Positions 1-64,000 of a stretch of DNA of 64,000 nt are shown here, one piece after another (within the stretch, counting starts at the first letter, position 1; each line of letters opens with the position of its first letter). The translations under genes were made by a program, and so were the position numbers. Below the pieces are notes generated by a model. The model was given only the letters and a program-made list of their open reading frames with translations, was not told the origin of the DNA and did not search any database. Origin of the DNA: Emiliania huxleyi CCMP1516 (Eukaryota). The stretch covers positions 174,736-238,735 of the forward strand of contig NW_005201391.1 of the NCBI RefSeq assembly GCF_000372725.1, given 5' to 3'.

Positions 1-1226
1 CTGGTGAGTCATCTGCGACCCGAATCGATGTGCAGCACCATTATGTGCCGTCCTGGTTTGCAGACAAGGTAATCTGACCATCGCCGCCTGCATTCACCAT
101 ATACGCGCGAATCCATAGCACGCGACACAGGTAAACTCCGTCACCAGGTGTCGCCACTAGTCGACGGGCTTCCAGTGCCGTCGTGGAGCGCTGAGACGGC
201 GCGGGAGCTCGCCAATGCGTCTGAAATCAGGAAGGCGGTGCTCAGCGTGCCCCACGACCTCGGCGCTTCGCTCGGCAGTGCAACGCCGAGATGGCGGCGC
301 TGTGCGCCACGGACCCGCTCTTTGCCTTCTTTGCAGCGCTGCCGGACCCTGACGTGGACATCGAGGCGTGCATCGAGGAGGTGTGGTCACTCCCTCGCTA
401 GATCACTCTTGCTCGTTCGACGCATCTCACCACCCTCCTGCGTCACGCGGAGGCGGAGCGCGCATTCGACGAGCTCGGCGCGGTGGGCGTCGGGATGTTT
501 ACGTCGTACGGACAGGCTCACACCACTTTCCCAGGGGATGCCTCTTTTGAGTCGCTGTGGGCGTTCCTCAACGAGCGTGCGATCTGATCTACAGCGGAAC
601 CAAGGGCGCCCATCCCGACGTCGCGATCATCCTTTCGCACGCAGGCGGCACGCTCCCGTTTATCGCGCAGGCGCCCGCAAGCCACGGAGCCCGCCAGGCC
701 AGACACCACCCCGAATGCGGCATCTTGACTCCCCTCTGGTGTGCCACAGCGGGCTGCCTTCAGTGGGCCCCTAGCGCGGGCATACGCCTCTCCAATCTCT
801 GCAGCCCAAGGGCCCTTCGCAGAGGAGGACCCGGCGGAGTTCATGGCGCTGGCGCGCAGCTTCTATTTCGACACCGCCCTCTCCGGCGATCCACTCGTGA
901 TGCAGGTGGGAGGCATGAATCGCCCTGCCCTTGCTGCTCCCCTCTCCGCGCCGCTGCCTGCCCCCCACCACTGCCCCCCTCGGCTCCACCGGCCGCCACT
1001 TCCATTCCGCATCGTGTAGACCCTCGCGTCCTTCCTGGGAGAAGAGGCCCACGCGCAACGCGTGCTCTACGCAACCGACTTCCCGTTCGTGCCCCATCCG
1101 GCGGTCCAGCTGCAGGACGCGGGGCTGAACGCGTACTTGGAAACCACCGGCTCGGACGACGTGTCCGAGGCCATCTGCCACGGCAATGCCGAGGCCCTCT
1201 TTCCGCAGCTTGGATCCACCGCATAG
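1..1226 (+). pseudogene. Amidohydrolase_2 family (ACMSD/6-methylsalicylate decarboxylase-like), spliced, 5'-incomplete, with apparent lesions
   Basis: Exons encode HHYVPSW (36-68), GLPVPSWSAE..KAVLSVP, RQCNAEMAAL..FAFFAALP, AFDELGAVGVGMFTSY, IILSHAGGTLPF, SFYFDTALS, RVLYATDFPF and GNAEALFP; stop TAG 1224-1226. There is a frame change near 268, and the usual VFVHP segment is missing near 578. Confidence 0.7.
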
Positions 1227-1575
1227 TCCGCAATGCGGAAAGAAAGAATCTTACAACAAAACGCTCTCTCACAACACTACTCACTAGGCACGGGACTGGC
1301 GCGCACCTCTGGCACTAACACTGTGGGGCATACACATTACCGACCTACACACCAATACAACGGCTTTATGCACAAACCACAATAAGCGCGAAGACGAGAA
1401 AACGAAGTGAAGAAAACTCTACCTCGACGCTCTACTACCGCACGCTCTAGCCTCTAGGGCTGGGAGAAGGAGAGAGTAGAGAGTGGCCCCCACCCGCACC
1501 GTGCAGGGATTAGTTTGACGTATATTGTGTACACAGTGATCTGTAAGGGTCCGCCCGCAGTAGAGAGAGAACCGC

Positions 1576-1954
1576 TAGGGTTGCCTAACGTTAGGAGCTG
1601 AACAGTGTTGCTAGTGTTAACAGTAACAACAGAACAACAGTGGGGCTTCCCAACAACAGTAGCTAACGTTAGGCCGACTGAACAACAGTAAGGAAGGCCT
1701 GGCAGTGACCCACGACGATCTCTAGTGTCCAGTGCGGGTAATACCCGAAAATACCCGCCGGGAAAACCCAGGTATTTTCGGGTTTTACCCGGGTTTTTTG
1801 CGCCATTTTCTGCTCTTGCTGGCCGCTGAACAACACAGTAACAACAGTAACAAACAGTAACAGCATGGGCTGGGGTGAACACTTGAACAACGTTGAGGAT
1901 TTCAGCCAACAATAGCGCAACTGTTAGGCCCCAAATTAACGTTAGGCAACCCTA
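1576..1954. mobile_element. Non-autonomous hAT-type MITE, 379 bp
   Basis: Perfect 18-bp TIR TAGGGTTGCCTAACGTTA (1576-1593 / 1937-1954); 8-bp TSD AGAACCGC (1568-1575 / 1955-1962); internal AACAACAGTA repeats; no coding capacity. Confidence 0.9.
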
Positions 1955-2115
1955 AGAACCGCATTAAAACTTTTTTATCCGATTCGTTTTAACATTTTTA
2001 AGGGGTGGAGAGCGAGAGTTTTCAGCGCTCATGCTGACCCTCCGCGATGTGCAAGATGGGTCACTGTGCGGAGAGTAGTGAAGATAAACAACGACGAGAC
2101 GGCGTCAGTCGCTAC

Positions 2116-2823
2116 TCAAGTAAGCGCCACTGCCTCCTGCTCGTCCTCGCCCGGCCGCGCCTCCAGCGCGAAGTGCAGCACCCTCACCGGGTCGGCGTCC
2201 CTCAGGTGGGGGTAGAAGCGGCGCAGCGTCGCCCTCAGCTCGTCTGCGGAGCCGAGGCCCTCGGTGGCGGCGAGCGTGCCGTTGAGCCGGTCCACGCGCG
2301 TCCTCTCGAGGCGCGAGATGCGGAGCCTCGCAAAGGGGGCAGCCGAAGCCCTGCCGCTGCAGGTGCGACACGTGGCGTTGGCAAGGTGGCCCACCTTCAG
2401 ACGCGAGAGCAGGGGCTCTCCGTCCACGCCCACGTACCGGGTCGTCGCCGCTTTGCGGCCGTCGAGAATCTGCGGCACAAACTCGGGCGCAAAGTCGATG
2501 GCCGGCCCCTCCTCTGCGGGGCGGCGCAACCGCCTGGTCAGCCAGGCGCCGAACGCGCGGAGTGACCACCGTGCCTGCGTCCGCTCCGGCTCCGGCTCCG
2601 CCGCCCGCGCCTGCTCCTCCAGCAACCGCATCCGGCGCTTCTCGTTCCTGGCCGCGATCAGTCGCCCGGCCGTCTCGCGCCCTCCCGCCGTCAGCTCGGC
2701 CCAGTTGCTCAGGCGGTGCAACGAGCCGTCCTTCCCGAGTGCCACTGGTCCCAGCGCGTCGAGCTGCTGCCGGTCGGATTCCGAGAGCGTCGGCACTGAG
2801 CCAGACAGGAGAAGCAGCAGCAT
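2116..2823 (-). CDS. ASCH-domain protein with an N-terminal uncharacterised conserved motif
   Basis: Single ORF of 235 aa. C-terminal IDFAPEFVPQILDGRKAATTR...LAATEGLGSADELRATLRRFYP..VRVLHF is ASCH/PUA-like. N-terminal LDALGPVALGKDGSLHRLSNWAELT..ARN follows a short hydrophobic leader. Confidence 0.75.
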   Translation of the reverse strand: MLLLLLSGSVPTLSESDRQQLDALGPVALGKDGSLHRLSNWAELTAGGRETAGRLIAARNEKRRMRLLEEQARAAEPEPERTQARWSLRAFGAWLTRRLRRPAEEGPAIDFAPEFVPQILDGRKAATTRYVGVDGEPLLSRLKVGHLANATCRTCSGRASAAPFARLRISRLERTRVDRLNGTLAATEGLGSADELRATLRRFYPHLRDADPVRVLHFALEARPGEDEQEAVALT

Positions 2824-3556
2824 CCCGCGATATTTTTTCTTTTGTTGACCCCTCTTGCGACTACAAGACCCATTTTTTCAGTGTATGTAGCTCTTACGAA
2901 CATACCCGTAGGTGAACTGCTGACAGGGTTTGCGATGAGGAGCGATCCGAACGTGGTATTCGGGTGATTAGATCACCACCGCCGAAGCGCAAGCGCTTGG
3001 AGCAAGCAAGGGAACTGCCACGTATGGGTCCCAGACTAGCACCCCACCTCGCGGGCCGACGTTCTGGCCCAGCGAGGCTGCTGCGATTTTTTGCAGGGCG
3101 TTTTTTGGGGGGCGAGTCAGTGGCAACAGACCCAGGACTGACGGAGCAGTCCACATGCACATGCACATGGACATGGACATTGCACATGTACATGTATGCT
3201 TCGTGCAGCCCCGCGAGGCTCCTTTTCTTTCCCCTCAGCGTGTCAATCATTCGGCAGGGAGCATGTTCGAGTGTGAGTGAGTGAGTGAGCGTGAGTGTGA
3301 GTATGATTGAGTTGGACGCCGCTGGATTCGGTACTTCAGCTTGGTACAGTATCTTCATATGAGATCACCACCAGGGCTACATAATGATACCCTCTTGAGA
3401 GGATCCGCATTGGGCGGCCCCTAGAGGATAGGTTGATACCCTGACGGTCTCTCTTTCGCTACGTGTTCGACGATCGTCGAACACAACCGTTCGACCATAT
3501 GGCACTGTTCACAGCTGCACCCCACTCACAGTTATTGTTATGGTGTTATGGCAAGG

Positions 3557-3653
3557 CATAGCAGCCCATAACATGTTATGGGTGTTATGTGGGTGTTATG
3601 GGGCCGGCCCCATAACACCCATAACACCCATAACATGTTCATGGGCTGCTATG
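3557..3653. repeat. Near-perfect ~97-bp palindrome built from GGTGTTATG/CATAACACC units
   Basis: CATAGCAGCCCATAACATGTTATGGG...GGCC|GGCC...CCCATAACATGTTCATGGGCTGCTATG; the arms differ only by small indels. Confidence 0.85.
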
Positions 3654-4631
3654 AGAGAGCCGTCCCCGGGATCCACGGTGTTATGGCCCGAGAGGCCACA
3701 CCGAACTGCTCGCCGCTGGAATTTTCGCTTCGCGCGCTGCTGCGCGCGCGTGCGCGAGGTTCGGCATCGATCGCCAACTGTTTTCTCTTTTGCCCTCTCG
3801 GATCTCAGAGCACAGCGAGTTGTACGTGTGGTCGTCCTCCGTCGACACAAGACAGCACATAGTTGAAGCCGGGAATCCTCTTGAAGTCGGAGACGCGCAG
3901 GTCAACTGACGAGGGCTTCTGGCTCATGAACATCTTCATCCGGTATCCTCTACACCCTCCCTCAGTTGATACCCACCCTCGTGATTTACCCTTCCCTCTT
4001 CACACCTTTTCGCGCGCTGCGCGCGCGCCGAGACAGACATGAACGCGCTCGAATGAGCGTCGCGCAGGAGGGAGGCGAGGCGCACCACTAAGCAATGCGC
4101 TGGGCGAGGAGGGCGGCCATTGCGGCCGTCGTCGCATTGGGCGGCCTGCGGCCGCCAGCCGGGAGCCGGCTAGCGGGCTAGGCAGCCGGTGCGGCTGCAG
4201 CCGCGGGAGCGGCCGCGGCCTCTCGATGACATTGCCTTCCGCCTCGAGCATAATCGCTGGGAGAGTCACCTGGCAACGTTGCGTTCGCGCGAAATCGATG
4301 CCGCCTGCTATGTCCGGTGCGTGGTCTTGTAGTGGGTCTCGGAAGCTCCCCTCTCGGGCTAGGAGCCAGCCCCTCTCCCTTGCCCTCGGAACAGTGTGTC
4401 CGAGTCGAGGCGTGTGCTTGCCGGTCGACGCCCGCGCGCGGTTGGCATTGTGACGAAGGGCGCCGAAAAAAAATTTAAATGTGCGGTTTCCTGATTGCGG
4501 CGTGATGGAGGTAGGGTGCTTGATGGTGCCGTGTGCATATCACTGTCTCGATCGCTACTGTCGCTGCTGACCTTGCTTGTCTCGCGAGAACGCCGAGGGT
4601 CCTCACCGCGAAGAGCGAAAAGCGCACCGCC

Positions 4632-7600
4632 ATGTCGCAGCCGAGTTATGGCGGAAGTCACGGCGGCGGCGCCAGCAGCAGTAGTGGTGCCGGGCCATCT
4701 TCAATGTCAGCCAACTCGGCCAGTTCGTCCGACGACAAGGTGCGCCGCCCTCCCTGCGTGTCTCGGCCTCCCGCGCTCGCGCCGTCCGCCAACGCGCGCG
4801 CGCGCGCGCGCGTCCCGCAGAACTTCCACCAGTTGGATGCGGTCGAGGCGGCGACGTTGATCCGCCTGAACGGGTTCCAGCGGACGCTGAAGGATGCGGT
4901 GAAAATACAAGACATACCCGTCATCGTGACGCTGGTGCGTGCGAGAGAATCCGGGGCGGGGCGGGGATATCCTTCTCTCTTCGCGTGCACTCGGGGCGCA
5001 CCCTCACATCGCGCGCTTTACTTTTGAGTCTCTCCGGCGCGTCCCCGCCCCCTCTCCCCCCCCGGCCGCAGGCGTCGCCGCCCTTTGTGATCTACCACAT
5101 CAACGAGCTGTGGTGCCGCCTCTGCGGCTACACCGAGTCCGAGGCGCGTGAACTCCAAATTCACCCATCCCTGCTCCCTGCCTTCTCCCCACCGCTCCTT
5201 TTCCCGCAGCTCGCCCTCGCCACAGCTCCCCACACGTCCCGCCCCGCCGCCGCGCCGCCGGCCGCGGTCNNNNNNNNNNNNNNNNNNNNNNNNNNNNNNN
5301 NNNNNNNNNNNNNNNNNNNNNNNNNNNNNNNNNNNNNNNNNNNNNNNNNNNNNNNNNNNNNNNNNNNNNGCCCGTCGGACGAGCAGGAGGTCGCGGCGCT
5401 GTTTGGGGAGTGCCTCCGCGAGGCGAGACCTCGCCGAGATCTCGCCGAGATCTCGCCGAGCTCTCCTGACAACTAGCCGAGCTACCCCCCCCCCTTCACC
5501 CAGGCGTGCCCGGCGCTGTGGTCGAGCGTGGAGAGCGGCCCAAACCTAGGCCCAAACAGGTGACGCTTTTGTGGCGTCTAATGGTGCACAGCAGACAGCG
5601 TCCAGCCGCGGCGCCGCGCGCGCGTACGCTCGACGGATGGTCGCCGTGGGAAAACAGGGGCGAGCACATGCCGGGGGAAGGCTGCACTGTAGGGGAAGGC
5701 GTCGTACGGGGGCGCGGAGCGTTTTACGCTATTGAGCGATGAATCCGCGCTGTAGCGCCGAATTTGTGGCGGTGGGTAGTACGGAAGGGTAGACGCTCCA
5801 CACGTTACCACGAGTCAGACTCCAAGAGCCGACGTCCTATCGAGATCGTCTCATCAAAAAGTTTAATTAGAGAGCCCCACGATAGATATTTACGTCAGTA
5901 TGTCTGTAATGCCAAGGACGTGGCACACATCAACGACGACTCCCCAACGGCAACGCGCACAACATCGCGGCAACACCAACTCGACACTCGCAAGATCGAT
6001 GATGAATGAGCGCGCCGTCATGTGGCGCAAGGCCGCTCAGAGAACTCACTCCCGGCGCCGCCCCGCGAACGGCGGCTGTCCAAACGCCACCTACTCGGCG
6101 CGGAAAACGGACCCTGCGCGAGCTCCCTACGCCGCCCCAGCGGCGGCGAGTCACTAGCTCAGCTGAAGTCCTTCTTCTTGGCGTGCAGCAAATTGTGGAT
6201 CGAGCCCTCGGCCTGCGCGCCCGAGGTGCGCTGCTGGAAGCGGAGCGTGCCGTCGGCGAGCGCGGCCCACAGCGCCTCGCACGACTGCAGGCCCATGTCC
6301 TGCAGCGAGTGGCGCAAGCCGGTAGAGAGGTACGGCAGGTACCTGGTCACAGCCGGCGCGTGTGAAGAGGCGCTTTCCACAGCCGGCGGGTCGAGAGCCA
6401 GAGAGGCAGGCACCGCTTGAGCGATCCCTTGTCAGCAACGGCGCCCGAGGACTCTCCGCNNNNNNNNNNNNNNNNNNNNNNNNNNNNNNNNNNNNNNNNN
6501 NNNNNNNNNNNNNNNNNNNNNNNNNNNNNNNNNNNNNNNNNNNNNNNNNNNNNNNNNNNGGTTTCCCCCCCAACCCCCTTTTGGGGCCCCCCCCCCCCCC
6601 CCGGCCCCGACCCGCCGCCCGCCCCGCACCCCCGCCACCGCTTGCCCGCAGACCTCCGGTCGCGACATCGAGGTCCGACTGCTCAACTACACGGGAGGCG
6701 CGATGCAGCCGAGATGCGGCCGAGCTACAGCCGAGACGCGCCGCGAGACGCCTCGCCCCCCCCCCCCCCTCCCTTCCGCCCCGCTCCGGCCTCCTCCGCC
6801 ACTGAAAACAAGCTGACGCCGTCGCCCTGCCCTCTCCCTCCGCCAGACGGGACCCCCTTCCAAAACACGCTCTTCGTGCGGCCGCTGCAGCCAGAGTGTG
6901 GCTCGCGCTGCACGCACCTCGCCGCTTTCCTCCTCGTGCGCTACGTCGCCAACGTGCCAAGACTCAACCGCGCCGGATCGGAGAGAGACGGCGGCGACTC
7001 GCCGCCCCCAAACCCGCTGCCGGCGCCCCTACCGCCGCCGCCGCCGCCGACCCTGCCGCCGCCTCCGCCGCCGCCGCCCGCTCCGCCGGTCGGCGTGGCG
7101 AGGGGGCGCGCCGCTCCTCCGCCGCGCTGCTCCTCGCCTTCCGATCAAAGAGTCCTCCAGCCAGAGTCGTGGCTGAGCTGTAGGAGCTTGGCCGAGCTGC
7201 GGCACGCGACGCAAGTCTTCGCGGCGGAGGGGGAGGCCGCCGCGCGCGCCTCGACGCTCGAGCGACACGAGGCGAGCTTGCCCGAGACCCCCCCCCCCCT
7301 TCATTGCGGTCTGGCCAGTCCCAGCCGCCACCGAGCTATCTCGGGCAATCTCGGCGCATCCTCGCCGAGTCGTGGGTGACTAGGCTAACCTCCGTGCCCA
7401 CGAGTCTAACGTCGCGCGGCACGAGCTGGACGAGGCGCTGCAGGTGCTCGGCCCGGCGGACCGCCAGCTCCCTACCCGAGAGAGCACCCGAGAGCACCGC
7501 ACCCGAGAGCACCCAAGAGCACCCGAGAGCACCCCCACCACTTTTTTCCCAAACCACCCCCCCCCCCCCCCCCCGCCAGGTGCTTTGCTGGATTGACCGC

Positions 7601-8223
7601 CAGCTCACCCGTACCTACTCCGACCACCTCCAGCGCCTCGCGTCGGACGAGGCTCGGCTGCTCGGCGTGTGCCGCAGGCGCTCCATAGACAGCCGAGAGA
7701 GAGCCGAGAGAGAGCCGAGAGATAGCCGAGAGTCTGCCGCAGGCGTTCCCCGCCGCCCGAGAGGGCAGGGGGCGCTTCACTCTGCCGGGCGGCCACGCAC
7801 AGACCGCCTTGCGCGCTCGCTCTGCCCCCCCTCCTCTCCCGTTTCCGCCACTAACCCCCCTCCCCCCCCCCTTCCCCTCTTCTCTACCTCTGACCCCCCC
7901 CCCCCCCGGCGCGCAGCCTCATCGCGCGGCTGCCGCCGCTGAGAGACCTCACCCCCGAGCAGCTGCTCGCCGACCCGGATCGCGGCCTCGACGCGCTGAT
8001 TGCCGACCCAGCAGGCCTCTACCGCCCCGTCCGGACCGAGCAGGAGGTCGCGGCGCTGTTTGGGGAGTGCCTCCGCGAGGCGAGACCTCGCCGAGATCTC
8101 GCCGAGATCTCGCCGAGCTCTCCTGACAACTAGCCGAGCTACCCCCCCCCCCCCTTCACCCAGGCGTGCCCGGCGCTGTGGTCGAGCGTGGAGAGCGGCC
8201 CAAACCTAGGCCCAAACAGGTGA
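4632..8223 (+). CDS. PAS (LOV-like) domain protein, multi-exon, interrupted by gaps and a misplaced contig
   Basis: Exons 4632-4739, 4821-4934 and 5072-5143 (ASPPFVIYHINELWCRLCGYTESE), then after the gaps ~6652-6692 (GRDIEVRLLNYT) and 6847 onward (DGTPFQNTLFVRPL..THL), which are the two halves of a PAS fold. Later exons VLCWIDRQ.., EQEVAALFGECLRE and ACPALW..PNR* (stop 8221-8223). Confidence 0.65.
5370..6447. repeat. ~1.07-kb near-identical duplicate of ~8025-9108, bounded by N-gaps (probable assembly artefact)
   Basis: Matches 8025-9108 except at its gap-adjacent start and in poly-C length. It carries the last IMPDH exon and the 3' end of the PAS gene, and sits between two gaps inside that gene. 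Confidence 0.85.
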
Positions 8224-8818
8224 CGCTTTTGTGGCGTCTAATGGTGCACAGCAGACAGCGTCCAGCCGCGGCGCCGCGCGCGCGTACGCTCGACGGATGG
8301 TCGCCGTGGGAAAACAGGGGCGAGCACATGCCGGGGGAAGGCTGCACTGTAGGGGAAGGCGTCGTACGGGGGCGCGGAGCGTTTTACGCTATTGAGCGAT
8401 GAATCCGCGCTGTAGCGCCGAATTTGTGGCGGTGGGTAGTACGGAAGGGTAGACGCTCCACACGTTACCACGAGTCAGACTCCAAGAGCCGACGTCCTAT
8501 CGAGATCGTCTCATCAAAAAGTTTAATTAGAGAGCCCCACGATAGATATTTACGTCAGTATGTCTGTAATGCCAAGGACGTGGCACACATCAACGACGAC
8601 TCCCCAACGGCAACGCGCACAACATCGCGGCAACACCAACTCGACACTCGCAAGATCGATGATGAATGAGCGCGCCGTCATGTGGCGCAAGGCCGCTCAG
8701 AGAACTCACTCCCGGCGCCGCCCCGCGAACGGCGGCTGTCCAAACGCCACCTACTCGGCGCGGAAAACGGACCCTGCGCGAGCTCCCTACGCCGCCCCAG
8801 CGGCGGCGAGTCACTAGC

Positions 8819-11800
8819 TCAGCTGAAGTCCTTCTTCTTGGCGTGCAGCAAATTGTGGATCGAGCCCTCGGCCTGCGCGCCCGAGGTGCGCTGCTGGAAG
8901 CGGAGCGTGCCGTCGGCGAGCGCGGCCCACAGCGCCTCGCACGACTGCAGGCCCATGTCCTGCAGCGAGTGGCGCAAGCCGGTAGAGAGGTACGGCAGGT
9001 ACCTGGTCACAGCCGGCGCGTGTGAAGAGGCGCTTTCCACAGCCGGCGGGTCGAGAGCCAGAGAGGCAGGCACCGCTTGAGCGATCCCTTGTCAGCAACG
9101 GCGCCCGAGACACCCTGCGCGACGCGGACGGCGGCGTCGGTGGAGAAGTAGCGGTCGGCGGAGGTGCCCTTGGACATGGCGTCGATCGAGCCCATGCCGC
9201 GGTACGTCTTGAGCCGCACCCCGTCCTTGTAGAAGTACTCCCCGGGCGCCTGGGGGGAGAAGGGGGGAGGGGGGGGAGTGAAGGGCCGCCGCCAAGTTAG
9301 TGCGCGCGTGAGTGTCCGTGTGCGTCGCTGCGTGGTGTGCGTTGGCGTTTGCTGTTTGTGCGCGCGCGCCTCGTCGGTGCCAGCCAGCATCGAGCCCATC
9401 ATGACGGCGGACGCGCCGCACGCGAGGGCCTTTGAGATCTTGCCGACGTTGGAGATGCCGCCGTCCGCCCAGCACGGCACGCCGTGCTTGCGGGCGTACT
9501 TGCAGACGTGGTAGACGGCGGTCGCCTGATGATGCGAGGGGAGACGGGCGGTGTATGGTGTGAGGAGGCGCGGGCTCGCAGGCGCCGGGCCGCGGCGGGA
9601 AGTCGGAGGGAGAGGGGGAGGGGGGGGGGAGGGTTGCCGCGCCTGCGGCCGGCCCACGGCCATCACCTCCTGCGTGGTGCAGATGGAGCCCGAGCCCATG
9701 CCGATGCGCAGGGCGTCGACGCCCCACGCGATCAGGTTCTTGGCCTGCGAGACGCACACGACGTTGCCTCCGACGACCTGCGGCGGCAAAGAGAGAGGGG
9801 CACTTGGAAGGGGCAGCACGAGCCGAGGCCGAACGGCAGCGAAAGGCGGAGCGGCGGGCGGGGCGGCCGGGGTGGGTGAGATGGAGGGCGCGGGCGTGGC
9901 GGGAGGGGGAGGGGTGACGCAGGCCACGCCGTACCTGCACGTCAGGGTGCGTGGCCTTGATGTGCTTGACCATCTCCTCCTGGTAGCGCGAGTTGCCCTG
10001 CGACGAGTCGATGACGACGACGTCGACGCCCGCCTCGACGAGCATGGCGACGCGCGTCTTGTCCTCGGGCCGCGTGTGGATGGAGGCGCCGACGAGGAGG
10101 CGCTTGGACGCGCCTGCAGGACGTGTCGCGGACGAGGTGGGGCGACGGCCGGCGGCGGTGCGGAGGCGGGAGAGAGGAGAGGATGGCGGAGGGAGGGGGG
10201 AGGCGGAAGGGTAGGGCGGGCGGAGAGGGAGGCATTGGGGAGACCGGGGGAGGGCAGCAAGAGGAGGAGAGGGAGGAGGCAGAAGGAGTGATGGAGGAGG
10301 AAGAGGCAGAGGGGGGGGGGGGAGGGGGGAGGGAGAGGGAGCAGAAGGCAGGGGCCGGCGCCGCACCCTTGGAGGCGTGCGGGTAGTCGCGGTTCTTGCG
10401 CAAGTCCCTGCGCGAGATGAGGGCGACGAGCTCGCCCGACTTGTTGACGACGGGGAGCTTGCCCTTCTTGGAGTCGGTGAGGATCTTGTTGGCCTAGCGG
10501 GGAGGGGAGGGGGGGAAGTAAGGGGGGGGCGGGGGGGGCGGCGCTGATGGGGAAGAGAGGGCGGGAGGAGGCGGGACCGGGGTGGGGAGAGGGCAGGAGG
10601 GGGAGCGGCCGGCGTGGCGCGGGATGGTAGCGGCCGCCTGCTCGAGCGAGCACCCCTCCGGCGCCGTGACGAGCTGCTGCGTCATCACCTCCTTGACGAC
10701 GGTGGATCGGTCCTGCAGAGGGGCGAGGGAGGGGGCAGGGTGAGGGATGGGAGAGGGAGGGGGGAGGGTCGAGGGAGGAGGGGAGACAGAGGTGGGGAGG
10801 GGGCAGGGTGGTGGGCAGAGCCGGGCGAGGGAGGGGACGGAGGCGGCGAGAGAGGGAGGCGGTGGGAATAGGGCGGAGCGGTCCTTGACAAAGTCGTGGT
10901 CGCGTGTGGCGACGAAGCCGAGCAGCTTGCCGCCGAGCTTGCCGGAGTCGGTGATTGGGACTCCGGAGAAGCCGTGCTTGTGCTTGATTGCGTCGACCTG
11001 GAGGGGGCGCGGCGGGGCGCGGGGAACGGTGGGGCGGCGGGGAGGGGAGGGAGCTGCGGGGAGGGGAGGGAGCGGCGGGGAGGGGGGGAGGGGGGGGAGG
11101 CTGGCCGAGGTTCGAGGGGGCTGCGGGACAAGCGCGCGTGGGAGAGAGAGGAGTGGCGGGGAGTCGTGGGGAAGGAGCGGAGGAGTGGCGAGAGGGGAGT
11201 CGGGCCGCGCGAGAGCGAGAGCGAGAGAGCGCGAGAGCAGGGGAGCGAGGAGGAGGGCTTGGAGGCGCCTCGGCGAGGGTCGCCGTCGGCGGGAGGCAGA
11301 ACGGGTCGAGGATGAAGCCGTTCTCGAAGCGCTTCACCTTGCGAACCTCGGCGCACTGCTCCTCCATCGTGTTGTTGCAGTGGATGATCCCGAGCCCGCC
11401 GTACAGCGCCATGTGGATCGCCATCTGCGACTCGGTCACCGTGTCCATCGGCGAGGAGACGAAGGGCAGGTGCAGCTTGACCTTCCTCGTGACATACGTG
11501 TCGAGGGTGACGTCCTGGGCGTCGAAGGTGATGTGGCCGGGCAGGATGATGTAGTCGCTGTACGTGTACCCGTCACGGCCGGAGAAGAGCTGCGCGGCGG
11601 AGGCGATGGCGAGTCGGTGAGTGCGGCGAGGGTGGCAGGCGAGGGTGGCGCGGCGTGCGTGGTGGTGGGAGTGACGGAAGGAGCGGTGGCCGGAGAAGAG
11701 CTGCGCCCTTGGCGGTTGCGCGGCAGCGTGGCGAGGGTGGCAGCCGGCGTGCGTGGGCCGCGCGCGCACGGGAGCGATGGCGAGTGAGCGCATATACACA

Positions 11801-11914
11801 GGGAGAGGATCTGGCATGATGGGCGCGCATATTGGGCGGCGCGAATGGTACCTCATCGCCGGACATGCCGTCGAGCGGGACATCGTCCTCATCGGGGCGC
11901 ATGGCTGGGCACAT
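8819..11914 (-). CDS. IMPDH: Inosine-5'-monophosphate dehydrogenase with CBS pair, multi-exon
   Basis: Exon 1 (11852-11914, [21 protein letters not shown]) joins [18 protein letters not shown]. Motifs [25 protein letters not shown], catalytic [22 protein letters not shown] and VAQGVSGAV are present; stop TGA 8819-8821. Several donors are GC. Confidence 0.96.
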
Positions 11915-12222
11915 GATTTCTGTGGGACGGGCGAACGAGCGGGCGTCAATAGACTGGAGGTGCAAGGGAGTAGCGAGAGCGCTGATTGTGCGTTTTGGGC
12001 GCAGTGCGTGCGGCGTAGAGCTGGGCGCGAGCTGGGCGCGAGCGGGCCGCGGCGTTTCGGAGGCGGCCGAGGCGTGGGAGGGTGTGATGCGGCTGCTAGG
12101 GGCGGTGTCTGCACGTGCGAAGGCGAGGGATGCCTGGTGAGTGGAAGTGGCCTCGGTGCCTCCGTTCGCAGTTCTTGCCCGGAGACTCCCGCGCCCGGGG
12201 TCGTCTTTTTCAGTGTGTACGT

Positions 12223-12422
12223 GCTGTTCTTCACCTTTCTACCTACCTACCTACGTTCTGTCGCATGTGAGTCGGAGCCTGGCTGTTCTTCACCTTCCTA
12301 ACGTACGTACGTACTAAAAGGTGTTTTGTCCAGTCCTCGACATCCGCATCGGAGCATTCTTTTAAATTAGGACCATAAGCGGGACTACGGACGCCCTCTA
12401 TGTGACTGTTCTTCACCTTCCT
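12223..12422 (+). repeat. Three clustered copies of a retroelement-tail-like motif CTGTTCTTCACCTTYCT(ACCT)n; fourth copy at ~15171-15210
   Basis: Copies at ~12223, ~12282 and ~12405. GAGCCTGGCTGTTCTTCACCTT is shared by ~12275 and ~15175; three of the four copies are followed by short tetranucleotide repeats. Confidence 0.6.
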
Positions 12423-12540
12423 CACTACGGAAGCTTTGCGGCAGATTGCATCCCCCCGCATTTTTCTTCATTTTGCCGCCTTCGTATCCCGGGCGAGTCT
12501 GCTGGTTGGTTCTCCTTGGTCGACTTCCAGGCCGCGCGGG

Positions 12541-13224
12541 ATGAGCTCACCGATCCAGTCCTCAGCGGTGGCAGCCAAGCCAGCCTGCAAGTACGGCGCT
12601 CAGTGCTACCGCAGTCTCAACCCCGTGCACACGGCCGAGTACTCGCACCCGATCCCGCCGCAGCTAGGGCTCGACGTCACCAACCTTCCAACTTCGGCAA
12701 AAAAACGCCCCGCGCCGCAACCCAGCCTACGACTCATCTTTGCCGAAGGCTGCCAAGCCGGAGGGTCGCGCCGCAAAGCCGGCGGACCGCGCCGCCAAGC
12801 AGGCGGCCAAGCTAGACGAGAAGGAGGCGCGCGAGCGGCGCAAGGCCATCGGCGACGCCATCAAGGAAGGGATGCGGCTTCCCGCAGAGTGCGTCATACA
12901 TTGTAGCGATATGTTGGTGGGCCAATCCTCACAGGGTCGGCTGTGAGCAGGCCCGGCACGCTCACCTTTCGCGGTGTGCGGCCGGCCGTGATGGACCTCA
13001 TCTTCCAGGGCGCGCTTCCGTCCGCCGCCGCCTCCGCCTCCGTCCAGCTCACGCAGCCGCAGCTAGTGGCCGTCTTTGGCACCACCAAGATTGAAAAGGG
13101 CGGCTCGCGCGACGCGAGGTACGTGTGCGAGCGGGCGACTGCGCGCTACGACTCGGCGACCATGGTGCTGCACTTGGACTACTTTCCAAAGCACACTGGG
13201 TCGGGCGTGTGGTGGCGCAACTGA
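12541..13224 (+). CDS. Protein with N-terminal PBZ (poly-ADP-ribose-binding CCHH) zinc finger
   Basis: KPACKYGAQCYRSLNPVHTAEYSHP matches the CxYGxxCYRxNPxHxxxYxH pattern. Downstream coding segments lie in different frames (introns or frameshifts, unresolved). Confidence 0.65.
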
Positions 13225-13889
13225 ACGGTAAAAGTACCAGGCCGCGTGGCGCCGCACGCAGCAGCGTTGACGCAAGAGCTTCTCTTTTGTAATCGCATTG
13301 TGTGTCCGCTATATGCGCGCGTCGGCGTGAGCGGTTCGGCGTTCGACTGTGTGTGAGAGCCCCCTGTGTGACACACGCATCTCGCATGTCCATGTGTTGC
13401 CGGGATGTGAAAGATAGGGGGGGGGGGGGGGGCATCCTTAGGTTCGCCTCTCACACCCTCACTGTCTGTGTCCGAGCTTCTTGTTTCCGCTTATCAACGC
13501 CTATAACGGTGAGAGCTTTACGGTGAGCTTTCCTGTGTGGAGAGCGGACTAATAGATGACTAACTCCCTCGGAGAACCGTGTTTATTTTACGGCCCTTTC
13601 CCTGCGAACGCGCACCCCCAGGGCTAGGGCTCTCTTGCCCGCAACCCGATGCCAATCATCCGGCCCGCTGGGTGCGCTTCTTAGCTCCCCGGCCCTGGAT
13701 GTGCGGTTGATGACTGCACTCCAAGTGCTCCAAGAAAGAGCGCCTGGGTAAATAATACAGCACACCGTACACCGTACGAGCTGGCAAAAGCGAAAAGGAC
13801 GATAGGACTTGCCGGAGGAGGTGGTGGCTACGACTTTGGACCTTTGCGAGAGGTGGCGAGCGGAGCAAGAGCAGTAGTGTGTGTAGGGC

Positions 13890-14220
13890 TGTTAATTATT
13901 AATTATGAATAGTCTGTATTCAGAATTTCGTTGGGGGGAGGTATTCAGTCGGGGGCAGTGAGGGTCCAGCTGGGGGGTGTAATTACTTATTTATTAGTTA
14001 GTAATTAGGATAATAACTATTAATTATGAATCATCGGGCGGCGGCGCGGAGCGGGCGGCGGGGCGGCGCGAGGCGGCGGCGCGGCGAGGCAGCTGGCGAC
14101 GCAGGGCGGAGCGGCGCGGCGGCGGGTGGGGTAATTACTTAATTATTACCTAATTATTAATTAATAATCATCGGGCGGCGGCGCGGCGCGGCGGCGGGCG
14201 GGGCGGAGCGGGGCGGCGAG
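13890..14220. repeat. Bipartite AT-rich/GC-rich tandem repeat
   Basis: GTAATTACTTA..TAATTA..AATCATCGGGCGGCGGCGCGG unit at ~13979 and ~14131, plus a partial copy at 13890. Confidence 0.7.
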
Positions 14221-14223
14221 ACC

Positions 14224-15210
14224 ATCTGTACTGAACGGGCCAGCTAGCTGGTCTTTGAGTCAGCGCAATGGTCGCGCCGCCCTCGACTCAAGGGGCTGCC
14301 TTCCACCCGTAGCTGCTCAGGCCGGGGGAGGGGGAGAGGTCTCCTGTTCCGCGGAACGCGAGCAGGCCCCTCCTTGCCCGGTCTGTGATGCGGGGCGGTG
14401 GTCGTGCCATCGTCGCTTCGTACGCGCAACAACCCCGCCGCAATGGTCGCCGGCGCGCGACACGTTCCCGTCAGCAGGACTGTCCTCGCCGAATGCGTGC
14501 CGCCAAGGCGGGACGCACTCAGGGAGAGTGCAGACGGGACGCGGCTCGAGGGGCGGCTCCCGCGGAGGCACGACTGGCATCCGTGGCGCGGGGCTCGTCT
14601 TCGAAAAGTCGGGCATGGCTCTACCCGCAACTCTCTCGCTGACACGCGCACCCCGTCGACCTTACGATGGGCGCGCTGCGGTCGCACGCCTCCCAAGTCA
14701 TACGCCGCGGCGTGCGATCTAGATTCAGCCCACGTGCCTCCACTCGCTTACACTCATACAATGAATTGACATCTCCCACATGAGTGCGAGTTAGGGCTAG
14801 CAGTAGGGAAGGCAGCTAGCCTGAGAGGAGAGCGTCCATAGACACCTCACATGACCCCACACACGGTCTCGCCCATGCCTTGCGGCTGGCGGCGAGATTG
14901 CTAGAGGCGGAGCAAGCCTGCTCAAGCCTCACACGTTCGCACTTGTCGCCTGTCTGTGTTGTTGTGCTGTTGTTTGTTCTCTTGGCACCTTGGAGTGCTG
15001 GGGGGGGCGACAGGGAGAATGTGGCCCTGAGTTATGTGTACGCCAACTCAGGGTGTGTGGCAGCCAGCTGGCTGTGTGTCTTGACTCTTGTGAGCCTGTT
15101 TGTGTCTGAGTGTCGCTCGTGCGTGTCGTCATCATCTGTCTAGCGTCCACCCATACCGCGTTGGTGTCCAGTCCGAGCCTGGCTGTTCTTCACCTTTCTA
15201 CCTAACCTAA
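14224..15210 (+). mobile_element. Putative non-autonomous retroelement (hairpin-rich 5' part, microsatellite tail)
   Basis: Many inverted-repeat stems at 14240-14720; ends in the CTGTTCTTCACCTTTCTACCTAACCTA tail shared with 12223-12422; no convincing ORF. Confidence 0.35.
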
Positions 15211-17239
15211 AGGGCTGTAGGCGCGTCCACGCGGCGCAGCGGCTCTCCCGCGACCACAGCCCCTCCCGCAGCCGCAGCCGTAACCGCAGCCCCAACTCGC
15301 GCCGCTCTTCTATAGTGTCGGTTAAAAAACGACGGGACGACCTCCGACGTCCTTGATCCTCGCGCGACGTCGATGATTTCCCAACGTTCTCACGTCGAAG
15401 AAATAAGCGCGGTTTGAGTTGAGTCTTGGGCCGCGATTGCGGGATATGCAGGAGAGCTGCTGCTGGGGGGCGCTGATCTCGCAAGCGAGGTGCCGGCGTT
15501 CGAACTTGACGCTGCCAGAGATCACCCCCTTCCTCGCCCAATTCTGCGCGGGCTGCCACGAGTCGGTGTCGAGGTTTGGTGTCGAGGTGTCGAGGCCAGG
15601 GCTCAGGTCAAACCATCGCAGCACCACGCGGTTTATACGTACCGCCCATATCCCCTCCACCGCTGAGAAGGCGCAGATCGACCGCCGGGCCCCGCAGTCG
15701 TCGTTAAGGAGCGGTTTTTGGAGCCGTACGAAGGGGTCCAAAACGGGCGAACATGCGGTTTTTCGATGACCACGCGCGATGTGGTATCTGCTTTTTGCTA
15801 AAAACGGGCCGCCTAGTGCAGCATCATTAGTAAAACACGCAACCACACTTAGAGCTCCACAGTAGATGCTTTTGACACGAGCGCCGACGGCGTCACGGTC
15901 GCCGGAGTGGACGCACTGGGCACTGCACACACATTGTGACCGTGTCGTTGGTGTGACAGTGAGCGACACAATCGTCGGCGCCGCGCTATCGCGGCGCCCC
16001 GCAGTCTACAGAACACACCGCAGGGGCACCCCTGAACGCGCCATGAGCGCGCAGGCACACAGCAGCGCCGCGCCAAAAGGCCATTCCCTCGCCCGACCCG
16101 TGGCTCCACCGTGGCTGCAGCGGTCCGCTCACTTGCACAGGGCAAAAACGTGTAGCTTGACAGACGAGTTGTGATGATCAGTGCTGGCGGAGCCTCATCG
16201 CCGCGAATGTTGCCAGTCGCAGCGGGATCTGACGTCGCGTTCGAGGTGTGCATTGGCGGAGGGGTCGCATGGCTGAGAGAGACAGAGGCAGCAGGCGGGT
16301 GGTGGGGCGGCACCTGTGGTTGCTGCCATGGGCAGCGCCAAGCCGCGGCGGAGTCGCTCCGTAGGTCCGCGTTGAGCCGCACGAGTGCGCCGACCCGTCG
16401 TGAGGTGCCTGCGCGGGGGGGTGATGTCGCGCCGATGGCTGAGTACGCGCGGCGTGAGCGGATTTGCGCGGAGAGGCGGCGCGCAGGAGGCAAGGGTGGG
16501 CGCGCCGGCGGTCGAGCCACCGAACGATTCGACGTGGCGCAGCTCGCGCCGGCGAGTACGACCGAGCTCATGCTGTCGGCGGCGGTCACGCGACGAGAGA
16601 GAGCCGCAGGAGCCCTCTGAGGACCCGGCGTACAGAGCGTCAGAGCGGCGATGAGCGGCGCGTGCGATCAGCCATCTGTGGGCGGTCACCGGGGTGGCGG
16701 TCAAGCACGCTCCGGGGTGGATCTGGTGCTTCTAGCATATCACTGGTGGGCTGGGTGTGCAGCAGCAGCGCTCAAAATGAGGCAAAAAACTCGACTGCTG
16801 TTTTGAGCTCGACGCGCCGTTCTCGGCCCAGCCGAAAAGCTGGCTGCTGGTCGCGCGCGGCGCGTCGGCGCGGCTCCGGCTGGTCGGGCACCTCGGCTGG
16901 GTCCATCGGCAAGAGGCCAGCCCCGTCGGGCAGCCCCGCGAGCGCATGTAGCCCCACCCCCAGACGCTGTAGCCCCACCCCCAGATCGCGCTGTTGGTGG
17001 GAAATGAGCACGTGCCAGGGGGGGGGGGGGGGTGCGCCTCGGTAGTCGGGGTACCCTAGAATCTGACACATTTGCGGATGTGACGGGGCGGACTGTTAAC
17101 CGCGTCATTGAAAGTGTCGAGTCCAAGTTCATCAAACAAGCGCAATTTGTAAGAAACGCTCAAATCTACTGTTATCATTAATTCCCGAACACTCTCCCCT
17201 CTGGCAGTCTGTACAGTGAAGTAGCCCCCTGGGCCGCTG

Positions 17240-20200
17240 TCAATCATAATTCCACATGTCAGCCCCGCGCACAGCTTTCCTCGCCCGCGTCTCCTCCCAA
17301 GCGTCTCTGTCTCGGCCGTGGTCGTGATCAAAGCGCGAGAAGGCAAAGACCGTAGCGTACGGCGATCCCACCTCGTACATCGCCGCGCTGCCCTCGATGG
17401 CGCCCTCTGCCATCGCCGTCGTTGTGAAAATGCCCTCCTCGGGGTACTCATCGACGGCACCGTGGCGCGGCGTCCTCGCAGCAAAGGTTTGGCCGATGAT
17501 CCCGTGCGGAGTGAGCGACGGGTCCGCCTCGCCGCCGCGGACAGCGAACGTGACATCGAGCCGGTGCTCGGGTCCAGAGAGACGGCCGTACACGTAGTTG
17601 CCTCGGATCCTGATGACCCAGCCGCGCACGGAGAAGACGGCGCTGGAGAACTTGAGGCGAACGGATAGCTCCTCGCACGCCTTCGTTTCGCCCATGCCCA
17701 GCGTGTACGTGCTGTGGTAGCCGCACGTGCCGTTGACGACATGCCATCCCGTGTTGAACTCGTTCAGCTCGGCACCCCAAAAGGAGGCGGTCGCCATCTT
17801 CCGCTTGGCGCCGCCGACGCGGGCGACTAGATGCACCTCGGTGATGAACGAGCCGTGGACGGTCAGCTTCCCGCGGTGCAGCTTGAAGGTGGCCTCCTCT
17901 GTCTTGACGTTGACGGCCAACCCGAGCGTCGAGAGGAAGTTGTATATCGCGCCGTGACGGCCGCGAAAGTCGGCACGGCCCCCGCGGGCTAGGTAGAGAT
18001 GCGGGTCCTTCTCGCCTCCGACGGGAGCCGAGGGAGGCGAGGGCGGCGTCGGTAGCACGTAAAGGGTTGTGGTGGGTGGCGGTGAGGGTGGTGGTGGCGA
18101 GGAAAAGGTTTCGCTCAGCAGCCTCTCTGAGAGCGCCCGGCGAGAGGCAGCCACGCAGTTGCTTCCGGTGTAGAACAAGCAGTGCGAGCTGTTCATCTCA
18201 AATGCGCAGTAGCTCTGCGTCGACGTCTGGTTACAGCACTCGTTGTTGTCCGTGACCAGCACGAGGGTAGCGCCACTGCCGAGCTGGGAATCGGCGTAGA
18301 CCTCGTATCCGGGACAAGACGCGGGCGCTTCTGGCGGCGGTGGCGGTGGTGGCGAGGGCGGCGGCGGTGGTGACGAGGGCGGTGGCGAGGGTGGCGGCGG
18401 CGAGGGTGGTGGTGGCGAGGGCGGTGATGGGTTGAGGAGTGCGTACGGCACAGAGGGCGGCGGCGGTGAGAGCGGTGGAGGAAACAGCGGCGGGGGTGAG
18501 GGCGCCGGAGACGAGGGCGGCGGCGGCGAGGGTGGTTGTGAGGGCGGCGGCGGCGAGGGCGGAGGCGGCGAGGGCGGAGGCGGCGAGGGCGGAGGAGATG
18601 GAAATGGGCTGATGAGGGAATACGGCACAGAGGGCGGCAGCGGCGATGGTGGCGGCGGCGAGGGCGGTGGAGGTGATGGCGGTGGCGGCGATGGTGGCGG
18701 TGGTGAGGGTGGAAGCGAGGGAGAGGGTGGCGGCGACGAGGGCGGTGGCGGCGAGGGCGGTGGAGGAGACGGCGGAGGCGGNNNNNNNNNNNNNNNNNNN
18801 NNNNNNNNNNNNNNNNNNNNNNNNNNNNNNNNNNNNNNNNNNNNNNNNNNNNNNNNNNNNNNNNNNNNNNNNNNNNNNNNNNNNNNNNNNNNNNNNNNNN
18901 NNNNNNNNNNNNNNNNNNNNNNNNNNNNNNNNNNNNNNNNNNNNNNNNNNNNNNNNNNNNNNNNNNNNNNNNNNNNNNNNNNNNNNNNNNNNNNNNNNNN
19001 NNNNNNNNNNNNNNNNNNNNNNNNNNNNNNNNNNNNNNNNNNNNNNNNATGGCGGCGGCGGCGAGGCGGGCGGCGGCGAGGGCGGCGGCGGCGAGGGAGG
19101 TGGCCGCGAGGGTGGCGGTGGCGATGGCGGCGGCGACGAGGGTGGCGGCGACGAGGGCGGCGGCGGTGATGGCGGCGGAGGAGACGGCGGCGGTGGTGAT
19201 GGGGGCGGTGGTGAGGGCGGCGGCGATGAGGGCGGCGGCGGTGAGGGCGGAGGCGGCGATGGCGGTGGCGGCGATGGCGGGGGTGGGGACGGCGGCGGGG
19301 ACGAAGGCGGAGGCGGTGATGGTGGCGGCGGCGAGGGCGGAGGCGGTGATGGTGGCGGCGGCGATGGCGGCGGTGGCGATGGGGGCGGCGACGAGGGCGG
19401 CGGCGACGAGGGCGGCGGTGGCGAGGGTGGCGGCGGCGATGGCGGCGGCGGCGACGGTGGCGGCGGCGAGGGTGGCGGCGGCGAGGGCGGCATTGAGGGT
19501 GGAGGTGACGAGGGCGGCGGTGGCGATGGCGGCGGCGGCGAGGGCGGCGGCGGCGAGGGTGGGGTCGTATCGACGAGCGCTATCGGTCANNNNNNNNNNN
19601 NNNNNNNNNNNNNNNNNNNNNNNNNNNNNNNNNNNNNNNNNNNNNNNNNNNNNNNNNNNNNNNNNNNNNNNNNNNNNNNNNNNNNNNNNNNNNNNNNNNN
19701 NNNNNNNNNNNNNNNNNNNNNNNNNNNNNNNNNNNNNNNNNNNNNNNNNNNNNNNNNNNNNNNNNNNNNNNNNNNNNNNNNNNNNNNNNNNNNNNNNNNN
19801 NNNNNNNNNNNNNNNNNNNNNNNNNNNNNNNNNNNNNNNNNNNNNNNNNNNNNNNNNNNNNNNNNNNNNNNNNNNNNNNNNNNNNNNNNNNNNNNNNNNN
19901 NNNNNNNNNNNNNNNNNNNNNNNNNNNNNNNNNNNNNNNNNNNNNNNNNNNNNNNNNNNNNNNNNNNNNNNNNNNNNNNNNNNNNNNNNNNNNNNNNNNG
20001 TTATGGCCGTCGTTGGTGGCATTGAGGGTGGAGGTGGCGACGGTGGCGGCGGCGAGGGTGGGGGTGGCGACGGTGGCGGCGGCGAGGGCGGCGCCGAGGG
20101 TGGGGTTGGCGAGGGCGGCGGTGGAGACGGCGGCGGCGGCGAGGGGGGCGGCGGCGAGGGGGGCGGCGGCGAGGGCGGCGGCGACGAGGGTGGCGGCGGC

Positions 20201-21300
20201 GAGGGCGGTGGTGGAGACGGCGGCGGGGGTGAGGGAGGTGGCGGCGAAGGCGGGGGCGGCGAGGGTGGTAGCGAGGGGGGCGGCGGCGAGGGGGGCGGCG
20301 GCGAGGGCGGCGGCGGCGAGGGAGGTGGCGGCGAGGGTGGCGGTGGCGATGGCGGCGGCGACGAGGGTGGGGGCGACGAGGGCGGCGGCGGTGATGGCGG
20401 CGGAGGAGATGGCGGCGGTGGTGATGGCGGCGGTGGCGAGGGCGGCGGCGACGAGGGCGGCGGCAGCGAGGGCGGAGGGCTGGAGGGCGGAGGGCTTGAG
20501 GGCGGCGGCAGCGAGGGTGGAGGGCTGGAAGGCGGCGGCAACGAGGGCGGCGGGCTCGAGGGCGGCGGACTCGAGGGCGGAGGAAGCGAGGGCGGCGGGC
20601 TTGAAGGCGGCGGCAGCGAGGGCGGAGGGCTGGAGGGCGGAGGGCTGGAAGGCGGCGGCAACGAGGGTGGAGGGCTGGAGGGCGGCGGGCTCGAGGGTGG
20701 CGGCATCGAGGGTGGAGGGCTCGAAGGTGGTGGCAGCGAGGGTGGAGGGCTCGAGGGCGGCGGGCTCGAGGGCGGCGGCAGTGAGGGTGGCGGCAGCGAG
20801 GGCGGAGGGCTGGATGGTGGAGGGCTTGATGGCGGAGGCAGCGAGGGCGGAGGCAGTGAGGGTGGAGGGCTGGAGGGCGGCGGGCTTGAGGGCGGCGGCA
20901 GCGAGGGTGGAGGGCTTGAGGGCGGCGGCAGCGAGGGTGGAGGGCTTGATGGCGGCGGGCTCGAGGGCGGCGGCAGCGAGGGCGGCGGCAGCGAGGGCGG
21001 AGGGCTGGATGGTGGAGGGCTTGAGGGCGGAGGAAGCGAGGGCGGCGGAGAATCGGAAGTCAGGGTTCGAGTTGAAAATGAGGTGGCCACGAAGCACGAG
21101 AGCGCGTCTGGGCTTGAGTCGAAGCAGCATTCTGCACTCAGGCTCAAGCACGCCCTCTCGCTGATCCCAGGGAATGCACCGTCGCACGGTGACCGCGCTG
21201 ACGCGGCAGCTTTTAACTCCCTTGCGCATGCAGGTCGACTCTCTGCTCGTGCAGCGCTCGCCGCTGCAACGAGAATCGCCGGGACCCGGGCCCCTCGCAT
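17240..21300 (-). CDS. Secreted Ser-Pro4 (extensin-like) glycoprotein with trefoil domain, Cys-rich module and C-terminal VWD-like domain
   Basis: Signal-like [19 protein letters not shown]; trefoil-like [32 protein letters not shown]; ~2.7 kb of 15-bp repeats encoding [15 protein letters not shown] with two N-gaps; C..CC..C..C..C module; C-terminal [28 protein letters not shown]. Confidence 0.8.
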
Positions 21301-23195
21301 GTGCCGCAGCTGTGGTACCGCCCAGCAGCCGCGCACGGGAGGCACGTCCGCCGGCTTTGTAAATTGGCCCGTAATAGGGCGGTAATACAATTGGCGTTTT
21401 CGGCCGTGTAGTTCAGGCCAAACTGAGGCCGAATCTCGCCAATTGTACTACCGGCGCCTTCATGTGATGTGAAGCCTCCGGAAGCCTCTAGGGGGGGCCA
21501 GACCCCCCCCCCCCTACCTACTACGCATGTGTGTGTGGTGTGAGCACAAAATCACCGCGCAGGCACCGACCGCGAGCGGCCTCCTGCCCCAGTTGCTTAA
21601 GCAGCAGCGCTTGTCGGAGCCGAGTGTGGGTTGTGGGGACTGACTGGTGTGGCCGGGCGCGGCGGCATGGTGCCGGCTGGCTGGCTGCTTTCGTGCCAGC
21701 CGTTCGTTCGCGCTCGTTGAACCACACGTGAGACGTGTCCCTCCTTTCACACTCTCCTAAAAATCACCCATCGCCACAACGCGGTGTTGATGGGGGAAAA
21801 AGTTATATCTTTGCTTCCAACACCCGGACGTTCCCAGGGTGATGGAAGGTTCGACGCACCCCCGGACTGGGCGGAGAGATCCCAGGGTAAAGACCCTGGG
21901 CTGTCCGCCCCGCCCCCACTTGCCCTGACTGCACAGGATAGCGTGCCCCGACAAAGAAACGGCGACACATAGCGGGGGACCTGCGCCGGGGGGTATGCCT
22001 AACTTGGTGCTTTGTGTGGGTCGCGTTCCCTTGGTAGCTGTGTGGCTGAAGCCCTCTCGTGCCGCTGGCGTGCCCCCTCCAGCGGCTGGCCCCTCGAGAC
22101 TGTCGGTGCTTGGCGGGAGGAGGGGGAGAGGGAGGCCCGGTGGGAGGAGAGGGAGAGGGAGGCCCGGTGGGAGGTTGGGAGGGAGAGGGAGGCCGCCTTG
22201 GGCTCTTCTCCTCTCCCCTCCCTGGGCTCTTCTCCTCTCCCCTCCCTGGGCTCTTCTCCCCTCTCCTGCCTGGTACTCTCGGCCTGATTACCGGAGCGTC
22301 TGCTGGAGCAGACGCTGGGGGGACTCTCGCCCGGAGGCGGATGGGGATGGGGGGGCGCCGCGCCGCCGCCGCCGTGCCGCCTTCTCCCGCAGCTCCCGCT
22401 TTGACCTCCCCCAGCTGCTTCTCCTCAGCTCAACCTGTGAGCTTGCGAGGGCGGCGGGGGTGGGAGTGCTCTCGGGCGGCGTGTGCGAGCGCGCGCGGCG
22501 CGCGATCTCTTTCAAGAGTGAGATCGCTCGCACTATTTCACGTTATATGAGGCGCTGCCCCTGACTGCCTTTGCAAGAACCGCCAGCGGCGTGGTTGAAC
22601 CGTTCGCGGTTCGAGCCGGGAGCTTTTGGCTCCCGGTTCGAAACTCGCGTGGAGGGTCGCTTCGCGGGCGACGCGAGCGCGCGCGCGCGTGCGCGTGCGC
22701 GTGCGCGGCTGCAAGGCGAGGCGAGGCGCAGGCGCAGGCAAGGCGAGGCGGGCGGCGGCGGCGCGCGATCGCTTCTTTTGCTCGGGTGAGGCGTGCGCGC
22801 GGTGAAGACGGCGCACGCTAGAGAAGTTCTTGGATCTTGCCATCTAAGAATCTTGGTTGACCCACCGCGGTGGCAGCGAGCCAGAGCAAGCGACCTGCCG
22901 CATGACGGGTAGACCTCGCGGTGTTGATGGAAAACAGCTGGGGCCTCGGCCCTTCTCTTGCATCCCCGCGTAGGTCCCGGCGTGAGCTTGCGGTATTTTT
23001 TCACTCTGACACCTGTGTATGTGTGCGGATCGGTGATACGGTGTGTATCTTGTGCAGCGGCCGTGCCGTTTGGGAGCCATCCCCGCCGCCGCGCGCGCTC
23101 TCTGCTCTCAGTGTGGACGTCACGTCACGGGGGGGGTCGTCGTTGCACATTGTATGGCATGGGCTATAGCCGTGCGACACACTTTCAATACACGT

Positions 23196-24281
23196 TCACC
23201 TGGCACCGCCCGCCTCTCGCGCCGCCGCTCGCCGCGCCCAAGCCACCTCACGCCTCCACAGTGCGATTGGCCGTGCGGGGAGGCCAGCGATGGTGGTGCC
23301 GGGCGAGTCCACGTGCGAGGTCACACCCGAGCACGCGGCGACGCGAGTGCCTGCGGTTGCGCGGGTGTTGTCTTTTGTGCGGGTGGGGGGCGGGGGGCAG
23401 CTCGGGGGGCGTGCCGGGCCGAGTTGCGGACAGGGGGTGCCGACAGGGAAGGGGAGGGCGGCGAGCTGGCGTGCGCACCTGCGGCGACGGAGACGTGGTC
23501 GGCGACGGCGGCCTTGCCCCCGAGCACGCAGTAGTCTCCTGCCACCACAGGAGCGGCTGAGAGGGAGGGGACGCCTCTCCGCTGCAGACTACAGCAGGAC
23601 TTTGTCGCGGCACCCAGTGTCGCCGAGCCACCGAGCGCCACGTCAGCGCACAGCAGGCAGCCGACACCGATGACGACGTTGTGGCCGACCTGGGACGGGA
23701 CAGCCGGTGTTGGTCGATCGCTGTGGGAAGAACGGCTCGGTGAGGGAAGGGTCCAGTGCCGTCTCGCACACCTGCACCAAATTGTCCATCTTGGTGTGTG
23801 CACCGATGCTCGTGTCGCGCCACGAGCCGCGATCGATGCACGAGCCGGCTCCGACCTCGACGTCTCGCCCGACCACCACGCGTCTCCTCTGCGGCTTCTT
23901 CACCGGCAGCACGTCGCCCTCCAGCACGCTCCCGACGCTGCGCTCGAGGCGCTGGCTTTCCCGGCTCTGCTCGGCGCCTGCCGGCGTCCCTGGAACGAAG
24001 CCGAAGCCGTCGGCTCCGATGCGCACTCCAGCGTGCAACGTGCATCCGCCGCCGATCGAGCAGTGCTGCAGCGACGTGTGCGGCCCGACACTCGTCCCAG
24101 CACCCACCGAAACAGATGAGCCGACGACCGCGCCCGGCCCGAGCACGACGCCCGCGCCCACGCGAGCGCGTGCCTCGACCACGACGCCAGGAGCGAGCCG
24201 CGCTGAGGGGTGCACGCGCGCTGTCGCGTGGATCGTCGCGCCGTCCACCCACCGCCAGGCTCTGCTCCAGCTTCTGCGCAT
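23196..24281 (-). CDS. lpxD: UDP-3-O-acylglucosamine N-acyltransferase (LpxD-like), spliced
   Basis: Hexapeptide repeats plus IGADGFGF, VEVGAGSCIDRG, DTSIGAHTKMDNLVQ|VGHNVVIG, LGGKAAVADHV and G.PARP; stop TGA 23196-23198. Confidence 0.9.
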
Positions 24282-24459
24282 GTGTGCGATCGCGCTCTGT
24301 GCGAGAGATCGGCTCCGATTTTTTGAGCTAGACTTCCCCCTTCCCCAAAGGACGATTTTTCGGTGTGCGGAACGGGGGGGGGGGGGGGGGGGGGTGCGCG
24401 TTGTGGGCGGGCGGTGGGCTTTGGCCCTCACGCTATCTCGCCACAGCGCCGAGATCCGC

Positions 24460-25598
24460 TGAGATGCCGCGCTGACTGACTCCCTGTGAGCTGCCAGTGG
24501 CGGCGAGGGGCGGACCCAGGGGTCGCGCCACTCCGAGTGGCGCGGTCGGGCCGATCCACCACAGTGGAACGACCGCTAGAGATGATCCACCTCAGTGGGT
24601 CACTCAGCCGGCTCGCCCACCCCTGCCCTCGCCAAAGCCGCGAGACCGGAATTTCGGTGGTACGCCCTGCCAAGGGTTACACCGAGGGACGCCGCACAGC
24701 CGTGATCCACTTCGAGTGGAACGGGCGGCGTGTCGAGATGAGCCTCCCACGTCAGTGGAGCATCTCGGCGCGCCAGGAAGTGCGGAAAACCCGTAGAGAC
24801 CAGACGTCGGTCGGCGGGCGCACGCCAGACCACTGGGGTCTGGATGCATGCCGCCACGCTTGAGATATGGGCCAGCCCCCGGGAGAGCCGGGCCCACATT
24901 AGTAGGAAGTGGTTTCCTAACGTGTGGGAGCAGTGTGCACAATAGCATGGTCCACTCCGAGTGGACCGTGTGCGTGCCTGTCGGAGCCACCCCGTGACCC
25001 CGAGTGGCTCGACCTGTGGGATGTGCATACGCCCTTCGCGTCGGGGTTGCAGTCGGTGCGTGACCGTGTGTTGCGTAAGTATGTACCTGGCAAGCGCTCC
25101 ATGGCCGCACAGGCGGCGGCGCAGAAGGCTGCGGCGGCGGCGGGCCGGCCGCTGCAGAGGCAGCTAGCTGCTCAGGCGGCTGCTCAGGCCGCTCAGGCGG
25201 CCGCTCTCGGACGGTACAGGTTGGTCAACGCTTGGTTCTACCCTCGCGGCGACTGGTACACCTTGTACTGGGACGGCAGCACGGCCGACAAGGTCGCAAG
25301 GCGCGCTACCTACCCGACGCTCGAGCACGACAACTACGACCCCGGCCCCCTCGCACAGAGCGCATCAGGCGCGACAAGCGCGAGCGGTCCGACCGCTCCT
25401 CCGACGACTCCTCCTCCGACCAAGACTCATGCGGCACCGGCTCTACTAGCCGCGAGGCGAATGACATATTCGACACCCTCGACGACCATCTCGGCTACGG
25501 TTCCGACTCCGGCTCCGGCTGGTAGTCGACAAGCTGCCGAGCCCAAATCACTGTGTGTGCCACATTTCTTGTTGGCTTCTAAAAATCTCTCTCTCTGA
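24460..25598 (+). mobile_element. Putative non-autonomous retroelement with repeated hairpin motif and LINE-like tail
   Basis: Seven CCAC..AGTGG hairpins at 24524-25010; degenerate ORF; tail GCTGCCGAGCCCAAATCAC..TTTCTTGTTGG..TAAAAATCTCTCTC whose reverse complement recurs at ~44657-44752. Confidence 0.4.
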
Positions 25599-26918
25599 CT
25601 CGGGCACGAGGTGGCGTTCGGTCGACGTCGCCGGAGGCAGTCGAGGAGCCGACTCGTTCCTGTGTGCTCGCCAGCCGCTGCGACGCGAGATCATGGAGGT
25701 GACAACCGGCCGCAACCCTGCTACCCTGCTCCATCCATGTCGCGCTGCGCCTCGGCGGCAGAGCCCAGCTCCATGAGTTTGCCGCTTGGGCCGCTGAAAC
25801 GCGAGCATGACCTTCATGGCATCGAACGGGACAGAATCTGCACGGGTGGCATCGGCAGCGAGAATCGGCGAGGGACTGCGAAGGGAGATAGAAAGAGGCA
25901 GACGACCAAGCTAGGGTTAGGGTGGGCGACGGCTAGCACCACACTCCTCTCCTTAAAATCCCTGTGTGGTGCGGCAGTGGTGGCGGCGTGCCGTCCTCCC
26001 ATCCCTCCAATTGATTATCAGTTTTCTTTCTTTCTTTTATTTTAAGAATTCTTTCTTTTACGGGGCACGGGACTGGCGCGCACTGCTATTAACACATAAA
26101 AAGAATTTTGCGTGAAAACAGAAGTCACAGATCGGCTGGGTCCGGGGAGAGGAGCAGAAGAGGAGCTGTGGCTGCCCTCTAGCGCCGCCGCCGCGCCGCG
26201 CGGTCCTGTGGACCTGTGGACCTGTGCGCCCGGTGCACGTGCCCGCCGCGCACCTTGTGATTTTTGGGTCAAAATCGTCCCGATTTCATAATGTTCGTTC
26301 GTACGTGCATCCGCGGCGCCCAGCGCGGTGCCAGCGGCTCCCATACCTCTAAGAGGCCACCCACCTCCGTATAGACCCTTATATCCGCGTTCCACGCCCA
26401 ATAGAGGCAGCTGCAAGAGGGCCCGGACGGGCACTGCGGCACACACTGCTCGCTGCTCGGCCATGCGGTGATGCCGCCCCTGCGCGGGCGGGCGCGTCTC
26501 GCTCGGCAGCAACTGCGCCGCGCAGCGCAGGTTCGAGGGTCGCGGTGGATGGGTGCACCAGAAGACGTAGCGGTCGAGAAAGCGCTCAGCGACCGCTACG
26601 TCTCGAGGATGGAGCCGTCGCGCGGACCCGAACGGCCGACCGGCAGTAGCAGCAGGCGCCGGAGGGCGCGGGAGGCAGCGGCGACACCTCGGGCCAGAAC
26701 TGCGAGCCCTAGGCTGGCGAGGGGGCGCGCTCATGGGTAAACGGCTCTGGGACTTAGACAAATCGCGCATCGAAATCGCGACGATTTTGCTAGGGCACCG
26801 TCACAAGGTGCGCGAAAAGCTATCTATACGCGTACACGGCTCTAGAGACTCGTGGTGTGGAAGAAGTCGTAGGACCAGCGGGCTGGTGCGACGTTCTTTT
26901 GTCCTACATTGACACGCG

Positions 26919-28031
26919 CTACAGCTCCTCCTTCCCTCCCTCTACAACTGCCTCCTCCTCCTCTGGCGGCCTCCCCATCTCGCCGCCGCTCTCCTCTGAC
27001 TGCCCAAACACGGCCCTCCTCTCCTCGAGGATGGTTAGCGTGAAGGAGCTGGTCCGCGTGCCGAGGAAGCGCGTGGCGGAGGCGCAGATCGCAATCTCGA
27101 GGTTGGCCGTCTCGACCCTGTCGCGCAGCGATCCGCCGCCCTTTTGTCGCACGCGCGCGAACCGCAGCGCGCGCTGCACCTCCGCCATCTCCGCCGGGTC
27201 GTCGCTGTCCGTGGCGAGGTAGACGCCCGCGAGCCCGTGCCGACGCATCGCGTGCCGGGCGTGCTTGATCAGGTCTGCCGCCGACTGGAGCGCCCACTCG
27301 TGGCTGCGCCGCACCGCGTGGAAGTCGGTCCGCCGCCAGTGCAGCGCGAGGAAGGGTTTGCCGGCAAAGGCGCCGCGCACAAAGGCGGCCGCCTCGTCGT
27401 AGGTCCGGTCGACGAAGCGCACGTACGGCCGCAGCGGCGCCACCCGCTGCGCGCCGAGCTGGTCGACTGACTCGGCAAACGCGATCGATGGCGTGGCTGC
27501 GTGCTCCTTGCGGAGGACGGCCGGCTGGTACTGGAGGCCGGGCTGCGAGGCGCAGGAGGTGCGGGCGGCGGGCAGCGGCGGCGCGGCGAGGCCGTTGAAG
27601 GCCACCTCCGCCGCAGGGCCTCCCGTCTGGCACCGCCGCAAGAGCAGCGAGACGCCGCCGTGCTGCGCGACGTACTCATCGAGGCCAACCACGGCGTGAG
27701 CACGGCCGAGACGCGAGATGTTGAAGAGGTCCGCCCACGGCACGTACTCGGCGGCGGATTCGAAGCTGACGGGCGAGCTGGCTGAGCGCCGCAGCAGCCG
27801 CACGCGTGGAAGCACCAGAACGCGGTCGAGCTGCATCGCGAGGTCGAGGTAAAACATCAGCGCCCGCCGCTGCTTGTTGACCTGCTCGTGCTCGGCCACG
27901 TCGAAGAGGAGGTGGCGTCCGAGCGAAAAGGCGCGATCGACAGGGCTCAGCGGCGGCGAGGCGGGTGTGAATTCGGCGGCTGGAGGTGGTATCCGTGAGA
28001 GCAGTAGCAGTGGGCAGAGGAGCCAAGGCAT
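26919..28031 (-). CDS. GDP-fucose protein O-fucosyltransferase (POFUT2-like, GT68)
   Basis: Signal peptide MPWLLCPLLLL; EQVNKQR, RVLVLP, FLALHWRRTDF, VYLATD and EIAICASATRFLGTRTSSFTLTILEER; C-terminal KEEL resembles an ER-retention signal; intronless. Confidence 0.88.
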   Translation of the reverse strand: MPWLLCPLLLLSRIPPPAAEFTPASPPLSPVDRAFSLGRHLLFDVAEHEQVNKQRRALMFYLDLAMQLDRVLVLPRVRLLRRSASSPVSFESAAEYVPWADLFNISRLGRAHAVVGLDEYVAQHGGVSLLLRRCQTGGPAAEVAFNGLAAPPLPAARTSCASQPGLQYQPAVLRKEHAATPSIAFAESVDQLGAQRVAPLRPYVRFVDRTYDEAAAFVRGAFAGKPFLALHWRRTDFHAVRRSHEWALQSAADLIKHARHAMRRHGLAGVYLATDSDDPAEMAEVQRALRFARVRQKGGGSLRDRVETANLEIAICASATRFLGTRTSSFTLTILEERRAVFGQSEESGGEMGRPPEEEEAVVEGGKEEL

Positions 28032-28221
28032 TCGAGCGGCGGCGGAGCAGCAGCAATTCGCTAAAGGGAAAAGAATTTTCACTGAGAGAAAAGAAATGAG
28101 AAATTTACGCGGCAATTTTGTAGAAGTCCACAGCGTGACACCATGCTGCACCCACACACAAAAACATGAAGGTCACTGTGGTTTGGGCGCCAAATGCTAC
28201 AAAATTTCAGCGTGACAAGCA

Positions 28222-28898
28222 ATGCTCATCCAGAAGCCACAATTCACCTCCGTCAAACTCATCCCGTCCGACAACGGGACCCGCTACAAGTGCGTCTACG
28301 ACGCACCCGGCAAGGACCCTACGCGGCGCTACGTTTGTCAAGGTCTCCCGCAAAGGCGTCATGCATGACTGTCATCGACCGGTTTGCGACGCTGGAGGAC
28401 GCCGCGTACTGCTACGCTATGCTCACGCCCGAGGGGCGTGAGGATGCGGCCAAGCTCGCCAAGGCGGAGGCGCTGCGGCAGGAGCAGGACATGACGAGCG
28501 CCCAGGCCATAGCGACGGCCGACGAGGAGGGGCTGGAGCTGCAGACGGGCGGCTCGGGCTTTGTGGGCGTTTACAAAACGCCTCCGACCTTCAAACTGCC
28601 TTTCCAGGCACGCGTGTGGCGCGGCGGCAAGTACGCTATCCTCGGCTACTTCGCGTCGGCTGAGGCGGCCGCGCTCTGCTACGCCCGCTCGCCCGAGGGC
28701 CGGGCAGCGGCGGAGGCCAAGCGCGCTAAGGCGCAAGCGCTGCCGCCGATGACAGCTGATGCTGCGCTGGAGGCGGCGGCGGCGGAGGAGCTGGTGCTGC
28801 CCACGTCGGGGTCCTCGGGGCGGCGGCGGGGGGAGACCACGCGCTTCCTGGGCGTGGGGACCGCGGGCACGCGAGCGCGGCTGCCCTTCCGCGCCTAG
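28222..28898 (+). pseudogene. Multi-AP2 domain protein, disrupted
   Basis: AP2-like repeats (RYKCVY..RFATLEDAAYCYA; GFVGVYK..PFQARVWRGGKYAILGYFASAEAAALCYAR; RFLGVG..PFRA*). Two frame changes at ~28340-28370; the third repeat is cut at TAG 28896-28898. Confidence 0.7.
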
Positions 28899-29219
28899 TA
28901 CTACGACGCGCTCCATGTCAAGAACGGAATCGTCAAAATTTGTCTCGTCGAAAGCCAGGGCGGCATTGCGCCGCCGACCAAGAGAATCATCTTCAACTTC
29001 GCCAAAGAGGTCGGCAGCCCGAGCGCCGTCGACCGCACCGACTACGGCACAGCCTCCGGCAGCGCCCGGGGCTTCGCCCAGCACCACTCGCAACAGCTCT
29101 CGCGCGCCGCCGTCTGTGGCGACGCGCAAAACATCGACAACGCTGCTCGCAACATGCGTGTCGCGCACTCATTCATGACCGGTCTCAATGTCCCACCCCC
29201 CTGCGCGCGGGCCTTCTAG
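28899..29219 (+). mobile_element. 5'-truncated RLE-type non-LTR retrotransposon fragment
   Basis: Translates as YYDALHVKNGIVKICLVESQGG..AVDRTDYG..FAQHHSQQLSRAAVCGDA, colinear with YHDAIFVKRNNFNLLLHETFGG..SVDRTAY..FMSHHAERISLSVVRGVN of ORF 40874-41593. Confidence 0.75.
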
Positions 29220-29374
29220 GCCCGCGGGTAGTCTCCCCCCATCCCCAGGGCCTCCAGGGCTCGCACCTCAACCTCTCACAGACCAGCGCATAGCGCCTGG
29301 ACGTTTTTTCTTGTCAATAACAAGGCTGTGAAGTCTGCACGCCCGCCCGGCGGGCGCCCGCCGGGTGCGGCCAG

Positions 29375-30769
29375 ATGCTGCTGCGCAGGCTTCTTCTGCT
29401 TTGGGGCGGCGCCTCGAGCGGCCTCGCAGCGTACCCACCGATGGGCTGGCGGAGCTGGAATTGCTTTGGCGGCGCGGTCTCACAGGACAAGATGATCGCG
29501 ACCGCGGAGGCCATGACGCGGCTGCGGAAGGGGCTCGACGGCGAGACCACCTCACTCCTCTCGCTGGGCTTCTCCAATCTGGGCCTTGACGATGGGTGGC
29601 AAGCCTGCGGCGAGGGTCCACGTGAGTCATTTCATGACGCGTCCGGCGGACCGATTGTCAACCAGGACCGTTTTCCCAATATGGCTCACATGACGGCGGA
29701 TGCGCATGCAAAGGGGCTCACCGTCGGGTTTTACGCCAACAACTGCATCTGCCCCGAACGCGCCTCGCCGTCGGCGCTCGGCCGCTCCCGGGCACTCGGC
29801 GTGGCGCACGACCAAGGAGACGCCAATGCGCTGATAGAGTGGGGATTTGACTCGGTCAAGGTCGATGCCTGCGGGCCATACCTGAACATGTCGCGATGGT
29901 CCGAGCTGCTACAAGGATCCGGCAGGCCGATCCTCCTCGAGAACTGCCACTGGGGGCTGTGCGAATCCGCCGGCCTCGGCGAGCGGGTGGCCAATGGTAA
30001 TTCGGGATGTCCGGAGCGGCGGCCGGACGGGAGCGTCGATTGTCCCTTCCACTACTTTCGTACGAGCGGCGACATCGACGGAAGCCGATACGGCTGGCTG
30101 CGCAACCTCGAGAGCGCCGTGAGATTCCTCAGTCGCGACGCGCCCCTTGCAGGGCGGGGCTGCTGGGCCTTCCCGGATATGCTCGAGGTTGGCAACATGG
30201 ACGAGCCGGAGCCCTGGGAGTGGGAGCAAGCGCACTTTGGGGCGTGGCTGATCATGTCCTCGCCGCTCGTCCTTGGGTTTGACCTGCGCAACGACTCGCT
30301 CGTGTCCGCCGCCTGGCCCTTTATCGCAAACACAGAGGCGCTCGCGGTCAGCCAGAGCTACGCAGGCCACCCAGGCTGGAGGTTTGCCGCGTGGACGCCT
30401 GCCGGCTCGCGCCCGATCGACTATGTCCCGCGTCCTCTGGACTCTGGTTGGTGCCAGTACGGGGAGCATCGGTGGCCGTGTCCAGTGTACACCGCGAAGG
30501 AGCCCCTCCAGCTAGTGCAGGTGTGGGCAAAGCCGATGCCCGCCGGCAGGCTCGCGCTCTTTGTGCTCAACGCTGACGCGCACCACGCGCACTCTTACGC
30601 CTTGCGGCTGGATCAGCTCGGCATGCCGTCGGCTGTGGCCGTGCGCGACTTGTGGCGTCGGCGCGAGAGAGGCGGAGCGTCGAAGCGGCTCAGCGGCAAC
30701 GTGCCGAGGCTGTCTTCTGAGCTCCTACTGCTCTCGCCGCTCTCCCGCCAGCTATCGAGCCAGCCGTGA
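29375..30769 (+). CDS. Glycoside hydrolase family 27 alpha-galactosidase / alpha-N-acetylgalactosaminidase
   Basis: Signal peptide; PPMGWRSWN, LDDGWQ, WGFDSVKVDAC (nucleophile Asp), RTSGDI (acid/base), FPDMLEVG and HFGAWLIMSSPL; C-terminal beta-sandwich (VRDLW); intronless, 464 aa. Confidence 0.95.
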   Translation: MLLRRLLLLWGGASSGLAAYPPMGWRSWNCFGGAVSQDKMIATAEAMTRLRKGLDGETTSLLSLGFSNLGLDDGWQACGEGPRESFHDASGGPIVNQDRFPNMAHMTADAHAKGLTVGFYANNCICPERASPSALGRSRALGVAHDQGDANALIEWGFDSVKVDACGPYLNMSRWSELLQGSGRPILLENCHWGLCESAGLGERVANGNSGCPERRPDGSVDCPFHYFRTSGDIDGSRYGWLRNLESAVRFLSRDAPLAGRGCWAFPDMLEVGNMDEPEPWEWEQAHFGAWLIMSSPLVLGFDLRNDSLVSAAWPFIANTEALAVSQSYAGHPGWRFAAWTPAGSRPIDYVPRPLDSGWCQYGEHRWPCPVYTAKEPLQLVQVWAKPMPAGRLALFVLNADAHHAHSYALRLDQLGMPSAVAVRDLWRRRERGGASKRLSGNVPRLSSELLLLSPLSRQLSSQP

Positions 30770-31310
30770 AAGCAATCGGGAGGAGGGCGGGGCCGGGCGG
30801 GCGCCCCACCGGCGGCTGACGCCCGACGCACAAGTCTCAAAGCTGAGATTTTCGCGCTAGTTCTCGCCCTTACCGGCGCTCGCGCGGCATTGGCGTGGTA
30901 CAGTTGCCTAGACAGTACACAGAGAAAGTCACAGCAAGGAACCTTCTAGGCTTAGAGCCCTAGAGAGGGCCGTGTAGGAACCTTCTAGGCCTTAGCGCGC
31001 CCGCGCGCCGCTTACACGTTAAATCGAGGAGGTATGTATACACCCATGCGTTGGCCCATGCGGGCCATGGGCCTGCATGTGTGGGGCCATATCGGCAAGG
31101 GCATCGCGCGCATGTTCGCGCGAGGCGCCGGGGCATTGGCCATTGCCCCGCGCTGCTACGCCGGCCTTTTTACCGCGTAGAGCCGTGTAGCCTGTGTAGC
31201 CTCTAGTAGAGCCGTACGGCCCAGATGCGCCATGGCGGCAACCGGCATGGGCCATATGGTTATCATATGCGCCAGACATGACGCGAGAAGCAAAGACATC
31301 AGACATGGCG

Positions 31311-34300
31311 TCACTCGACGAAGTGCGCGAGCTTCTCCTTCTCCTTGCGGAGAAATGCCACCTCCGCCCGCACCACCCCGCGCGCCCCGTCGACTGTCAT
31401 GTTGTACCGCTGCGCTAGCTGCGGGTATGTCCACTCCCGCCCGTCCTCGAGGCCTGCAGGGGAGGAAAGCGGAGAGGCTGCGGCGTGGAGAGGCGGAGGG
31501 TTAGGTGGGGCGGGTGGGCCGGCAGGTTAAAGAAGAAAGGGGCGGGGGGCGGGAGGAGGCCCGCAGGGGGGCGTCCTCCGCACCGTACTTGAGCCTCGCC
31601 ATTGTCGCGCGGCGCGGGTCTCGCGCCCGCTGCGTTCTCCGCAACGTCGACGCAAACTCGTCCGCCTGCAGCAGCCGCTCTGCGCCGGATGCGCCCCCCG
31701 CGCGATTGGCGGGCAGGCGGAGGGCGACGCGGTCGGCGAGGGTGGGCACGCGCGCGCTGCCTATGGTCATGAAGGCAGCAGCGTCTGAGGCGAGGAGTCG
31801 GTGTCGAGCAGCGTACTCCGAGCAGCGCGTAGGTGCAGGGTCCACGCATACAGTGAGGACAGCTGGATCCAGCCGAGTGGGTGTCCTCTCGGGTGCTAGT
31901 CGGGGTGCACGGCCGCAGTCTGCTCTCTAGCACGCGGCTGCCTCCCCCGCCAACGACGAGGTGGGGCGGGTCGGCCGCGTCGAGCGAGAGGGTCGCCGAG
32001 TTTGCAAGACCGGTGAGGGCCGCCTGCCCGGGAGAAGAGCCGGATGAGGCGCAGACAGGAGNNNNNNNNNNNNNNNNNNNNNNNNNNNNNNNNNNNNNNN
32101 NNNNNNNNNNNNNNNNNNNNNNNNNNNNNNNNNNNNNNNNNNNNNNNNNNNNNNNNNNNNNAGGTGCTCTAGCTGGTCTGAGAGCCCGTCAAGGACGGGA
32201 GTCAAGTCGATCGTCAGCATGGGGGGGGGGGGGGGCTGGGAGGCGGGGAGGCGGGCGCCCGAGTTGTCGACAGCTAGTCGGTACCGCGCCCTGCGGATCT
32301 GCTGCATGTCTTGCTGCAGCGCCTGGGAGGGGCGGCGAGGGGGCGGCGAGGGGGCGGCGAGGGGGCGGTGAGGTAAGAGACAGAGGCGGTGCGTAGCGAG
32401 TAAAGGGGGTTGCGGGGGGGGAAGGGGTGCGAGGACGGCTGGAGAGGACGGCGGCGGTGCTGCAGACGCCTGAGGCAGCCTCACGAGCCGCCCCTTGTCG
32501 CGGACGGCTCGCAAGACAAAGGCGCGGATGTGCCAGACGGCATAGGTGGAGAAGGCGACGCCGCGTCCGACGTCGAAGAGGCGCAGTGCGCGGAGGAGTC
32601 CCTGCGCGCCCTCCTGCAAAAAGTCGGCCTTCTCCATGACCGACGCGTCCCTCCAGTTCGGGATGACTTGGTTCACCTGCGGGGCGTGCCAGGGTCCGTG
32701 TCGTGGACATGTCGTGGACATGTCTGGGAGGAGGTCTCCAGTTCGGGCGTCTCTCGGAGATGTCTCGGAGGTGTCTCGGAGGTGTCTCGGAGGTGTCTCG
32801 GAGAGGTCTGCACCTCGCGGTAGATCAGGCCCTGGTTCTCGGCGAAGAGGCGGTTGTAGGCGGCTCGGCCTACGCCATGCCACACGCCAGAGGTCAGGGC
32901 AGAAAGGGGCAGAGAGTACAAGGGCTGCGGCGTGCGGCGAGCAGAGTCGAGTGGGAGGGGAGGGGCAGGGTCCGTGTCCTTGCATCTAGGGGGGGAGGGG
33001 CCAATAGACTCGCGCAGTCGGAACTCGACGTCGCTCATCGAGGGCGGCAGCATCTCGCGCAGCTCGGCGACGTCGCGAGAGGCCCACGGGGCGCAGACGC
33101 CGCTCGACTGGGGAGGGGAGGGTGGGTGGGGGGGGGGGGGGAGGTGGGGGGGTGGTGGGGGGGGGGGGGTTAAAGAAAGTCCCGGAGGGGGGGGAACTTT
33201 CCGGAAAATTTGGGAAGACTTCCGGAAACTTCCGGAAATTTCCGGAAAAAATGTGGGAATCCCCCGGGGAAACAAACCTGGGGGGGAACCCCAACCCCCC
33301 CCGCGGCGGTGGCGGAAGCAGCCGCCGCCGCGGCGGGTTTTTCCGTGTGGCCCATGCGGCTTAAGACCCCCTGCAGCGAGGGGGGGGGCCTTACCGTGGC
33401 GCCCGTCTTCTTCGGCTTCTTCGGCGGTTTGGGGGCCAGCTCCCTCCGCGCATTGGAAGCCTGCAAACGTGTCCCGGACATTTCCCGGACTTTTCCCGGA
33501 CCGGTGTCCCGGAAGGGTCCTGGACCTTTTTCGGTGTCCCCAAAGTTTCCCCGAAGTNNNNNNNNNNNNNNNNNNNNNNNNNNNNNNNNNNNNNNNNNNN
33601 NNNNNNNNNNNNNNNNNNNNNNNNNNNNNNNNNNNNNNNNNNNNNNNNNNNNNNNNNAAAAAAGCGCCGCAAAAAAGCGAGGGCATAGCTTTCTCTGAGG
33701 CGCATACAAAAAGCACGAAAAACACAGCTGAGTGGATCCGGATATAGGCTCCTTTGACAGATGAAGGAAGGGGGGGGGTGAAGGAAGGTGCGGGAGGGGG
33801 GGGAGCTTGCGGGAGAGTGTGGGAGGACTGCGGGAGACTGCGGGAGATTGCGGGAGAGAGTGTGGGAGTCCGCGGGGGAAGCAGACCTGGGCGGCAGCCG
33901 CAGCCGCGCCGGCGGCGGTGGCGGAGGCAGCGGCGGCGGCGGCGGGCTTGTCGGTGTGGCGCATGCGGCTGAGGACCGCCTGCAGCGAGGCGGGCGGCCT
34001 GACCGTGCCGCCCGCCTCCTCCGCCTCCTCCGCCGCCTCGGCGGCCAGCTCCCTCCGCGCATCGGACGCCTGCGAACGTGTCGCGGACGTGTCGCGGACG
34101 TGTCGCGGACGGGTGTCGCGGAGGTGTCATGGACGTGTTGCGGTGTCGCGGAGGTGTCGCGGAGGTGTCGCGGAGGTGTCGCGGAGGTGTCGCGGAGTGT
34201 CGCGGAGGTGTCGTGGAGGTGTGCAGAGGCGGCTGGGCCTTGAGAGGGCTTGGCGAGAGGTTGCGGCGGCGATGCCAGAAGCAGAGGAGGGGCGGAGCGG

Positions 34301-35066
34301 GAGGTGTCTCGGGCGTGCGCGGGAAGTGTCTCGGACGTGCCGCGCGCCGTCAGAAAGAACCAGGCACGCTGGACGAGGCGGAGGGTCGCCTATGGGGGAA
34401 GGCTCCCAGAGGGTTCCTGGAAGGTTCCTAGAAGGCGCGCTGGACGAGGCGGAGGGTGTCCTCGTTGCCGAGGGGCCGCGTCCGCACGGGGCGCGTGGGC
34501 AGGCCGGTCGAGGCCGAGAAGCCGCGCAGCACCGACGGCTCGCGGAGCAGGTGGTCTGCCGCAGCCGCAGCCTCGCGCTCGAGCAGGTGCAGCACGCTCG
34601 CATCCTCGAGCGGCGCTGCCTCGCCAGCCTCGAGGCGGTCGGCGGCGCGGGCGGTCGCCGCCGGGCCGGCGGGCAGCGCTGTGCCCACGCCGGGGAGCGA
34701 CGCCTCCCCTCCCGCCAAGAGCTCCTCGACGATCGCACCGTCCAGCCGCTGCTGCGAGGCGCGGGCGAGGTTGTCGAGTGGCGCAAAGGGATCGAATCCC
34801 TCGCGCGACTGCGGCGGCCGCTCCTGCTGCTGCGCCTCACGCATTTGCTGCTGCCCCTGCTGTGGCCCCTGCTGCTGCTGCTGCAAAATCAGCTGCCTCA
34901 CCAGCAGCTGCTGCCGCCTCTGCCGCCGCTCGGAGACCCACGCTCCAGGCGCCGCGGCGTCGCGGTCCTGGGTCGTGCGCCGCACGACATGCGGAGGAGG
35001 GCGGCGCTGCGTCGGCTCGACGGCCACCCCGAGCACCAGCGCGGCTGCGGAGAGCAGCAGCGGCAT
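31311..35066 (-). CDS. Nucleus-encoded plastid RNA polymerase sigma70-type factor, multi-exon
   Basis: Signal peptide MPLLLSAAALVLG. Region 2: RLFAENQGLI..DFLQEGAQGLLRALRLFDVGRGVAFSTYAVWHIR..RLVRLP. Region 3: PTERVAEFA-like segment. Region 4: RLKY|GLEDGREWTYPQLAQRYNMT. Stop 31311-31313. Two N-gaps fall inside. Confidence 0.88.
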
Positions 35067-35574
35067 CGTGGGAGGCGAAAGGTGCCCTTTCTCACGGCGA
35101 GGTGTGGTCGAAGAGCTTCGCATCAAGTGAAAAGAAAAAATTGCGCGAAGAATAGAGAGCGTCGGCGTCTAGCGCGCGCGATAAGGTTTTTGCTCGCCTT
35201 CCCTGGGACCCCGTGTTGCATGTCACTGTCATCACTGTGCGATTTCGGGGCCCGGGGTTGTGCGTTTACGTGAAGAATAGAACTTTCAGGACATTCGCAG
35301 GTTCGCCGATATGAGTTCGAAATTTTTATGCAATCCTAGCAAGACATGAACACGGTAAGGGAGGGGAGGGAGCAAACAACTCGGAAGTTCACAGCTGAGC
35401 TTACCCAGAGAACTCCGTTCTCACCCACAAGCGAGCGCTAGTGAACGCCCAGGGAACCGATATGCCATCCCCAACCGCCCGAGCGCCCGAGGTGGGCGCT
35501 CGGAGGCCGGAGGCATGAGAAGGCCGACATGCGCGGGGCGCACGAGCGGCGGAGCGAGAGCGGGCTCGCGTATG

Positions 35575-35605
<31 letters not shown>

Positions 35606-35689
35606 GCACGCGCGCGGATCTCCATGCGTCCGTGCGCGTGTGTGACGAGGGAGCTAGCTCGTCGGCTCGCCAGGCTCCATCCCAGTCCG

Positions 35690-37420
35690 TCAATGGTGAT
35701 GGTCGGGCCCGGCGCAGATCGGGTCGTCCTCCATAGGGACGCGTAAGTACGGCGGGCAGCACGCCGTGTCGCAGTTGACCATGCTCCTTTTGACAAGGAT
35801 GGAGTGCAGATGGCTCGTCGTCTCCGTTTCGGCCACGACCGTGAACAGCTGGTTGATCATAACGAAGAAGAGCCACTCGTCTGTCTCGGCCCGCACGTAG
35901 TAGAAGTTCTCCTCGAGCAGATCCGCCTCAGAGCTTGGCATATACTCCTCAGGAGGATGATCCGAGGTCCAGACCAGTCGCCCTTGAGCGCGGAAGAGAT
36001 CCTTTTCGGATTCCGTGCCTCGGTGACCGCGGGAAAACCGCAGGGTGTACGCGATCAGCTCCCACACCTCCCCGAAATCCTCCTCTTCCATCGTGCTCAT
36101 GTCCAGGTGCGGGTAGTCCTTGATGTTCTTGCCGCTCTTCAGCTCGAGGCCACCCCACCACGAGGTCGAGTTCCACATTTTTAGCGGGATGAACGATTGG
36201 TTGTTCAGAGGCCTGGCAGCCCCAAACACCAAGTGTACCGCCCTCGGAAACATGGAGAGGCCTGCAAAGCTTCTCCACGAAAGGTACTCGTGTCCACGGT
36301 CGTCGACGATGGGCTCGTCGTCGTGGCTGCGCACTACGGGCGGCGTGGTGCCGGGGACGACGAGCGGGTTGTGGCCGAGGAAAACGGGAAGGTCGTCCAC
36401 CGATCCGTCAGCCTTGAACCCATAGTTGATGTCCAAGTGGTGGCCAGAGAAGCGGAAGCCGAACGGGCCTTCGCCTACGAGATCTCCGTATACCGAGGCG
36501 AAGTCGAAGAAGTTGTTGCGAGCATGGATGTGCGGCTCTTTGAAAATGTTTCCGAGGCCGTATCGCCCCGTCTCCGTGTCGATGTTTGCCTTGTGCAACA
36601 AGCGCGGCTTCTCGTAGCAGCGCCAGAACGTGTAGTTAGGCGGCTCCGCAGCGCGGAGGTCGCCGCATTCGGTACGGTTGGCAGGAATCTTGTAGCCGCG
36701 GTCGGTGAGGTTCACAAGCCCCCGCTCAAGCTGTCCGCTCGCGTCCCTGAGCTCGTAGCAGTCACCCGGGCAGGAGTTCGCCCAGTCCTGCAGCTCGCCG
36801 AGCAGCAGGTTCGAGTGCATCTGCTTCAGCAGCAGGTTGTGAGCATCGTCCGACATTGCGAGATGGAGGGCAGTGTGGAGCGCTCGGACGGCTTTGGGAG
36901 GCATGTCCCCGATGCGACCCATGATGGGCGGGTCGAGGCACTGCTGCACGATGGTGCAGATGTGCCACTGCGGAAGCTGGAGGGAAGCGTTCGCAAAGTA
37001 GGTCTTGTTCAGCACATCCGGAACGTTTGCGAGTTCCTTTGTGAAGGTGCGGAGCGCTCCGCGGATGGCGGTCTTGTTGAGCTCGGGCGTCGGTGGCGAT
37101 GGGCAATCCGGCGGTGGTGGTGATGGTGGCGGCGGCGGCGACGGCAGCGGCGAGGTTTGCGGCGGAGGCGGCGACTGGAACGGGTGGCAGGCGCCACACT
37201 CTTCCGGAAACTCCTCCGCAACCTTTTCGCAAGCCTCCACCTCTGTCCGGCCGGTGTTGCTCTTCACCCAGTTCATGCGAGACTCGCACGATGAGAAGCC
37301 CTTGTAGTTGGCGGTCAGATCTCGGGCGAGCGTTTCGAGGACGGCGTCGGTGCAGCTGTCCACGCCACACCGAGCAGCCAGGACGTAGGGCAGTGAGACG
37401 AGAAGCACGACGCTTGCCAT
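35690..37420 (-). CDS. Secreted protein: Cys-rich N-terminal module, Pro linker, DUF3500-like domain
   Basis: Signal peptide; CGVDSCTDAVL..SCESRMNWV..EACEKVAEEFPEECGAC; FGFRFSGHHLDIN..PVFLGHNP and terminal HLHSI recall DUF3500 (WRFEGHH..P.F.G.NP..HIH); intronless. Confidence 0.65.
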   Translation of the reverse strand: MASVVLLVSLPYVLAARCGVDSCTDAVLETLARDLTANYKGFSSCESRMNWVKSNTGRTEVEACEKVAEEFPEECGACHPFQSPPPPQTSPLPSPPPPPSPPPPDCPSPPTPELNKTAIRGALRTFTKELANVPDVLNKTYFANASLQLPQWHICTIVQQCLDPPIMGRIGDMPPKAVRALHTALHLAMSDDAHNLLLKQMHSNLLLGELQDWANSCPGDCYELRDASGQLERGLVNLTDRGYKIPANRTECGDLRAAEPPNYTFWRCYEKPRLLHKANIDTETGRYGLGNIFKEPHIHARNNFFDFASVYGDLVGEGPFGFRFSGHHLDINYGFKADGSVDDLPVFLGHNPLVVPGTTPPVVRSHDDEPIVDDRGHEYLSWRSFAGLSMFPRAVHLVFGAARPLNNQSFIPLKMWNSTSWWGGLELKSGKNIKDYPHLDMSTMEEEDFGEVWELIAYTLRFSRGHRGTESEKDLFRAQGRLVWTSDHPPEEYMPSSEADLLEENFYYVRAETDEWLFFVMINQLFTVVAETETTSHLHSILVKRSMVNCDTACCPPYLRVPMEDDPICAGPDHHH

Positions 37421-38106
37421 GGCTGTCGGCAGCACGGCGACAGGTGGTGGTGAGACTCACCAAAAGCCGCAGCAATCAAGTTGGGGGGGCCGCAACCGAG
37501 CTCCATCGAGGTGCGATCCGCCTTTTCTTTACCGACCCTTTCTCTTTTCCCCCATTCCTCTTCTCCCTTTTTTCTACTTTCGCGCGCGACCGTCGCCGGC
37601 AAAACTGTCAGGGAACGCTACTTACTTACGGCTGTCTGTACAGATATGCCAGCACCCCCAGCAGCAGAGCTCTGCTGGGGGGGGGGGGGGCGAGACCCCA
37701 GCGGTTGCTTGCCGACGGTGATGCTCATCTTGGTGTCCCCAAAGTTGGCGTACGCGTCCAAGCCGACGTCCGCCAGAGAGCCGTCTGCTGCTTTTGTGCA
37801 TTGGCGATTGGGGGGGGGGGGGGGCGGGTCGCTCGCCTCGGGGAGTGGTGACGCACCCCAGGGGTGAGGGGACGGATTGAAGATCTCCCTCTTGATCACA
37901 GACCACACCAAGATCGTGCAGGGCGGGGACACACATGTCCACTAAATCCATCTCGTCTTGTGAGAGTTTGACCGTTTTTATATTTTATTTATCGGCTATG
38001 ATTTTGTTACCACCCACGCCCATAGCCATATACGCACGTATCTTAGCTAATGGAGTAAGGTACGCGGCCACTCGCGTCAGCGCTGAGATTACAAACCCAG
38101 CGACTC

Positions 38107-39873
38107 TCACGACGACGCGCCGATGCGGAAGAGCCGCTTCAGCAGGCCTCGCTTGCCGCCGGAGCCGCGCGCGCCCATCCCCTCCAGCGCGCCGCCCGCC
38201 ACGGAGAGCTCGCGCTCGGTGGGCGGCGCGCCGCTCTCGCGGCGCACCTCCCCGCTGTCGACCTGCTCGTACGTGCGCCCCATCTCGAGCTTGGTCGCGT
38301 CCTGCTCCTCGCCCGGAAGGCACTGCTGCAGCAGGTCGTACGCCGCGTCGACCGCCGCCTGGCATGGCACGCCCCCTCGGGTGGGCACGCTACGGCCCCA
38401 CCTCGAGCCACGGCCTCGCGCCTTTCCGGCTGAGGGAGGGTCCCGCCCGAGTGCAACCTGCGCGGCGTGTCCTGGGCGCGCTTTGGTTCTCCTCTCTCTC
38501 CCTCCCTCTCCCCTCCCCCTCTCTGATTTGCCGCCTCGGGCAGCGGCCCCGCCGCGTCAGCCGAAAGCCGCTCCAGCGCGGGCGAGAGCGAGCTTGGCGG
38601 CGGGTACCTAGAGGATGCAGGGCAGTCTTGACTCCGCGAGCTCCTTCTTCCGACGGTCGAGTGGCCTGCAGCCGCCCGTGCCCCGCCAGCGTGAATAGCT
38701 CGAACGTCTTGCCCGCCGCCGCCGCCTCACCGAGCACGCCGACAAGCGTCTCTGCCAAGTCGACGGCATTGCACCTGCCGTGAACAGCGTCAATCATGTG
38801 AGACACAGTTGTGAGAAACAGCGAGAGAGGGCAGAGGTCAGGGGTGCGACGTGCAGTGGGTTTGCAGCGGAGTCTGTCACAGAACGCGGCAGCAAAGCAA
38901 CTGCCGACGGCGACCGCGCGTCTCTCTCGCGCAGGGATCACAGAGCACACGCCACACCGCGGCGTGTTCCGTGCCTGCAGCTGGTAGCTGGGGCCGCAAG
39001 ACGGTCGTCGACGACACCGTATGCTGGAGCACGCAGGTGAAATTGAGTGGTTTCCGGCATCTCTCGCGCGCTGCACCGGCCGACGGCGACATCGCCCTGC
39101 GAGAGGAAGGGCCGGCCTTGCGGCCAGCCTTCAAACTTGAGGCCGGTCGGCCGCACCACGCAGTAGGGCACGCCGCTCTCGCGCAGCGCCTGCGGCGCGG
39201 GGCGCCAGGCTGGTGTGTGTGTGCGTGTGGTGGTGGTGGTGGTGATGGTGGTGGTGGTGGTGGTGTGGTGATGGTGGTAAGGGGGGCTCAGGGGCGCGCG
39301 CGGGGCTGGCACGGGCCGCCTGCTCCGCCTCGCACTTCTTGCCGAGGATGCCGCCCGGGTTCAGGCGGATGATGGGGATGTCGGAGCAGCCGATGAGCCG
39401 CGCCTACTCGAAGCGTTGGCGGCGTGGAGATTCTTGCTTGGAGTCTGCCGGCGCCGCCACGCACGCAGCTCCTTCTTGGCGTCGTCCCACGCCGGACGCG
39501 TCACGCCCGCGGAAGAGAGCATCACAACCGCCGGCGTCTCGCCTGTCGCAGCGATCGCACCTGGCACGAGCTCCTTCATGCCGCGCACGTCGATGAGCTC
39601 GCCGGCGTCGGTGAAGCCGGTGGCGCACCAGATCAGCTTGTCCGCGCCAGCACATGCCGTCCGCATCTCCTCCGCACCGGCCGTCGCCAGGTCCAGCTCG
39701 CGGCACGCAACCGCCGCCGGAAGCACCGAAGCCGCCTTGTCGCCGTCGCGAACCAGCGCCGTGACGGAGTGCCCGCTCTTTAGCAGGCTATCGACAACCA
39801 GCCGGCCGGTCCGGCCGGTTGCGCCGGTAACGGCGACGTTGTACGCCGCCGACGAGCAAAGGAGTGCCAGCAT
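38107..39873 (-). CDS. NAD(P)-binding Rossmann protein (atypical SDR, NAD_binding_10/Tic62-like), probably plastid-targeted
   Basis: VAVTGATGRTG, LSSAGVTRP, IPIIRLNPGGILGKK, LRESGVPYCVVRPTGL, SQGDVAVGR and GKTFE; spliced; short signal-like N-terminus. Confidence 0.85.
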
Positions 39874-40076
39874 GTAAGAAGACCGGGGCTGTTAGGCGCT
39901 TCCGCGGCTTGATGCGAAGTCGCTTGGAAATGCGACTTTTAGCGCACTCGAATAAAAAAGAAACAAAGCAAGCATGATGGGGAGGACGGCACGCCGCCAC
40001 CACACAGGGATTTCACTGGAAGGAAGGTGTGTTGCTAGCCGTCGCCCACCACCCTATATGGGAATATGGCGTCCGC

Positions 40077-40640
40077 CTCTTGAGCACTTGAGTGAGCACT
40101 TGATAGGGTCGATTCCGCATGGTACGGGACCCCTCGATCGTCTCGCCCTCCCTCACTGGTGTGTTCATTGGGGGGGGGTCATAACAATTCACGGTATAGG
40201 ATCGAGGTGCACGCGTCGCTGCCGAGCGAGGCAGTGTCGTCCCCCCTCTCCATCATCTTGAGCACTTGAGCACTGGATAGGGTCGGTTCCGCATGGTACG
40301 GGACCCCTCGATCGTCTCGCCCACCCTCACTGGTGTGTTCATTGGGGGGGGTCATAACAAACACGGTACAGGATCGAGGTGCACGCTGCCAAAGCAGTGT
40401 CGTCCCCCCTCTCCCCGACGGCGATGGCGGTGTGACCGATCGAGCTACAAGAGGAGCTTGTTCAGCAGGATCCGGGATAGTCTGATGCACTACCTCACTG
40501 GGCCTGAGACCATCAGCCAGCATCCCGTCACCGTCTCGGGTTTGTGTGGGATCGAACCACTCCGGGATGGGCAAGCCCATCGTTAAACCATCTGGTTAAT
40601 TGTCAGAATTCCTGTTGTGCAAGAGGGGAGGGGGCTCTGA
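40077..40640 (-). mobile_element. tRNA-derived SINE-like element, copy 1 (3' part tandemly duplicated)
   Basis: Minus strand carries A-box-like TAACCAGATGG and B-box GGTTCGATCCC (~40548-40600). Homologous to 44215-44511; ends in AGTGCTCAAG repeats; 40077-40255 is repeated at 40256-40415. Confidence 0.55.
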
Positions 40641-40809
40641 CGGAGTGCGTGGCGGGAGAGGGCAGGGAATGGGCGCGGGGGAGGGGGGGGGGGGGGGGGC
40701 TCAGCCGTGCAAAAAGCATCAATTAATAATAGTAAGGAGGACATGTTGCCCGGCCGTTCAAGAAGTCCGTCTCGATTTTCGTTTTTTCCCCACAGACCAC
40801 TCGGGCAAC

Positions 40810-43800
40810 TTTTATTTTTAGCAATACCAAACAACTCTAACACTCACACGTAATTTGGGGCCTGGAGCCCTGTTCACGCGCGCGCGAGACGTGCAGACAG
40901 GGTTGCCAGGTGAGAGCGAATGGCGCGGTTCACGCCTCGCACAACAGAGAGAGAGATGCGCTCTGCATGGTGGGACATAAAAGAGAGCGAGTACTTGGGC
41001 GAGTAGGCCGTGCGGTCGACGCTGCCGCGCGCGACTTTGCGCGCGAGGCGGCGCAGCTTGAGAACGGCGGTGGGCGAGAAGCCGCCGCCGAACGTCTCGT
41101 GGAGCAGCAGGTTGAAGTTGTTGCGCTTGACAAAGATCGCGTCGTGGTAGAAACCGCGATGCGCCTTGACGTAGCCGTGGCCGGTCTTGTGGTCGAAGGG
41201 TTGGCCGGGCTGCCCGCGCGCCTTGCAGCCCATGTTTAGGCGGCGGGCCTTTTCTTCGGTGTTGCCGAAGGCGTAGGAGTGGCCAACGGAGGCGGGCGTG
41301 CCGCCACTCGAGGCGTTGCCAACGCCCGGCGAGGAGGTCTTGAGGAGGGGCGTCCAGAGCTTGATTTCATTCACTTCATCGCATCCTCCCGGTCCCGCAT
41401 GGGGTTCCGCGAGGTCGACCTTGTACCCCTCGTTGTACTGCCGGGTGAGCTCTGGTTTCTCCTTGTCGCCGTGCACGACCGGCGCGTTGGCCGGGGCGCG
41501 CATCGCGTCCGCCCAGGCGGCGAGGACGCCGTCGTGGGGCCGCCGGTGGTGGGCCTTGTTGTAAAGGTAGTCGCCGAAGAAATCGACTGGCATGCCCCGC
41601 TCGAGCGCGACCCGAAGGGTGGGAAGCGCCGCGGAGAGCCAAAGGCCGAGCTTTCGCTGGAGCTCGTCTTGGAGGGTGTCGGAGGAGAGGGTAGTGGGGG
41701 AAATGGCTCAGTGTGCGAATAAATTTTTTCCGCCGCTCTTCTGGGCCGGTATGCACCAAAAGTGTTCGGTAGACCAGCCTCTCGGTACACGCCACGGCCC
41801 CGGGCTAGGCCCGATGCGTCCGCTACCACGCTCCAAACATGCGCACCGTCCTGCTGCAGGTCGCCATCAAGGAGCCGTCCTCGTCGTGTACGTCGTGCTG
41901 CCGTCGCGTGTACCGAGATGCCTCGCAACCGAGGCCTCGGCCGAACGGGCAAGAAGCATAAGAATTCAGCCAACGACAACATCCACAGGCAGCCCAAGGC
42001 GACCACCGAGCCCACGGTCGCCACCGAGGCGCCGGAGCCGCCCGCCGCGCCCGACACCTCGCCGAAAATGGAGGTCGAGCCGGCAGCGCCCGACGCGCAG
42101 GCGCTCGCGACAGGTGCGGCTGCTCGGCGACGTCGAGCGTGGTGCCCGACGGCTCAGGAGCCTTCTACCATAAACCACTACCACGGCTGCCACCGTCGGC
42201 GCCTTCGCTCGAGCTCTCCGAGGCCGCGTTCTGACCTCGTGCCGCGGCTGTTGTCGCTACAGCAGCGACGAGGGCCGCGGCAAGGGGTGCAGCGGCGACG
42301 GGGGGGGGGGAGAGGCGCGGCCAGCTACCGGGTCGTTGCCCCCGCCCACCGCGCCGGGCCCCTGCACCCGGAGGCGGCTTGCGGCAGCCTTCCTGTGTCT
42401 CCGTGCGACCCGCTTGGGTAGCCGGCCATGTGTGGCCCCCGCTGCCGGAAAAAATCCGGGGTTTAGCTGGCGTATCTCGGGCCCACTTTAGAGCTAGGGC
42501 ATGATCTTAGGTGTTCTGGATAGCCCACAAGGGTCTTCTTTGGCATGGTAGCGGTGGTTTTGCGCGAGGCGTTCATTCAAAAATCACCATTTCCCCCACT
42601 AGAGAGGGCGGTGGCGTACGTACCGTCGACACGGACATCGAAGGCCTTGCCGGCGAAAGGCGTTGAGGCGGAGACGAAGCGCGCGGCTTCGCGGTTGTTG
42701 ACGGCGCTGTCTCCGAGGGACGGGTTGTTCTTGACGTGCACATCCCGCGCCTTGACGAGCTCCTGGTGCGCGTACCAGTCCTTGTGATTCTTGATGGCAG
42801 CGAGCGCCCGCGGCCGCGGGTACGTGGATTTGCAAGTGCCATTGAGAATCGCGTCGGTAGCTGGAAGGGACTCGGGCTCGGGGAGCGGGACGCTCTTGGG
42901 GTAGAACTCAGTCAGGTAGCCGCCGCGGACGGTGTAGTACTTGTTTTTGTCGCGGGCGGCGCGCTTCTCGCACACCTCCTTCCCGTCCGAGAGGGCGGAC
43001 TCGTAGGTGGCGATAGCTGCGGCGATGGCGGGGTACTTGGACGCACCTCCCTCGTCGTGGGCGAGCGAGTGGCAGCCGAGACGCCACGGTTGTCAGCGTG
43101 GGTCAGGTTGGCGCCCGGTGTGCCCGGCGCCGCGTGCTGCAGTGCCTTGGCGATGGCGTCGGTGCACTCGGCCTTCGGCGTGATCTTCTCCTTGTGGGCT
43201 TTGTGCTGCGGGTCGTTGTGAGACGAGAGGTGGTTGAAGAACATGCTCGTCCCGTTGCCACCCGAGCCATCCGGAAGTTTGTTGGGGATGAGGCAGCAGA
43301 TCTGGGCGCAGCATCCGCACTTGGTGAGCCCACTGGAGGCGAGGTCCACGGGCGTGTAGTTGTGCGTCTTGAAGTGCGTGCAGAGCGACTTGGCTGTCTT
43401 GAAGTCTCGGGCGCAGATGGAGCAAGAGAAGGTCTGGCGAGGTGGGTTGGTGTTGGAGCTGCTGGCGGCTTGCGCCCCCCCCGCCTGCTCCGCCCCGTTC
43501 CCCTCCACGCTCTCTCCTCCGACGTCCTCGTCGGACGATTCCTCGTCGTCATCGTGGCCACTGTAAGGTGGCGGGGGCTTGCTCCCGTCGCGGCGCTTGA
43601 GGCGCTGGGAGATGGGCCTCTCATCCATGTCGGCGTCGCCCTCCGAGGTGGACTCACCCGTCGTGGTGTGTTCAACTTTTACGAAAGGCAAAGTTTTACT
43701 TGACCACTCGACCACTCGGGCAGCTTTTACGAAAGGCAAAGTTTTACTTGACCACTCGGGCAGATTCGATTGCATTTTACCACTCGGGCAAACTCGATGA

Positions 43801-44200
43801 AACGGGCGGACGGAAACGCGTTTGCGACGGCTCGCCGGAGAGCATGCATGGAGCGGCCGGTGCGCCGCCGCAGCTCACCGATGGAGCCTGCGTCGCGGCT
43901 CAATCCACTGACGTAGCAGCACTGCGACACACTCTCCAAGCCCGGCCTCTGGCGTTGCGATTGCACAGAGAGCGAGCAATAGGCGCCAAAAGCACAGATC
44001 TGTGTGCAGTGGATTTCCATGTAGGTCGCGCCCAGCGAGCGGACAACCGCGGGTCTCGGATGCTCTCCCGGACGCGAGCCCATCGCGCGAGTGGCGGACC
44101 CGGAGGCGGCCGGCCCAGCTCACCCCCAGAGAGGCCATGGCCAGGGTCAGGCACAAAAGGGGGGTGTTTTTCCGTCCGTCCAATGTTTTTCATCTCACCA
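40810..44200 (-). mobile_element. RLE-endonuclease (CRE/R2-group-like) non-LTR retrotransposon, RT domain deleted, interrupted by a DNA transposon
   Basis: N-terminal C2H2 finger FSCSICARDFKTAKSLCTHFKTH plus a second C..C/H..H cluster (42912-43775); post-RT segment (42602-42975); RLE-like C-terminus DFFGD..H...H..VD..EIK..ETFGG..RIS (40874-41684); A-rich 3' end at ~40810. No RT motifs. The 5' boundary is approximate. Confidence 0.75.
41692..42601. mobile_element. 910-bp non-autonomous TIR DNA transposon nested in the retroelement
   Basis: Perfect 15-bp TIR TAGTGGGGGAAATGG (41692-41706 / 42587-42601); 7-bp TSD GAGAGGG (41685-41691 / 42602-42608); removing it restores the host ORF in frame. 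Confidence 0.92.
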
Positions 44201-44214
44201 GTGAGACGTCGGCG

Positions 44215-44511
44215 GCGATGGCGGATTGGCGGTGTGACCGATCGAGCTACAAGAGGAGCTTGTTCAGCAGGATCCAGGACAGGTCTGACGCACTACCTCA
44301 CTGGGCCTGAGATCATCGAGACAGCGCCGCCCCGTACCCATGCGGAATCGGCCCTATCAAGTGCTCAAGTGCTCAAGACAGCGCCCGTCACCGTCTCGGG
44401 TTTGTGTGGAGTCGAACCACTCCGGGTCTCTCTCTCTCTCCGGGATGAGCGAGCTCATCGTTCATCTGATTAATTGTCAAAATTCCTGTTGTGCAAGAGG
44501 GGAGAGGGCTC
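44215..44511 (-). mobile_element. tRNA-derived SINE-like element, copy 2
   Basis: Colinear with ~40420-40638; B-box GGTTCGACTCC on the minus strand; contains an inverted ~50-bp piece of the family's own tail flanked by AGACAGCGCC direct repeats. Confidence 0.55.
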
Positions 44512-44954
44512 GGGCCTCGGCCGCCTCTTCCTATTCTCCCTTCGCAGTCCCTCGCCGATTCTCGCTGCAACCTTCATGCCACCTCGCATTACAAAAAAGA
44601 GAGAAAGAACACAGACAAACCAAACGGACCCTGTGTCCCCCTCCCCCATCCCTCGTTTGAGAGAGATTTTTATTAACCAACAAGAAATCACGACTCTCAC
44701 AGTGATTTGTTTGGTATTGCTAAAAATCGCATCGTGATTTGGGCTCGGCAGCGTTTGGGTTGGTCTGGTTTCTTTCTTTCTTTCTTCAGGGATGGGAGGA
44801 TTACAATCGTAGGAGGTAGAATTTGGCAAAACAACTCTTTTTCACAGCAGATAGGCTCGACACAGGTGCGGACTGGCGCGTGCTAGCACTCTCGGACCGC
44901 TTTCTTCATCTCGCCAGGACCCTGGCTGGAGAGCGCCACCTCGATACCCGGTCG

Positions 44955-47384
44955 ATGCCGCTCTGCCTGCTCTCTGCGTCGGTCGCTGGCACCGCGTCGG
45001 TCGCTGGCACCGCCTCGGCGGCCGAGGTCGCCGCCGTCCTCCAGCCGCGGCTCACCTTTGCTCCCGACGGGCTGCGCGCGGCCGAGGCGGCAGCGCAGGC
45101 GGAGGCCGCTGGCTCTGGCGTGGCGGCGTGGCAGGCCGTCGCCCGCACCGTGACGGCGCTGCAGCGGCTGGACTGCGGGCACGACGCGGGCGTCGACGGC
45201 GTCACCACCGCCAAGGAGGCCGAGCTGCTCAACGCGACCGAGGCGATACTCGACGCGGCGGCCGGCGGCGAGCCGCTCGCGATGTCGGCGCTGGGGCACA
45301 TGTACCTTCTGGGCGACCCGTGCTCGCCGAAGCGGAACCTGACGTGGGCGACGCACTGGCTCGAGGGCGCGGCCGCCGCCGGCCAGCCCTCCGCCCTCGC
45401 GATGCTCGGCTTTCTGAACGAGAGCCGCGCGCTGTCGCGCGTGTACAACTTCAGCTATGCCACGCCGGCCGCGCTGACGGCAAGGTACCCTCCGGCGGGC
45501 GGGGGGGCGTACGCGCAGGGGCGCGCCCTGTACGAGGCCGCCCTCACCTCGGGCGGCTCCGTCCTCGCCTCGCTCGCCCTCGGCTCCCAGTACTCGAACG
45601 GTTCGGAGACGCTCCCGAGACGCTCCCGAGACGCTCCCGAGACGCTCCCGAGACGCTTCCGAGACGCTTCCGAGACGCTTCCGAGACACTTCCGAGGTGG
45701 ACGCATCAGCTCCTGACAGCACTCACCGCCCCCGTGCCTCCTCCCCCCCAGGCTTCGCCGGCGTCGCCGCCTCGTGTCCCGCCGCCGCCGCTCACTACGA
45801 GGCTGCGGCAGCGGGCGCGATGGCGCAGCTGGACGAGAAGCGGCAGCGGACGGTCGAGCAGGGCTGGCTCGACTCGAGCAGCGAGGCGCGCACGCTCCTC
45901 CGCAAGCAGCCGGCCGCTGCTCGCGAGTCTGGCGTCGACCCCGCCTCTGTCGAGTACATGGACTACTGCGCGCACGTGGGGGACGTCGCCGGGCAAGTCG
46001 GGATGGCGCACCTCTACCACTCCGGCACGCACGGCGTCCCGCGCGACACGGCGGCGGCGGCGCACTGGTTCGCCGCCGCCGCGGCGAAGGGCGACCCGAT
46101 GGGCCACGCCAACCTCGGGCTGGTGCGGCTGCGGGCGGGGGACGGCGCGGGCGCGCTGCCGCCGCTGAGGCGCGCCGCCAAGCGGAGCGACCCGTCGGGG
46201 TGGGCCGGTCTCGGGTACGCGTACTACTACGGGCTGGGTGTGAGGCAGGACTACGCGCTGGCGGCCAAGGCCCTGTCCGCCGCCGCCCGCCTCGGCCACC
46301 TGGACGCCATCTTCAACCTGGGCGTGCTCGCGCTGCGCGGCGAAGGGATGGAGCAGTCGCTGCACAAGGCGGAGCGCTTCTGGCGCGTGGCGGCCGACTT
46401 TTCGCACCCGATGGCGCAGTACTACATCGGCAGGATGAAGGCGCGCGGGCTGGGCACGCGGCGCGACTGTGAGACCGCCCTCTTCTTCCTGCAGCACGCC
46501 GCCGCCGCCTGGCCCGCCGGCAACGGCTTGCTCGAGACCGGCCTTGCCGCCCACGAGGCGGACCGGCCGCAGCGCGCCCTCGTGCACTACCTGCTCGGAG
46601 CGCACGCGGGCCTCGAGCCGGCGCTGCACAACGCGGGCTTCCTGTACGCCGAGGCGATGCCGCGGCGGCAGCCGCAGCTAGCCGCCTCCTACCGCGGCGC
46701 GGCCTCCGAGTACTTTCGGCGCGCGGCCGTGCTCGGCTCGGTGGACGCGTCCATCCGGCTCGCCCTCGTGCTCTCCCAGGACCTGACGGCCGAGCACTCT
46801 GCGAGCTCGTGGAGGCTCGCCAACGAGCTCTACGCGGAGGCGGCGCGGCACGGCTCGGCCGACGCCACCTGGCACCTCGGCTACAACTACCTCAAGGGGC
46901 GTGGCCTTCCGAAGGACTGGGCACGCCCCTCCCCCCTCTGCTCCTCTCCGACATGGCTCGGAGCCTGCCCGGAGCTACCCGGAGCCTTCCTGTAGGGGCG
47001 CGCATGGGCGCTGATGCGCGACGGCGGGATGCACTCGCGCTTCGCCGAGCTGCGCGGTGCACGAGCGTGCCCGAGCCTTGCGACCCCTCTCCTCCCTCGC
47101 CCTCTCCTCCCTCGCCCTCTCCTCCCTGCTCTGTGGCGGCTCGATGCCAGCAGCCCTCACTCTCTCCCCGCCGACCCGCTGCAGGGCCCGAGAAGCTCCT
47201 CTTCTCGCTGCTGCGCGCCGTCTACGAGGCTCGCGTCTTCATCGTATTTGCGGCGCTCGGCTCCTTCGTCCTCGCCACAGGCGGCAAGCGCGCCCCCGGC
47301 TTTGGCGCCGGCGCCGCCGCGACCGCTGTCTGGCACGAAGACGACGACGCCGCTGCAGACGACTTTGACGAGTTTGACGACTGA
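44955..47384 (+). CDS. Sel1-repeat membrane protein (SEL1L/HRD3-like, ERAD)
   Basis: Signal-like start; many Sel1 repeats (ALGHMYLLG, AAHWFAAAAAKGD..NLG, LGYAYYYGLGVRQD, AIFNLG, RRDCETA); C-terminal TM VFIVFAALGSFVLA followed by an acidic tail; spliced. Confidence 0.85.
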
Positions 47385-47653
47385 CTCGCCACGCTGCCGT
47401 CGCTCGTGCGGCGGGGTCCGGCGCTAGACGCAAAAAAAGAAGAGGCATCGTTTGGCCTCGAGCGTTTGGCCGCTGTGTATCGCGCGCACACGTCTGCGTC
47501 GAGGACGTCGTGTCGTTTTGACGAGTCTCTGGACTCTGCATGCGTACGTCTGACCATTTTTTTAGAACGGCAACATGCGTAACTCCACTCCCACACGCAT
47601 TGCGACCACATACACCTACAAGCACGTGCGATCAGCGTGTGCCGTTCGTTACT

Positions 47654-47914
47654 TCATGCGGTGTCAAGTGCGGTGTCTGAGCCAGTGCTGCCGCTCGGTG
47701 TTGGACACGACGGCGCAGCAAAGGAGGCGGTGCGAGTCATGGACGCGACCATCGGCATGTGTGGCTCATGTTTGGGCAGCGGCATCGTCGTTGAAGTATC
47801 GAGAAACGCATCGAGTCGGCAGCGTGCCGAGCAAAAGGCGCTTCCGTGCGCCATGTACAGTGTCATTCCAGAGTAAAGTGTCTGCGAGCAGTTTTGGCAT
47901 GACCGAAGGGCCAT
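47654..47914 (-). CDS. Small FCS-like zinc finger (zf-FLZ/DUF581-like) protein
   Basis: LRSCQNCSQTLYSGMTLYMAHGSAFCSARCR fits CX2C-X17-FCSX2C. The ORF stays open upstream to 48004; first ATG at 47914. Confidence 0.65.
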   Translation of the reverse strand: MALRSCQNCSQTLYSGMTLYMAHGSAFCSARCRLDAFLDTSTTMPLPKHEPHMPMVASMTRTASFAAPSCPTPSGSTGSDTALDTA

Positions 47915-48080
47915 TTGCGTCTCAAACCTCGCAGCGGCGGTGGATGAAGGCACGGCGGCGTGGGCGTTCAATCGGCGAGCGATCGGCTTTTCGTTCACCG
48001 CCAATTCTTTTATTCGGTGTACCAGGTACCTGTTCTCGAGGTTCTCGAGGTGGATATCCTTTGGCCGCGTTGGGTAGCGA

Positions 48081-48202
48081 GGATTGGTGTGACGCGATCC
48101 ACGGAGGCGTGTTTTCTGACGGCCGACCGTCAGTGCACGGAGTTGCCCCTTCTCCGACTGCCCCGCCCGGCTAGTTCACGAGTTTCGCGGGAGTGACCCC
48201 AG
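48081..48202 (+). repeat. Dispersed ~120-bp repeat, second copy at ~53779-53895
   Basis: GGATTGGTGTGACGCGATCCACG..TTCTGACGGCCGACCGTCAGTGCACGGAGTTGCCCCTTCTCCGACTGCCCCG..CTAGTTCACGAGTTTCGC.GGAGTGACCCCA is near-identical at both loci. Confidence 0.85.
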
Positions 48203-48211
48203 GTACCTGTG

Positions 48212-49009
48212 GGCTAACATCTGCACCTTGGATGGCTGCGCTCCCTGTTTCGCAGCCATCCGTGCTAAGGATGGCTGGCACGCCTAGATCTCAGCCATGC
48301 ACGCCTACCGGATGGCTGAGAACTAGGCATGCCAGCCATCCCTAAAACTCACATGATTTCCCCCCGCGGGCATCCTCTTGAAATGGAAACTTCACTCCTT
48401 CTCAACCGGGGGGCTTGTAAGAAAATCCCCCCACAGAGCAACGGGGATAAACACTCCCGGTCCGTCACTCCCTCACTGGGCAGGTGGNNNNNNNNNNNNN
48501 NNNNNNNNNNNNNNNNNNNNNNNNNNNNNNNNNNNNNNNNNNNNNNNNNNNNNNNNNNNNNNNNNNNNNNNNNNNNNNNNNNNNNNNCTCACGCTGCGCG
48601 AGCCACCACACCCTTGTTCTGGATGGCTGGCGTCGTTATCTCTCAGCCATCGCGTTGGAACGCTTGGTCAGGATCTAGTAAGCTCAGCCATCGTCCGGCC
48701 GATGGCTGCGACGGCTGTATGACAGCCATCATGCGGCCGGGCGGAGATGGCCGGGACACAGCCATCGCAGCCATCGGCCGGAGGATGGCTGCACTGGCTG
48801 GAAGGCAGCCAAAATGGCGCGTGCTGGGAGGGCGGAGTGGCCAGGATGCTTTAATTGCAACCATGTGAATTAAGGATGGCTGGCATGCCTAGTTCTCAGC
48901 CATCCGGTAGGAGTGCATGGCTGAGATCTAGGCGTGCCAGCCATCCTTAGCACGGATGGCTGCGAAACAGGGAGCGCAGCCATCCAAGGTGCAGATTTCG
49001 AGGTTAGCC
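48212..49009. mobile_element. Foldback/Mutator-like non-autonomous element with ~130-bp TIRs
   Basis: 48212-~48345 is the reverse complement of ~48870-49009 (6-bp indel near the tip); 9-bp TSD GTACCTGTG/GTACCGGTG with one mismatch; interior is rich in CAGCCATC/GATGGCTG; contains one N-gap. Confidence 0.85.
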
Positions 49010-50006
49010 GTACCGGTGTTAGTTAGTGCCAGTGCGCGCCAGTCCCGTGCCTAGTGTCGTGCGAGGGAGTTTTGTAGTAAAATTCTTTGGTCGTTTCCAA
49101 CCGCTCTTTATACTCGTTCACGAGTCGACCCCAGGGAACCGTGGGCTCTAGGTTCCCATTTCACAGAAAGCCAAACGAGGGATGGGAGGAGGAAAGGGTC
49201 CCCACTTGCACACGAGCAGGCCCAGGGTTTTGGAAGGACGATCAGGGGAACGATCTTCTCCTGCTCCTGACAAGGGACAGCGCCACAGGCTCACAGCGCG
49301 GTGCTCGGTGGACTCCCTACTCCACTCTGGCGGTCTCATCTCAGTCTAGCGACCTGCCTCGCCAGGGGTCCAGCTTCTTCTTCCGAGTCATTGAACATAA
49401 TTTCGGAACACATCTGATGTGCAGCCCAGACGCCAGACGACGAGGTGGGTGATTGTGGTGGGTATTGTGGGGCGCACGGGCGGCCGACCGACACCCGCCC
49501 TGCAACGCCCCAAAAAATCGAGTCTCATCAGCGACCGTATACGGTATAGTAAGCGCCGCCCTGGCCTGGTTGCGATTGGCCATAGCCTCGCCCGCAAGCA
49601 TCTCCCGGCGCGCCCAGCCCGAGCATTGCGCCGCCCGCTGCAGGGCGGCGCCCAGCACCGATGACGACTGCTCCATGGACTGCTCCTGGGCGGCATCCTC
49701 CGAAGAAGCCTCCCTCGTGCCCGAAGTGCAAGTAAGTGGCCCCGGACCGGATCAGGAGTCCAAAGCCTCCTCGAAAGCCCCGCTTCTCCTCCGGCGCCAC
49801 CGCCAGGGCCCAGGCCGGCCTTCTCCTCCGGCGCGAGGGCGAGGCCTTGCTCGTCGTCGTCGTCCACCTCCTCGTTCCTCTATACTCTACGCAGAACATC
49901 ATGCACCAATCATTTTACATAGCTTCACTTTCCGTAGCCTCTGGCTCTGGCCGCGCGCGTCGCACCAACTCTAATCGCGCCGCCGCCGCCGCCGCCGCCG
50001 CCGCCA

Positions 50007-53000
50007 TCAAGCGTCCGGGAAGACGCCCAAGAAGGTTGCGTCCCCCACGAGCGGGGGCATCGGGCTCTCCTCGACGATGGGGGCGGGCGCCTCCGTCGGC
50101 GGCGCGAGCGTGGGCGTGGCGGCGGCCGCGGCGTGATCGAAGGCAGTCCGCGCCTGCGCGAGCCGGCCCACGCCGGTCCAAAACTCGTGCAGCATGCCGC
50201 CCTCCATCTTCGCGTCGCTAGTCAGCGCGATCGCAGTCAGGACGAGCATGGCGGCGCGCCCCGCCTCGACGGGCGGCTCCAACGGGCCGAGGTGAGGCCC
50301 GAGCCGCCGCCGCCTCCGGCGCGCCGCCTCCGGGACCTTGCCCAGCGGCGCACGCACGTTGCGGAGCAGCGAGCGCGCCTCGAAGAGCGAGTACGTGCCG
50401 GCCTGCATCGCCCAGCAGAGCGCGCCGAGGCCGCTAAGGCCCGAGAGGGGGGGCGCGTCCGCCGCCGTCCAGCCCGTCAGCACGAGCCACAGCCACGTGA
50501 GCAGCGCGGTGAGGGCAACGTTGCCGTGCTTCCGCTCCGCCTCGACCCGCCACGCCGCCTGGTCGCTCGCGTCGTCGCTCTGGATTAGGGACCATGGCCA
50601 GGGTACGCGCCCCGCCCAGTAGCGCGTGTCGCTGCTCACGCCGCTGTCTGCCGCCGCCATGGCCTCGAGCGTCTCGCTCGTCTCGCGCCGCGCCGGCCGC
50701 CAAGTCGCTGCCTCGAGGGGACCGAGGACGTCCCCGTTCTGCAGCGCGTAGTCGGCGCGCACGAGCCTCCCGTTGACCACCGCCCGCGCCAGCGCCTCGC
50801 CGGGCGTAGGCCCGCCGCCGGCCGGCAGCGAGCGGAGGGCGGCCTCGACCGTCACGCCAGCCTCGAAGGAGAGGACTGTGCCGTCCTCCTGCGACGCGAG
50901 CACGCGCCGCGCGCGCAGCGCCGTGTGGACACGGCCGATGGTGTGCTCGGCACGCGACACCTCGCCCGCCCCCGCCCGCCGGCTCGCGCGCCGCACCAGC
51001 TGCTTTGGCCTGGCCGCCCCCGCCGCCCCGGCCGCCGGCGCGGCGACCCTCGGCGTTGCGGCACTCGGCGTCGTGGCGGGAGCGGAAGGCGGAGAGTAAG
51101 CTGGATCGGCGCGGCCGCCTCGGCCGCCGCGGGGCTGGCTCACCTCGACTCGGCACGCTCGGCCGCGCACCTCTCGGCCGGTCAGCTCGCGACACGCAGC
51201 CGCCGCGTCGCTCGCGTCAGCAAAGCTGACAAACCCATAGCCGCGGGAGCGTCCCGTCTCGCGGCTGGTGGCGACGCGGCACTCGGTGAGCCGCCCAAAC
51301 GGGGCAAACAGCTCCTGCAAGTCGCCCTCGGTCACGTCGAAGCTGAGCGAGGCGACGAAGAGCTTGCGGCGGTCCGACTCCGGCCGGCGCGGCGAGCGAG
51401 ACGCCGCGCCGGCCTCCACCTCTCGCGGCGCGGAGCCACCGCCGCGGCCACCGCCGCGGCCACCGCCGCCGCCCTCCGCCCTCTCGCTGCCCTCGCCTGC
51501 CTCCGCCCCGCCGTCGCCGCCAAAGAGGCGCCGCTCCTCGGCGACCCGCCGCTTGACGGGCGAGCGGCGCGGCTCGCCGAAGCCGGTCGTCTGGTCGAAG
51601 CCGAGCTCGCGCTGCCAGACCTGGTGCGCCGCGTCGCGGCGGCGGTCGTCCGCCTTGTACAGCCAATGCGCCGCCGAGCCGTACTCTGCCTGGTGGTGCA
51701 TCTCGGCGGTGCGCACCTGCACCTCCGCCTTGATGCCGCGCACCAGCGCGCACGAGTGGAGGGAGCGGTAGCCGTTTGGCTTCGGCGAGGCGATGAAGTC
51801 CTTGAGGAGCGCGCCCTTGGCCGTCGAGGCGACGGGCAGCGTCTTGTGCACCGCCTCGAGCACGCGGTAGCACAGCAGCGCCTGCCGCGCCTCCCAGTCC
51901 CGCGCGCTCATCCGCTCCGGCCGGTGCCCGTCCGGGGAGAGGGGCCGCGTCTCGGTCGGCATCACCACCAAGCGGAAGGCGAGCAGGTCGTCGAGCCCGT
52001 CGACGCTCTCCAGCCCCTTGCGCTCCATCTTGCGCGCCACAGAGACGAGGTCCTTGATGCGCGCGTGCACCCGGATCCACTTTGTCTGCCGCTGCAGCAG
52101 CGGGTCGGACGCCAGCGCCGCCTCGATCTGCCCCTCCGCCTCCTCGAGCGCCGGCCGCGCGCGCTCCGTCAGGTCCGCCAGCGCAGAGGAGAGGGCGGCA
52201 TACTCGGCAGGCCTCCCCACCGAGAAGGCTAGGATCTCGAGCTCCGTCTTGAAGTACCTGAGAGGCGGGCGTGGCAGGGTGTGCGCCACCGTACTGCTTA
52301 GCGCGGCATTTGGAGGGGCTCCAGGGAGAGGAGTCTCGCACCACATCCCGAGCCGCTGCGCGAGCGGGATGAACACCTCCTCCGTCTGCTGCGTGAAGAC
52401 GTCGCGCCGCTGCAGCAGCGCGCGCCACTCGGCGGCGTCGCCGCCGCACCGCTGGAAGGCGGCGCACGCGGCGCCGCTGTCGAGCGCACACGCGCTCAAG
52501 CAGCCGAGCGCGCAATCCGAGCGGCGAGGCGCGGCGGCCAGCTCGTTGACGCCTTACGGGAAGGCTCCGAGAAGGTTCAGAGAAGGTTCCAGGTGGCGAG
52601 GCGCGGCGGACAGCGGTTGACGCCGAGCTGCTGGCCGACCATCGCGCCGTACAGCTCGCGCATCGAGACGAGGCGCGACGCGAGCGCGATTGCAATCGAG
52701 CGAGGGTCGTCGCAGCCGGCGAGCATGATCTGGCACTGCCGCTCGAGCTGCTCCGCCCGACTCGCGCCGAGCTCGCCCCCTTCTTCTGCCACGCCGGCGC
52801 CAGCGCCGCCGTCCGCACCCTCGGCGGCGCGCTCGAGCCGCGCCGAGAGGCGCCATACCGTCGAGACGCCGCCGCCAATCTCGTCGATGGCGGCGGCCGC
52901 CTCCTCTCCGAGGATGGCAGTCAAGTCCTGCGCCGCCACGCCAACCTCCGCCTCGCGCAAGCCCGCCAGCATCGCAGCCTCGATGACCTCTCCGTCGGCC

Positions 53001-53404
53001 TTGATCGCCGCCAGGACGCGGCTGACCGCGAGGTGGTGACGTAGGGTGCCCAGCTTGCCGGCCGCGGTCCAGGCGCCATAGGCGAGCTCTGTCGTGATCA
53101 TGAGGTGTGCGAGCGCCGAAGGTGCGAGATGCTTTGCCATGCGGGCGAGCTCGTGCTTGTGGTAACGGAGCTCACTCAACTGCGCGTCATCCAAGCACCA
53201 CCCCATGGACGCCCTCAGTCTCGCCAGGGGTTCGCCGGCCTGCTCTTTGATCTCTCGCAGCAGCATGAGTGCCGTGGACGGGAGCGGCGACTCGGAGACG
53301 ATTCCAACCTTCTCGAGAGAGAGGGAGCCAATCGAGGTTGACGTCATCGAAGACAGCGGCGGTTCCACAGCTGCGCGGGCCAAGCAAATCACGTCGGAGC
53401 GCAT
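50007..53404 (-). CDS. RSH: RelA/SpoT homologue (RSH): degenerate HD + (p)ppGpp synthetase + RRM + TGS + hydrophobic C-terminal helices
   Basis: HD-like HHLAVSRVLAAIKADGEVIEAAMLAGL; EVFIPLAQRLGMW|YFKTELE; ARIKD..S...KM, DDLLAFRLVV, KDFIASPKPNGYRSLH and EVQVRTAEMHHQAEYGSAAHWLYK; RNP2 LFVASL and RNP1 RGYGFVSF; TGS-like AVVNGRLVRADYALQNGDVL. Predicted introns at 52553-52623 and 52258-52341. The start codon is uncertain. Confidence 0.92.
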
Positions 53405-54616
53405 GCTGTTCCCAGGGACTCGCGCGACACCTCTCGGCACCCCGAGGATTTTATTTCTTTGTGGGAGCGCGCCTTCTTTCGATCGTTTGAAGAAGGCCGG
53501 TACTACTATCGGGCCACTGGTAGGATTTTTGTTTCTTTTTCGGTCCCCGCGCGTAGGACAACAACAGACGCGCACATACATCATTGCACACCTGCCTTCC
53601 TTGGCGGGTGAGGGTCGTAAGAATCCAGACAGAGAGAGATTTTTAATTAGCAATACCATTATGTGATGTTAGAGAGGTGGGTTAAGAGGGAGATGTGCGC
53701 GAGCTGCGGGACCGCCGGGACGGCGGGCGGGTGATTCGCCACTTTTGGCCACTTTTGGCCACTTTTGGCGACTTTTGAGGATTGGTGTGACGCGATCCAC
53801 GCAGGCGTGGCTTCTGACGGCCGACCGTCAGTGCACGGAGTTGCCCCTTCTCCGACTGCCCCGGCTAGTTCACGAGTTTCGCAGGAGTGACCCCATGCGT
53901 CAAACCCGAGACCTAGCGCGGGTGGGTTGGAGGGGGCTCGCTGCAAGGAAGGGCGGTGTAAGAGGCCGATCCCCGCAGTCCGCCCCGTTCCTCCCCATCG
54001 GGCCGCGCGTGAGCGGCCTCGCCTCGCAGATTCGTTTTTCGCGCCTGGGTCAGGCGCGCGGGGCATCCCCCGGGTCGCTCGACCAGCGATCCGAAGAGTG
54101 GCCGCTATGCGAGGGACAGAGCGGGGCCCCCGGGGTACGCCTCGTCCGGCCCCCTCCGAGGGGGGAAGGGAATTGCGGGGTCCCCACGGGCGCCTCAGTT
54201 CGGCCCTCCCGAGGGGGGGAGGGGAGCAAGGGGGTGGGGGGGTCGGGGCGGGGGGGAGGGGTCTCGGATTTCGTTCTCGACCGACCCATTGGTGCAAGAG
54301 GACTACATTTCACCTCCTCCCGAAGCGCTGCGACGCACGGTCACGCAGCCTCATGGCCGTGCACTCAACCGGTCGTTCGAAGCACAGACAGCGTCAGCCC
54401 ATGGCGCCCTGAGATGCACACACACGCGCGCGCGCACACACTCACACACGCACGCACACACACACACACACAGATTGAGAAAAGAATTTAATTAAAACAA
54501 CTCTCTCTCACAGCAGTCAGGCGACACAGGTGCGGACTGTAGAAAAGAATTTTTGCGCCGGTCTAGTCGCGACCCGGGGGGGGGGAGCGGGAGACTAACC
54601 TGAGGCATATATATAT

Positions 54617-55033
54617 ATGTCGCGCGCCGCCAGCGCCGCGACCTCGATCTCCTTGCGCTGCCCGATCTGCTGGGACACATTCTGCTCGCCGGTGCTGACG
54701 CCCTGCGGGCACCGCTTTTGCGAGGCATGCGTCAAGACCGCACTCACAGTCAAGAAGGAATGCCCGTCGTGTCGCCAGCCGGTCAAGTCGCACCGCGCGC
54801 TTCGAGTGGACACGGCATTCTTTGCAGCGACCGAGTCGAGCGGTGTGCGGTCGGCGGTGGCCGCCCCACTTCTTGACGAGTGCCTCGCCTCCTGCGATGC
54901 CGAGTGGAATTGCCGCGGCTGCACTTTGGCTAATCCCGCGGCTGCCGAGCGCTGCGCGACGTGTCACGCTCGCCGGCCTGCTCGCGCGACGTACTCTCTG
55001 TTGCCGGCGCGCAACGACTCTTGCGAGCCGGGC

Positions 55034-55074
<41 letters not shown>

Positions 55075-56231
55075 GCTGACACGGCCGGGCGCGCCGCTCG
55101 CCGCTGCCGACGCCGTCGAGGGGGCTGCGGTGGCGGTCTACTTCTCGGACGTGTCGCGCTGGTGCCGCGGCTCGAGCGTGTCCAAGACTGCGACGGGGAG
55201 GAGCTGCTCTTGTCGACCCTCTCCCCTCCCTCCCTTGTAGGTACCGCGGCGAGGTGGCTTCCGTCAACAACGACGGCACCTTTGGCGTGGGGCGTACGAG
55301 CTGTGAAGAGACGCTGTGTTCACACCTGCAGCTGTGAGCAGGCACCTTTGGCGTGGCGTACGAGGACGGCGACGAGGAGGAGGCGGTGCCGCTGGCGGAG
55401 CTCTTTCATCCAGCGGCTGAGGCTGGGAGGCCCGCCCACTCCGACGAGCAGAGGCTGACGGCGGCCCGAGAGAGGTGTGTGTCCGAGACCACGTCGCACA
55501 TTATACTATGTGGTCGCGCAGTTGGACCAACCGATGCGCCGGGCTTCGAGAGCGAGGCGGCAGACGCCGACAGTGGGGTTTCGGCTCGCGGGACGTCGTC
55601 AAGGAGACGACTTGTCGGCTGGCGGACGGGTTATCGAGGCCCCTCGTGGACGGGTTATCGAGGCGTCTACAAGCATGGGAATAAGTACCGCGCGCGCCTG
55701 GACGTCCCGGGCGGGGAGGGGGAAGGGGGAGGGAAGTCCCGCTACGTCGGCAGCTTCGACACGGTCGAGGAGGCGGCAGCGGCGCGGGCTGCGGCCGCTG
55801 AGGAGCAGCGGCGGAGCGATGAAGCTGCGCGCGCGCCCAGGCTGGCTCGGCAGGCGGAGGCGGCACGCCAGCAGGCCATAAGCGAGGGGCTGCAGCTTGA
55901 GCCGTCGAGCTCGAACACGAGCACAGGCTTCCGCGGCGTGGTTGTGTATGACGCGGGCAAGCGCTCACTCAGAACGTGCTACCGCGCTTACAATGCCATG
56001 CATTGGCAACATCGCGGGGCGGACGACCATGCTGGCCAGAATGCACAATGGATCTCGGGCACGTTTGAGACGGTGGAAGAAGCCGCGCTCGCTTACGCGC
56101 GTAGCCGCGCGATGGCCAAGATCGCGAAGCAGGGGCAGGATCGGAGGTTCAAAAGCTGTAAATCATATTGGAGGGGTGGGGGTGGGAGGGGCGGGGGTGG
56201 GAGGGGCGCTAAAATAAATGGACGTGCGTAA
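54617..56231 (+). CDS. RING finger + RanBP2-type zinc finger + polyQ + Tudor-like + two AP2 domains
   Basis: CPICWDTF..PVLTPCGHRFCEAC..CPSCR; WNCRGCTLANPAAAERCATC; polyQ run; SRW|YRGEVASVNND|GTFGVAYEDGDEE after removing introns 55162-55240 and 55276-55341; TGYRGVYKHGNKYRARL..YVGSFDTVEEAA and TGFRGV..GTFETVEEAALAYAR. Confidence 0.85.
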
Positions 56232-57227
56232 TTCCCGTAAAAGAACAGGGCGTGTAATTTATGTGGCGAGATATATTGGTGCAATACAAAATCTGTTAGT
56301 GTTAGTGAGTTAGCTGTTACTTATAAACTCGTGTCGTGCAGCAGAACCAATCTCCACAGAAAGAACGGTTACGGCCGGATACGTAGGCCGGATCTAGTCG
56401 AGATCTCGATGTCCTCCACCGTGGGTGGGAAGCGCCAGGCTGCTGTAAGAGGCCCCCTCCCCGGCTGAAGAATGCCTTCTCCGCCGCCATCGCCGCGTGC
56501 CACAAATCAGACAACTCAAGCGCCGGGATTGGCGGATTGCGTGCCACAAATCAGACAAGCGCCGGGGTTGATCGACACTGTTGTGATATACAGAGTGTGC
56601 GAAGGTGGGAGGGAGCGCCTCGCATTCACGGACGGGAGCTCGAGAAGGAATATCCGGGGTGTGCGGGAATCCTCAAGAGTTTTTTTGCCGCGGGGCGCGC
56701 GAGGCGTGCCCAGACAGGACCGACGGCCAAGACCGTCCAGGCCTGTGCGCACTGACCACAGCACCCCATGCCCCGCCTCGGCGGAGCTCTCGGTGCGGGT
56801 GTGTTAATCCCAGCTCGGGTTTGTCGGATCCGGCTTTTCTTTTTTGAGAGCACGCATAATGACCGCGCAAGATATGAAGGGTGGCTAAGGGCTCTGGAGC
56901 AGGCGCACATCGCTTCCAGGGAGGGGGGCGTGCTTCTACTCACACCACATGCTAGGGGGGGGGGGGGCTCCAGCTGACACTGCGAATGGGTTGGCGGTCC
57001 GCAAGCGGGAAGATGGCGGTTTCATTGATTGCCGTGCCCGCTGCGAGNNNNNNNNNNNNNNNNNNNNNNNNNNNNNNNNNNNNNNNNNNNNNNNNNNNNN
57101 NNNNNNNNNNNNNNNNNNNNNNNNNNNNNNNNNNNNNNNNNNNNNNNTCCCCCCAGCGAGAGGTAATCGCGAGCCGGCCTAATCCAGTAACCGAGCACTC
57201 TCCGATGACGATGCGTTCGGCGCTCAC

Positions 57228-57232
<5 letters not shown>

Positions 57233-57308
<76 letters not shown>

Positions 57309-57344
57309 GTGAGAGAGAGAGAGAGAGAGCTGAGCGAGCTGACA

Positions 57345-57388
<44 letters not shown>
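57233..57388. repeat. (GA)n microsatellite, interrupted
   Basis: Long GA dinucleotide runs. Confidence 0.95.
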
Positions 57389-57390
<2 letters not shown>

Positions 57391-57657
57391 CCGGCCTCCG
57401 CGGTTTGAGCTTTGACGGATGACGCCCCCTCTCCACTCTCGCGGCATTTTTGTCATTCTCCCCCGCTTTTCCTTCACAGATGGGGAGCCAGTACGCCGAG
57501 CAGCCCGAAAGCTGCACGCGGAGAGCCCAGAGCCAGACCACCCCGATGCCTCTCTCTACCCGCCGGCGAGGGTGATGTGTGGTACATCTCGCGCCTACCT
57601 CGCGAGAGTGGCGCCCCCCGTGCCCGCACCCGCACCCCCCCCCCTTTTGCCTCTCCC

Positions 57658-60600
57658 TCACGTCGCCGCCCCACCCACCTTGTCTTGCACGGCACATGCG
57701 ACGGCCTGGCAGCGCGCGTCGTTCGCGCTCGCAACCGCCACCGCCGCAGCCGCGGCGGCACCCTCGACGTTGCGGCGCACGGGCGGGAGTGGAGGCATGG
57801 CGAGGCGCGGCGCGGCGTTCCACGGTGGGTCGGCGCTGGGCCGCGCCACCGCCGCCGCCGCTGCCGCTGCCGCCGCCGCCGCCGACGCCACCGACGCCGC
57901 CGCCGCCGCTGCCTCGAGGCCCATGGGGGGGGGCGCCTGGACGCGAAGTGCGCGGTCGGGGTCACGGGATTGTGCAGTGTGCTCACGGAATCGCGTGGCT
58001 GTGAGCACAGCTCAAGACGGCAGGTGGCAGTTGGGCCCTTCTGTGCGTGTGCCCTCTCGAGAGCTTGTTGGAATGCACGCATCTGCATTCCGGAGACAGC
58101 ATCTAGGGGCGGTCCGCCGGCGTACGCAGTGGCGGCATCGCGTCGGGCGGGGACGCTCCCGGCCCGCGGCTCTCCTACATCGCAAGGTTGGGGGGGAGGC
58201 TCTCGGGAGGCGTCCGGGAAGGGCCTGGAGGAGGCTAGCCGCCCGCGGCTCGCCTCGAGCCCCCGCCCGCTGTTTGGCAGCGTCGTGTTTGGGAAGACCT
58301 GAGCAATGCCGCAAGCGCTCCGACGGGAGCCGAGACGGCCGAGATGAGATGCCATGCGTCGAGATGACAGACGAGAGAAGCCGGGAGATGCGCCGAGATG
58401 CGCCGAGATGCGCCGAGATTAGCCGCGCCCGGAAGATGCCGCTCGCCGGCGACGCCGACACGGGGACCGCACAGCGCGAGGCGACGAGCAGCCGCTGCGG
58501 GGTGCCGGGAAGGACGGAGAGCGTGGAGTCGACGATCAGCGGCGTGGCGGCGCCGCTGACGGCGACGCGATGCACCACGCGTGCCGCGCATGCCGGGGCG
58601 TCCACTGCGCTGCCGCTGCCCGACGCGGCGGCGAGGAGGGCGCGTGCGGTCTGCACGAAGGCAACGTGCTCGTCGGCGTGGAGCACCCGCAGCAGCGACA
58701 CGCCCGATAGCTCGGCGGGCGAGAAGCCGAACGGGCGCGGCGTGAGGCAGCCGGAGATTGCGAGGTCGGGCTGCACCACGAGCACCTGGCGCGAGATTAG
58801 GCGAGATTAGGCGAGATTGGCAGAGATCGACTCGAGAGTGGCCGAGGTGGGGCGCTGCGCCGCAAGCACACCGAGCAGCCCGTCGCAGCGAGCACCTCGA
58901 GGGCGGCGGGAGTGATGCCCGACACCGCCTCACCGCCCGGGTGCGCGCCGCTGGGCAGCAGCTGCTGCCGCCCCCCTCCGGCCGGCTTTGGCGGCGCGCG
59001 CGGCGGCGGAGGGACGGCGGCGGCGCCGCTCACAGCGTGCGCCCCGGATCGCTGCCGCACCAGCAGCCGCACGTCCGAGCTTTGCGCGTCGGGGCGCTCG
59101 CCTAGTGGACATGTCTCGGCCATGTCTCGGGCATGCCATGTCTCGGGCATGTCTCGGCCATGTCTCGGCCATGTCGGGCGCGGTCCAGAGTGTGTCCTCC
59201 GTGTTCCGCATCTGAGGAGCCGCTCACGCCGTGCGCGCGTGCGCTTCCTCCTCCTCCTCTCCTCCCACTACTCCTACTTCTTCCGCATCTGGGGGGCGCT
59301 CGCCGCGAGTGCGTCGGCGTGCGTCGACGTGGATGGGAGGCGAGGTGAGGCAGGCGAGGGCCTGGGCCTGGTGCAAAGAGGGGTGTGCGTGGTGGAGGCA
59401 GGGGGGCAAGGGTGAGGGGTGTGTGGCAGAGGGAGGGAGGGAGGGAGGGAGGGAGGGAGGGAGGGAGGGAGGGAGGGAGGGAGGGAGGGAGAGGAGAAGT
59501 TAGATGGAGGGAGGGAGGGAGAGAGGAGCGGGGAGAGAGAGGAGGAGAGAGGAAGAGAGGGAGAGTCTAAGGGAGAGGGCCGACGTCCGAGGCGAGGTGA
59601 GGCAGGCGAGGGCCTGTGCGCCGCCCTCGCCCGGCTCGGCGCCCTGCAGCGGCGCGGCGAGGACGGTGACGAGGAGGTGGAAGGGGCGGTTGCCGCAGTT
59701 GAAGGACGTCTGCGTGAGCAGCAGCGACGAGAAGTTGGCCTCGAACAGCGCACCTGGAGAAAGCCGGGGGGGGGGGGGGGGGGCTTGAAAGGGCAAGGGC
59801 GTGTGCCCGGAAAAACTCGGCTCTTGGCTGGTCTCGTCTGAGCTCGGCTCATCTCGGGTGATCTCGGCTTGAGCTCGGCTGATCTCGGCTTGAGCTCGGC
59901 TGATCTCGGCTTGAGCTCGGCTGATCTTGGCTTGAGCTCGCACCCGAGGACGCGGTCAGCCGCTGCACGCAGTCGCCCGACAGGCCCTGCGGTAGGCAGC
60001 AGTGGTACTGGTGGGACTCGACGAGGCGGAGCGGTAGATGGGGCGATCGCCGCTCATGTTGGGGCGGGCTGTGTAGCGTGCCCTGCGGCGGTACAGGGGG
60101 CCTGCCTGGGCCGGGAAGGGGGCGGGTCGCACCTGGTCGTGCAGCTCCGAGTCTCCCGCAACCAGAGTGCCACATGAGATCATCGCGAGCAGCGGGCGGT
60201 CGAGGGGCACGCCGGCGCCGACGTCGACCGACACAAAGATGCGCGGCAGCGACCACTTCTTGTGCCACATCCAGCGCGACCGCTCGCGCCAGTACAGGAG
60301 AGGCGTCTGCAGCCGCACCGTCACCGTCAGGTCCGAGTCGCACTCCTGCCCCGTGATCACCGCGCCGCCCGGCATCGCCTTGAGCGGGCAGTAGCAGCGC
60401 GCCTGGGAGCACCGTGATGTTGCTGGTGCGGAGAGGGCATCGGGCAACGTGGCAAAGGCATGGGGTCAGCGGTGACGGAGGACGGAAATGTCTCGGAAGT
60501 GTCAACGCGCGCCCACTCAAAGGGCAAGTCGGCGTCGCTCGCCGCCGTGCTCGCGGCGGCGTCGGCGGTGGTCGCCCCGCCCGAATGCCCCGGCATCGGC

Positions 60601-60848
60601 ACAGGCGGCGAGGCCAGCTCGGCCATCACAACGTCGGCGCCCGGCCTCGGCGCTCCCGGAGGATCGGTGCCGGTGACGGTGGCGAGGACGGTCGGCTGCA
60701 GCGTTGGGTACATCGCTCGCTGCTGCGCCCCACCGGCGAGGGTGGCGAGGATCTCGCCGATCGTGATCTGCTGCCGGCTAGTCTCGGAGACCGAGTTGGC
60801 AGCGATCGCGGTCGGATCCTGGGGAGTGGAGCGGCATGTGGCTCTCAT
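57658..60848 (-). CDS. Multi-exon putative transcription factor: beta-rich (CudA/STAT-like?) domain + PAS domain
   Basis: Exons WMWHKKWSLPRIFVSV.., GLSGDCVQRL, FEANFSSLLLTQTSFNCGNRPFHLLVTV, LACLTSPPIHVDARRRTR|GERP; PAS-like LVVQPDLAISG..FGFSPAELSGVSLLRVLHADEHVAF. The 3' end is uncertain. Confidence 0.6.
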
Positions 60849-61276
60849 GAGCTGGTACGCGGCGCGATGCGTGGCGCCGAGTGGCGCGCTGTTGGGAGGG
60901 AGAGATCAGGAGGATTGGAGTTGGCGGAGGCACCTTGTTCGGTGAGGAGGAGGGAAGTGGCGACTGGAGAAGGCCGGTCGGCATCGTGTCGTTTGGGAAC
61001 CCTTTGCACACCGGTACACCCCCAAAAGAAAGAAAAAAAAGCCGCCCGGAGGAGGACTCTGCTGACATTCGTGTTTTTCGCACGAAGGCCCCGAAACTCT
61101 CGAAACAACTCGCAGCGCGCAGGTGTGTGTTCTTTTTGCTTGGCCGGACGTCATGACAGGGTAGGTAGGGTAGGTCTGGGCCCTCCCGTCGGTCGGGGTC
61201 CTCTCTTCACGCCGGAATTTTCCAGCAGAAAAAGAAAATTTCCGCCGCAATCACGATGTCAACCCTCCCCAAAGCC

Positions 61277-62755
61277 TCAAACACCCATGGGACAATAAGA
61301 TGAGATTGCCAGATGGGCGTGCGGCCGCCACGCCTCGACCTTCTTGGGCAGCAGCTGGTTCAACAGGTCCTCTCCGTGGCCTAGGCAGCCGCGTGCACCG
61401 TTGCCCCAGGTAAAGACGGCGCCGTCGGCGGTAATGGCGAGACTGTGGAAGTTCCCCGCCGACACAGCGACGACGCGCTGGCCAGCCAAGGCCTCGACCT
61501 GCTTGGGCAGCAGCTGGCGCTGCTGGTCGCCCTGGCCCAACTGGCCATCTTCGCCAAGGCCCCAGCTCCAGACAGCTCCGTCGGCGGTGAGGGCGAGACT
61601 GTGGAAGTTCCCCACCGACACAGCGACGACGCGCCGCCCAGCCAACGCCTCGACCTTCTTGGGCAGCAGCTGGTACTGCTGGTTGCCGTGGCCCAACTGG
61701 CCCCCGCCTCCAGCGCCCCAGCTCCAGACGGCGCCGTCGGCGGTGATGGCGAGGCTGTGAGTAAAGCCAGCCGACACAGCGAGGACGCGCTGGCCAGCCA
61801 AGGCCTCGACCTTCTTGGGTAGCAGATGGTTCTGCCAGTCGCCGTGGCCCAACCGGCCATCGCCTCCCCAGCCCCAGCTCAAGACAGCGCCGTCGGCGGT
61901 GAGGGTGAGGCTGTGCGGACCTCCAGCCGACACAGCGACGACGCGCCGCCCAGCCAAGGCCTCGACCCTCTTGGGCAGGAGCTGGTTCTGACGGTCGCCG
62001 TGGCCCAGCTTGCCATAGCCTCCATCGCCCCAGCTCCAGACGGCTCCGTCGGCGGTGAGGGCGAGGTTGTGCACCTCTCCAGCCGAGACAGCGACGACGC
62101 GCCGCCCAGCAAAGGCCTCGATCTTCTTGGGCAGCAGCTGGATCTGCCAGTCGCCGTGGCCCAACCGGCCTTGCCCTCCATAGCCCCAGCTCCAGACAGT
62201 GCCGTCGGCGGCGAGGGCAAGGCTGTGGCCGGGGGCAGCCGACACGCTCATGGCGCGCTCGCCGCCCAGAGGCGAAGGGAGGAGGGTCGGCGTGTTGAGC
62301 TGCGTCACTCCCTCGCCGTGCCCGAGCAGCCCTGGCAGCCAGCTCTCAGCCTTTCCGCACGACGAGAGCCGCCCCTCGCCGTCGATGAAAAGGTTGTGCC
62401 GATCGCCTGCTGCTGCCCTCGCCGGCGGGTTGGACTCGCACAGCAGCGCAGCGAAGCACAGCCACCGCACGGTGCAGCCCTCGCCCTCTGGCTGCGCAGG
62501 CAGCACGTAGCCGCGCTCTTGCGCCCACAAGCGGATGCCCTCCACCGCAAGCGAGGCGTGAAAGAGGAGCGAGATGGCCGCAGCGCGAGCGATGTCGACG
62601 GGGCTTTTGCAGCGAGAGAGGGCGCGCGCGAGGAGCTCCGTGGGGAGGTCGAGGAGGCGGGGGGGCGGCGGCGTGTCTGGCGAGGGAGCGGCGGTGGAGG
62701 CGGAGGCGGAGGCGAGGCGGCGCGAGCGGCGCGAGCGGCGCGGCGGGGTGGACAT
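61277..62755 (-). CDS. F-box-like + RCC1-repeat (beta-propeller) protein
   Basis: RLLDLPTELLARAL at the N-terminus; ~7 repeats of VSAG..HSLALTADGAVWSWG.G..G.LGHGD..QLLPKKVEAL; ATG at 62755; intronless. Confidence 0.92.
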   Translation of the reverse strand: MSTPPRRSRRSRRLASASASTAAPSPDTPPPPRLLDLPTELLARALSRCKSPVDIARAAAISLLFHASLAVEGIRLWAQERGYVLPAQPEGEGCTVRWLCFAALLCESNPPARAAAGDRHNLFIDGEGRLSSCGKAESWLPGLLGHGEGVTQLNTPTLLPSPLGGERAMSVSAAPGHSLALAADGTVWSWGYGGQGRLGHGDWQIQLLPKKIEAFAGRRVVAVSAGEVHNLALTADGAVWSWGDGGYGKLGHGDRQNQLLPKRVEALAGRRVVAVSAGGPHSLTLTADGAVLSWGWGGDGRLGHGDWQNHLLPKKVEALAGQRVLAVSAGFTHSLAITADGAVWSWGAGGGGQLGHGNQQYQLLPKKVEALAGRRVVAVSVGNFHSLALTADGAVWSWGLGEDGQLGQGDQQRQLLPKQVEALAGQRVVAVSAGNFHSLAITADGAVFTWGNGARGCLGHGEDLLNQLLPKKVEAWRPHAHLAISSYCPMGV

Positions 62756-62873
62756 CGCGAAGAAAAGAATTCCGCGCCCACGAACGCCGCCGCCCTCGCC
62801 CGGGGAGTTGGGCACGGGATCGCCGCCCGCGGAGTCAACGGGATCAGGCAAAGAAGACGAGACGACGGCGGGG

Positions 62874-62995
<122 letters not shown>

Positions 62996-64000
62996 CCACG
63001 GCCGAAGAAGCAGAAGAGGGGGGGAGAGCTCCGCACCTGTCGCCGAACCAGCGGAAAGCGCGCGCGGCCGGGGCAGAGGCAGTGGCAGTGAGAGCTAGAG
63101 AGCGGAGAGCGGTTCCAGCCAGTGATCAGTTAGTATATATATTTGCAGACATGGGTGCGAAACAACGAGAAGACCAAGGCAAGGGCAGAGGAGAGAGAGA
63201 AGAATATAGGATGGATAAAGCGCCTGTTCACGGCATGGAGGGTGAGCCACGATGAACGTAATGAACGTAGAGCCGAACGGGAGGAAGCCGGGGAAGAAGA
63301 CTCCGAGGAAGACGAAACACCAGTGGTAATCCCGTCGTCAGCTGTAACGATGCACCCGAAGGGGACCCCAGCGCCAACATCATCCGTGGAGGTACAAGTG
63401 TTCGAAGAGATGAGAGTGGACCTGAGCAACGATATGACTTGGCGGCAAATGATCGCAGTGGGCGTCACAAGAGTCGTCCTTGCGCGAGGAGAGCTCGATA
63501 AACTCGAGGGGCCGAAATATGCCGCGAGGAGGGCAGAGTTGCGCCGAAAGGCGGGAGAAGCCGCGAGAGCAAGGGATCGGCAGGCGGCGGCGGCGTCGCC
63601 GGACGAGGCAGACGAGAGCGACGCGACAGAGGAGGAAGCGACAGGAGGGAGAACGACGAGAGTGGGACGACCGCCAAGTCGTGGGGTCCAGACTCACACG
63701 AGACTCACACACGGCCGGCGCCAAGCGCGCGTAACCACCGAGCCGCTCTCCGCCGCCGCTCCTCGCCACCAACCATGATGGTGCGTGACTCGTTCACCCC
63801 CCTCCCCTCACTACGACCAGCCCTCTCACCCACCACGCCTCGTCGCCGCGCCTTTCTTTTTGTGTGTGCGGCGGCGCCGACGCCCGAGTCCAGACGCCCG
63901 CCAACGCTCGCTCGCCGCCCCGATCACACAATCTCCCCAGCGACGTTCTCCCTGCCCAGCGCTCCCGCCGCCGGCGCTGGCTCGTCAGCTCCCCCCCGAC

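What the first reader, a model, noticed from the sequence alone, without database searches (positions are those of the whole stretch)
50007..53404. RelA/SpoT homologue with an RRM between synthetase and TGS, dead hydrolase and possible membrane anchor: candidate RNA-sensing ppGpp synthetase
Seen: one uninterrupted frame carries a synthetase with intact motifs (~51650-52080: RIK..S...KM, DLLAFR, KDFI..PKPNGYRSLH, EVQVRT, AAHWLYK). It continues into a complete RRM (~51135-51368: KLFVASLSFDVTEGDLQELFAPFG..RETGRSRGYGFVSF..GREVRGRACRVEVS), a TGS-like domain (~50720-50910) and two to three hydrophobic helices (VALTALLTWLWLVLTGW, LGALCWAMQAG, AAMLVLTAIAL). No splicing is needed to join synthetase and RRM. 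The HD-domain position that normally reads LLHDxxED reads MLAGLREA. Known: bacterial long RSHs are HD-SYNTH-TGS-ZFD-ACT, and plant RSHs include TGS and EF-hand (CRSH) forms. I do not know a form with a canonical eukaryotic RNP1/RNP2 RRM in this position. Inference: a synthesis-only, possibly membrane-tethered alarmone synthase regulated by direct RNA binding. No clear signal peptide is visible, so plastid targeting is unproven.
Basis: partly seen in the sequence, partly recalled or inferred. Interest (0 to 1): 0.88.

Follow-up and report, generated by a model that had tools for sequence, protein, structure and literature searches.

The report
Algal stress enzyme with antenna tail
This algal gene is expressed and encodes a predicted maker of the chloroplast stress signal ppGpp; its RNA-binding domain is real but already listed in a paper and missing from the relatives found, whereas its conserved tail is likely a worn-down light-harvesting antenna domain that would tie the enzyme to the photosynthetic membrane.

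Summary
The minus-strand gene 53404-50007 has two introns shown by RNA contigs and gives 1080 aa: degenerate HD, intact synthetase, canonical RRM, TGS-like domain, hydrophobic tail. No splice removes the RRM. Avilan et al. 2019, Table S2, already lists this protein (Emiliania huxleyi XP_005759301.1, RSH4, 'RRM, MOAD'). And 0 of 4 relatives spanning the synthetase-TGS interval carry an RRM, so it looks like a recent insertion. What is conserved is the tail (51-69% identical in six relatives): a degenerate three-helix LHC/FCP domain. All 6 PDB sequence hits, all 30 ESM Atlas hits and the top 12 structure-only matches are antenna-type, but each signal is below its usual threshold. One LHC ion pair is kept; the other is lost on both sides. 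A full-length orthologue has a signal-peptide-like start; this copy has none. Best reading: a synthesis-only RSH4, likely anchored in the thylakoid by an LHC-derived tail. I found no description of this fusion in the searches run. Pigment binding, location and regulation are untested. A frameshift variant removing the tail appears in 2 of 8 runs.

The parts
52624..53404 (-). Exon 1 (ATG at 53404): about 60-aa Ser/Thr-rich N-terminal extension without a clear signal peptide, then degenerate HD domain
52646..53047 (-). Degenerate (p)ppGpp hydrolase domain: LLHDxxED reads MLAGLREA (A147 G148 E151 A152); KLADRLHN reads ALASRLVS (S243)
   Evidence: HD_4 33.5 bits; orthologue aligned to solved Rel 6s2t; positions
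52553..52623 (-). Intron 1, 71 nt, GC..AG
   Evidence: joint in X1, X3, X5, X11; boundary chosen among 10 equivalent cuts
52342..52552 (-). Exon 2: Cys-rich insertion shared with orthologue P0009, and first helices before the synthetase
52258..52341 (-). Intron 2, 84 nt, GT..AG, in frame without a stop
   Evidence: joint in X1, X5, X11, X9
50007..52257 (-). Exon 3: synthetase, RRM, TGS-like domain, LHC-like tail, stop
51648..52061 (-). (p)ppGpp synthetase domain: R397 K399 S403 K407, D421 R426, K490 N492 Y494 H498, E509 Q511 R513 present; A396 in place of the conserved glycine
   Evidence: Gly substitution described as near-ubiquitous in red RSH4
51135..51368 (-). Canonical RRM (RNP2 LFVASL, RNP1 RGYGFVSF; F631, Y671, F673) between two Gly/Arg/Ala-rich linkers with 2 RGG each; absent from the relatives found
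51074..51074 (.). Site of a 1-nt deletion in 2 of 8 runs laid (X1, X5); predicted 798-aa product ending 73 aa later, without TGS-like domain and tail
50712..50942 (-). TGS/MoaD-like domain, below Pfam cut-off, conserved in relatives
   Evidence: 'MOAD' in Table S2
50562..50711 (-). Conserved spacer before the LHC-like domain (50% identical to P0009)
50178..50561 (-). Degenerate three-helix LHC/FCP-like domain: helix 1 E905-x-x-H908-G-N910, helix 2 Q949..E957-x-R959, helix 3 P993-x-x-A996-G-R998

Best explanation
This is an expressed algal RSH4 gene whose product is predicted to make ppGpp but not to break it down, and is likely held in the thylakoid membrane by a conserved tail derived from a three-helix light-harvesting protein, while its RRM is likely a recent insertion in one lineage. 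Shown here: exon structure, domain order, loss of the hydrolase motif, intact synthetase motifs, conservation of TGS-like domain plus tail in relatives, absence of the RRM from them. Inferred: LHC ancestry of the tail (several weak but agreeing signals); plastid import (signal-peptide-like start in the orthologue, none clear here); a topology with the catalytic part in the stroma (LHC N-termini are stromal, recalled); and that the tail mainly anchors the enzyme near the photosystems, perhaps with one chlorophyll site left (E905, H908, E905-R998 pair), taking the place of the EF-hand input of plant RSH4/CRSH. The RRM, if it works, would add binding to RNA in this lineage only.
For: RSH4 placement and 'RRM, MOAD' label. 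Diatom RSH4a/b with the same degenerate HD and Gly substitution act as synthetases only (passages). Tail: 6 of 6 PDB hits at E<=10 are FCP/acpPCI-type proteins; with a 7-sequence profile 20 of 29 hits are antenna proteins, and all 20 hits in profile positions 252-311 are; ESM Atlas 30 of 30 hits PF00504, score 0.91, 196-198 shared features; an AlphaFold model built without any LHC sequence (pLDDT 64) ranks photosystem-antenna entries at places 1-12 of 48,161 chains over residues 18-144, Z 5.0-5.8. Against the consensus E-x-x-H/N-x-R and the pairs E65-R185, E180-R70 (PMC6320596 passage), 9 of 9 sequences keep E and H/N and have R->N in helix 1; 7 of 9 show helix 3 with R kept and E->P (the other two are truncated or frameshifted). 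Tail 55% identical to P0009, same as the synthetase region (55%). Tail joined to a synthetase in P0009, P0149 and the paralogue. P0009 starts with a hydrophobic stretch of 3.22. RRM in 0 of 4 spanning relatives and 0 of 120 listed synthetase hits.
Against: No LHC signal passes a threshold: Pfam PF00504 E 0.063 for the tail, seen in 7 of 13 tail-bearing relatives, always under the cut-off; PDB E 0.067-1; Foldseek has no match at E<=0.001, TM 0.27-0.42, rmsd 8.5-12.7 A; Z under 8 can be a common helix arrangement. The window protein has no clear signal peptide (1.44) and no upstream in-frame ATG in L001. A frameshift that removes TGS and tail is in 2 of 8 runs. Within-species variants give no selection signal from TGS to the end (4 synonymous, 6 replacement, p=0.28), while the RRM has 3 of 3 synonymous (p=0.017, tiny sample). 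The relatives carry no species names. No activity, location or pigment data.
Confidence: 0.7

Rival explanations
1. Pigment-gated sensor: the LHC-like tail binds chlorophyll or docks on a photosystem, and light or antenna state switches the synthetase directly.
For: Chlorophyll-ligand positions E905/H908 and the partner R998 are kept in all relatives that cover them; H908 varies only to N, the other allowed ligand. Algae raise ppGpp in the dark without EF-hand enzymes, by a mechanism still unknown (review passage).
Against: The second motif has lost both ligands; those residues may be kept for folding only. About 370 residues of linker, RRM and TGS lie between synthetase and tail (aa 535-897). 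No pigment data.
Confidence: 0.25
2. One reading: the RRM binds RNA and regulates the synthetase, replacing the ribosome-sensing ACT/RRM domain of bacterial RSH.
For: RNP1/RNP2 aromatic residues intact with RGG flanks; never spliced out in 5 RNA-type runs; 3 of 3 variants synonymous; the frameshift variant keeps the RRM and drops the tail.
Against: Absent from 4 of 4 spanning relatives including the sister paralogue; sits in a linker whose length varies (101, 191, 241 aa). It cannot be the family's regulator.
Confidence: 0.2
3. Decaying or relocated duplicate: this copy lost its signal peptide, picked up an RRM, and is losing its tail; the paralogue does the thylakoid job.
For: No clear signal peptide; frameshift in X1 and X5 from two studies; no within-species selection signal on the C-terminal third; a paralogue with the tail exists.
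Against: Whole gene shows an excess of synonymous variants (13 of 25 against 26.6% expected, p=0.006); frame intact in 6 of 8 runs and L001; the tail keeps the family's invariant residues. The paralogue's model has no signal peptide listed either.
Confidence: 0.12
4. The tail is a generic membrane anchor and the LHC likeness is chance.
For: All scores are sub-threshold.
Against: Four kinds of search name the same family and no other; the motifs occur in LHC order and spacing in all three helices, with a paired loss of one ion pair.
Confidence: 0.08

Closest known systems
Emiliania huxleyi XP_005759301.1 (RSH4; 'RRM, MOAD' in Avilan et al. 2019 Table S2, PMC6881373)
   Same: Same gene: identical N-terminus and same domains.
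   Different: The published model (996 characters) skips VQVRTAEMHHQ of the synthetase, the RNP2 strand and the RRM-TGS linker, and has another C-terminus; RNA contigs show none of these splices. The LHC-like tail is in the model but not annotated.
Red-lineage RSH4 (PtRSH4a/b of Phaeodactylum; paralogue XP_005763353.1)
   Same: Degenerate HD, synthetase with Gly substitution, partial TGS/MoaD, no EF-hand. The paralogue also ends in the LHC-like tail.
   Different: No membrane or LHC domain is described for PtRSH4a/b in the passages read; the paralogue lacks the RRM.
Plant CRSH/RSH4
   Same: Synthesis-only RSH4 with an added C-terminal domain.
   Different: EF-hand calcium sensor there; TGS-like domain plus LHC-like tail here.
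Ectocarpus siliculosus RSH1 CBN78357.1 with 'Chlbp' (PF00504)
   Same: An RSH fused to a chlorophyll a-b binding domain, named in the paper's text and Table S2.
   Different: RSH1 with intact HD motif, a single record; only one LHC motif was visible in the alignment excerpt. A different clade, so likely a separate fusion.
[quoted passage not shown]
   Same: Catalytic domain fused to a less-conserved chlorophyll-binding motif (passages).
   Different: Those passages name only these two fusion proteins; here a whole three-helix domain is attached to a signalling enzyme.
Bacterial long RSH (RelA/Rel) with ACT/RRM
   Same: HD-SYNTH-TGS order; closest solved synthetase 6s2t, E 2.9e-22; the ACT domain is itself called RRM.
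   Different: No ZFD or ACT here; the RRM is the RNP1/RNP2 type and lies before TGS.

Membership tests
Long RSH, RSH4 clade | HD plus synthetase domains in one protein | tested here: met
   HD_4 33.5 and RelA_SpoT 80 bits, joined by RNA-supported splices
Long RSH, RSH4 clade | Degraded hydrolase motif | tested here: met
   MLAGLREA and ALASRLVS; orthologue LLAGVCEY aligned to LLHDTLED of 6s2t
Long RSH, RSH4 clade | Conserved synthetase motifs | tested here: met
Long RSH, RSH4 clade | Phylogenetic placement in RSH4 | not tested
   No tree built here; taken from the paper's Table S2 and tree file
Long RSH, RSH4 clade | ppGpp synthesis without hydrolysis | not testable with these tools
   shown for PtRSH4a/b only
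CRSH (plant RSH4) | C-terminal EF-hands | tested here: not met
   no EF-hand family in Pfam scans at E<=1
Three-helix LHC/FCP | PF00504 above curated cut-off | tested here: not met
   14.2 bits against 22.3; relatives 10-14 bits
Three-helix LHC/FCP | E-x-x-H/N-x-R in helix 1 | tested here: not met
   E and H/N kept, R replaced by N in 9 of 9
Three-helix LHC/FCP | E-x-x-H/N-x-R in helix 3 | tested here: not met
   R kept, E->P, H/N->A/L/S in 7 of 7 that cover it
Three-helix LHC/FCP | Three helices in LHC arrangement | tested here: inconclusive
   model helices 23-53, 70-95, 123-143, pLDDT 64; best Z 5.8, rmsd 4.4 A, 107 aligned; no Foldseek match at E<=0.001. Filed as LHC-derived, not as a family member.
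Three-helix LHC/FCP | Pigment binding and thylakoid location | not testable with these tools
   none
Canonical RRM (PF00076) | RNP2 and RNP1 with aromatic residues; score above cut-off | tested here: met
   74 bits; F631, Y671, F673
Canonical RRM (PF00076) | RNA binding | not testable with these tools
   none
TGS (PF02824) | Score above cut-off | tested here: inconclusive
   19 bits against 22.2; weak profile match to the mycobacterial RelA region after the synthetase; labelled MOAD in the paper

The most novel reading that the evidence does not exclude
A conserved algal subfamily of ppGpp synthetases has fused a whole light-harvesting protein to the enzyme and uses it as a pigment-bearing sensor in the thylakoid, so that light or photosystem state controls the plastid stringent response directly; in Emiliania a later RRM adds a second, RNA-based input.
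Probability: 0.25. Interest if true: 0.87.

Novelty: new variant of a known kind. Interest (0 to 1): 0.6.

Why it matters
ppGpp damps photosynthesis in plants and algae, and a review states that algae without EF-hand enzymes must activate their RSH by other, unknown means. A synthetase with a conserved LHC-derived tail gives a concrete candidate for the link between thylakoid state and ppGpp, testable by location, pigment and point-mutant assays. It would also be a new kind of enzyme-LHC fusion. The RNA evidence also corrects a public gene model that removes catalytic residues.

Tried and rejected
1. Assembly or annotation chimera of an RSH and an RRM gene: rejected. DNA-like runs and RNA contigs cover the junction by overlapping pieces, and L001 holds the whole frame in one contig. 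2. RRM removed by splicing: no such joint; the long 'skips' with 20-22 nt sides join GC-rich repeats and several occur in DNA-like runs too. 3. Upstream start giving a signal peptide: the window frame is open to 53668, but three DNA-like runs and L001 carry an extra base at 53429 that closes it, and RNA contigs end at 53431 or below. 5. The first protein search, with the long low-complexity query, gave 6 hits and no orthologue. 6. The metagenome DNA scan gave 80 loci: one same-species contig, the others at 29-52% identity and not examined beyond the table. 7. Single-sequence fold of the tail, pLDDT 48.8, not used. 8. No whole genome is held, so the paralogue is known only from the paper's alignment. 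9. Earlier scan notes: nothing found by sequence or words. 10. Weak hits to ribosomal S4 in the TGS-like region (3 of 29, E 0.27) were not pursued. 11. No complex prediction was run; no binding partner is claimed.
Full report
Gene structure. The locus is a GC-rich eukaryotic gene on the minus strand. The HD part lies upstream in another frame. Seventeen of 20 listed runs, from 6 studies, hold the stretch; I laid 8 of them. Two joints recur: 71 nt skipped at about 52545-52615 (X1, X3, X5, X11) and 84 nt at about 52256-52339 (X1, X5, X11, X9); the three DNA-like runs show neither. They read as a GC..AG and a GT..AG intron and give an open 1080-aa protein. Only X11 is on record as RNA; the other four are guessed, but their splices show transcription. 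All are contigs, so they show neither level nor ends. No splice touches the synthetase-RRM-TGS-tail stretch. Metagenome contig L001 carries the whole gene in frame, with 8 extra linker residues and 3 replacements.

Domains. Pfam gives HD_4, RelA_SpoT and RRM_1 above cut-off and TGS below. The hydrolase metal motif is gone here and in the orthologue. The synthetase keeps all its motifs against solved Rel and RelA, with Ala for the conserved Gly, a change described as near-ubiquitous in red RSH4 and compatible with activity in diatom enzymes. The RRM is the canonical RNP type.

The RRM is catalogued and not conserved. Table S2 of Avilan et al. 2019 lists E. huxleyi XP_005759301.1 as RSH4 with 'RRM, MOAD', and the supplement's sequence begins as ours does. 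The window is therefore E. huxleyi or a very close relative. The main text never mentions the RRM. The published model skips part of the synthetase, RNP2 and the linker, which the RNA contigs contradict. A synthetase-region search gave 139 hits, 120 listed, none with PF00076. The top hit P0009 (961 aa, unnamed) aligns over almost the whole protein at 42% identity, shares a Cys-rich insertion and reads straight across both intron sites, but has no RRM. P0143/P0149, P0138 and the sister paralogue XP_005763353.1 also go from synthetase end to TGS-like domain without one; for P0138 this rests on its first residues aligning to the helix after the synthetase. That is 0 of 4. The closest genera were not sampled, so the age of the insertion is open.

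The tail is the conserved part. A search with the P0009 tail among shorter proteins gave 6 hits at E 1e-60 to 5e-23, none with a precomputed Pfam domain. The tails of six relatives are 51-69% identical to ours (P0141, a frameshifted copy of the P0009 type, was left out of that alignment). P0139 and P0143 are 92% alike over their overlap, so these are about five lineages. The paralogue has the same three motifs, so the tail predates that duplication. Four searches name one family. Pfam PF00504 appears at E 0.063 and in 7 of 13 relatives, always under cut-off. All 6 PDB sequence hits are FCP-type antenna proteins, and so are 20 of 29 profile hits, the rest being 5 RSH, 3 S4 and 1 kinase in other regions. 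ESM Atlas returns PF00504 for 30 of 30 hits. A model folded from 7 family sequences has three long helices (pLDDT 64); a structure-only search puts photosystem-antenna entries in ranks 1-12, Z 5.0-5.8, over all three helices, while unrelated rows mostly align 58-83 residues (chain identity is inferred from entry titles and sizes except where names them). Foldseek finds nothing at E<=0.001, though all 39 rows shown are photosystem or antenna entries. These signals are weak and partly dependent on each other; I put LHC descent at about 0.9.

Residue pattern. The LHC motif is E-x-x-H/N-x-R, with ion pairs E65-R185 and E180-R70. Helix 1 keeps E and H/N and has R->N in 9 of 9 sequences; helix 3 keeps R and has E->P in the 7 that cover it. 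So one cross-helix pair is kept and the other is lost on both sides. This fits a domain still selected to fold in a membrane, with at most part of its pigment sites. The mapping to LHCII numbers is by motif position, not by a structural overlay.

Targeting. P0009 begins with a strongly hydrophobic stretch (3.22 over 11 residues); the window protein reaches 1.44, and Table S2 lists no signal peptide for it. No predictor could be run. Plastid location is likely for the family and unproven for this copy.

Variation. Of 25 single-base differences from runs and L001, 13 are synonymous against 26.6% expected (p=0.006); three multi-base clusters were left out. The RRM has 3 of 3 synonymous; TGS to the end has 4 and 6 (p=0.28). 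X1 and X5, from two studies and sharing other variants, lack one base at 51074; this would end the protein at 798 aa without TGS or tail. The other 6 runs and L001 are intact. Contigs cannot tell whether the change is homozygous.

Mechanism. Most likely the enzyme is imported into the plastid, the LHC-derived tail inserts in the thylakoid, and the synthetase faces the stroma (LHC topology recalled) and makes ppGpp, which an RSH1 removes (RSH1 role). The tail anchors and may sense; the RRM is an optional extra. All of this beyond the sequence is inference.

Literature. Ten search calls, nine answered. None showed a description of an RSH4 with a three-helix LHC tail. [quoted passage not shown] What I saw: PMC6881373, passages, part 1 of 4 of Table S2, searches in supplements, parts 88-89 of the alignment file; PMC5633626, PMC10107265, PMC3020630, PMC3153485, PMC6320596, passages only; all others, search listings. 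Ito et al. 2017 was not read, bioRxiv supplements were not seen, and most subscription papers are outside the library, so an earlier mention cannot be excluded.

Verdict. Real feature; the RRM angle is known and lineage-limited; the LHC-derived tail makes this a new variant of RSH4 with a testable link to the thylakoid. Interest 0.6.

Noticed in passing
window 47654-48175 (-): ORF with an FCS-like zinc finger (zf-FLZ PF04570, 30.7 bits, above cut-off). I recall this family as plant SnRK1-binding proteins, so a haptophyte copy may be worth a look.
   Followed up: no
window 45478-46995 (+): Sel1-repeat protein (63.6 bits).
   Followed up: no
window 54599-55240 (+): RING finger followed by a weak RanBP-type zinc ribbon and a poly-Q run; divergent from the RSH gene.
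   Followed up: no
window 55338-56231 (+): ORF with two repeats that look AP2-like by eye; Pfam gave no AP2 hit.
   Followed up: no
window 53776-53900: Short element upstream of the gene with raised contig depth in most runs, up to 249,000 in DNA-like runs, next to a 10-nt tandem repeat; likely a high-copy repeat.
   Followed up: no
window 53410-53445: Three DNA-like runs and L001 differ from the window by one inserted base and two or three substitutions just upstream of the ATG.
   Followed up: partly
window 52890-52929: One low-depth contig of X9 skips 40 nt and has 18 more gaps; seen once, probably an artefact or minor splice form.
   Followed up: no
PMC6881373 supplement, XP_005763353.1: The sister paralogue's model appears to lack the helices before the synthetase, and it carries the same unannotated LHC-like tail.
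   Followed up: partly
P0113: 528-aa protein with two N-terminal hydrophobic stretches and a C-terminal RelA_SpoT domain, no HD hit: another possibly membrane-bound synthetase.
   Followed up: no

What the first reader, a model, noticed from the sequence alone, without database searches (positions are those of the whole stretch)
55162..55365. Introns whose 5' end copies the start of the next exon: signature of duplication-driven intron gain (RING-AP2 gene)
Seen: predicted intron 55276-55341 starts GCACCTTTGGCGTGGGGCGTACGAG and the next exon starts GCACCTTTGGCGTGGCGTACGAG. Intron 55162-55240 starts GTGCCGCGGCTCGAG and the next exon starts GTACCGCGGCGAG. Removing both restores a Tudor-like WYRGEVASVNNDGTFGVAYEDGDEE. 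The same pattern recurs in at least three other genes in the window (separate findings). Inference: introns arise by insertion of filler with duplication of 10-25 nt at a G|GY site, as in staggered-break repair. The upstream copy supplies the donor, which would explain the excess of GC donors in a GC-rich genome.
Basis: partly seen in the sequence, partly recalled or inferred. Interest (0 to 1): 0.78.

Follow-up and report, generated by a model that had tools for sequence, protein, structure and literature searches.

The report
Introns born with copied exon starts
In this coccolithophore alga many introns begin with a decayed copy of the exon that follows them, and several end in a short piece shared with introns of unrelated genes, which likely marks introns made by copy-and-insert events whose duplicated target site supplies the unusual GC and GA splice donors.

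Summary
Observation exact. Intron 2 (55276-55341) sits in a 16-nt perfect direct repeat (23 of 25 nt matched); intron 1 (55162-55240) is spliced in 4 of 4 RNA runs laid; intron 2's joint was not seen directly. The pattern is general: in 17 introns fixed by transcript evidence, intron starts match their own next exon better than shuffled pairs (6.4 vs 4.5 of 12 nt, p=5e-5; p=2e-4 in the 14 from two unselected genes); the 3' side shows no excess. Other haptophyte orthologues lack these intron positions. The last ~42 nt of intron 2 resemble the last 41 nt of an IMPDH intron, and two more families of shared 3' ends exist. A published screen lists E. huxleyi as an Introner genome with the target-site duplication unresolved. 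Best reading: Introner-type insertions carrying the acceptor, with a long, variable, lopsided duplication supplying the donor. Plain break repair remains a rival. Not found in print in 10 searches; this scan noted single such introns in other genomes.

The parts
54617..56231 (+). Host gene: RING finger, RanBP-type zinc finger, poly-Gln, Tudor-like module, AP2-like repeats; matches gene model EMIHUDRAFT_224927
   Evidence: open frame after removing both introns; Pfam RING E=6e-11, RanBP finger E=0.001, Tudor PF21743 only E=0.036 on P0002; AP2 label comes from a weak homologue's name, no Pfam AP2 hit
55162..55240 (+). Intron 1, GT-AG, 79 nt; first 10 nt match the next exon at 9 positions
   Evidence: RNA joint in 4 of 4 runs; repeat
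55241..55275 (+). 35-nt middle exon
55276..55341 (+). Intron 2, GC-AG, 66 nt (donor inferred; rival in-frame GT donor at 55294)
55275..55300 (+). Upstream copy of the duplicated target (supplies last exon base and donor)
   Evidence: D1 and D2
55341..55364 (+). Downstream copy of the duplicated target (G of the acceptor and start of exon 3)
55300..55341 (+). 42-nt 3' core of intron 2, family B; internal 8-nt direct repeat 31 nt apart
   Evidence: reciprocal best non-self hit with the IMPDH intron-9 core in 64 kb, both strands; z=7.7, 0 of 300 shuffles
9003..9073 (-). IMPDH intron 9 (71 nt): decayed duplication plus family-B core 9043-9003
   Evidence: junction from cDNA-like contig L001
12877..12950 (+). 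Candidate third family-B intron (74 nt) in a zinc-finger-like gene; ends in the same last 11 nt as intron 2
   Evidence: found by the two-member core model at only E=0.47; removal restores a frame; no RNA check
52553..52623 (-). RelA/SpoT-like gene intron (71 nt, GC): about 29-nt duplication plus 42-nt family-A core
   Evidence: RNA record 18 of run X4; gene name is my reading of the translation, not a database call
34390..34460 (-). Sigma-factor-like gene intron (71 nt, GA donor inferred): 30-nt repeat at 90% plus family-A core
   Evidence: (z=9.5 with the RelA core); no RNA check; gene name is my reading
46921..46995 (+). SEL1-repeat-like gene intron (75 nt), family-A 3' end, little duplication left
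   Evidence: z=6.1; placed by frame
59362..59613 (-). 252-nt intron in a 31-nt direct repeat (25 nt exact on the exon side, 5 of 6 upstream)
   Evidence: homologue P0250 carries one copy of the peptide
59102..59303 (-). 202-nt intron, 11-nt exact duplication, family-C 11-mer repeats
10713..10883 (-). IMPDH intron 3: GA donor where the next exon also starts GA; 10 of 12 nt match

Best explanation
Many introns here start with a copy of the next exon's first 5-30 bases, and several end in a roughly 42-base piece shared with introns of other genes; they were likely made when such an acceptor-bearing piece was copied into a staggered cut in an exon, the duplicated target then likely serving as the splice donor. 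Shown: the duplication, its excess over chance, its lopsidedness (long after the junction, 1-6 nt before it), the shared 3' ends, absence of the positions in other haptophytes. Inferred: the cut opens just before a G|G[C/T/A] site on one strand and up to ~30 nt further on the other; new DNA copied from an existing intron end fills it; fill-in doubles the target; splicing from the first copy to the AG before the second removes exactly one copy plus the core, so the protein is unchanged. Only targets that read like a donor survive, so donors mirror GC-rich coding sequence (GC, GT, some GA). The youngest-looking introns are 66-75 nt (duplication plus core); later they grow by 10-11-mer and pyrimidine expansions and the copy decays. 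Whether the template is RNA or DNA is unresolved; I lean to RNA-primed copying because the duplication is long and variable and likeness is anchored at the 3' end.
For: Shuffle tests on 17 transcript-fixed introns: positions 1-12 6.41 vs 4.54, p=5e-5; positions 3-14 5.41 vs 3.66, p=5e-5; 14 introns of two genes not picked for the pattern p=2e-4 and 6.5e-4; 3' side p=0.06-0.36; phase-stratified p=5e-5 and 2.5e-4. Core families: of 666 pairs of intron ends the top three are RelA/sigma (z 9.5), IMPDH9/intron 2 (z 7.7), RelA/SEL1 (z 6.1), all aligned up to or within 6 nt of the acceptor; only 0.27% of window positions lie that close to an annotated acceptor. Three of the four best-preserved duplications are in 66-71-nt introns that also carry a family core. 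Orthologues in the haptophyte clade (100/97 support): L003 lacks 9 of 9 and L005 8 of 8 covered IMPDH positions while holding 2 and 1 introns elsewhere, with GT donors and no duplication (scores 0, 0, 2); P0138 aligns unbroken across 5 of 5 positions of the NAD(P)-binding gene; P0251 reads through the first three positions of the 57-61 kb gene (by eye). Gozashti et al. 2022 (PMC9860276, supplement rows) list E. huxleyi CCMP1516 with 653 Introner copies in 5 families, mean lengths 70, 70, 37, 37, 37 nt, TSD and TIR '?' in 4 and absent in 1.
Against: Families have only 2-4 members in 64 kb and are 67-80% alike, far from the near-identity of active Introners; short repetitive 3' ends could arise by convergence (branch-point or 11-mer expansion). 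10 of 17 transcript-fixed introns score under 6, and 10% of mismatched pairs reach 6. With the first 4 bases skipped, the gapped score in the 14 unselected introns is not significant (p=0.08). The longest exact duplication (59613) has a low-complexity filler with no family match. Intron 1's filler has no clear relative. No allele without the intron was seen: L040 holds IMPDH introns 8 and 9 and 8 of 8 viewed members of the P0001 cluster start after intron 2's stop. L003 and L005 could be partly spliced transcripts. No transposase or reverse transcriptase was tied to the cores. I could not match these cores to the published families.
Confidence: 0.5

Rival explanations
1. One reading: staggered double-strand breaks repaired by end joining with locally made filler; the shared 3' ends are convergent splice signals and 10-11-mer expansions, not copies.
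For: Same geometry is described for Daphnia neointrons, 33 repeats of 4-12 bp (PMC4202315, passages). Duplication-plus-spacer also occurs inside introns (19 nt at 11577/11688, 12 nt at 32651/32736), so the process is not limited to intron birth. Fillers of intron 1 and of 59613-59362 have no family.
Against: Family-B cores are not simple arrays yet align over 43 columns to the last base and share a ~30-nt internal repeat spacing; duplications are up to three times longer than in Daphnia.
Confidence: 0.27
2. Old introns whose 5' ends are overwritten: a break near the donor is repaired on spliced mRNA or cDNA, copying the next exon's start in behind the upstream exon. The duplication would then date a repair, not a birth.
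For: Explains the one-sided pattern and strong copies in long introns (59613, 252 nt). No presence/absence allele seen.
Against: Positions are absent from the other haptophyte orthologues examined; it does not explain shared 3' cores; three outgroup introns show no copy.
Confidence: 0.12
3. Classical MITE-type Introner with a fixed short target-site duplication and terminal inverted repeats; the long repeats are later accidents.
For: Donor co-option from the TSD is known for Symbiodinium Introners, and a Chrysochromulina family has 4-bp TSDs (PMC9860276, passages).
Against: Repeat lengths run from a few to 31 nt against 3-9 bp for DNA transposons; no inverted pair joins the ends of 5 of 6 introns examined, and the one spanning pair (7 nt) lies in exons or the duplicated tract; cores fold no better than shuffles (z -0.26 to 1.79).
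Confidence: 0.06
4. Artefact or chance: mis-assembly, or GC-rich donor consensus mimicking GC-rich codons.
For: The assembly has duplicated and low-quality stretches (5380-6460, 33130-33560); donors and exon starts share a G-Y-R-C bias.
Against: Shuffles keep that bias and are still exceeded; unspliced forms of both introns occur in independent RNA runs with their own variants and IMPDH intron 9 is identical in L040 (0 of 71 differences).
Confidence: 0.05

Closest known systems
Introners that co-opt the 5' splice site from the target-site duplication (Symbiodinium microadriaticum example; Gozashti et al. 2022, PMC9860276: passages and supplement rows seen)
   Same: Element carries the acceptor, upstream TSD copy gives the donor, mRNA unchanged, GC/GA donors; the same species is on their list.
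   Different: Their TSDs are 3-9 bp, often with TIRs; here the duplication is variable, up to ~30 nt, forms up to 40% of the intron, and no TIRs are evident. Their E. huxleyi families have TSD status '?' or none.
Intron gain during staggered double-strand-break repair (Daphnia; Li et al. 2014, PMC4202315: passages seen)
   Same: [quoted passage not shown]
   Different: Daphnia repeats are 4-12 bp, fillers mostly without source, gains polymorphic; here repeats are longer, one-sided, and fillers fall in families.
Tandem genomic duplication of an AGGT-bearing exon segment (reviewed in Yenerall and Zhou 2012, PMC3443670: passages seen)
   Same: Both splice sites can come from a duplicated AG|G site (10 of 17 upstream exons end in AG).
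   Different: There the whole intron is exon-derived and its 3' part copies the upstream exon; here the 3' side shows no excess and 7 of 17 need the acceptor A from the core.
Direct repeats near splice sites (Rogers and Bendich 2025, PMC11782384: abstract and passages seen)
   Same: 4-30-bp repeats at intron borders read as insertion scars.
   Different: Hand-picked imperfect repeats against a uniform-base null in 213 introns; no mention of Emiliania or haptophytes in the main text; no paired-shuffle test, no link to donor type.
GC-donor majority in E. huxleyi (Feldmesser et al. 2014, PMC4028052: passages and text of supplement 1 seen; figures not held)
   Same: 56-65% GC and up to 4% GA donors; their legends describe junctions that can slide by 1-9 nt, i.e. 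short repeats.
   Different: They attribute GC donors to genome GC content; the passages seen do not mention exon-start duplication.

Membership tests
Introner elements | Introns at unrelated loci share sequence | tested here: met
   three small families of 3' ends among 37 introns, z 5-9.5; likeness only 67-80% and limited to the last ~42 nt
Introner elements | High copy number with near end-to-end identity | not testable with these tools
   no genome held; published count is 653 copies in this species but not matched to these cores
Introner elements | Positions absent from relatives (recent gain) | tested here: met
   distant haptophytes only; sister species not available; no polymorphism seen
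MITE-type (DNA transposon) Introners | Fixed 3-9 bp target-site duplication | tested here: not met
   repeats of 10-31 nt in the six clearest cases
MITE-type (DNA transposon) Introners | Terminal inverted repeats | tested here: not met
   no end-to-end inverted pair of 7 nt or more bounding a core; no excess folding
Non-LTR-type (target-primed) insertions | Variable 7-30 bp target-site duplication (feature recalled, not from a call) | tested here: met
Non-LTR-type (target-primed) insertions | 3' ends conserved, 5' ends truncated | tested here: inconclusive
   family alignments end at the acceptor but families are too small
Non-LTR-type (target-primed) insertions | Partner reverse transcriptase or shared 3' tail with an autonomous element | not testable with these tools
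   genome not held
Staggered-break (DSBR) intron gain | Direct repeat at the borders with non-exonic filler | tested here: met
Staggered-break (DSBR) intron gain | Filler unique or captured from unrelated DNA | tested here: not met
   not met for intron 2 and the family-A and family-B introns; still possible for intron 1
Tandem genomic duplication | Intron 3' part copies the upstream exon end | tested here: not met
   p=0.06-0.36

The most novel reading that the evidence does not exclude
E. huxleyi makes most of its introns by reverse-transcribing the 3' tail of spliced-out introns straight into nicked exons: the tail brings branch region and acceptor, the long target-site duplication becomes the donor, and every new intron is a template for more. 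This would be a self-propagating, RNA-primed route of intron birth that also explains why this alga has mostly GC donors.
Probability: 0.2. Interest if true: 0.92.

Novelty: new variant of a known kind. Interest (0 to 1): 0.68.

Why it matters
Where new introns come from is an open question, and most documented gains have no traceable source. If the pattern holds genome-wide, one abundant alga would hold thousands of introns with a readable birth scar graded by age, a testable cause for its GC-donor majority, and a mechanism for Introner families that were listed but left unexplained. It also matters for annotation: a predictor that prefers GT can keep both copies, as the public model of this gene does.

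Tried and rejected
Hairpin explanation for the cores: none of 6 folds beat shuffles. Known RNA family in the gene: 3 hits, all below gathering score. Family-B pattern in viral contigs: 1 unrelated repeat-rich match, L042. An idea that a paralogous transcript keeps the intron copy's variant base was dropped: the aligner may have run through a mismatch. One RNA skip in the RelA-like gene (40 nt at 52890-52929 with an 18-nt gap) was dropped before counting because the frame is open there. Left out of the 20 frame-placed introns: three in the sigma-like gene (two at assembly gaps, one whose donor could only be chosen by likeness), the last intron of the 57-61 kb gene (two open frames), the last LpxD-like intron, and the genes at 1-1230 and 5150-8200. 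The 20 were placed by eye, not blind, so their p=5e-5 is secondary. An unbiased scan of exact repeats of 11 nt or more found 41, only 4 tagged as intron-like: exact repeats are common elsewhere, so only anchored, junction-fixed tests count. P0034's odd N-terminus might mark a shared first IMPDH intron (the one with no duplication) but also aligns as coding; not used. Literature: 10 searches; none listed a paper on this pattern in E. huxleyi. PMC2784329, PMC12130899, PMC11282704 and PMC9481584 (passages only) had nothing on it; supplements of PMC12130899 were not searched. The 2013 genome paper and the 2016 Introner paper were not held and may bear on novelty.

Full report
Setting. The window is eukaryotic, about 65% GC. 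The gene under the finding matches gene model EMIHUDRAFT_224927 of Emiliania huxleyi. No whole genome was held, so all statistics come from this window.

The observation. Coordinates and quoted words are exact, and removing both introns gives one open frame from 54617 to 56231. Intron 2 lies in a perfect 16-nt repeat that starts one base before the junction and continues, after a 2-nt indel, for 10 more bases; intron 1 lies in an 11-nt repeat with one mismatch. The first is far beyond chance (3e-8); the second alone is not (3.8% of mismatched pairs score as well). Intron 1 is spliced in 4 of 4 RNA runs laid. Intron 2's joint is not among the 15 of 26 joints shown. My inference is that the 16-nt repeat leaves a spliced-specific contig of only about 44 nt, too short to be called. 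Low depth inside the intron in two runs, an in-frame stop and a paralogous transcript with one copy favour the GC donor at 55276, but the public model uses 55294, so this stays open. The Tudor label is weak (E=0.036), and an orthologue-like protein, P0003, lacks the module.

Is it general? To avoid choosing donors by likeness I fixed 17 junctions from transcripts: 9 in IMPDH from a cDNA-like contig, 5 in an NAD(P)-binding gene from a transcriptome protein, 2 in a RelA-like gene and intron 1 from RNA contigs. Intron starts match their own next exon at 6.41 of 12 bases against 4.54 for other exons (p=5e-5); beyond the donor dinucleotide 5.41 against 3.66 (p=5e-5); in the 14 introns of the two unselected genes p=2e-4; the 3' side shows no excess. 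Stratifying by phase does not remove it. The signal is graded: 3 of 17 score 8 or more, 7 of 17 score 6 or more, several show nothing, and one stricter variant of the test fails in the 14 (p=0.08). All 17 upstream exons end in G and 16 of 17 next exons begin with G; donors are 8 GC, 7 GT, 2 GA, and the second base equals the exon's in 13 of 17. The G before the junction is also what a weak donor needs, so it does not by itself prove duplication. Twenty more introns placed by frame behave the same but were not placed blind.

Are they gains? Two loci in the haptophyte clade lack all covered IMPDH positions (9 of 9, 8 of 8) and have their own GT introns without a copy. P0138 aligns unbroken across all 5 positions of the NAD(P)-binding gene before running into non-homologous sequence. 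These are distant relatives, some may be partly spliced transcripts, and haptophytes such as Chrysochromulina may have lost introns. Among close strains no allele without an intron was seen. So the positions look lineage-specific; their age is unknown.

The filler. The last 42 nt of intron 2 have as best non-self match in 64 kb, both strands, the last 41 nt of IMPDH intron 9, and the reverse also holds; both end on the acceptor, and both carry an internal direct repeat about 30 nt apart. The RelA-like, sigma-like and SEL1-like introns share a second 3' end (z 9.5 and 6.1), and four more share a third, 11-mer-based one. A weak third member of the first family turned up at 12877-12950. The 11-mers lie in the sense orientation in all 8 introns with more than one (44 forward, 0 reverse), which selection for splicing could also cause. 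The cleanest cases are 66-71 nt: about 25-30 nt of duplication plus about 42 nt of core. Gozashti et al. 2022 list five Introner families in this species, two averaging 70 nt, with target-site duplication undetermined in four; that these are the same elements is my inference.

Mechanism. The anatomy fits a staggered cut whose two nicks lie just before the junction and up to 30 nt after it, filled by a copied acceptor-bearing core, with the first copy of the target used as donor (0.5). Plain end-joining with convergent filler (0.27), overwriting of old intron starts from mRNA (0.12), a classical MITE (0.06) and artefact (0.05) are the rivals. Long variable duplications, no terminal inverted repeats and 3'-anchored likeness are what target-primed reverse transcription would leave (established knowledge, recalled); no enzyme was identified.

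Novelty. Each ingredient is known: donors co-opted from target-site duplications, border repeats in new introns, GC donors in this alga. A pervasive, long, one-sided duplication tied to donor type and to shared 3' cores was not found in 10 searches, but the 2013 genome paper and the 2016 Introner paper could not be read. Earlier notes of this scan describe single such introns in a fungus and a euglenid; I did not test them. Verdict: real, new variant of a known kind, interest 0.68.

Noticed in passing
window 11577-11595 and 11688-11706 (minus strand, IMPDH intron 1): A 19-nt exact copy of the acceptor plus exon start lies inside the intron, 111 nt upstream: a duplication-with-spacer across an existing acceptor.
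   Followed up: partly
window 5380-6460 and 8035-9110: About 1.1 kb duplicated between two assembly gaps, including the IMPDH 3' end; likely an assembly artefact.
   Followed up: no
window 33130-33560: Degraded second copy of the sigma-like gene segment 33890-34115 next to a gap; looks like a low-quality read.
   Followed up: no
window 30936-31000: Outside any called gene, two copies of the family-A motif frame a 39-nt piece whose start resembles the bases after it, a miniature of the intron anatomy.
   Followed up: partly
window 12220-12430 and 15175-15210: An 11-15-nt motif that reads like a splice donor on the minus strand recurs four times in non-coding DNA.
   Followed up: no
window 55087-55400: RNA contigs show several paralogues of the Tudor-like module, while P0003 has RING-zinc finger-AP2-like parts without it: the module seems shuffled in.
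   Followed up: partly
window 57900-60960 (minus): Seven-intron gene whose second exon matches an unnamed family (70 representatives; no Pfam hit for P0250) with a conserved Trp/His/Lys-rich motif.
   Followed up: no
window 18000-21050 (minus): Long 15-nt-period proline/serine-rich repeat gene broken by two gaps.
   Followed up: no
window 53777-54260 and 48070-48200: High-copy repeat with deep, variable RNA cover upstream of the RING gene.
   Followed up: no
window 55299 and 55320: Strain variants inside intron 2 in 3 of 4 runs; in X1 the unspliced form is deep (177 against 275 in exon 3), in line with reported intron retention.
   Followed up: no

What the first reader, a model, noticed from the sequence alone, without database searches (positions are those of the whole stretch)
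59085..59620. Two consecutive introns with exon-start duplications, one an exact 25-mer
Seen (minus strand): intron 59362-59613 begins GCCCTCGCCTGCCTCACCTCGCCTC, identical over 25 nt to the start of the following exon, with (CCCT)n filler between. Intron 59102-59303 begins GCGAGCGCCCCCCAGATGCG and the next exon begins GCGAGCGCCCCGACGCG, with an 11-mer (GCCGAGACATG) filler. Both donors are GC. Inference: the exact copy marks a very recent intron gain, the best test case in the window.
Basis: partly seen in the sequence, partly recalled or inferred. Interest (0 to 1): 0.7.

Follow-up and report, generated by a model that had tools for sequence, protein, structure and literature searches.

The report
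Young intron flanked by duplicated exon
In a gene of a marine alga, a spliced intron sits between two copies of the same 28-31 bases of coding DNA with simple-repeat filler between them, which likely marks an intron born by repair of a DNA break, and related algae carry several predicted introns of the same build, some filled with telomere-like repeats.

Summary
The duplications are real: 28 nt exact (30 of 31) at intron 1 and 12 nt exact at intron 2, both beyond chance. One RNA contig shows both introns spliced. Gain is supported. A 94%-identical ORF that reads into both neighbouring introns lacks intron 1, and none of 18 distant haptophyte loci covering the sites has either intron at the same position. 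'Very recent' is not shown: 3 of 3 DNA runs laid carry intron 1's 3' end, and an exact 28-mer only bounds divergence below about 10%. GC donors are ordinary here. The wider lead: 7 of 18 hand-picked introns in related haptophyte loci carry 13-23-nt junction repeats (0 of 306 control pairs), often with telomere-like filler and lineage-specific presence. This is a variant of break-repair intron gain that may recur across haptophytes.

The parts
59614..59753 (-). Exon upstream of intron 1 (conserved TSFNCGNRPF motif)
   Evidence: open frame; homologs; RNA loose end continues into it
59589..59619 (-). 5' copy of the 31-nt direct repeat (6 nt exonic, 25 nt intronic; GC donor at 59613)
   Evidence: D8; window assembly only
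59368..59613 (-). Intron 1 as spliced in the RNA contig: 246 nt, GC-AG
   Evidence: X11 record 9 matches to 59370, then the upstream exon; first AG after the pyrimidine tract
59368..59588 (-). Filler, 221 nt, 87% pyrimidine, with 15 perfect CCCT copies (59430-59489); source unidentified
   Evidence: 3' part present in DNA runs X1, X4, X8
59337..59367 (-). 3' copy of the 31-nt repeat, wholly exonic in the RNA contig
59362..59367 (-). Six duplicated bases kept in the mRNA (extra Ala-Gln); the AG at 59362-3 is a possible second acceptor
   Evidence: absent from P0001; lies in a linker of variable length in homologs
59304..59367 (-). Exon between the two introns
59102..59303 (-). Intron 2, 202 nt, GC-AG
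   Evidence: RNA joint skips 202 nt with 12 ambiguous letters; present in 3 of 3 DNA runs
59281..59304 (-). Decayed copy of the next exon's start (12 nt exact, then a 3-nt insertion)
59195..59225 (-). Second, internal decayed copy of intron 2's 5' end
   Evidence: (D10, 81%)
59110..59175 (-). 11-mer minisatellite in intron 2, about 5.5 copies; a high-copy family in the organism
   Evidence: summed contig depth 1400-4500 vs about 45 in flanks for X1 and X4
58872..59101 (-). Exon downstream of intron 2
58786..58871 (-). Intron 3, 86 nt, GT-AG, no long junction repeat (control)
   Evidence: RNA joint; score 4
58299..58428 (-). Intron 4, GC-AG, 10-mer filler, no long junction repeat (control)
   Evidence: RNA loose end; frame
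59754..59943 (-). Predicted upstream intron, 21-mer filler, 6-nt junction repeat
   Evidence: frame against homologs; not RNA-tested
59987..60132 (-). Predicted upstream intron, no long junction repeat
   Evidence: not RNA-tested

Best explanation
Intron 1 is a spliced GC-AG intron that likely arose when about 31 bases of exon were duplicated at a staggered DNA break and about 220 bases of low-complexity DNA were likely filled in between the two copies. The upstream copy supplies the donor (CAG|GC), and the filler supplies the pyrimidine tract and the AG that the RNA contig uses. Splicing removes the filler and 25 nt of one copy, leaving two extra codons in a length-tolerant linker. Intron 2 is likely an older product of the same process, since lengthened by a second internal duplication and a minisatellite. 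The gain is likely confined to this lineage but is older than the alleles sampled. SHOWN: the repeats, splicing of both introns, the acceptor used in one contig, absence of both introns at these positions in distant relatives, and the same anatomy in related loci. INFERRED: the intron-less ancestral state in close kin (one ORF), the break, the enzyme that made the filler, and the age.
For: Repeat far beyond chance. Splicing. P0001 is 94% identical, starts inside the upstream intron, runs into intron 2, and is continuous across the intron-1 site without the extra Ala-Gln; it is the window's sister in a tree (100/99). Of 22 loci, 18 cover both sites and none has an intron at either exact position. 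In related loci, 7 of 18 hand-picked introns score >=12 for junction repeats vs 0 of 306 mismatched donor/acceptor pairs. Two of those are in L016-L018 only and are absent from their sister L015 and from L010; another, with a 9-nt repeat, is in L016 but not L018. Three further candidates lie in the window. Staggered-break intron gain with end repeats is documented in Daphnia (PMC4202315, section 19 read; PMC3443670 passages).
Against: P0001 is a single protein from a 553-nt contig whose DNA I could not read. It could be a partly spliced transcript (89% of inspected E. huxleyi introns showed retention reads, PMC4028052 passages), an assembler collapse of a 28-nt repeat, or a reversion. A third search found no second ORF like it (3 hits among 42 candidates). 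No intron-less DNA contig was listed in 3 DNA runs (140 pieces and 59 loose ends not shown; runs were chosen for holding the stretch). The 18 loci are distant (42-76% in the best segment), may be paralogues, and some may be transcripts. The window-wide enrichment tests were negative: 7 vs 3.8 expected, 4 of the 7 being this same repeat read on the other strand; 5 of 14 vs 3 of 14 in a mirror control. Introns in related loci were picked by eye and are not RNA-verified, and an automated version was weak (4 of 11 vs 6 of 102). The filler has no identified template.
Confidence: 0.72

Rival explanations
1. Intron 1 is an older intron whose 5' end was later overwritten or extended by a copy of the next exon's start (template switch or local conversion), and P0001 lacks it only through partial splicing or assembly collapse.
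For: Intron retention is pervasive in E. huxleyi (PMC4028052 passages). 3 of 3 DNA runs hold the intron. Intron 2 shows that secondary duplications occur inside existing introns.
Against: P0001 lacks the extra Ala-Gln seen in the spliced contig and has both flanking introns unspliced. No relative has an intron at this position. Equivalent introns in L016-L018 are absent from sister and outgroup loci.
Confidence: 0.1
2. The filler is a degenerate mobile element (target-primed retroelement or introner), and the 28-31-nt repeat is its target-site duplication.
For: The anatomy (duplication either side of an insert) is that of an insertion. Two other 71-nt candidate introns in the window share a similar filler end. 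In related loci, 4 of 18 introns end in the same 9-mer.
Against: No terminal inverted repeat at the intron-1 ends among the 25 of 62 pairs shown. No second copy of the filler's unique parts in the window beyond low-complexity matches. Introns 1 and 2 have unrelated fillers.
Confidence: 0.1
3. Plain tandem genomic duplication: a whole segment of about 250 nt was duplicated, its AG|GC served as both splice sites, and the middle later decayed into microsatellite.
For: The repeat holds a proto-splice site CAG|GC. The mechanism is recognised (PMC3443670 passages). The 3' filler aligns weakly to the repeat.
Against: That alignment is not significant (132 of 1000 shuffles reach it). An exact 28-mer next to 221 nt with no exon likeness does not fit even decay. 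The RNA contig uses the filler's AG, not the duplicated one.
Confidence: 0.05
4. The 5' copy is an assembly error beside a microsatellite.
For: The copy was seen only in the window's assembly, and contigs of the laid runs end at or before the microsatellite.
Against: The copy is followed by about 100 nt of non-periodic sequence before the perfect run. The RNA junction needs a G-Y donor at exactly this place. The same anatomy recurs in independent assemblies.
Confidence: 0.03

Closest known systems
Daphnia pulex neointrons ascribed to staggered double-strand-break repair (PMC4202315, section 19 and passages read; Li et al. 2009 as cited in PMC3443670 passages)
   Same: Direct repeats at opposite ends, inserted filler, layered secondary duplications inside the intron (as in intron 2), and gains at neighbouring sites in separate lineages (L016-L018 one codon from intron 1; L022 one base from intron 2).
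   Different: The end repeat here is 28-31 nt (13-23 nt in related loci), whereas the repeats tabulated in the section read were 4-17 nt. The filler is C/T-rich microsatellite, minisatellite or telomere-like. Within-species polymorphism, which defines the Daphnia cases, was not seen here.
Intron gain by tandem genomic duplication of an AGGT proto-splice site (PMC3443670 passages)
   Same: A duplicated exonic segment supplies the donor; imprecise gain that adds codons is foreseen.
   Different: Only 25 of 246 intron bases are exon copy, and the acceptor used comes from the filler.
Interstitial telomeric sequences inserted by telomerase at repaired breaks in mammals (PMC2246262, outline and passages)
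   Same: In related loci, telomere-like hexamers sit between target duplications (CCCTAA is the telomere motif of Phaeocystis globosa, PMC11347835 passage).
   Different: Duplications were a minority there (6 of 130 rodent and 4 of 25 primate loci), and the passages read do not describe the inserts as introns. The window's own filler is not telomeric.
Introner elements (PMC12130899, term search and two passages)
   Same: Intron gain by insertion with a target-site duplication.
   Different: No terminal inverted repeats or multi-copy family were shown for introns 1 and 2. The main text has no hit for haptophy-, Emiliania, Phaeocystis or telomer-; its datasets were not opened.
Direct repeats near intron borders in general (PMC11782384, abstract)
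   Same: Repeats of 4-30 bp (mean 11.4) near borders, read as break-repair scars.
   Different: A broad survey; the abstract reports no presence/absence test. The 28-31-nt case lies at the top of its range.

Membership tests
Break-repair (staggered DSB) neointron, Daphnia type | Direct repeat at opposite ends, overlapping the splice junctions, beyond chance | tested here: met
   28 exact / 30 of 31 nt (intron 1), 12 nt (intron 2)
Break-repair (staggered DSB) neointron, Daphnia type | Insert is removed by splicing with the frame kept | tested here: met
   one RNA contig; intron 1 leaves two extra codons
Break-repair (staggered DSB) neointron, Daphnia type | Empty site in outgroups | tested here: met
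   0 of 18 covering loci have an intron at either exact position; loci are distant and some may be transcripts
Break-repair (staggered DSB) neointron, Daphnia type | Empty allele within the species or in a sister species | tested here: inconclusive
   P0001 lacks intron 1, but its DNA was not read; 3 of 3 DNA runs carry the intron
Break-repair (staggered DSB) neointron, Daphnia type | Origin by break repair itself | not testable with these tools
   inferred from anatomy only
Tandem genomic duplication intron | Intron body is a copy of adjacent exon sequence | tested here: not met
   25 of 246 nt; filler not like the flanks
Tandem genomic duplication intron | Duplicated proto-splice site gives both donor and acceptor | tested here: inconclusive
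   donor yes; the one contig uses the filler's AG for intron 1, and use of the duplicated AG in other transcripts is not excluded; in intron 2 the A of AG is not duplicated (left match 1)
Introner element | Family of near-identical introns across the genome | not testable with these tools
   no whole genome held; none in the window for intron 1
Introner element | Transposon termini (inverted repeats) at the insert ends | tested here: not met
   none among the 25 of 62 inverted pairs shown
Telomerase-made interstitial insertion | Filler of telomeric hexamers (window intron 1) | tested here: not met
   no 6-nt periodicity; CCCT run
Telomerase-made interstitial insertion | Filler of telomeric hexamers (related loci L010, L011, L016-L018) | tested here: met
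Telomerase-made interstitial insertion | First added bases match the organism's telomerase RNA beside the template | not testable with these tools
   4 of 18 introns share one 9-nt end, but no telomerase RNA sequence was available

The most novel reading that the evidence does not exclude
Haptophytes run a transposon-free intron factory: staggered breaks in exons are filled by a repeat-adding polymerase, telomerase itself in some lineages. Its C-rich strand delivers a ready-made branch-point-like CTAAC, a pyrimidine tract and a terminal CAG, while a 13-31-nt target duplication delivers a GT or GC donor. The CCCT and 10-11-mer fillers of this genome's introns would be that process's lineage-specific output, and intron 1 one of its youngest products.
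Probability: 0.25. Interest if true: 0.88.

Novelty: new variant of a known kind. Interest (0 to 1): 0.6.

Why it matters
Where non-transposon intron sequence comes from is an open question; break-repair gain had five unambiguous cases and no in vivo demonstration in the 2012 review read (PMC3443670, Table 1 passage). Here the scar is long enough to read without ambiguity, RNA shows which part supplies each splice site, and a small, hand-picked sample of related loci gave seven more cases, some lineage-specific. With many strains and sister species sequenced, haptophytes could give a genome-wide test of break-repair intron gain and of a role for telomerase. The single locus alone is a clear example of a known kind.

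Tried and rejected
No whole genome is held, so filler copy number and genome-wide counts were not possible. Window-wide enrichment of AG|G-Y-anchored repeats was not significant; one search's low-complexity filter even dropped the focal repeat. The automated scan of telomere-like arrays was weak, because arrays were split and the null held repeat-to-repeat matches (4 of 11 vs 6 of 102); it was replaced by hand-picked introns. Filler as a local templated copy: not significant; filler as degenerate telomere repeat: no. A loose end at 59356 in all three DNA runs is a short match to another gene, not an intron-less allele (it reads like Raptor, label recalled). Repeats at 40207-40378 and 31505-31960 were rejected as introns (the first is part of a larger tandem duplication, and neither gives a convincing frame); 23964-24258 has only a 10-nt repeat. 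Trees: rows L017 and L018 were mis-spliced at their middle intron, and row L015 was truncated; both trees place L015 beside L017+L018 (87/80 and 93/97), neither at starred support. Depth steps were not used. Pfam gave only sub-threshold PAS hits for P0002 and P0005, one above threshold for P0009, and nothing for the upstream domain. No paper describing this pattern in haptophytes turned up in searches, nor in term look-ups of PMC11347835, PMC12480563, PMC8379373, PMC12130899 and PMC2784329. The E. huxleyi genome paper is not held, and no supplements were opened; they may list haptophyte introners or intronic repeats.

Full report
Setting. The window is a GC-rich eukaryotic scaffold. The host gene lies on the minus strand, about 58200-60400 or further. 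Its homologs include a named haptophyte protein (P0005, Coccolithus braarudii, 35% identical to P0002), with a PAS-like C-terminal part. GC donors and 10-11-mer intronic repeats fit Emiliania/Gephyrocapsa: the GC-donor figure (56-65%) is from PMC4028052 (passages), while the 10-11-mer association and the genus assignment are recalled and come from no call. No whole genome is held.

The observation. Intron 1's first 25 nt equal 59361-59337; with the preceding CAG the match is 28 nt, and 30 of 31 nt. The single difference is a synonymous Ala codon (seen). The chance of the 23 nt beyond the donor is at most 10^-10.5 under any model tried, and 0 of 400 null sites come near its score (25 vs 8.5). 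Intron 2 has 12 exact nt, extending to 17 of 20 with a 3-nt gap; 0 of 400 null sites reach it, though much of the match is donor-like consensus. Of the gene's six introns, these two are the only ones scoring >=12, against 0 of 30 mismatched pairs.

Splicing. Of 17 runs listed, 16 hold the stretch or part of it; I laid 4 of them, on 58400-59428. One RNA contig (X11, 899 nt) skips 202 nt at intron 2 and 86 nt at intron 3, matches the window without a difference up to 59370, then continues in the upstream exon. That AG is the last base pair of the filler and the first AG after the pyrimidine tract. The mRNA keeps six duplicated bases, a second Ala-Gln, in a linker whose length varies widely among homologs (30-122 residues between two motifs). 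This is one contig of a field sample, 8 differences in 655 aligned letters; use of the second AG in other transcripts is not excluded. An allele with only a 6-nt duplication and no intron would give the same RNA, but the window's DNA explains it without that.

Is it a gain? P0001 (94% identical; ENA, 553-nt contig) begins inside the upstream intron, runs on into intron 2, and crosses the intron-1 site with neither intron nor extra Ala-Gln. It is the window's sister in a tree (100/99). ORFs read off unspliced DNA of this gene do occur in that database (P0054, P0056). This is the expected empty site, but it is one record with no DNA in hand; partial splicing, assembler collapse and reversion are open, and a further search found no second such ORF. 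Among 22 metagenome loci, 18 cover both sites and none has an intron at either exact position. L016-L018 have a different intron one codon from intron 1, and L022 has one a single base from intron 2. L010, L011, L015-L018 and L022 are genomic by their own introns; others may be transcripts, and all are distant.

How young? All three DNA runs laid (three studies) carry intron 2 and the 3' end of intron 1; no intron-less contig was listed, though 140 pieces and 59 loose ends were not shown and the runs were chosen for holding the stretch. Zero differences in 28 sites bound divergence only below 10%, and 1 in 31 below 14%. In L017 a 15-nt copy is still exact in an intron shared with L018, whose exons differ by 3-7%. 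So intron 1 is likely young but not shown to be polymorphic. Intron 2 is older: it is present in P0001, its copy is decayed, and it holds a second internal copy of its own 5' end, like the layered events described in Daphnia (PMC4202315 section 19). The 5' copy in intron 1 has not been seen outside this assembly.

The same build elsewhere. In the loci fetched, I picked by eye 18 distinct introns from printed stretches (L010, L011, L016/L017, L022; near-duplicate loci and L018 orthologues left out; none RNA-verified). Seven carry 13-23-nt junction repeats, against 0 of 306 mismatched donor/acceptor pairs. Five of the seven duplicate the next exon's start and are filled with CCCTAA-like hexamers; two duplicate the previous exon's end and have other fillers. 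Four of 18 end in the same 9-mer. Two such introns occur in L016-L018 but not in their sister L015, which shares a third intron with them, nor in L010 (the tree rows had splice errors, and support is 87/80 and 93/97). One with a 9-nt repeat is in L016 but not L018. In the window, 55276-55341 (+), 52553-52623 (-) and 34390-34460 (-) look like further cases. Against this, blind window-wide tests showed no enrichment, and the automated array scan was weak.

Mechanism. The best fit is a staggered break whose overhangs are filled to give a 31-nt duplication, with low-complexity DNA added between the ends; it survives because the upstream copy holds CAG|GC and the filler ends in a pyrimidine tract and AG (0.72). 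The break and the enzyme are inferred. The filler is 221 nt, 87% pyrimidine, not a copy of the flanks (132 of 1000 shuffles), not telomeric, and not repeated in the window. In the related loci the telomere-like filler suggests telomerase, as proposed for mammalian interstitial repeats (PMC2246262 passages); that its C-rich strand contains a branch-point-like CTAAC is my inference from recalled consensus. Rivals: old intron overwritten (0.10), mobile element (0.10), plain tandem duplication (0.05), assembly error (0.03).

Comparison and verdict. It works like the Daphnia break-repair neointrons and meets their anatomical tests; the polymorphism test is inconclusive. It fails the tandem-duplication test (body not exon-derived) and shows no introner termini. 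Ten literature searches found no account of this pattern in haptophytes; PMC8379373 (passage) raises haptophyte intron gain as an open question. The genome paper was not held, and supplements were not opened. Verdict: new variant of a known kind, interest 0.6, driven more by the recurring haptophyte pattern than by the single locus.

Noticed in passing
L010:204-302, L010:1045-1133, L011:2068-2185, L017:1299-1407, L017:1800-1894 (also L016, L018, L021): Predicted introns made of a 13-23-nt exon-start duplication plus CCCTAA-like telomeric filler; three of these five, and L010:350-459, end in the same 9-mer. The two in L017 are absent from sister locus L015.
   Followed up: partly
L010:350-459 and L010:664-772: Predicted introns with no duplication that start with G-rich telomere-like sequence (the donor is part of it) and switch to C-rich repeats, a head-to-head arrangement.
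   Followed up: no
L010:545-610, L016:1842-1903, L016:1967-2059, L016:2102-2214: Mirror class: the upstream exon's end (7-20 nt) is duplicated at the intron's 3' end, and the filler supplies the donor; L016:2102-2214 is absent from L018.
   Followed up: partly
window 55276-55341 (+): Candidate 66-nt GC-AG intron with a duplication of about 25 nt (16 exact); removing it restores an open, Tudor-like frame (label recalled). Not RNA-tested.
   Followed up: partly
window 52553-52623 (-) and 34390-34460 (-): Two candidate 71-nt introns with 20-30-nt exon-start duplications and related 11-mer fillers with similar 3' ends; the second would need a GA donor. Possibly one small family.
   Followed up: partly
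L022:638-758 and L017:1800-1894: Introns 1 nt from window intron 2 and one codon from window intron 1, in other lineages: near-parallel gains or, for the first, a one-base slide.
   Followed up: partly
window 58200-60400 (-): The host gene belongs to a family with a conserved N-terminal domain that has no Pfam hit, plus a PAS-like domain; the one homolog named to species is a haptophyte. The motif spacing recalls Ig-fold DNA-binding domains (recalled, not tested).
   Followed up: no
window 59376: All three DNA runs differ from the window at this base in intron 1's pyrimidine tract: an allele difference or an assembly error.
   Followed up: no
window 61332-62245 (-): Tandem 156-nt coding repeat, 5.8 copies, RCC1-like by recall.
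   Followed up: no
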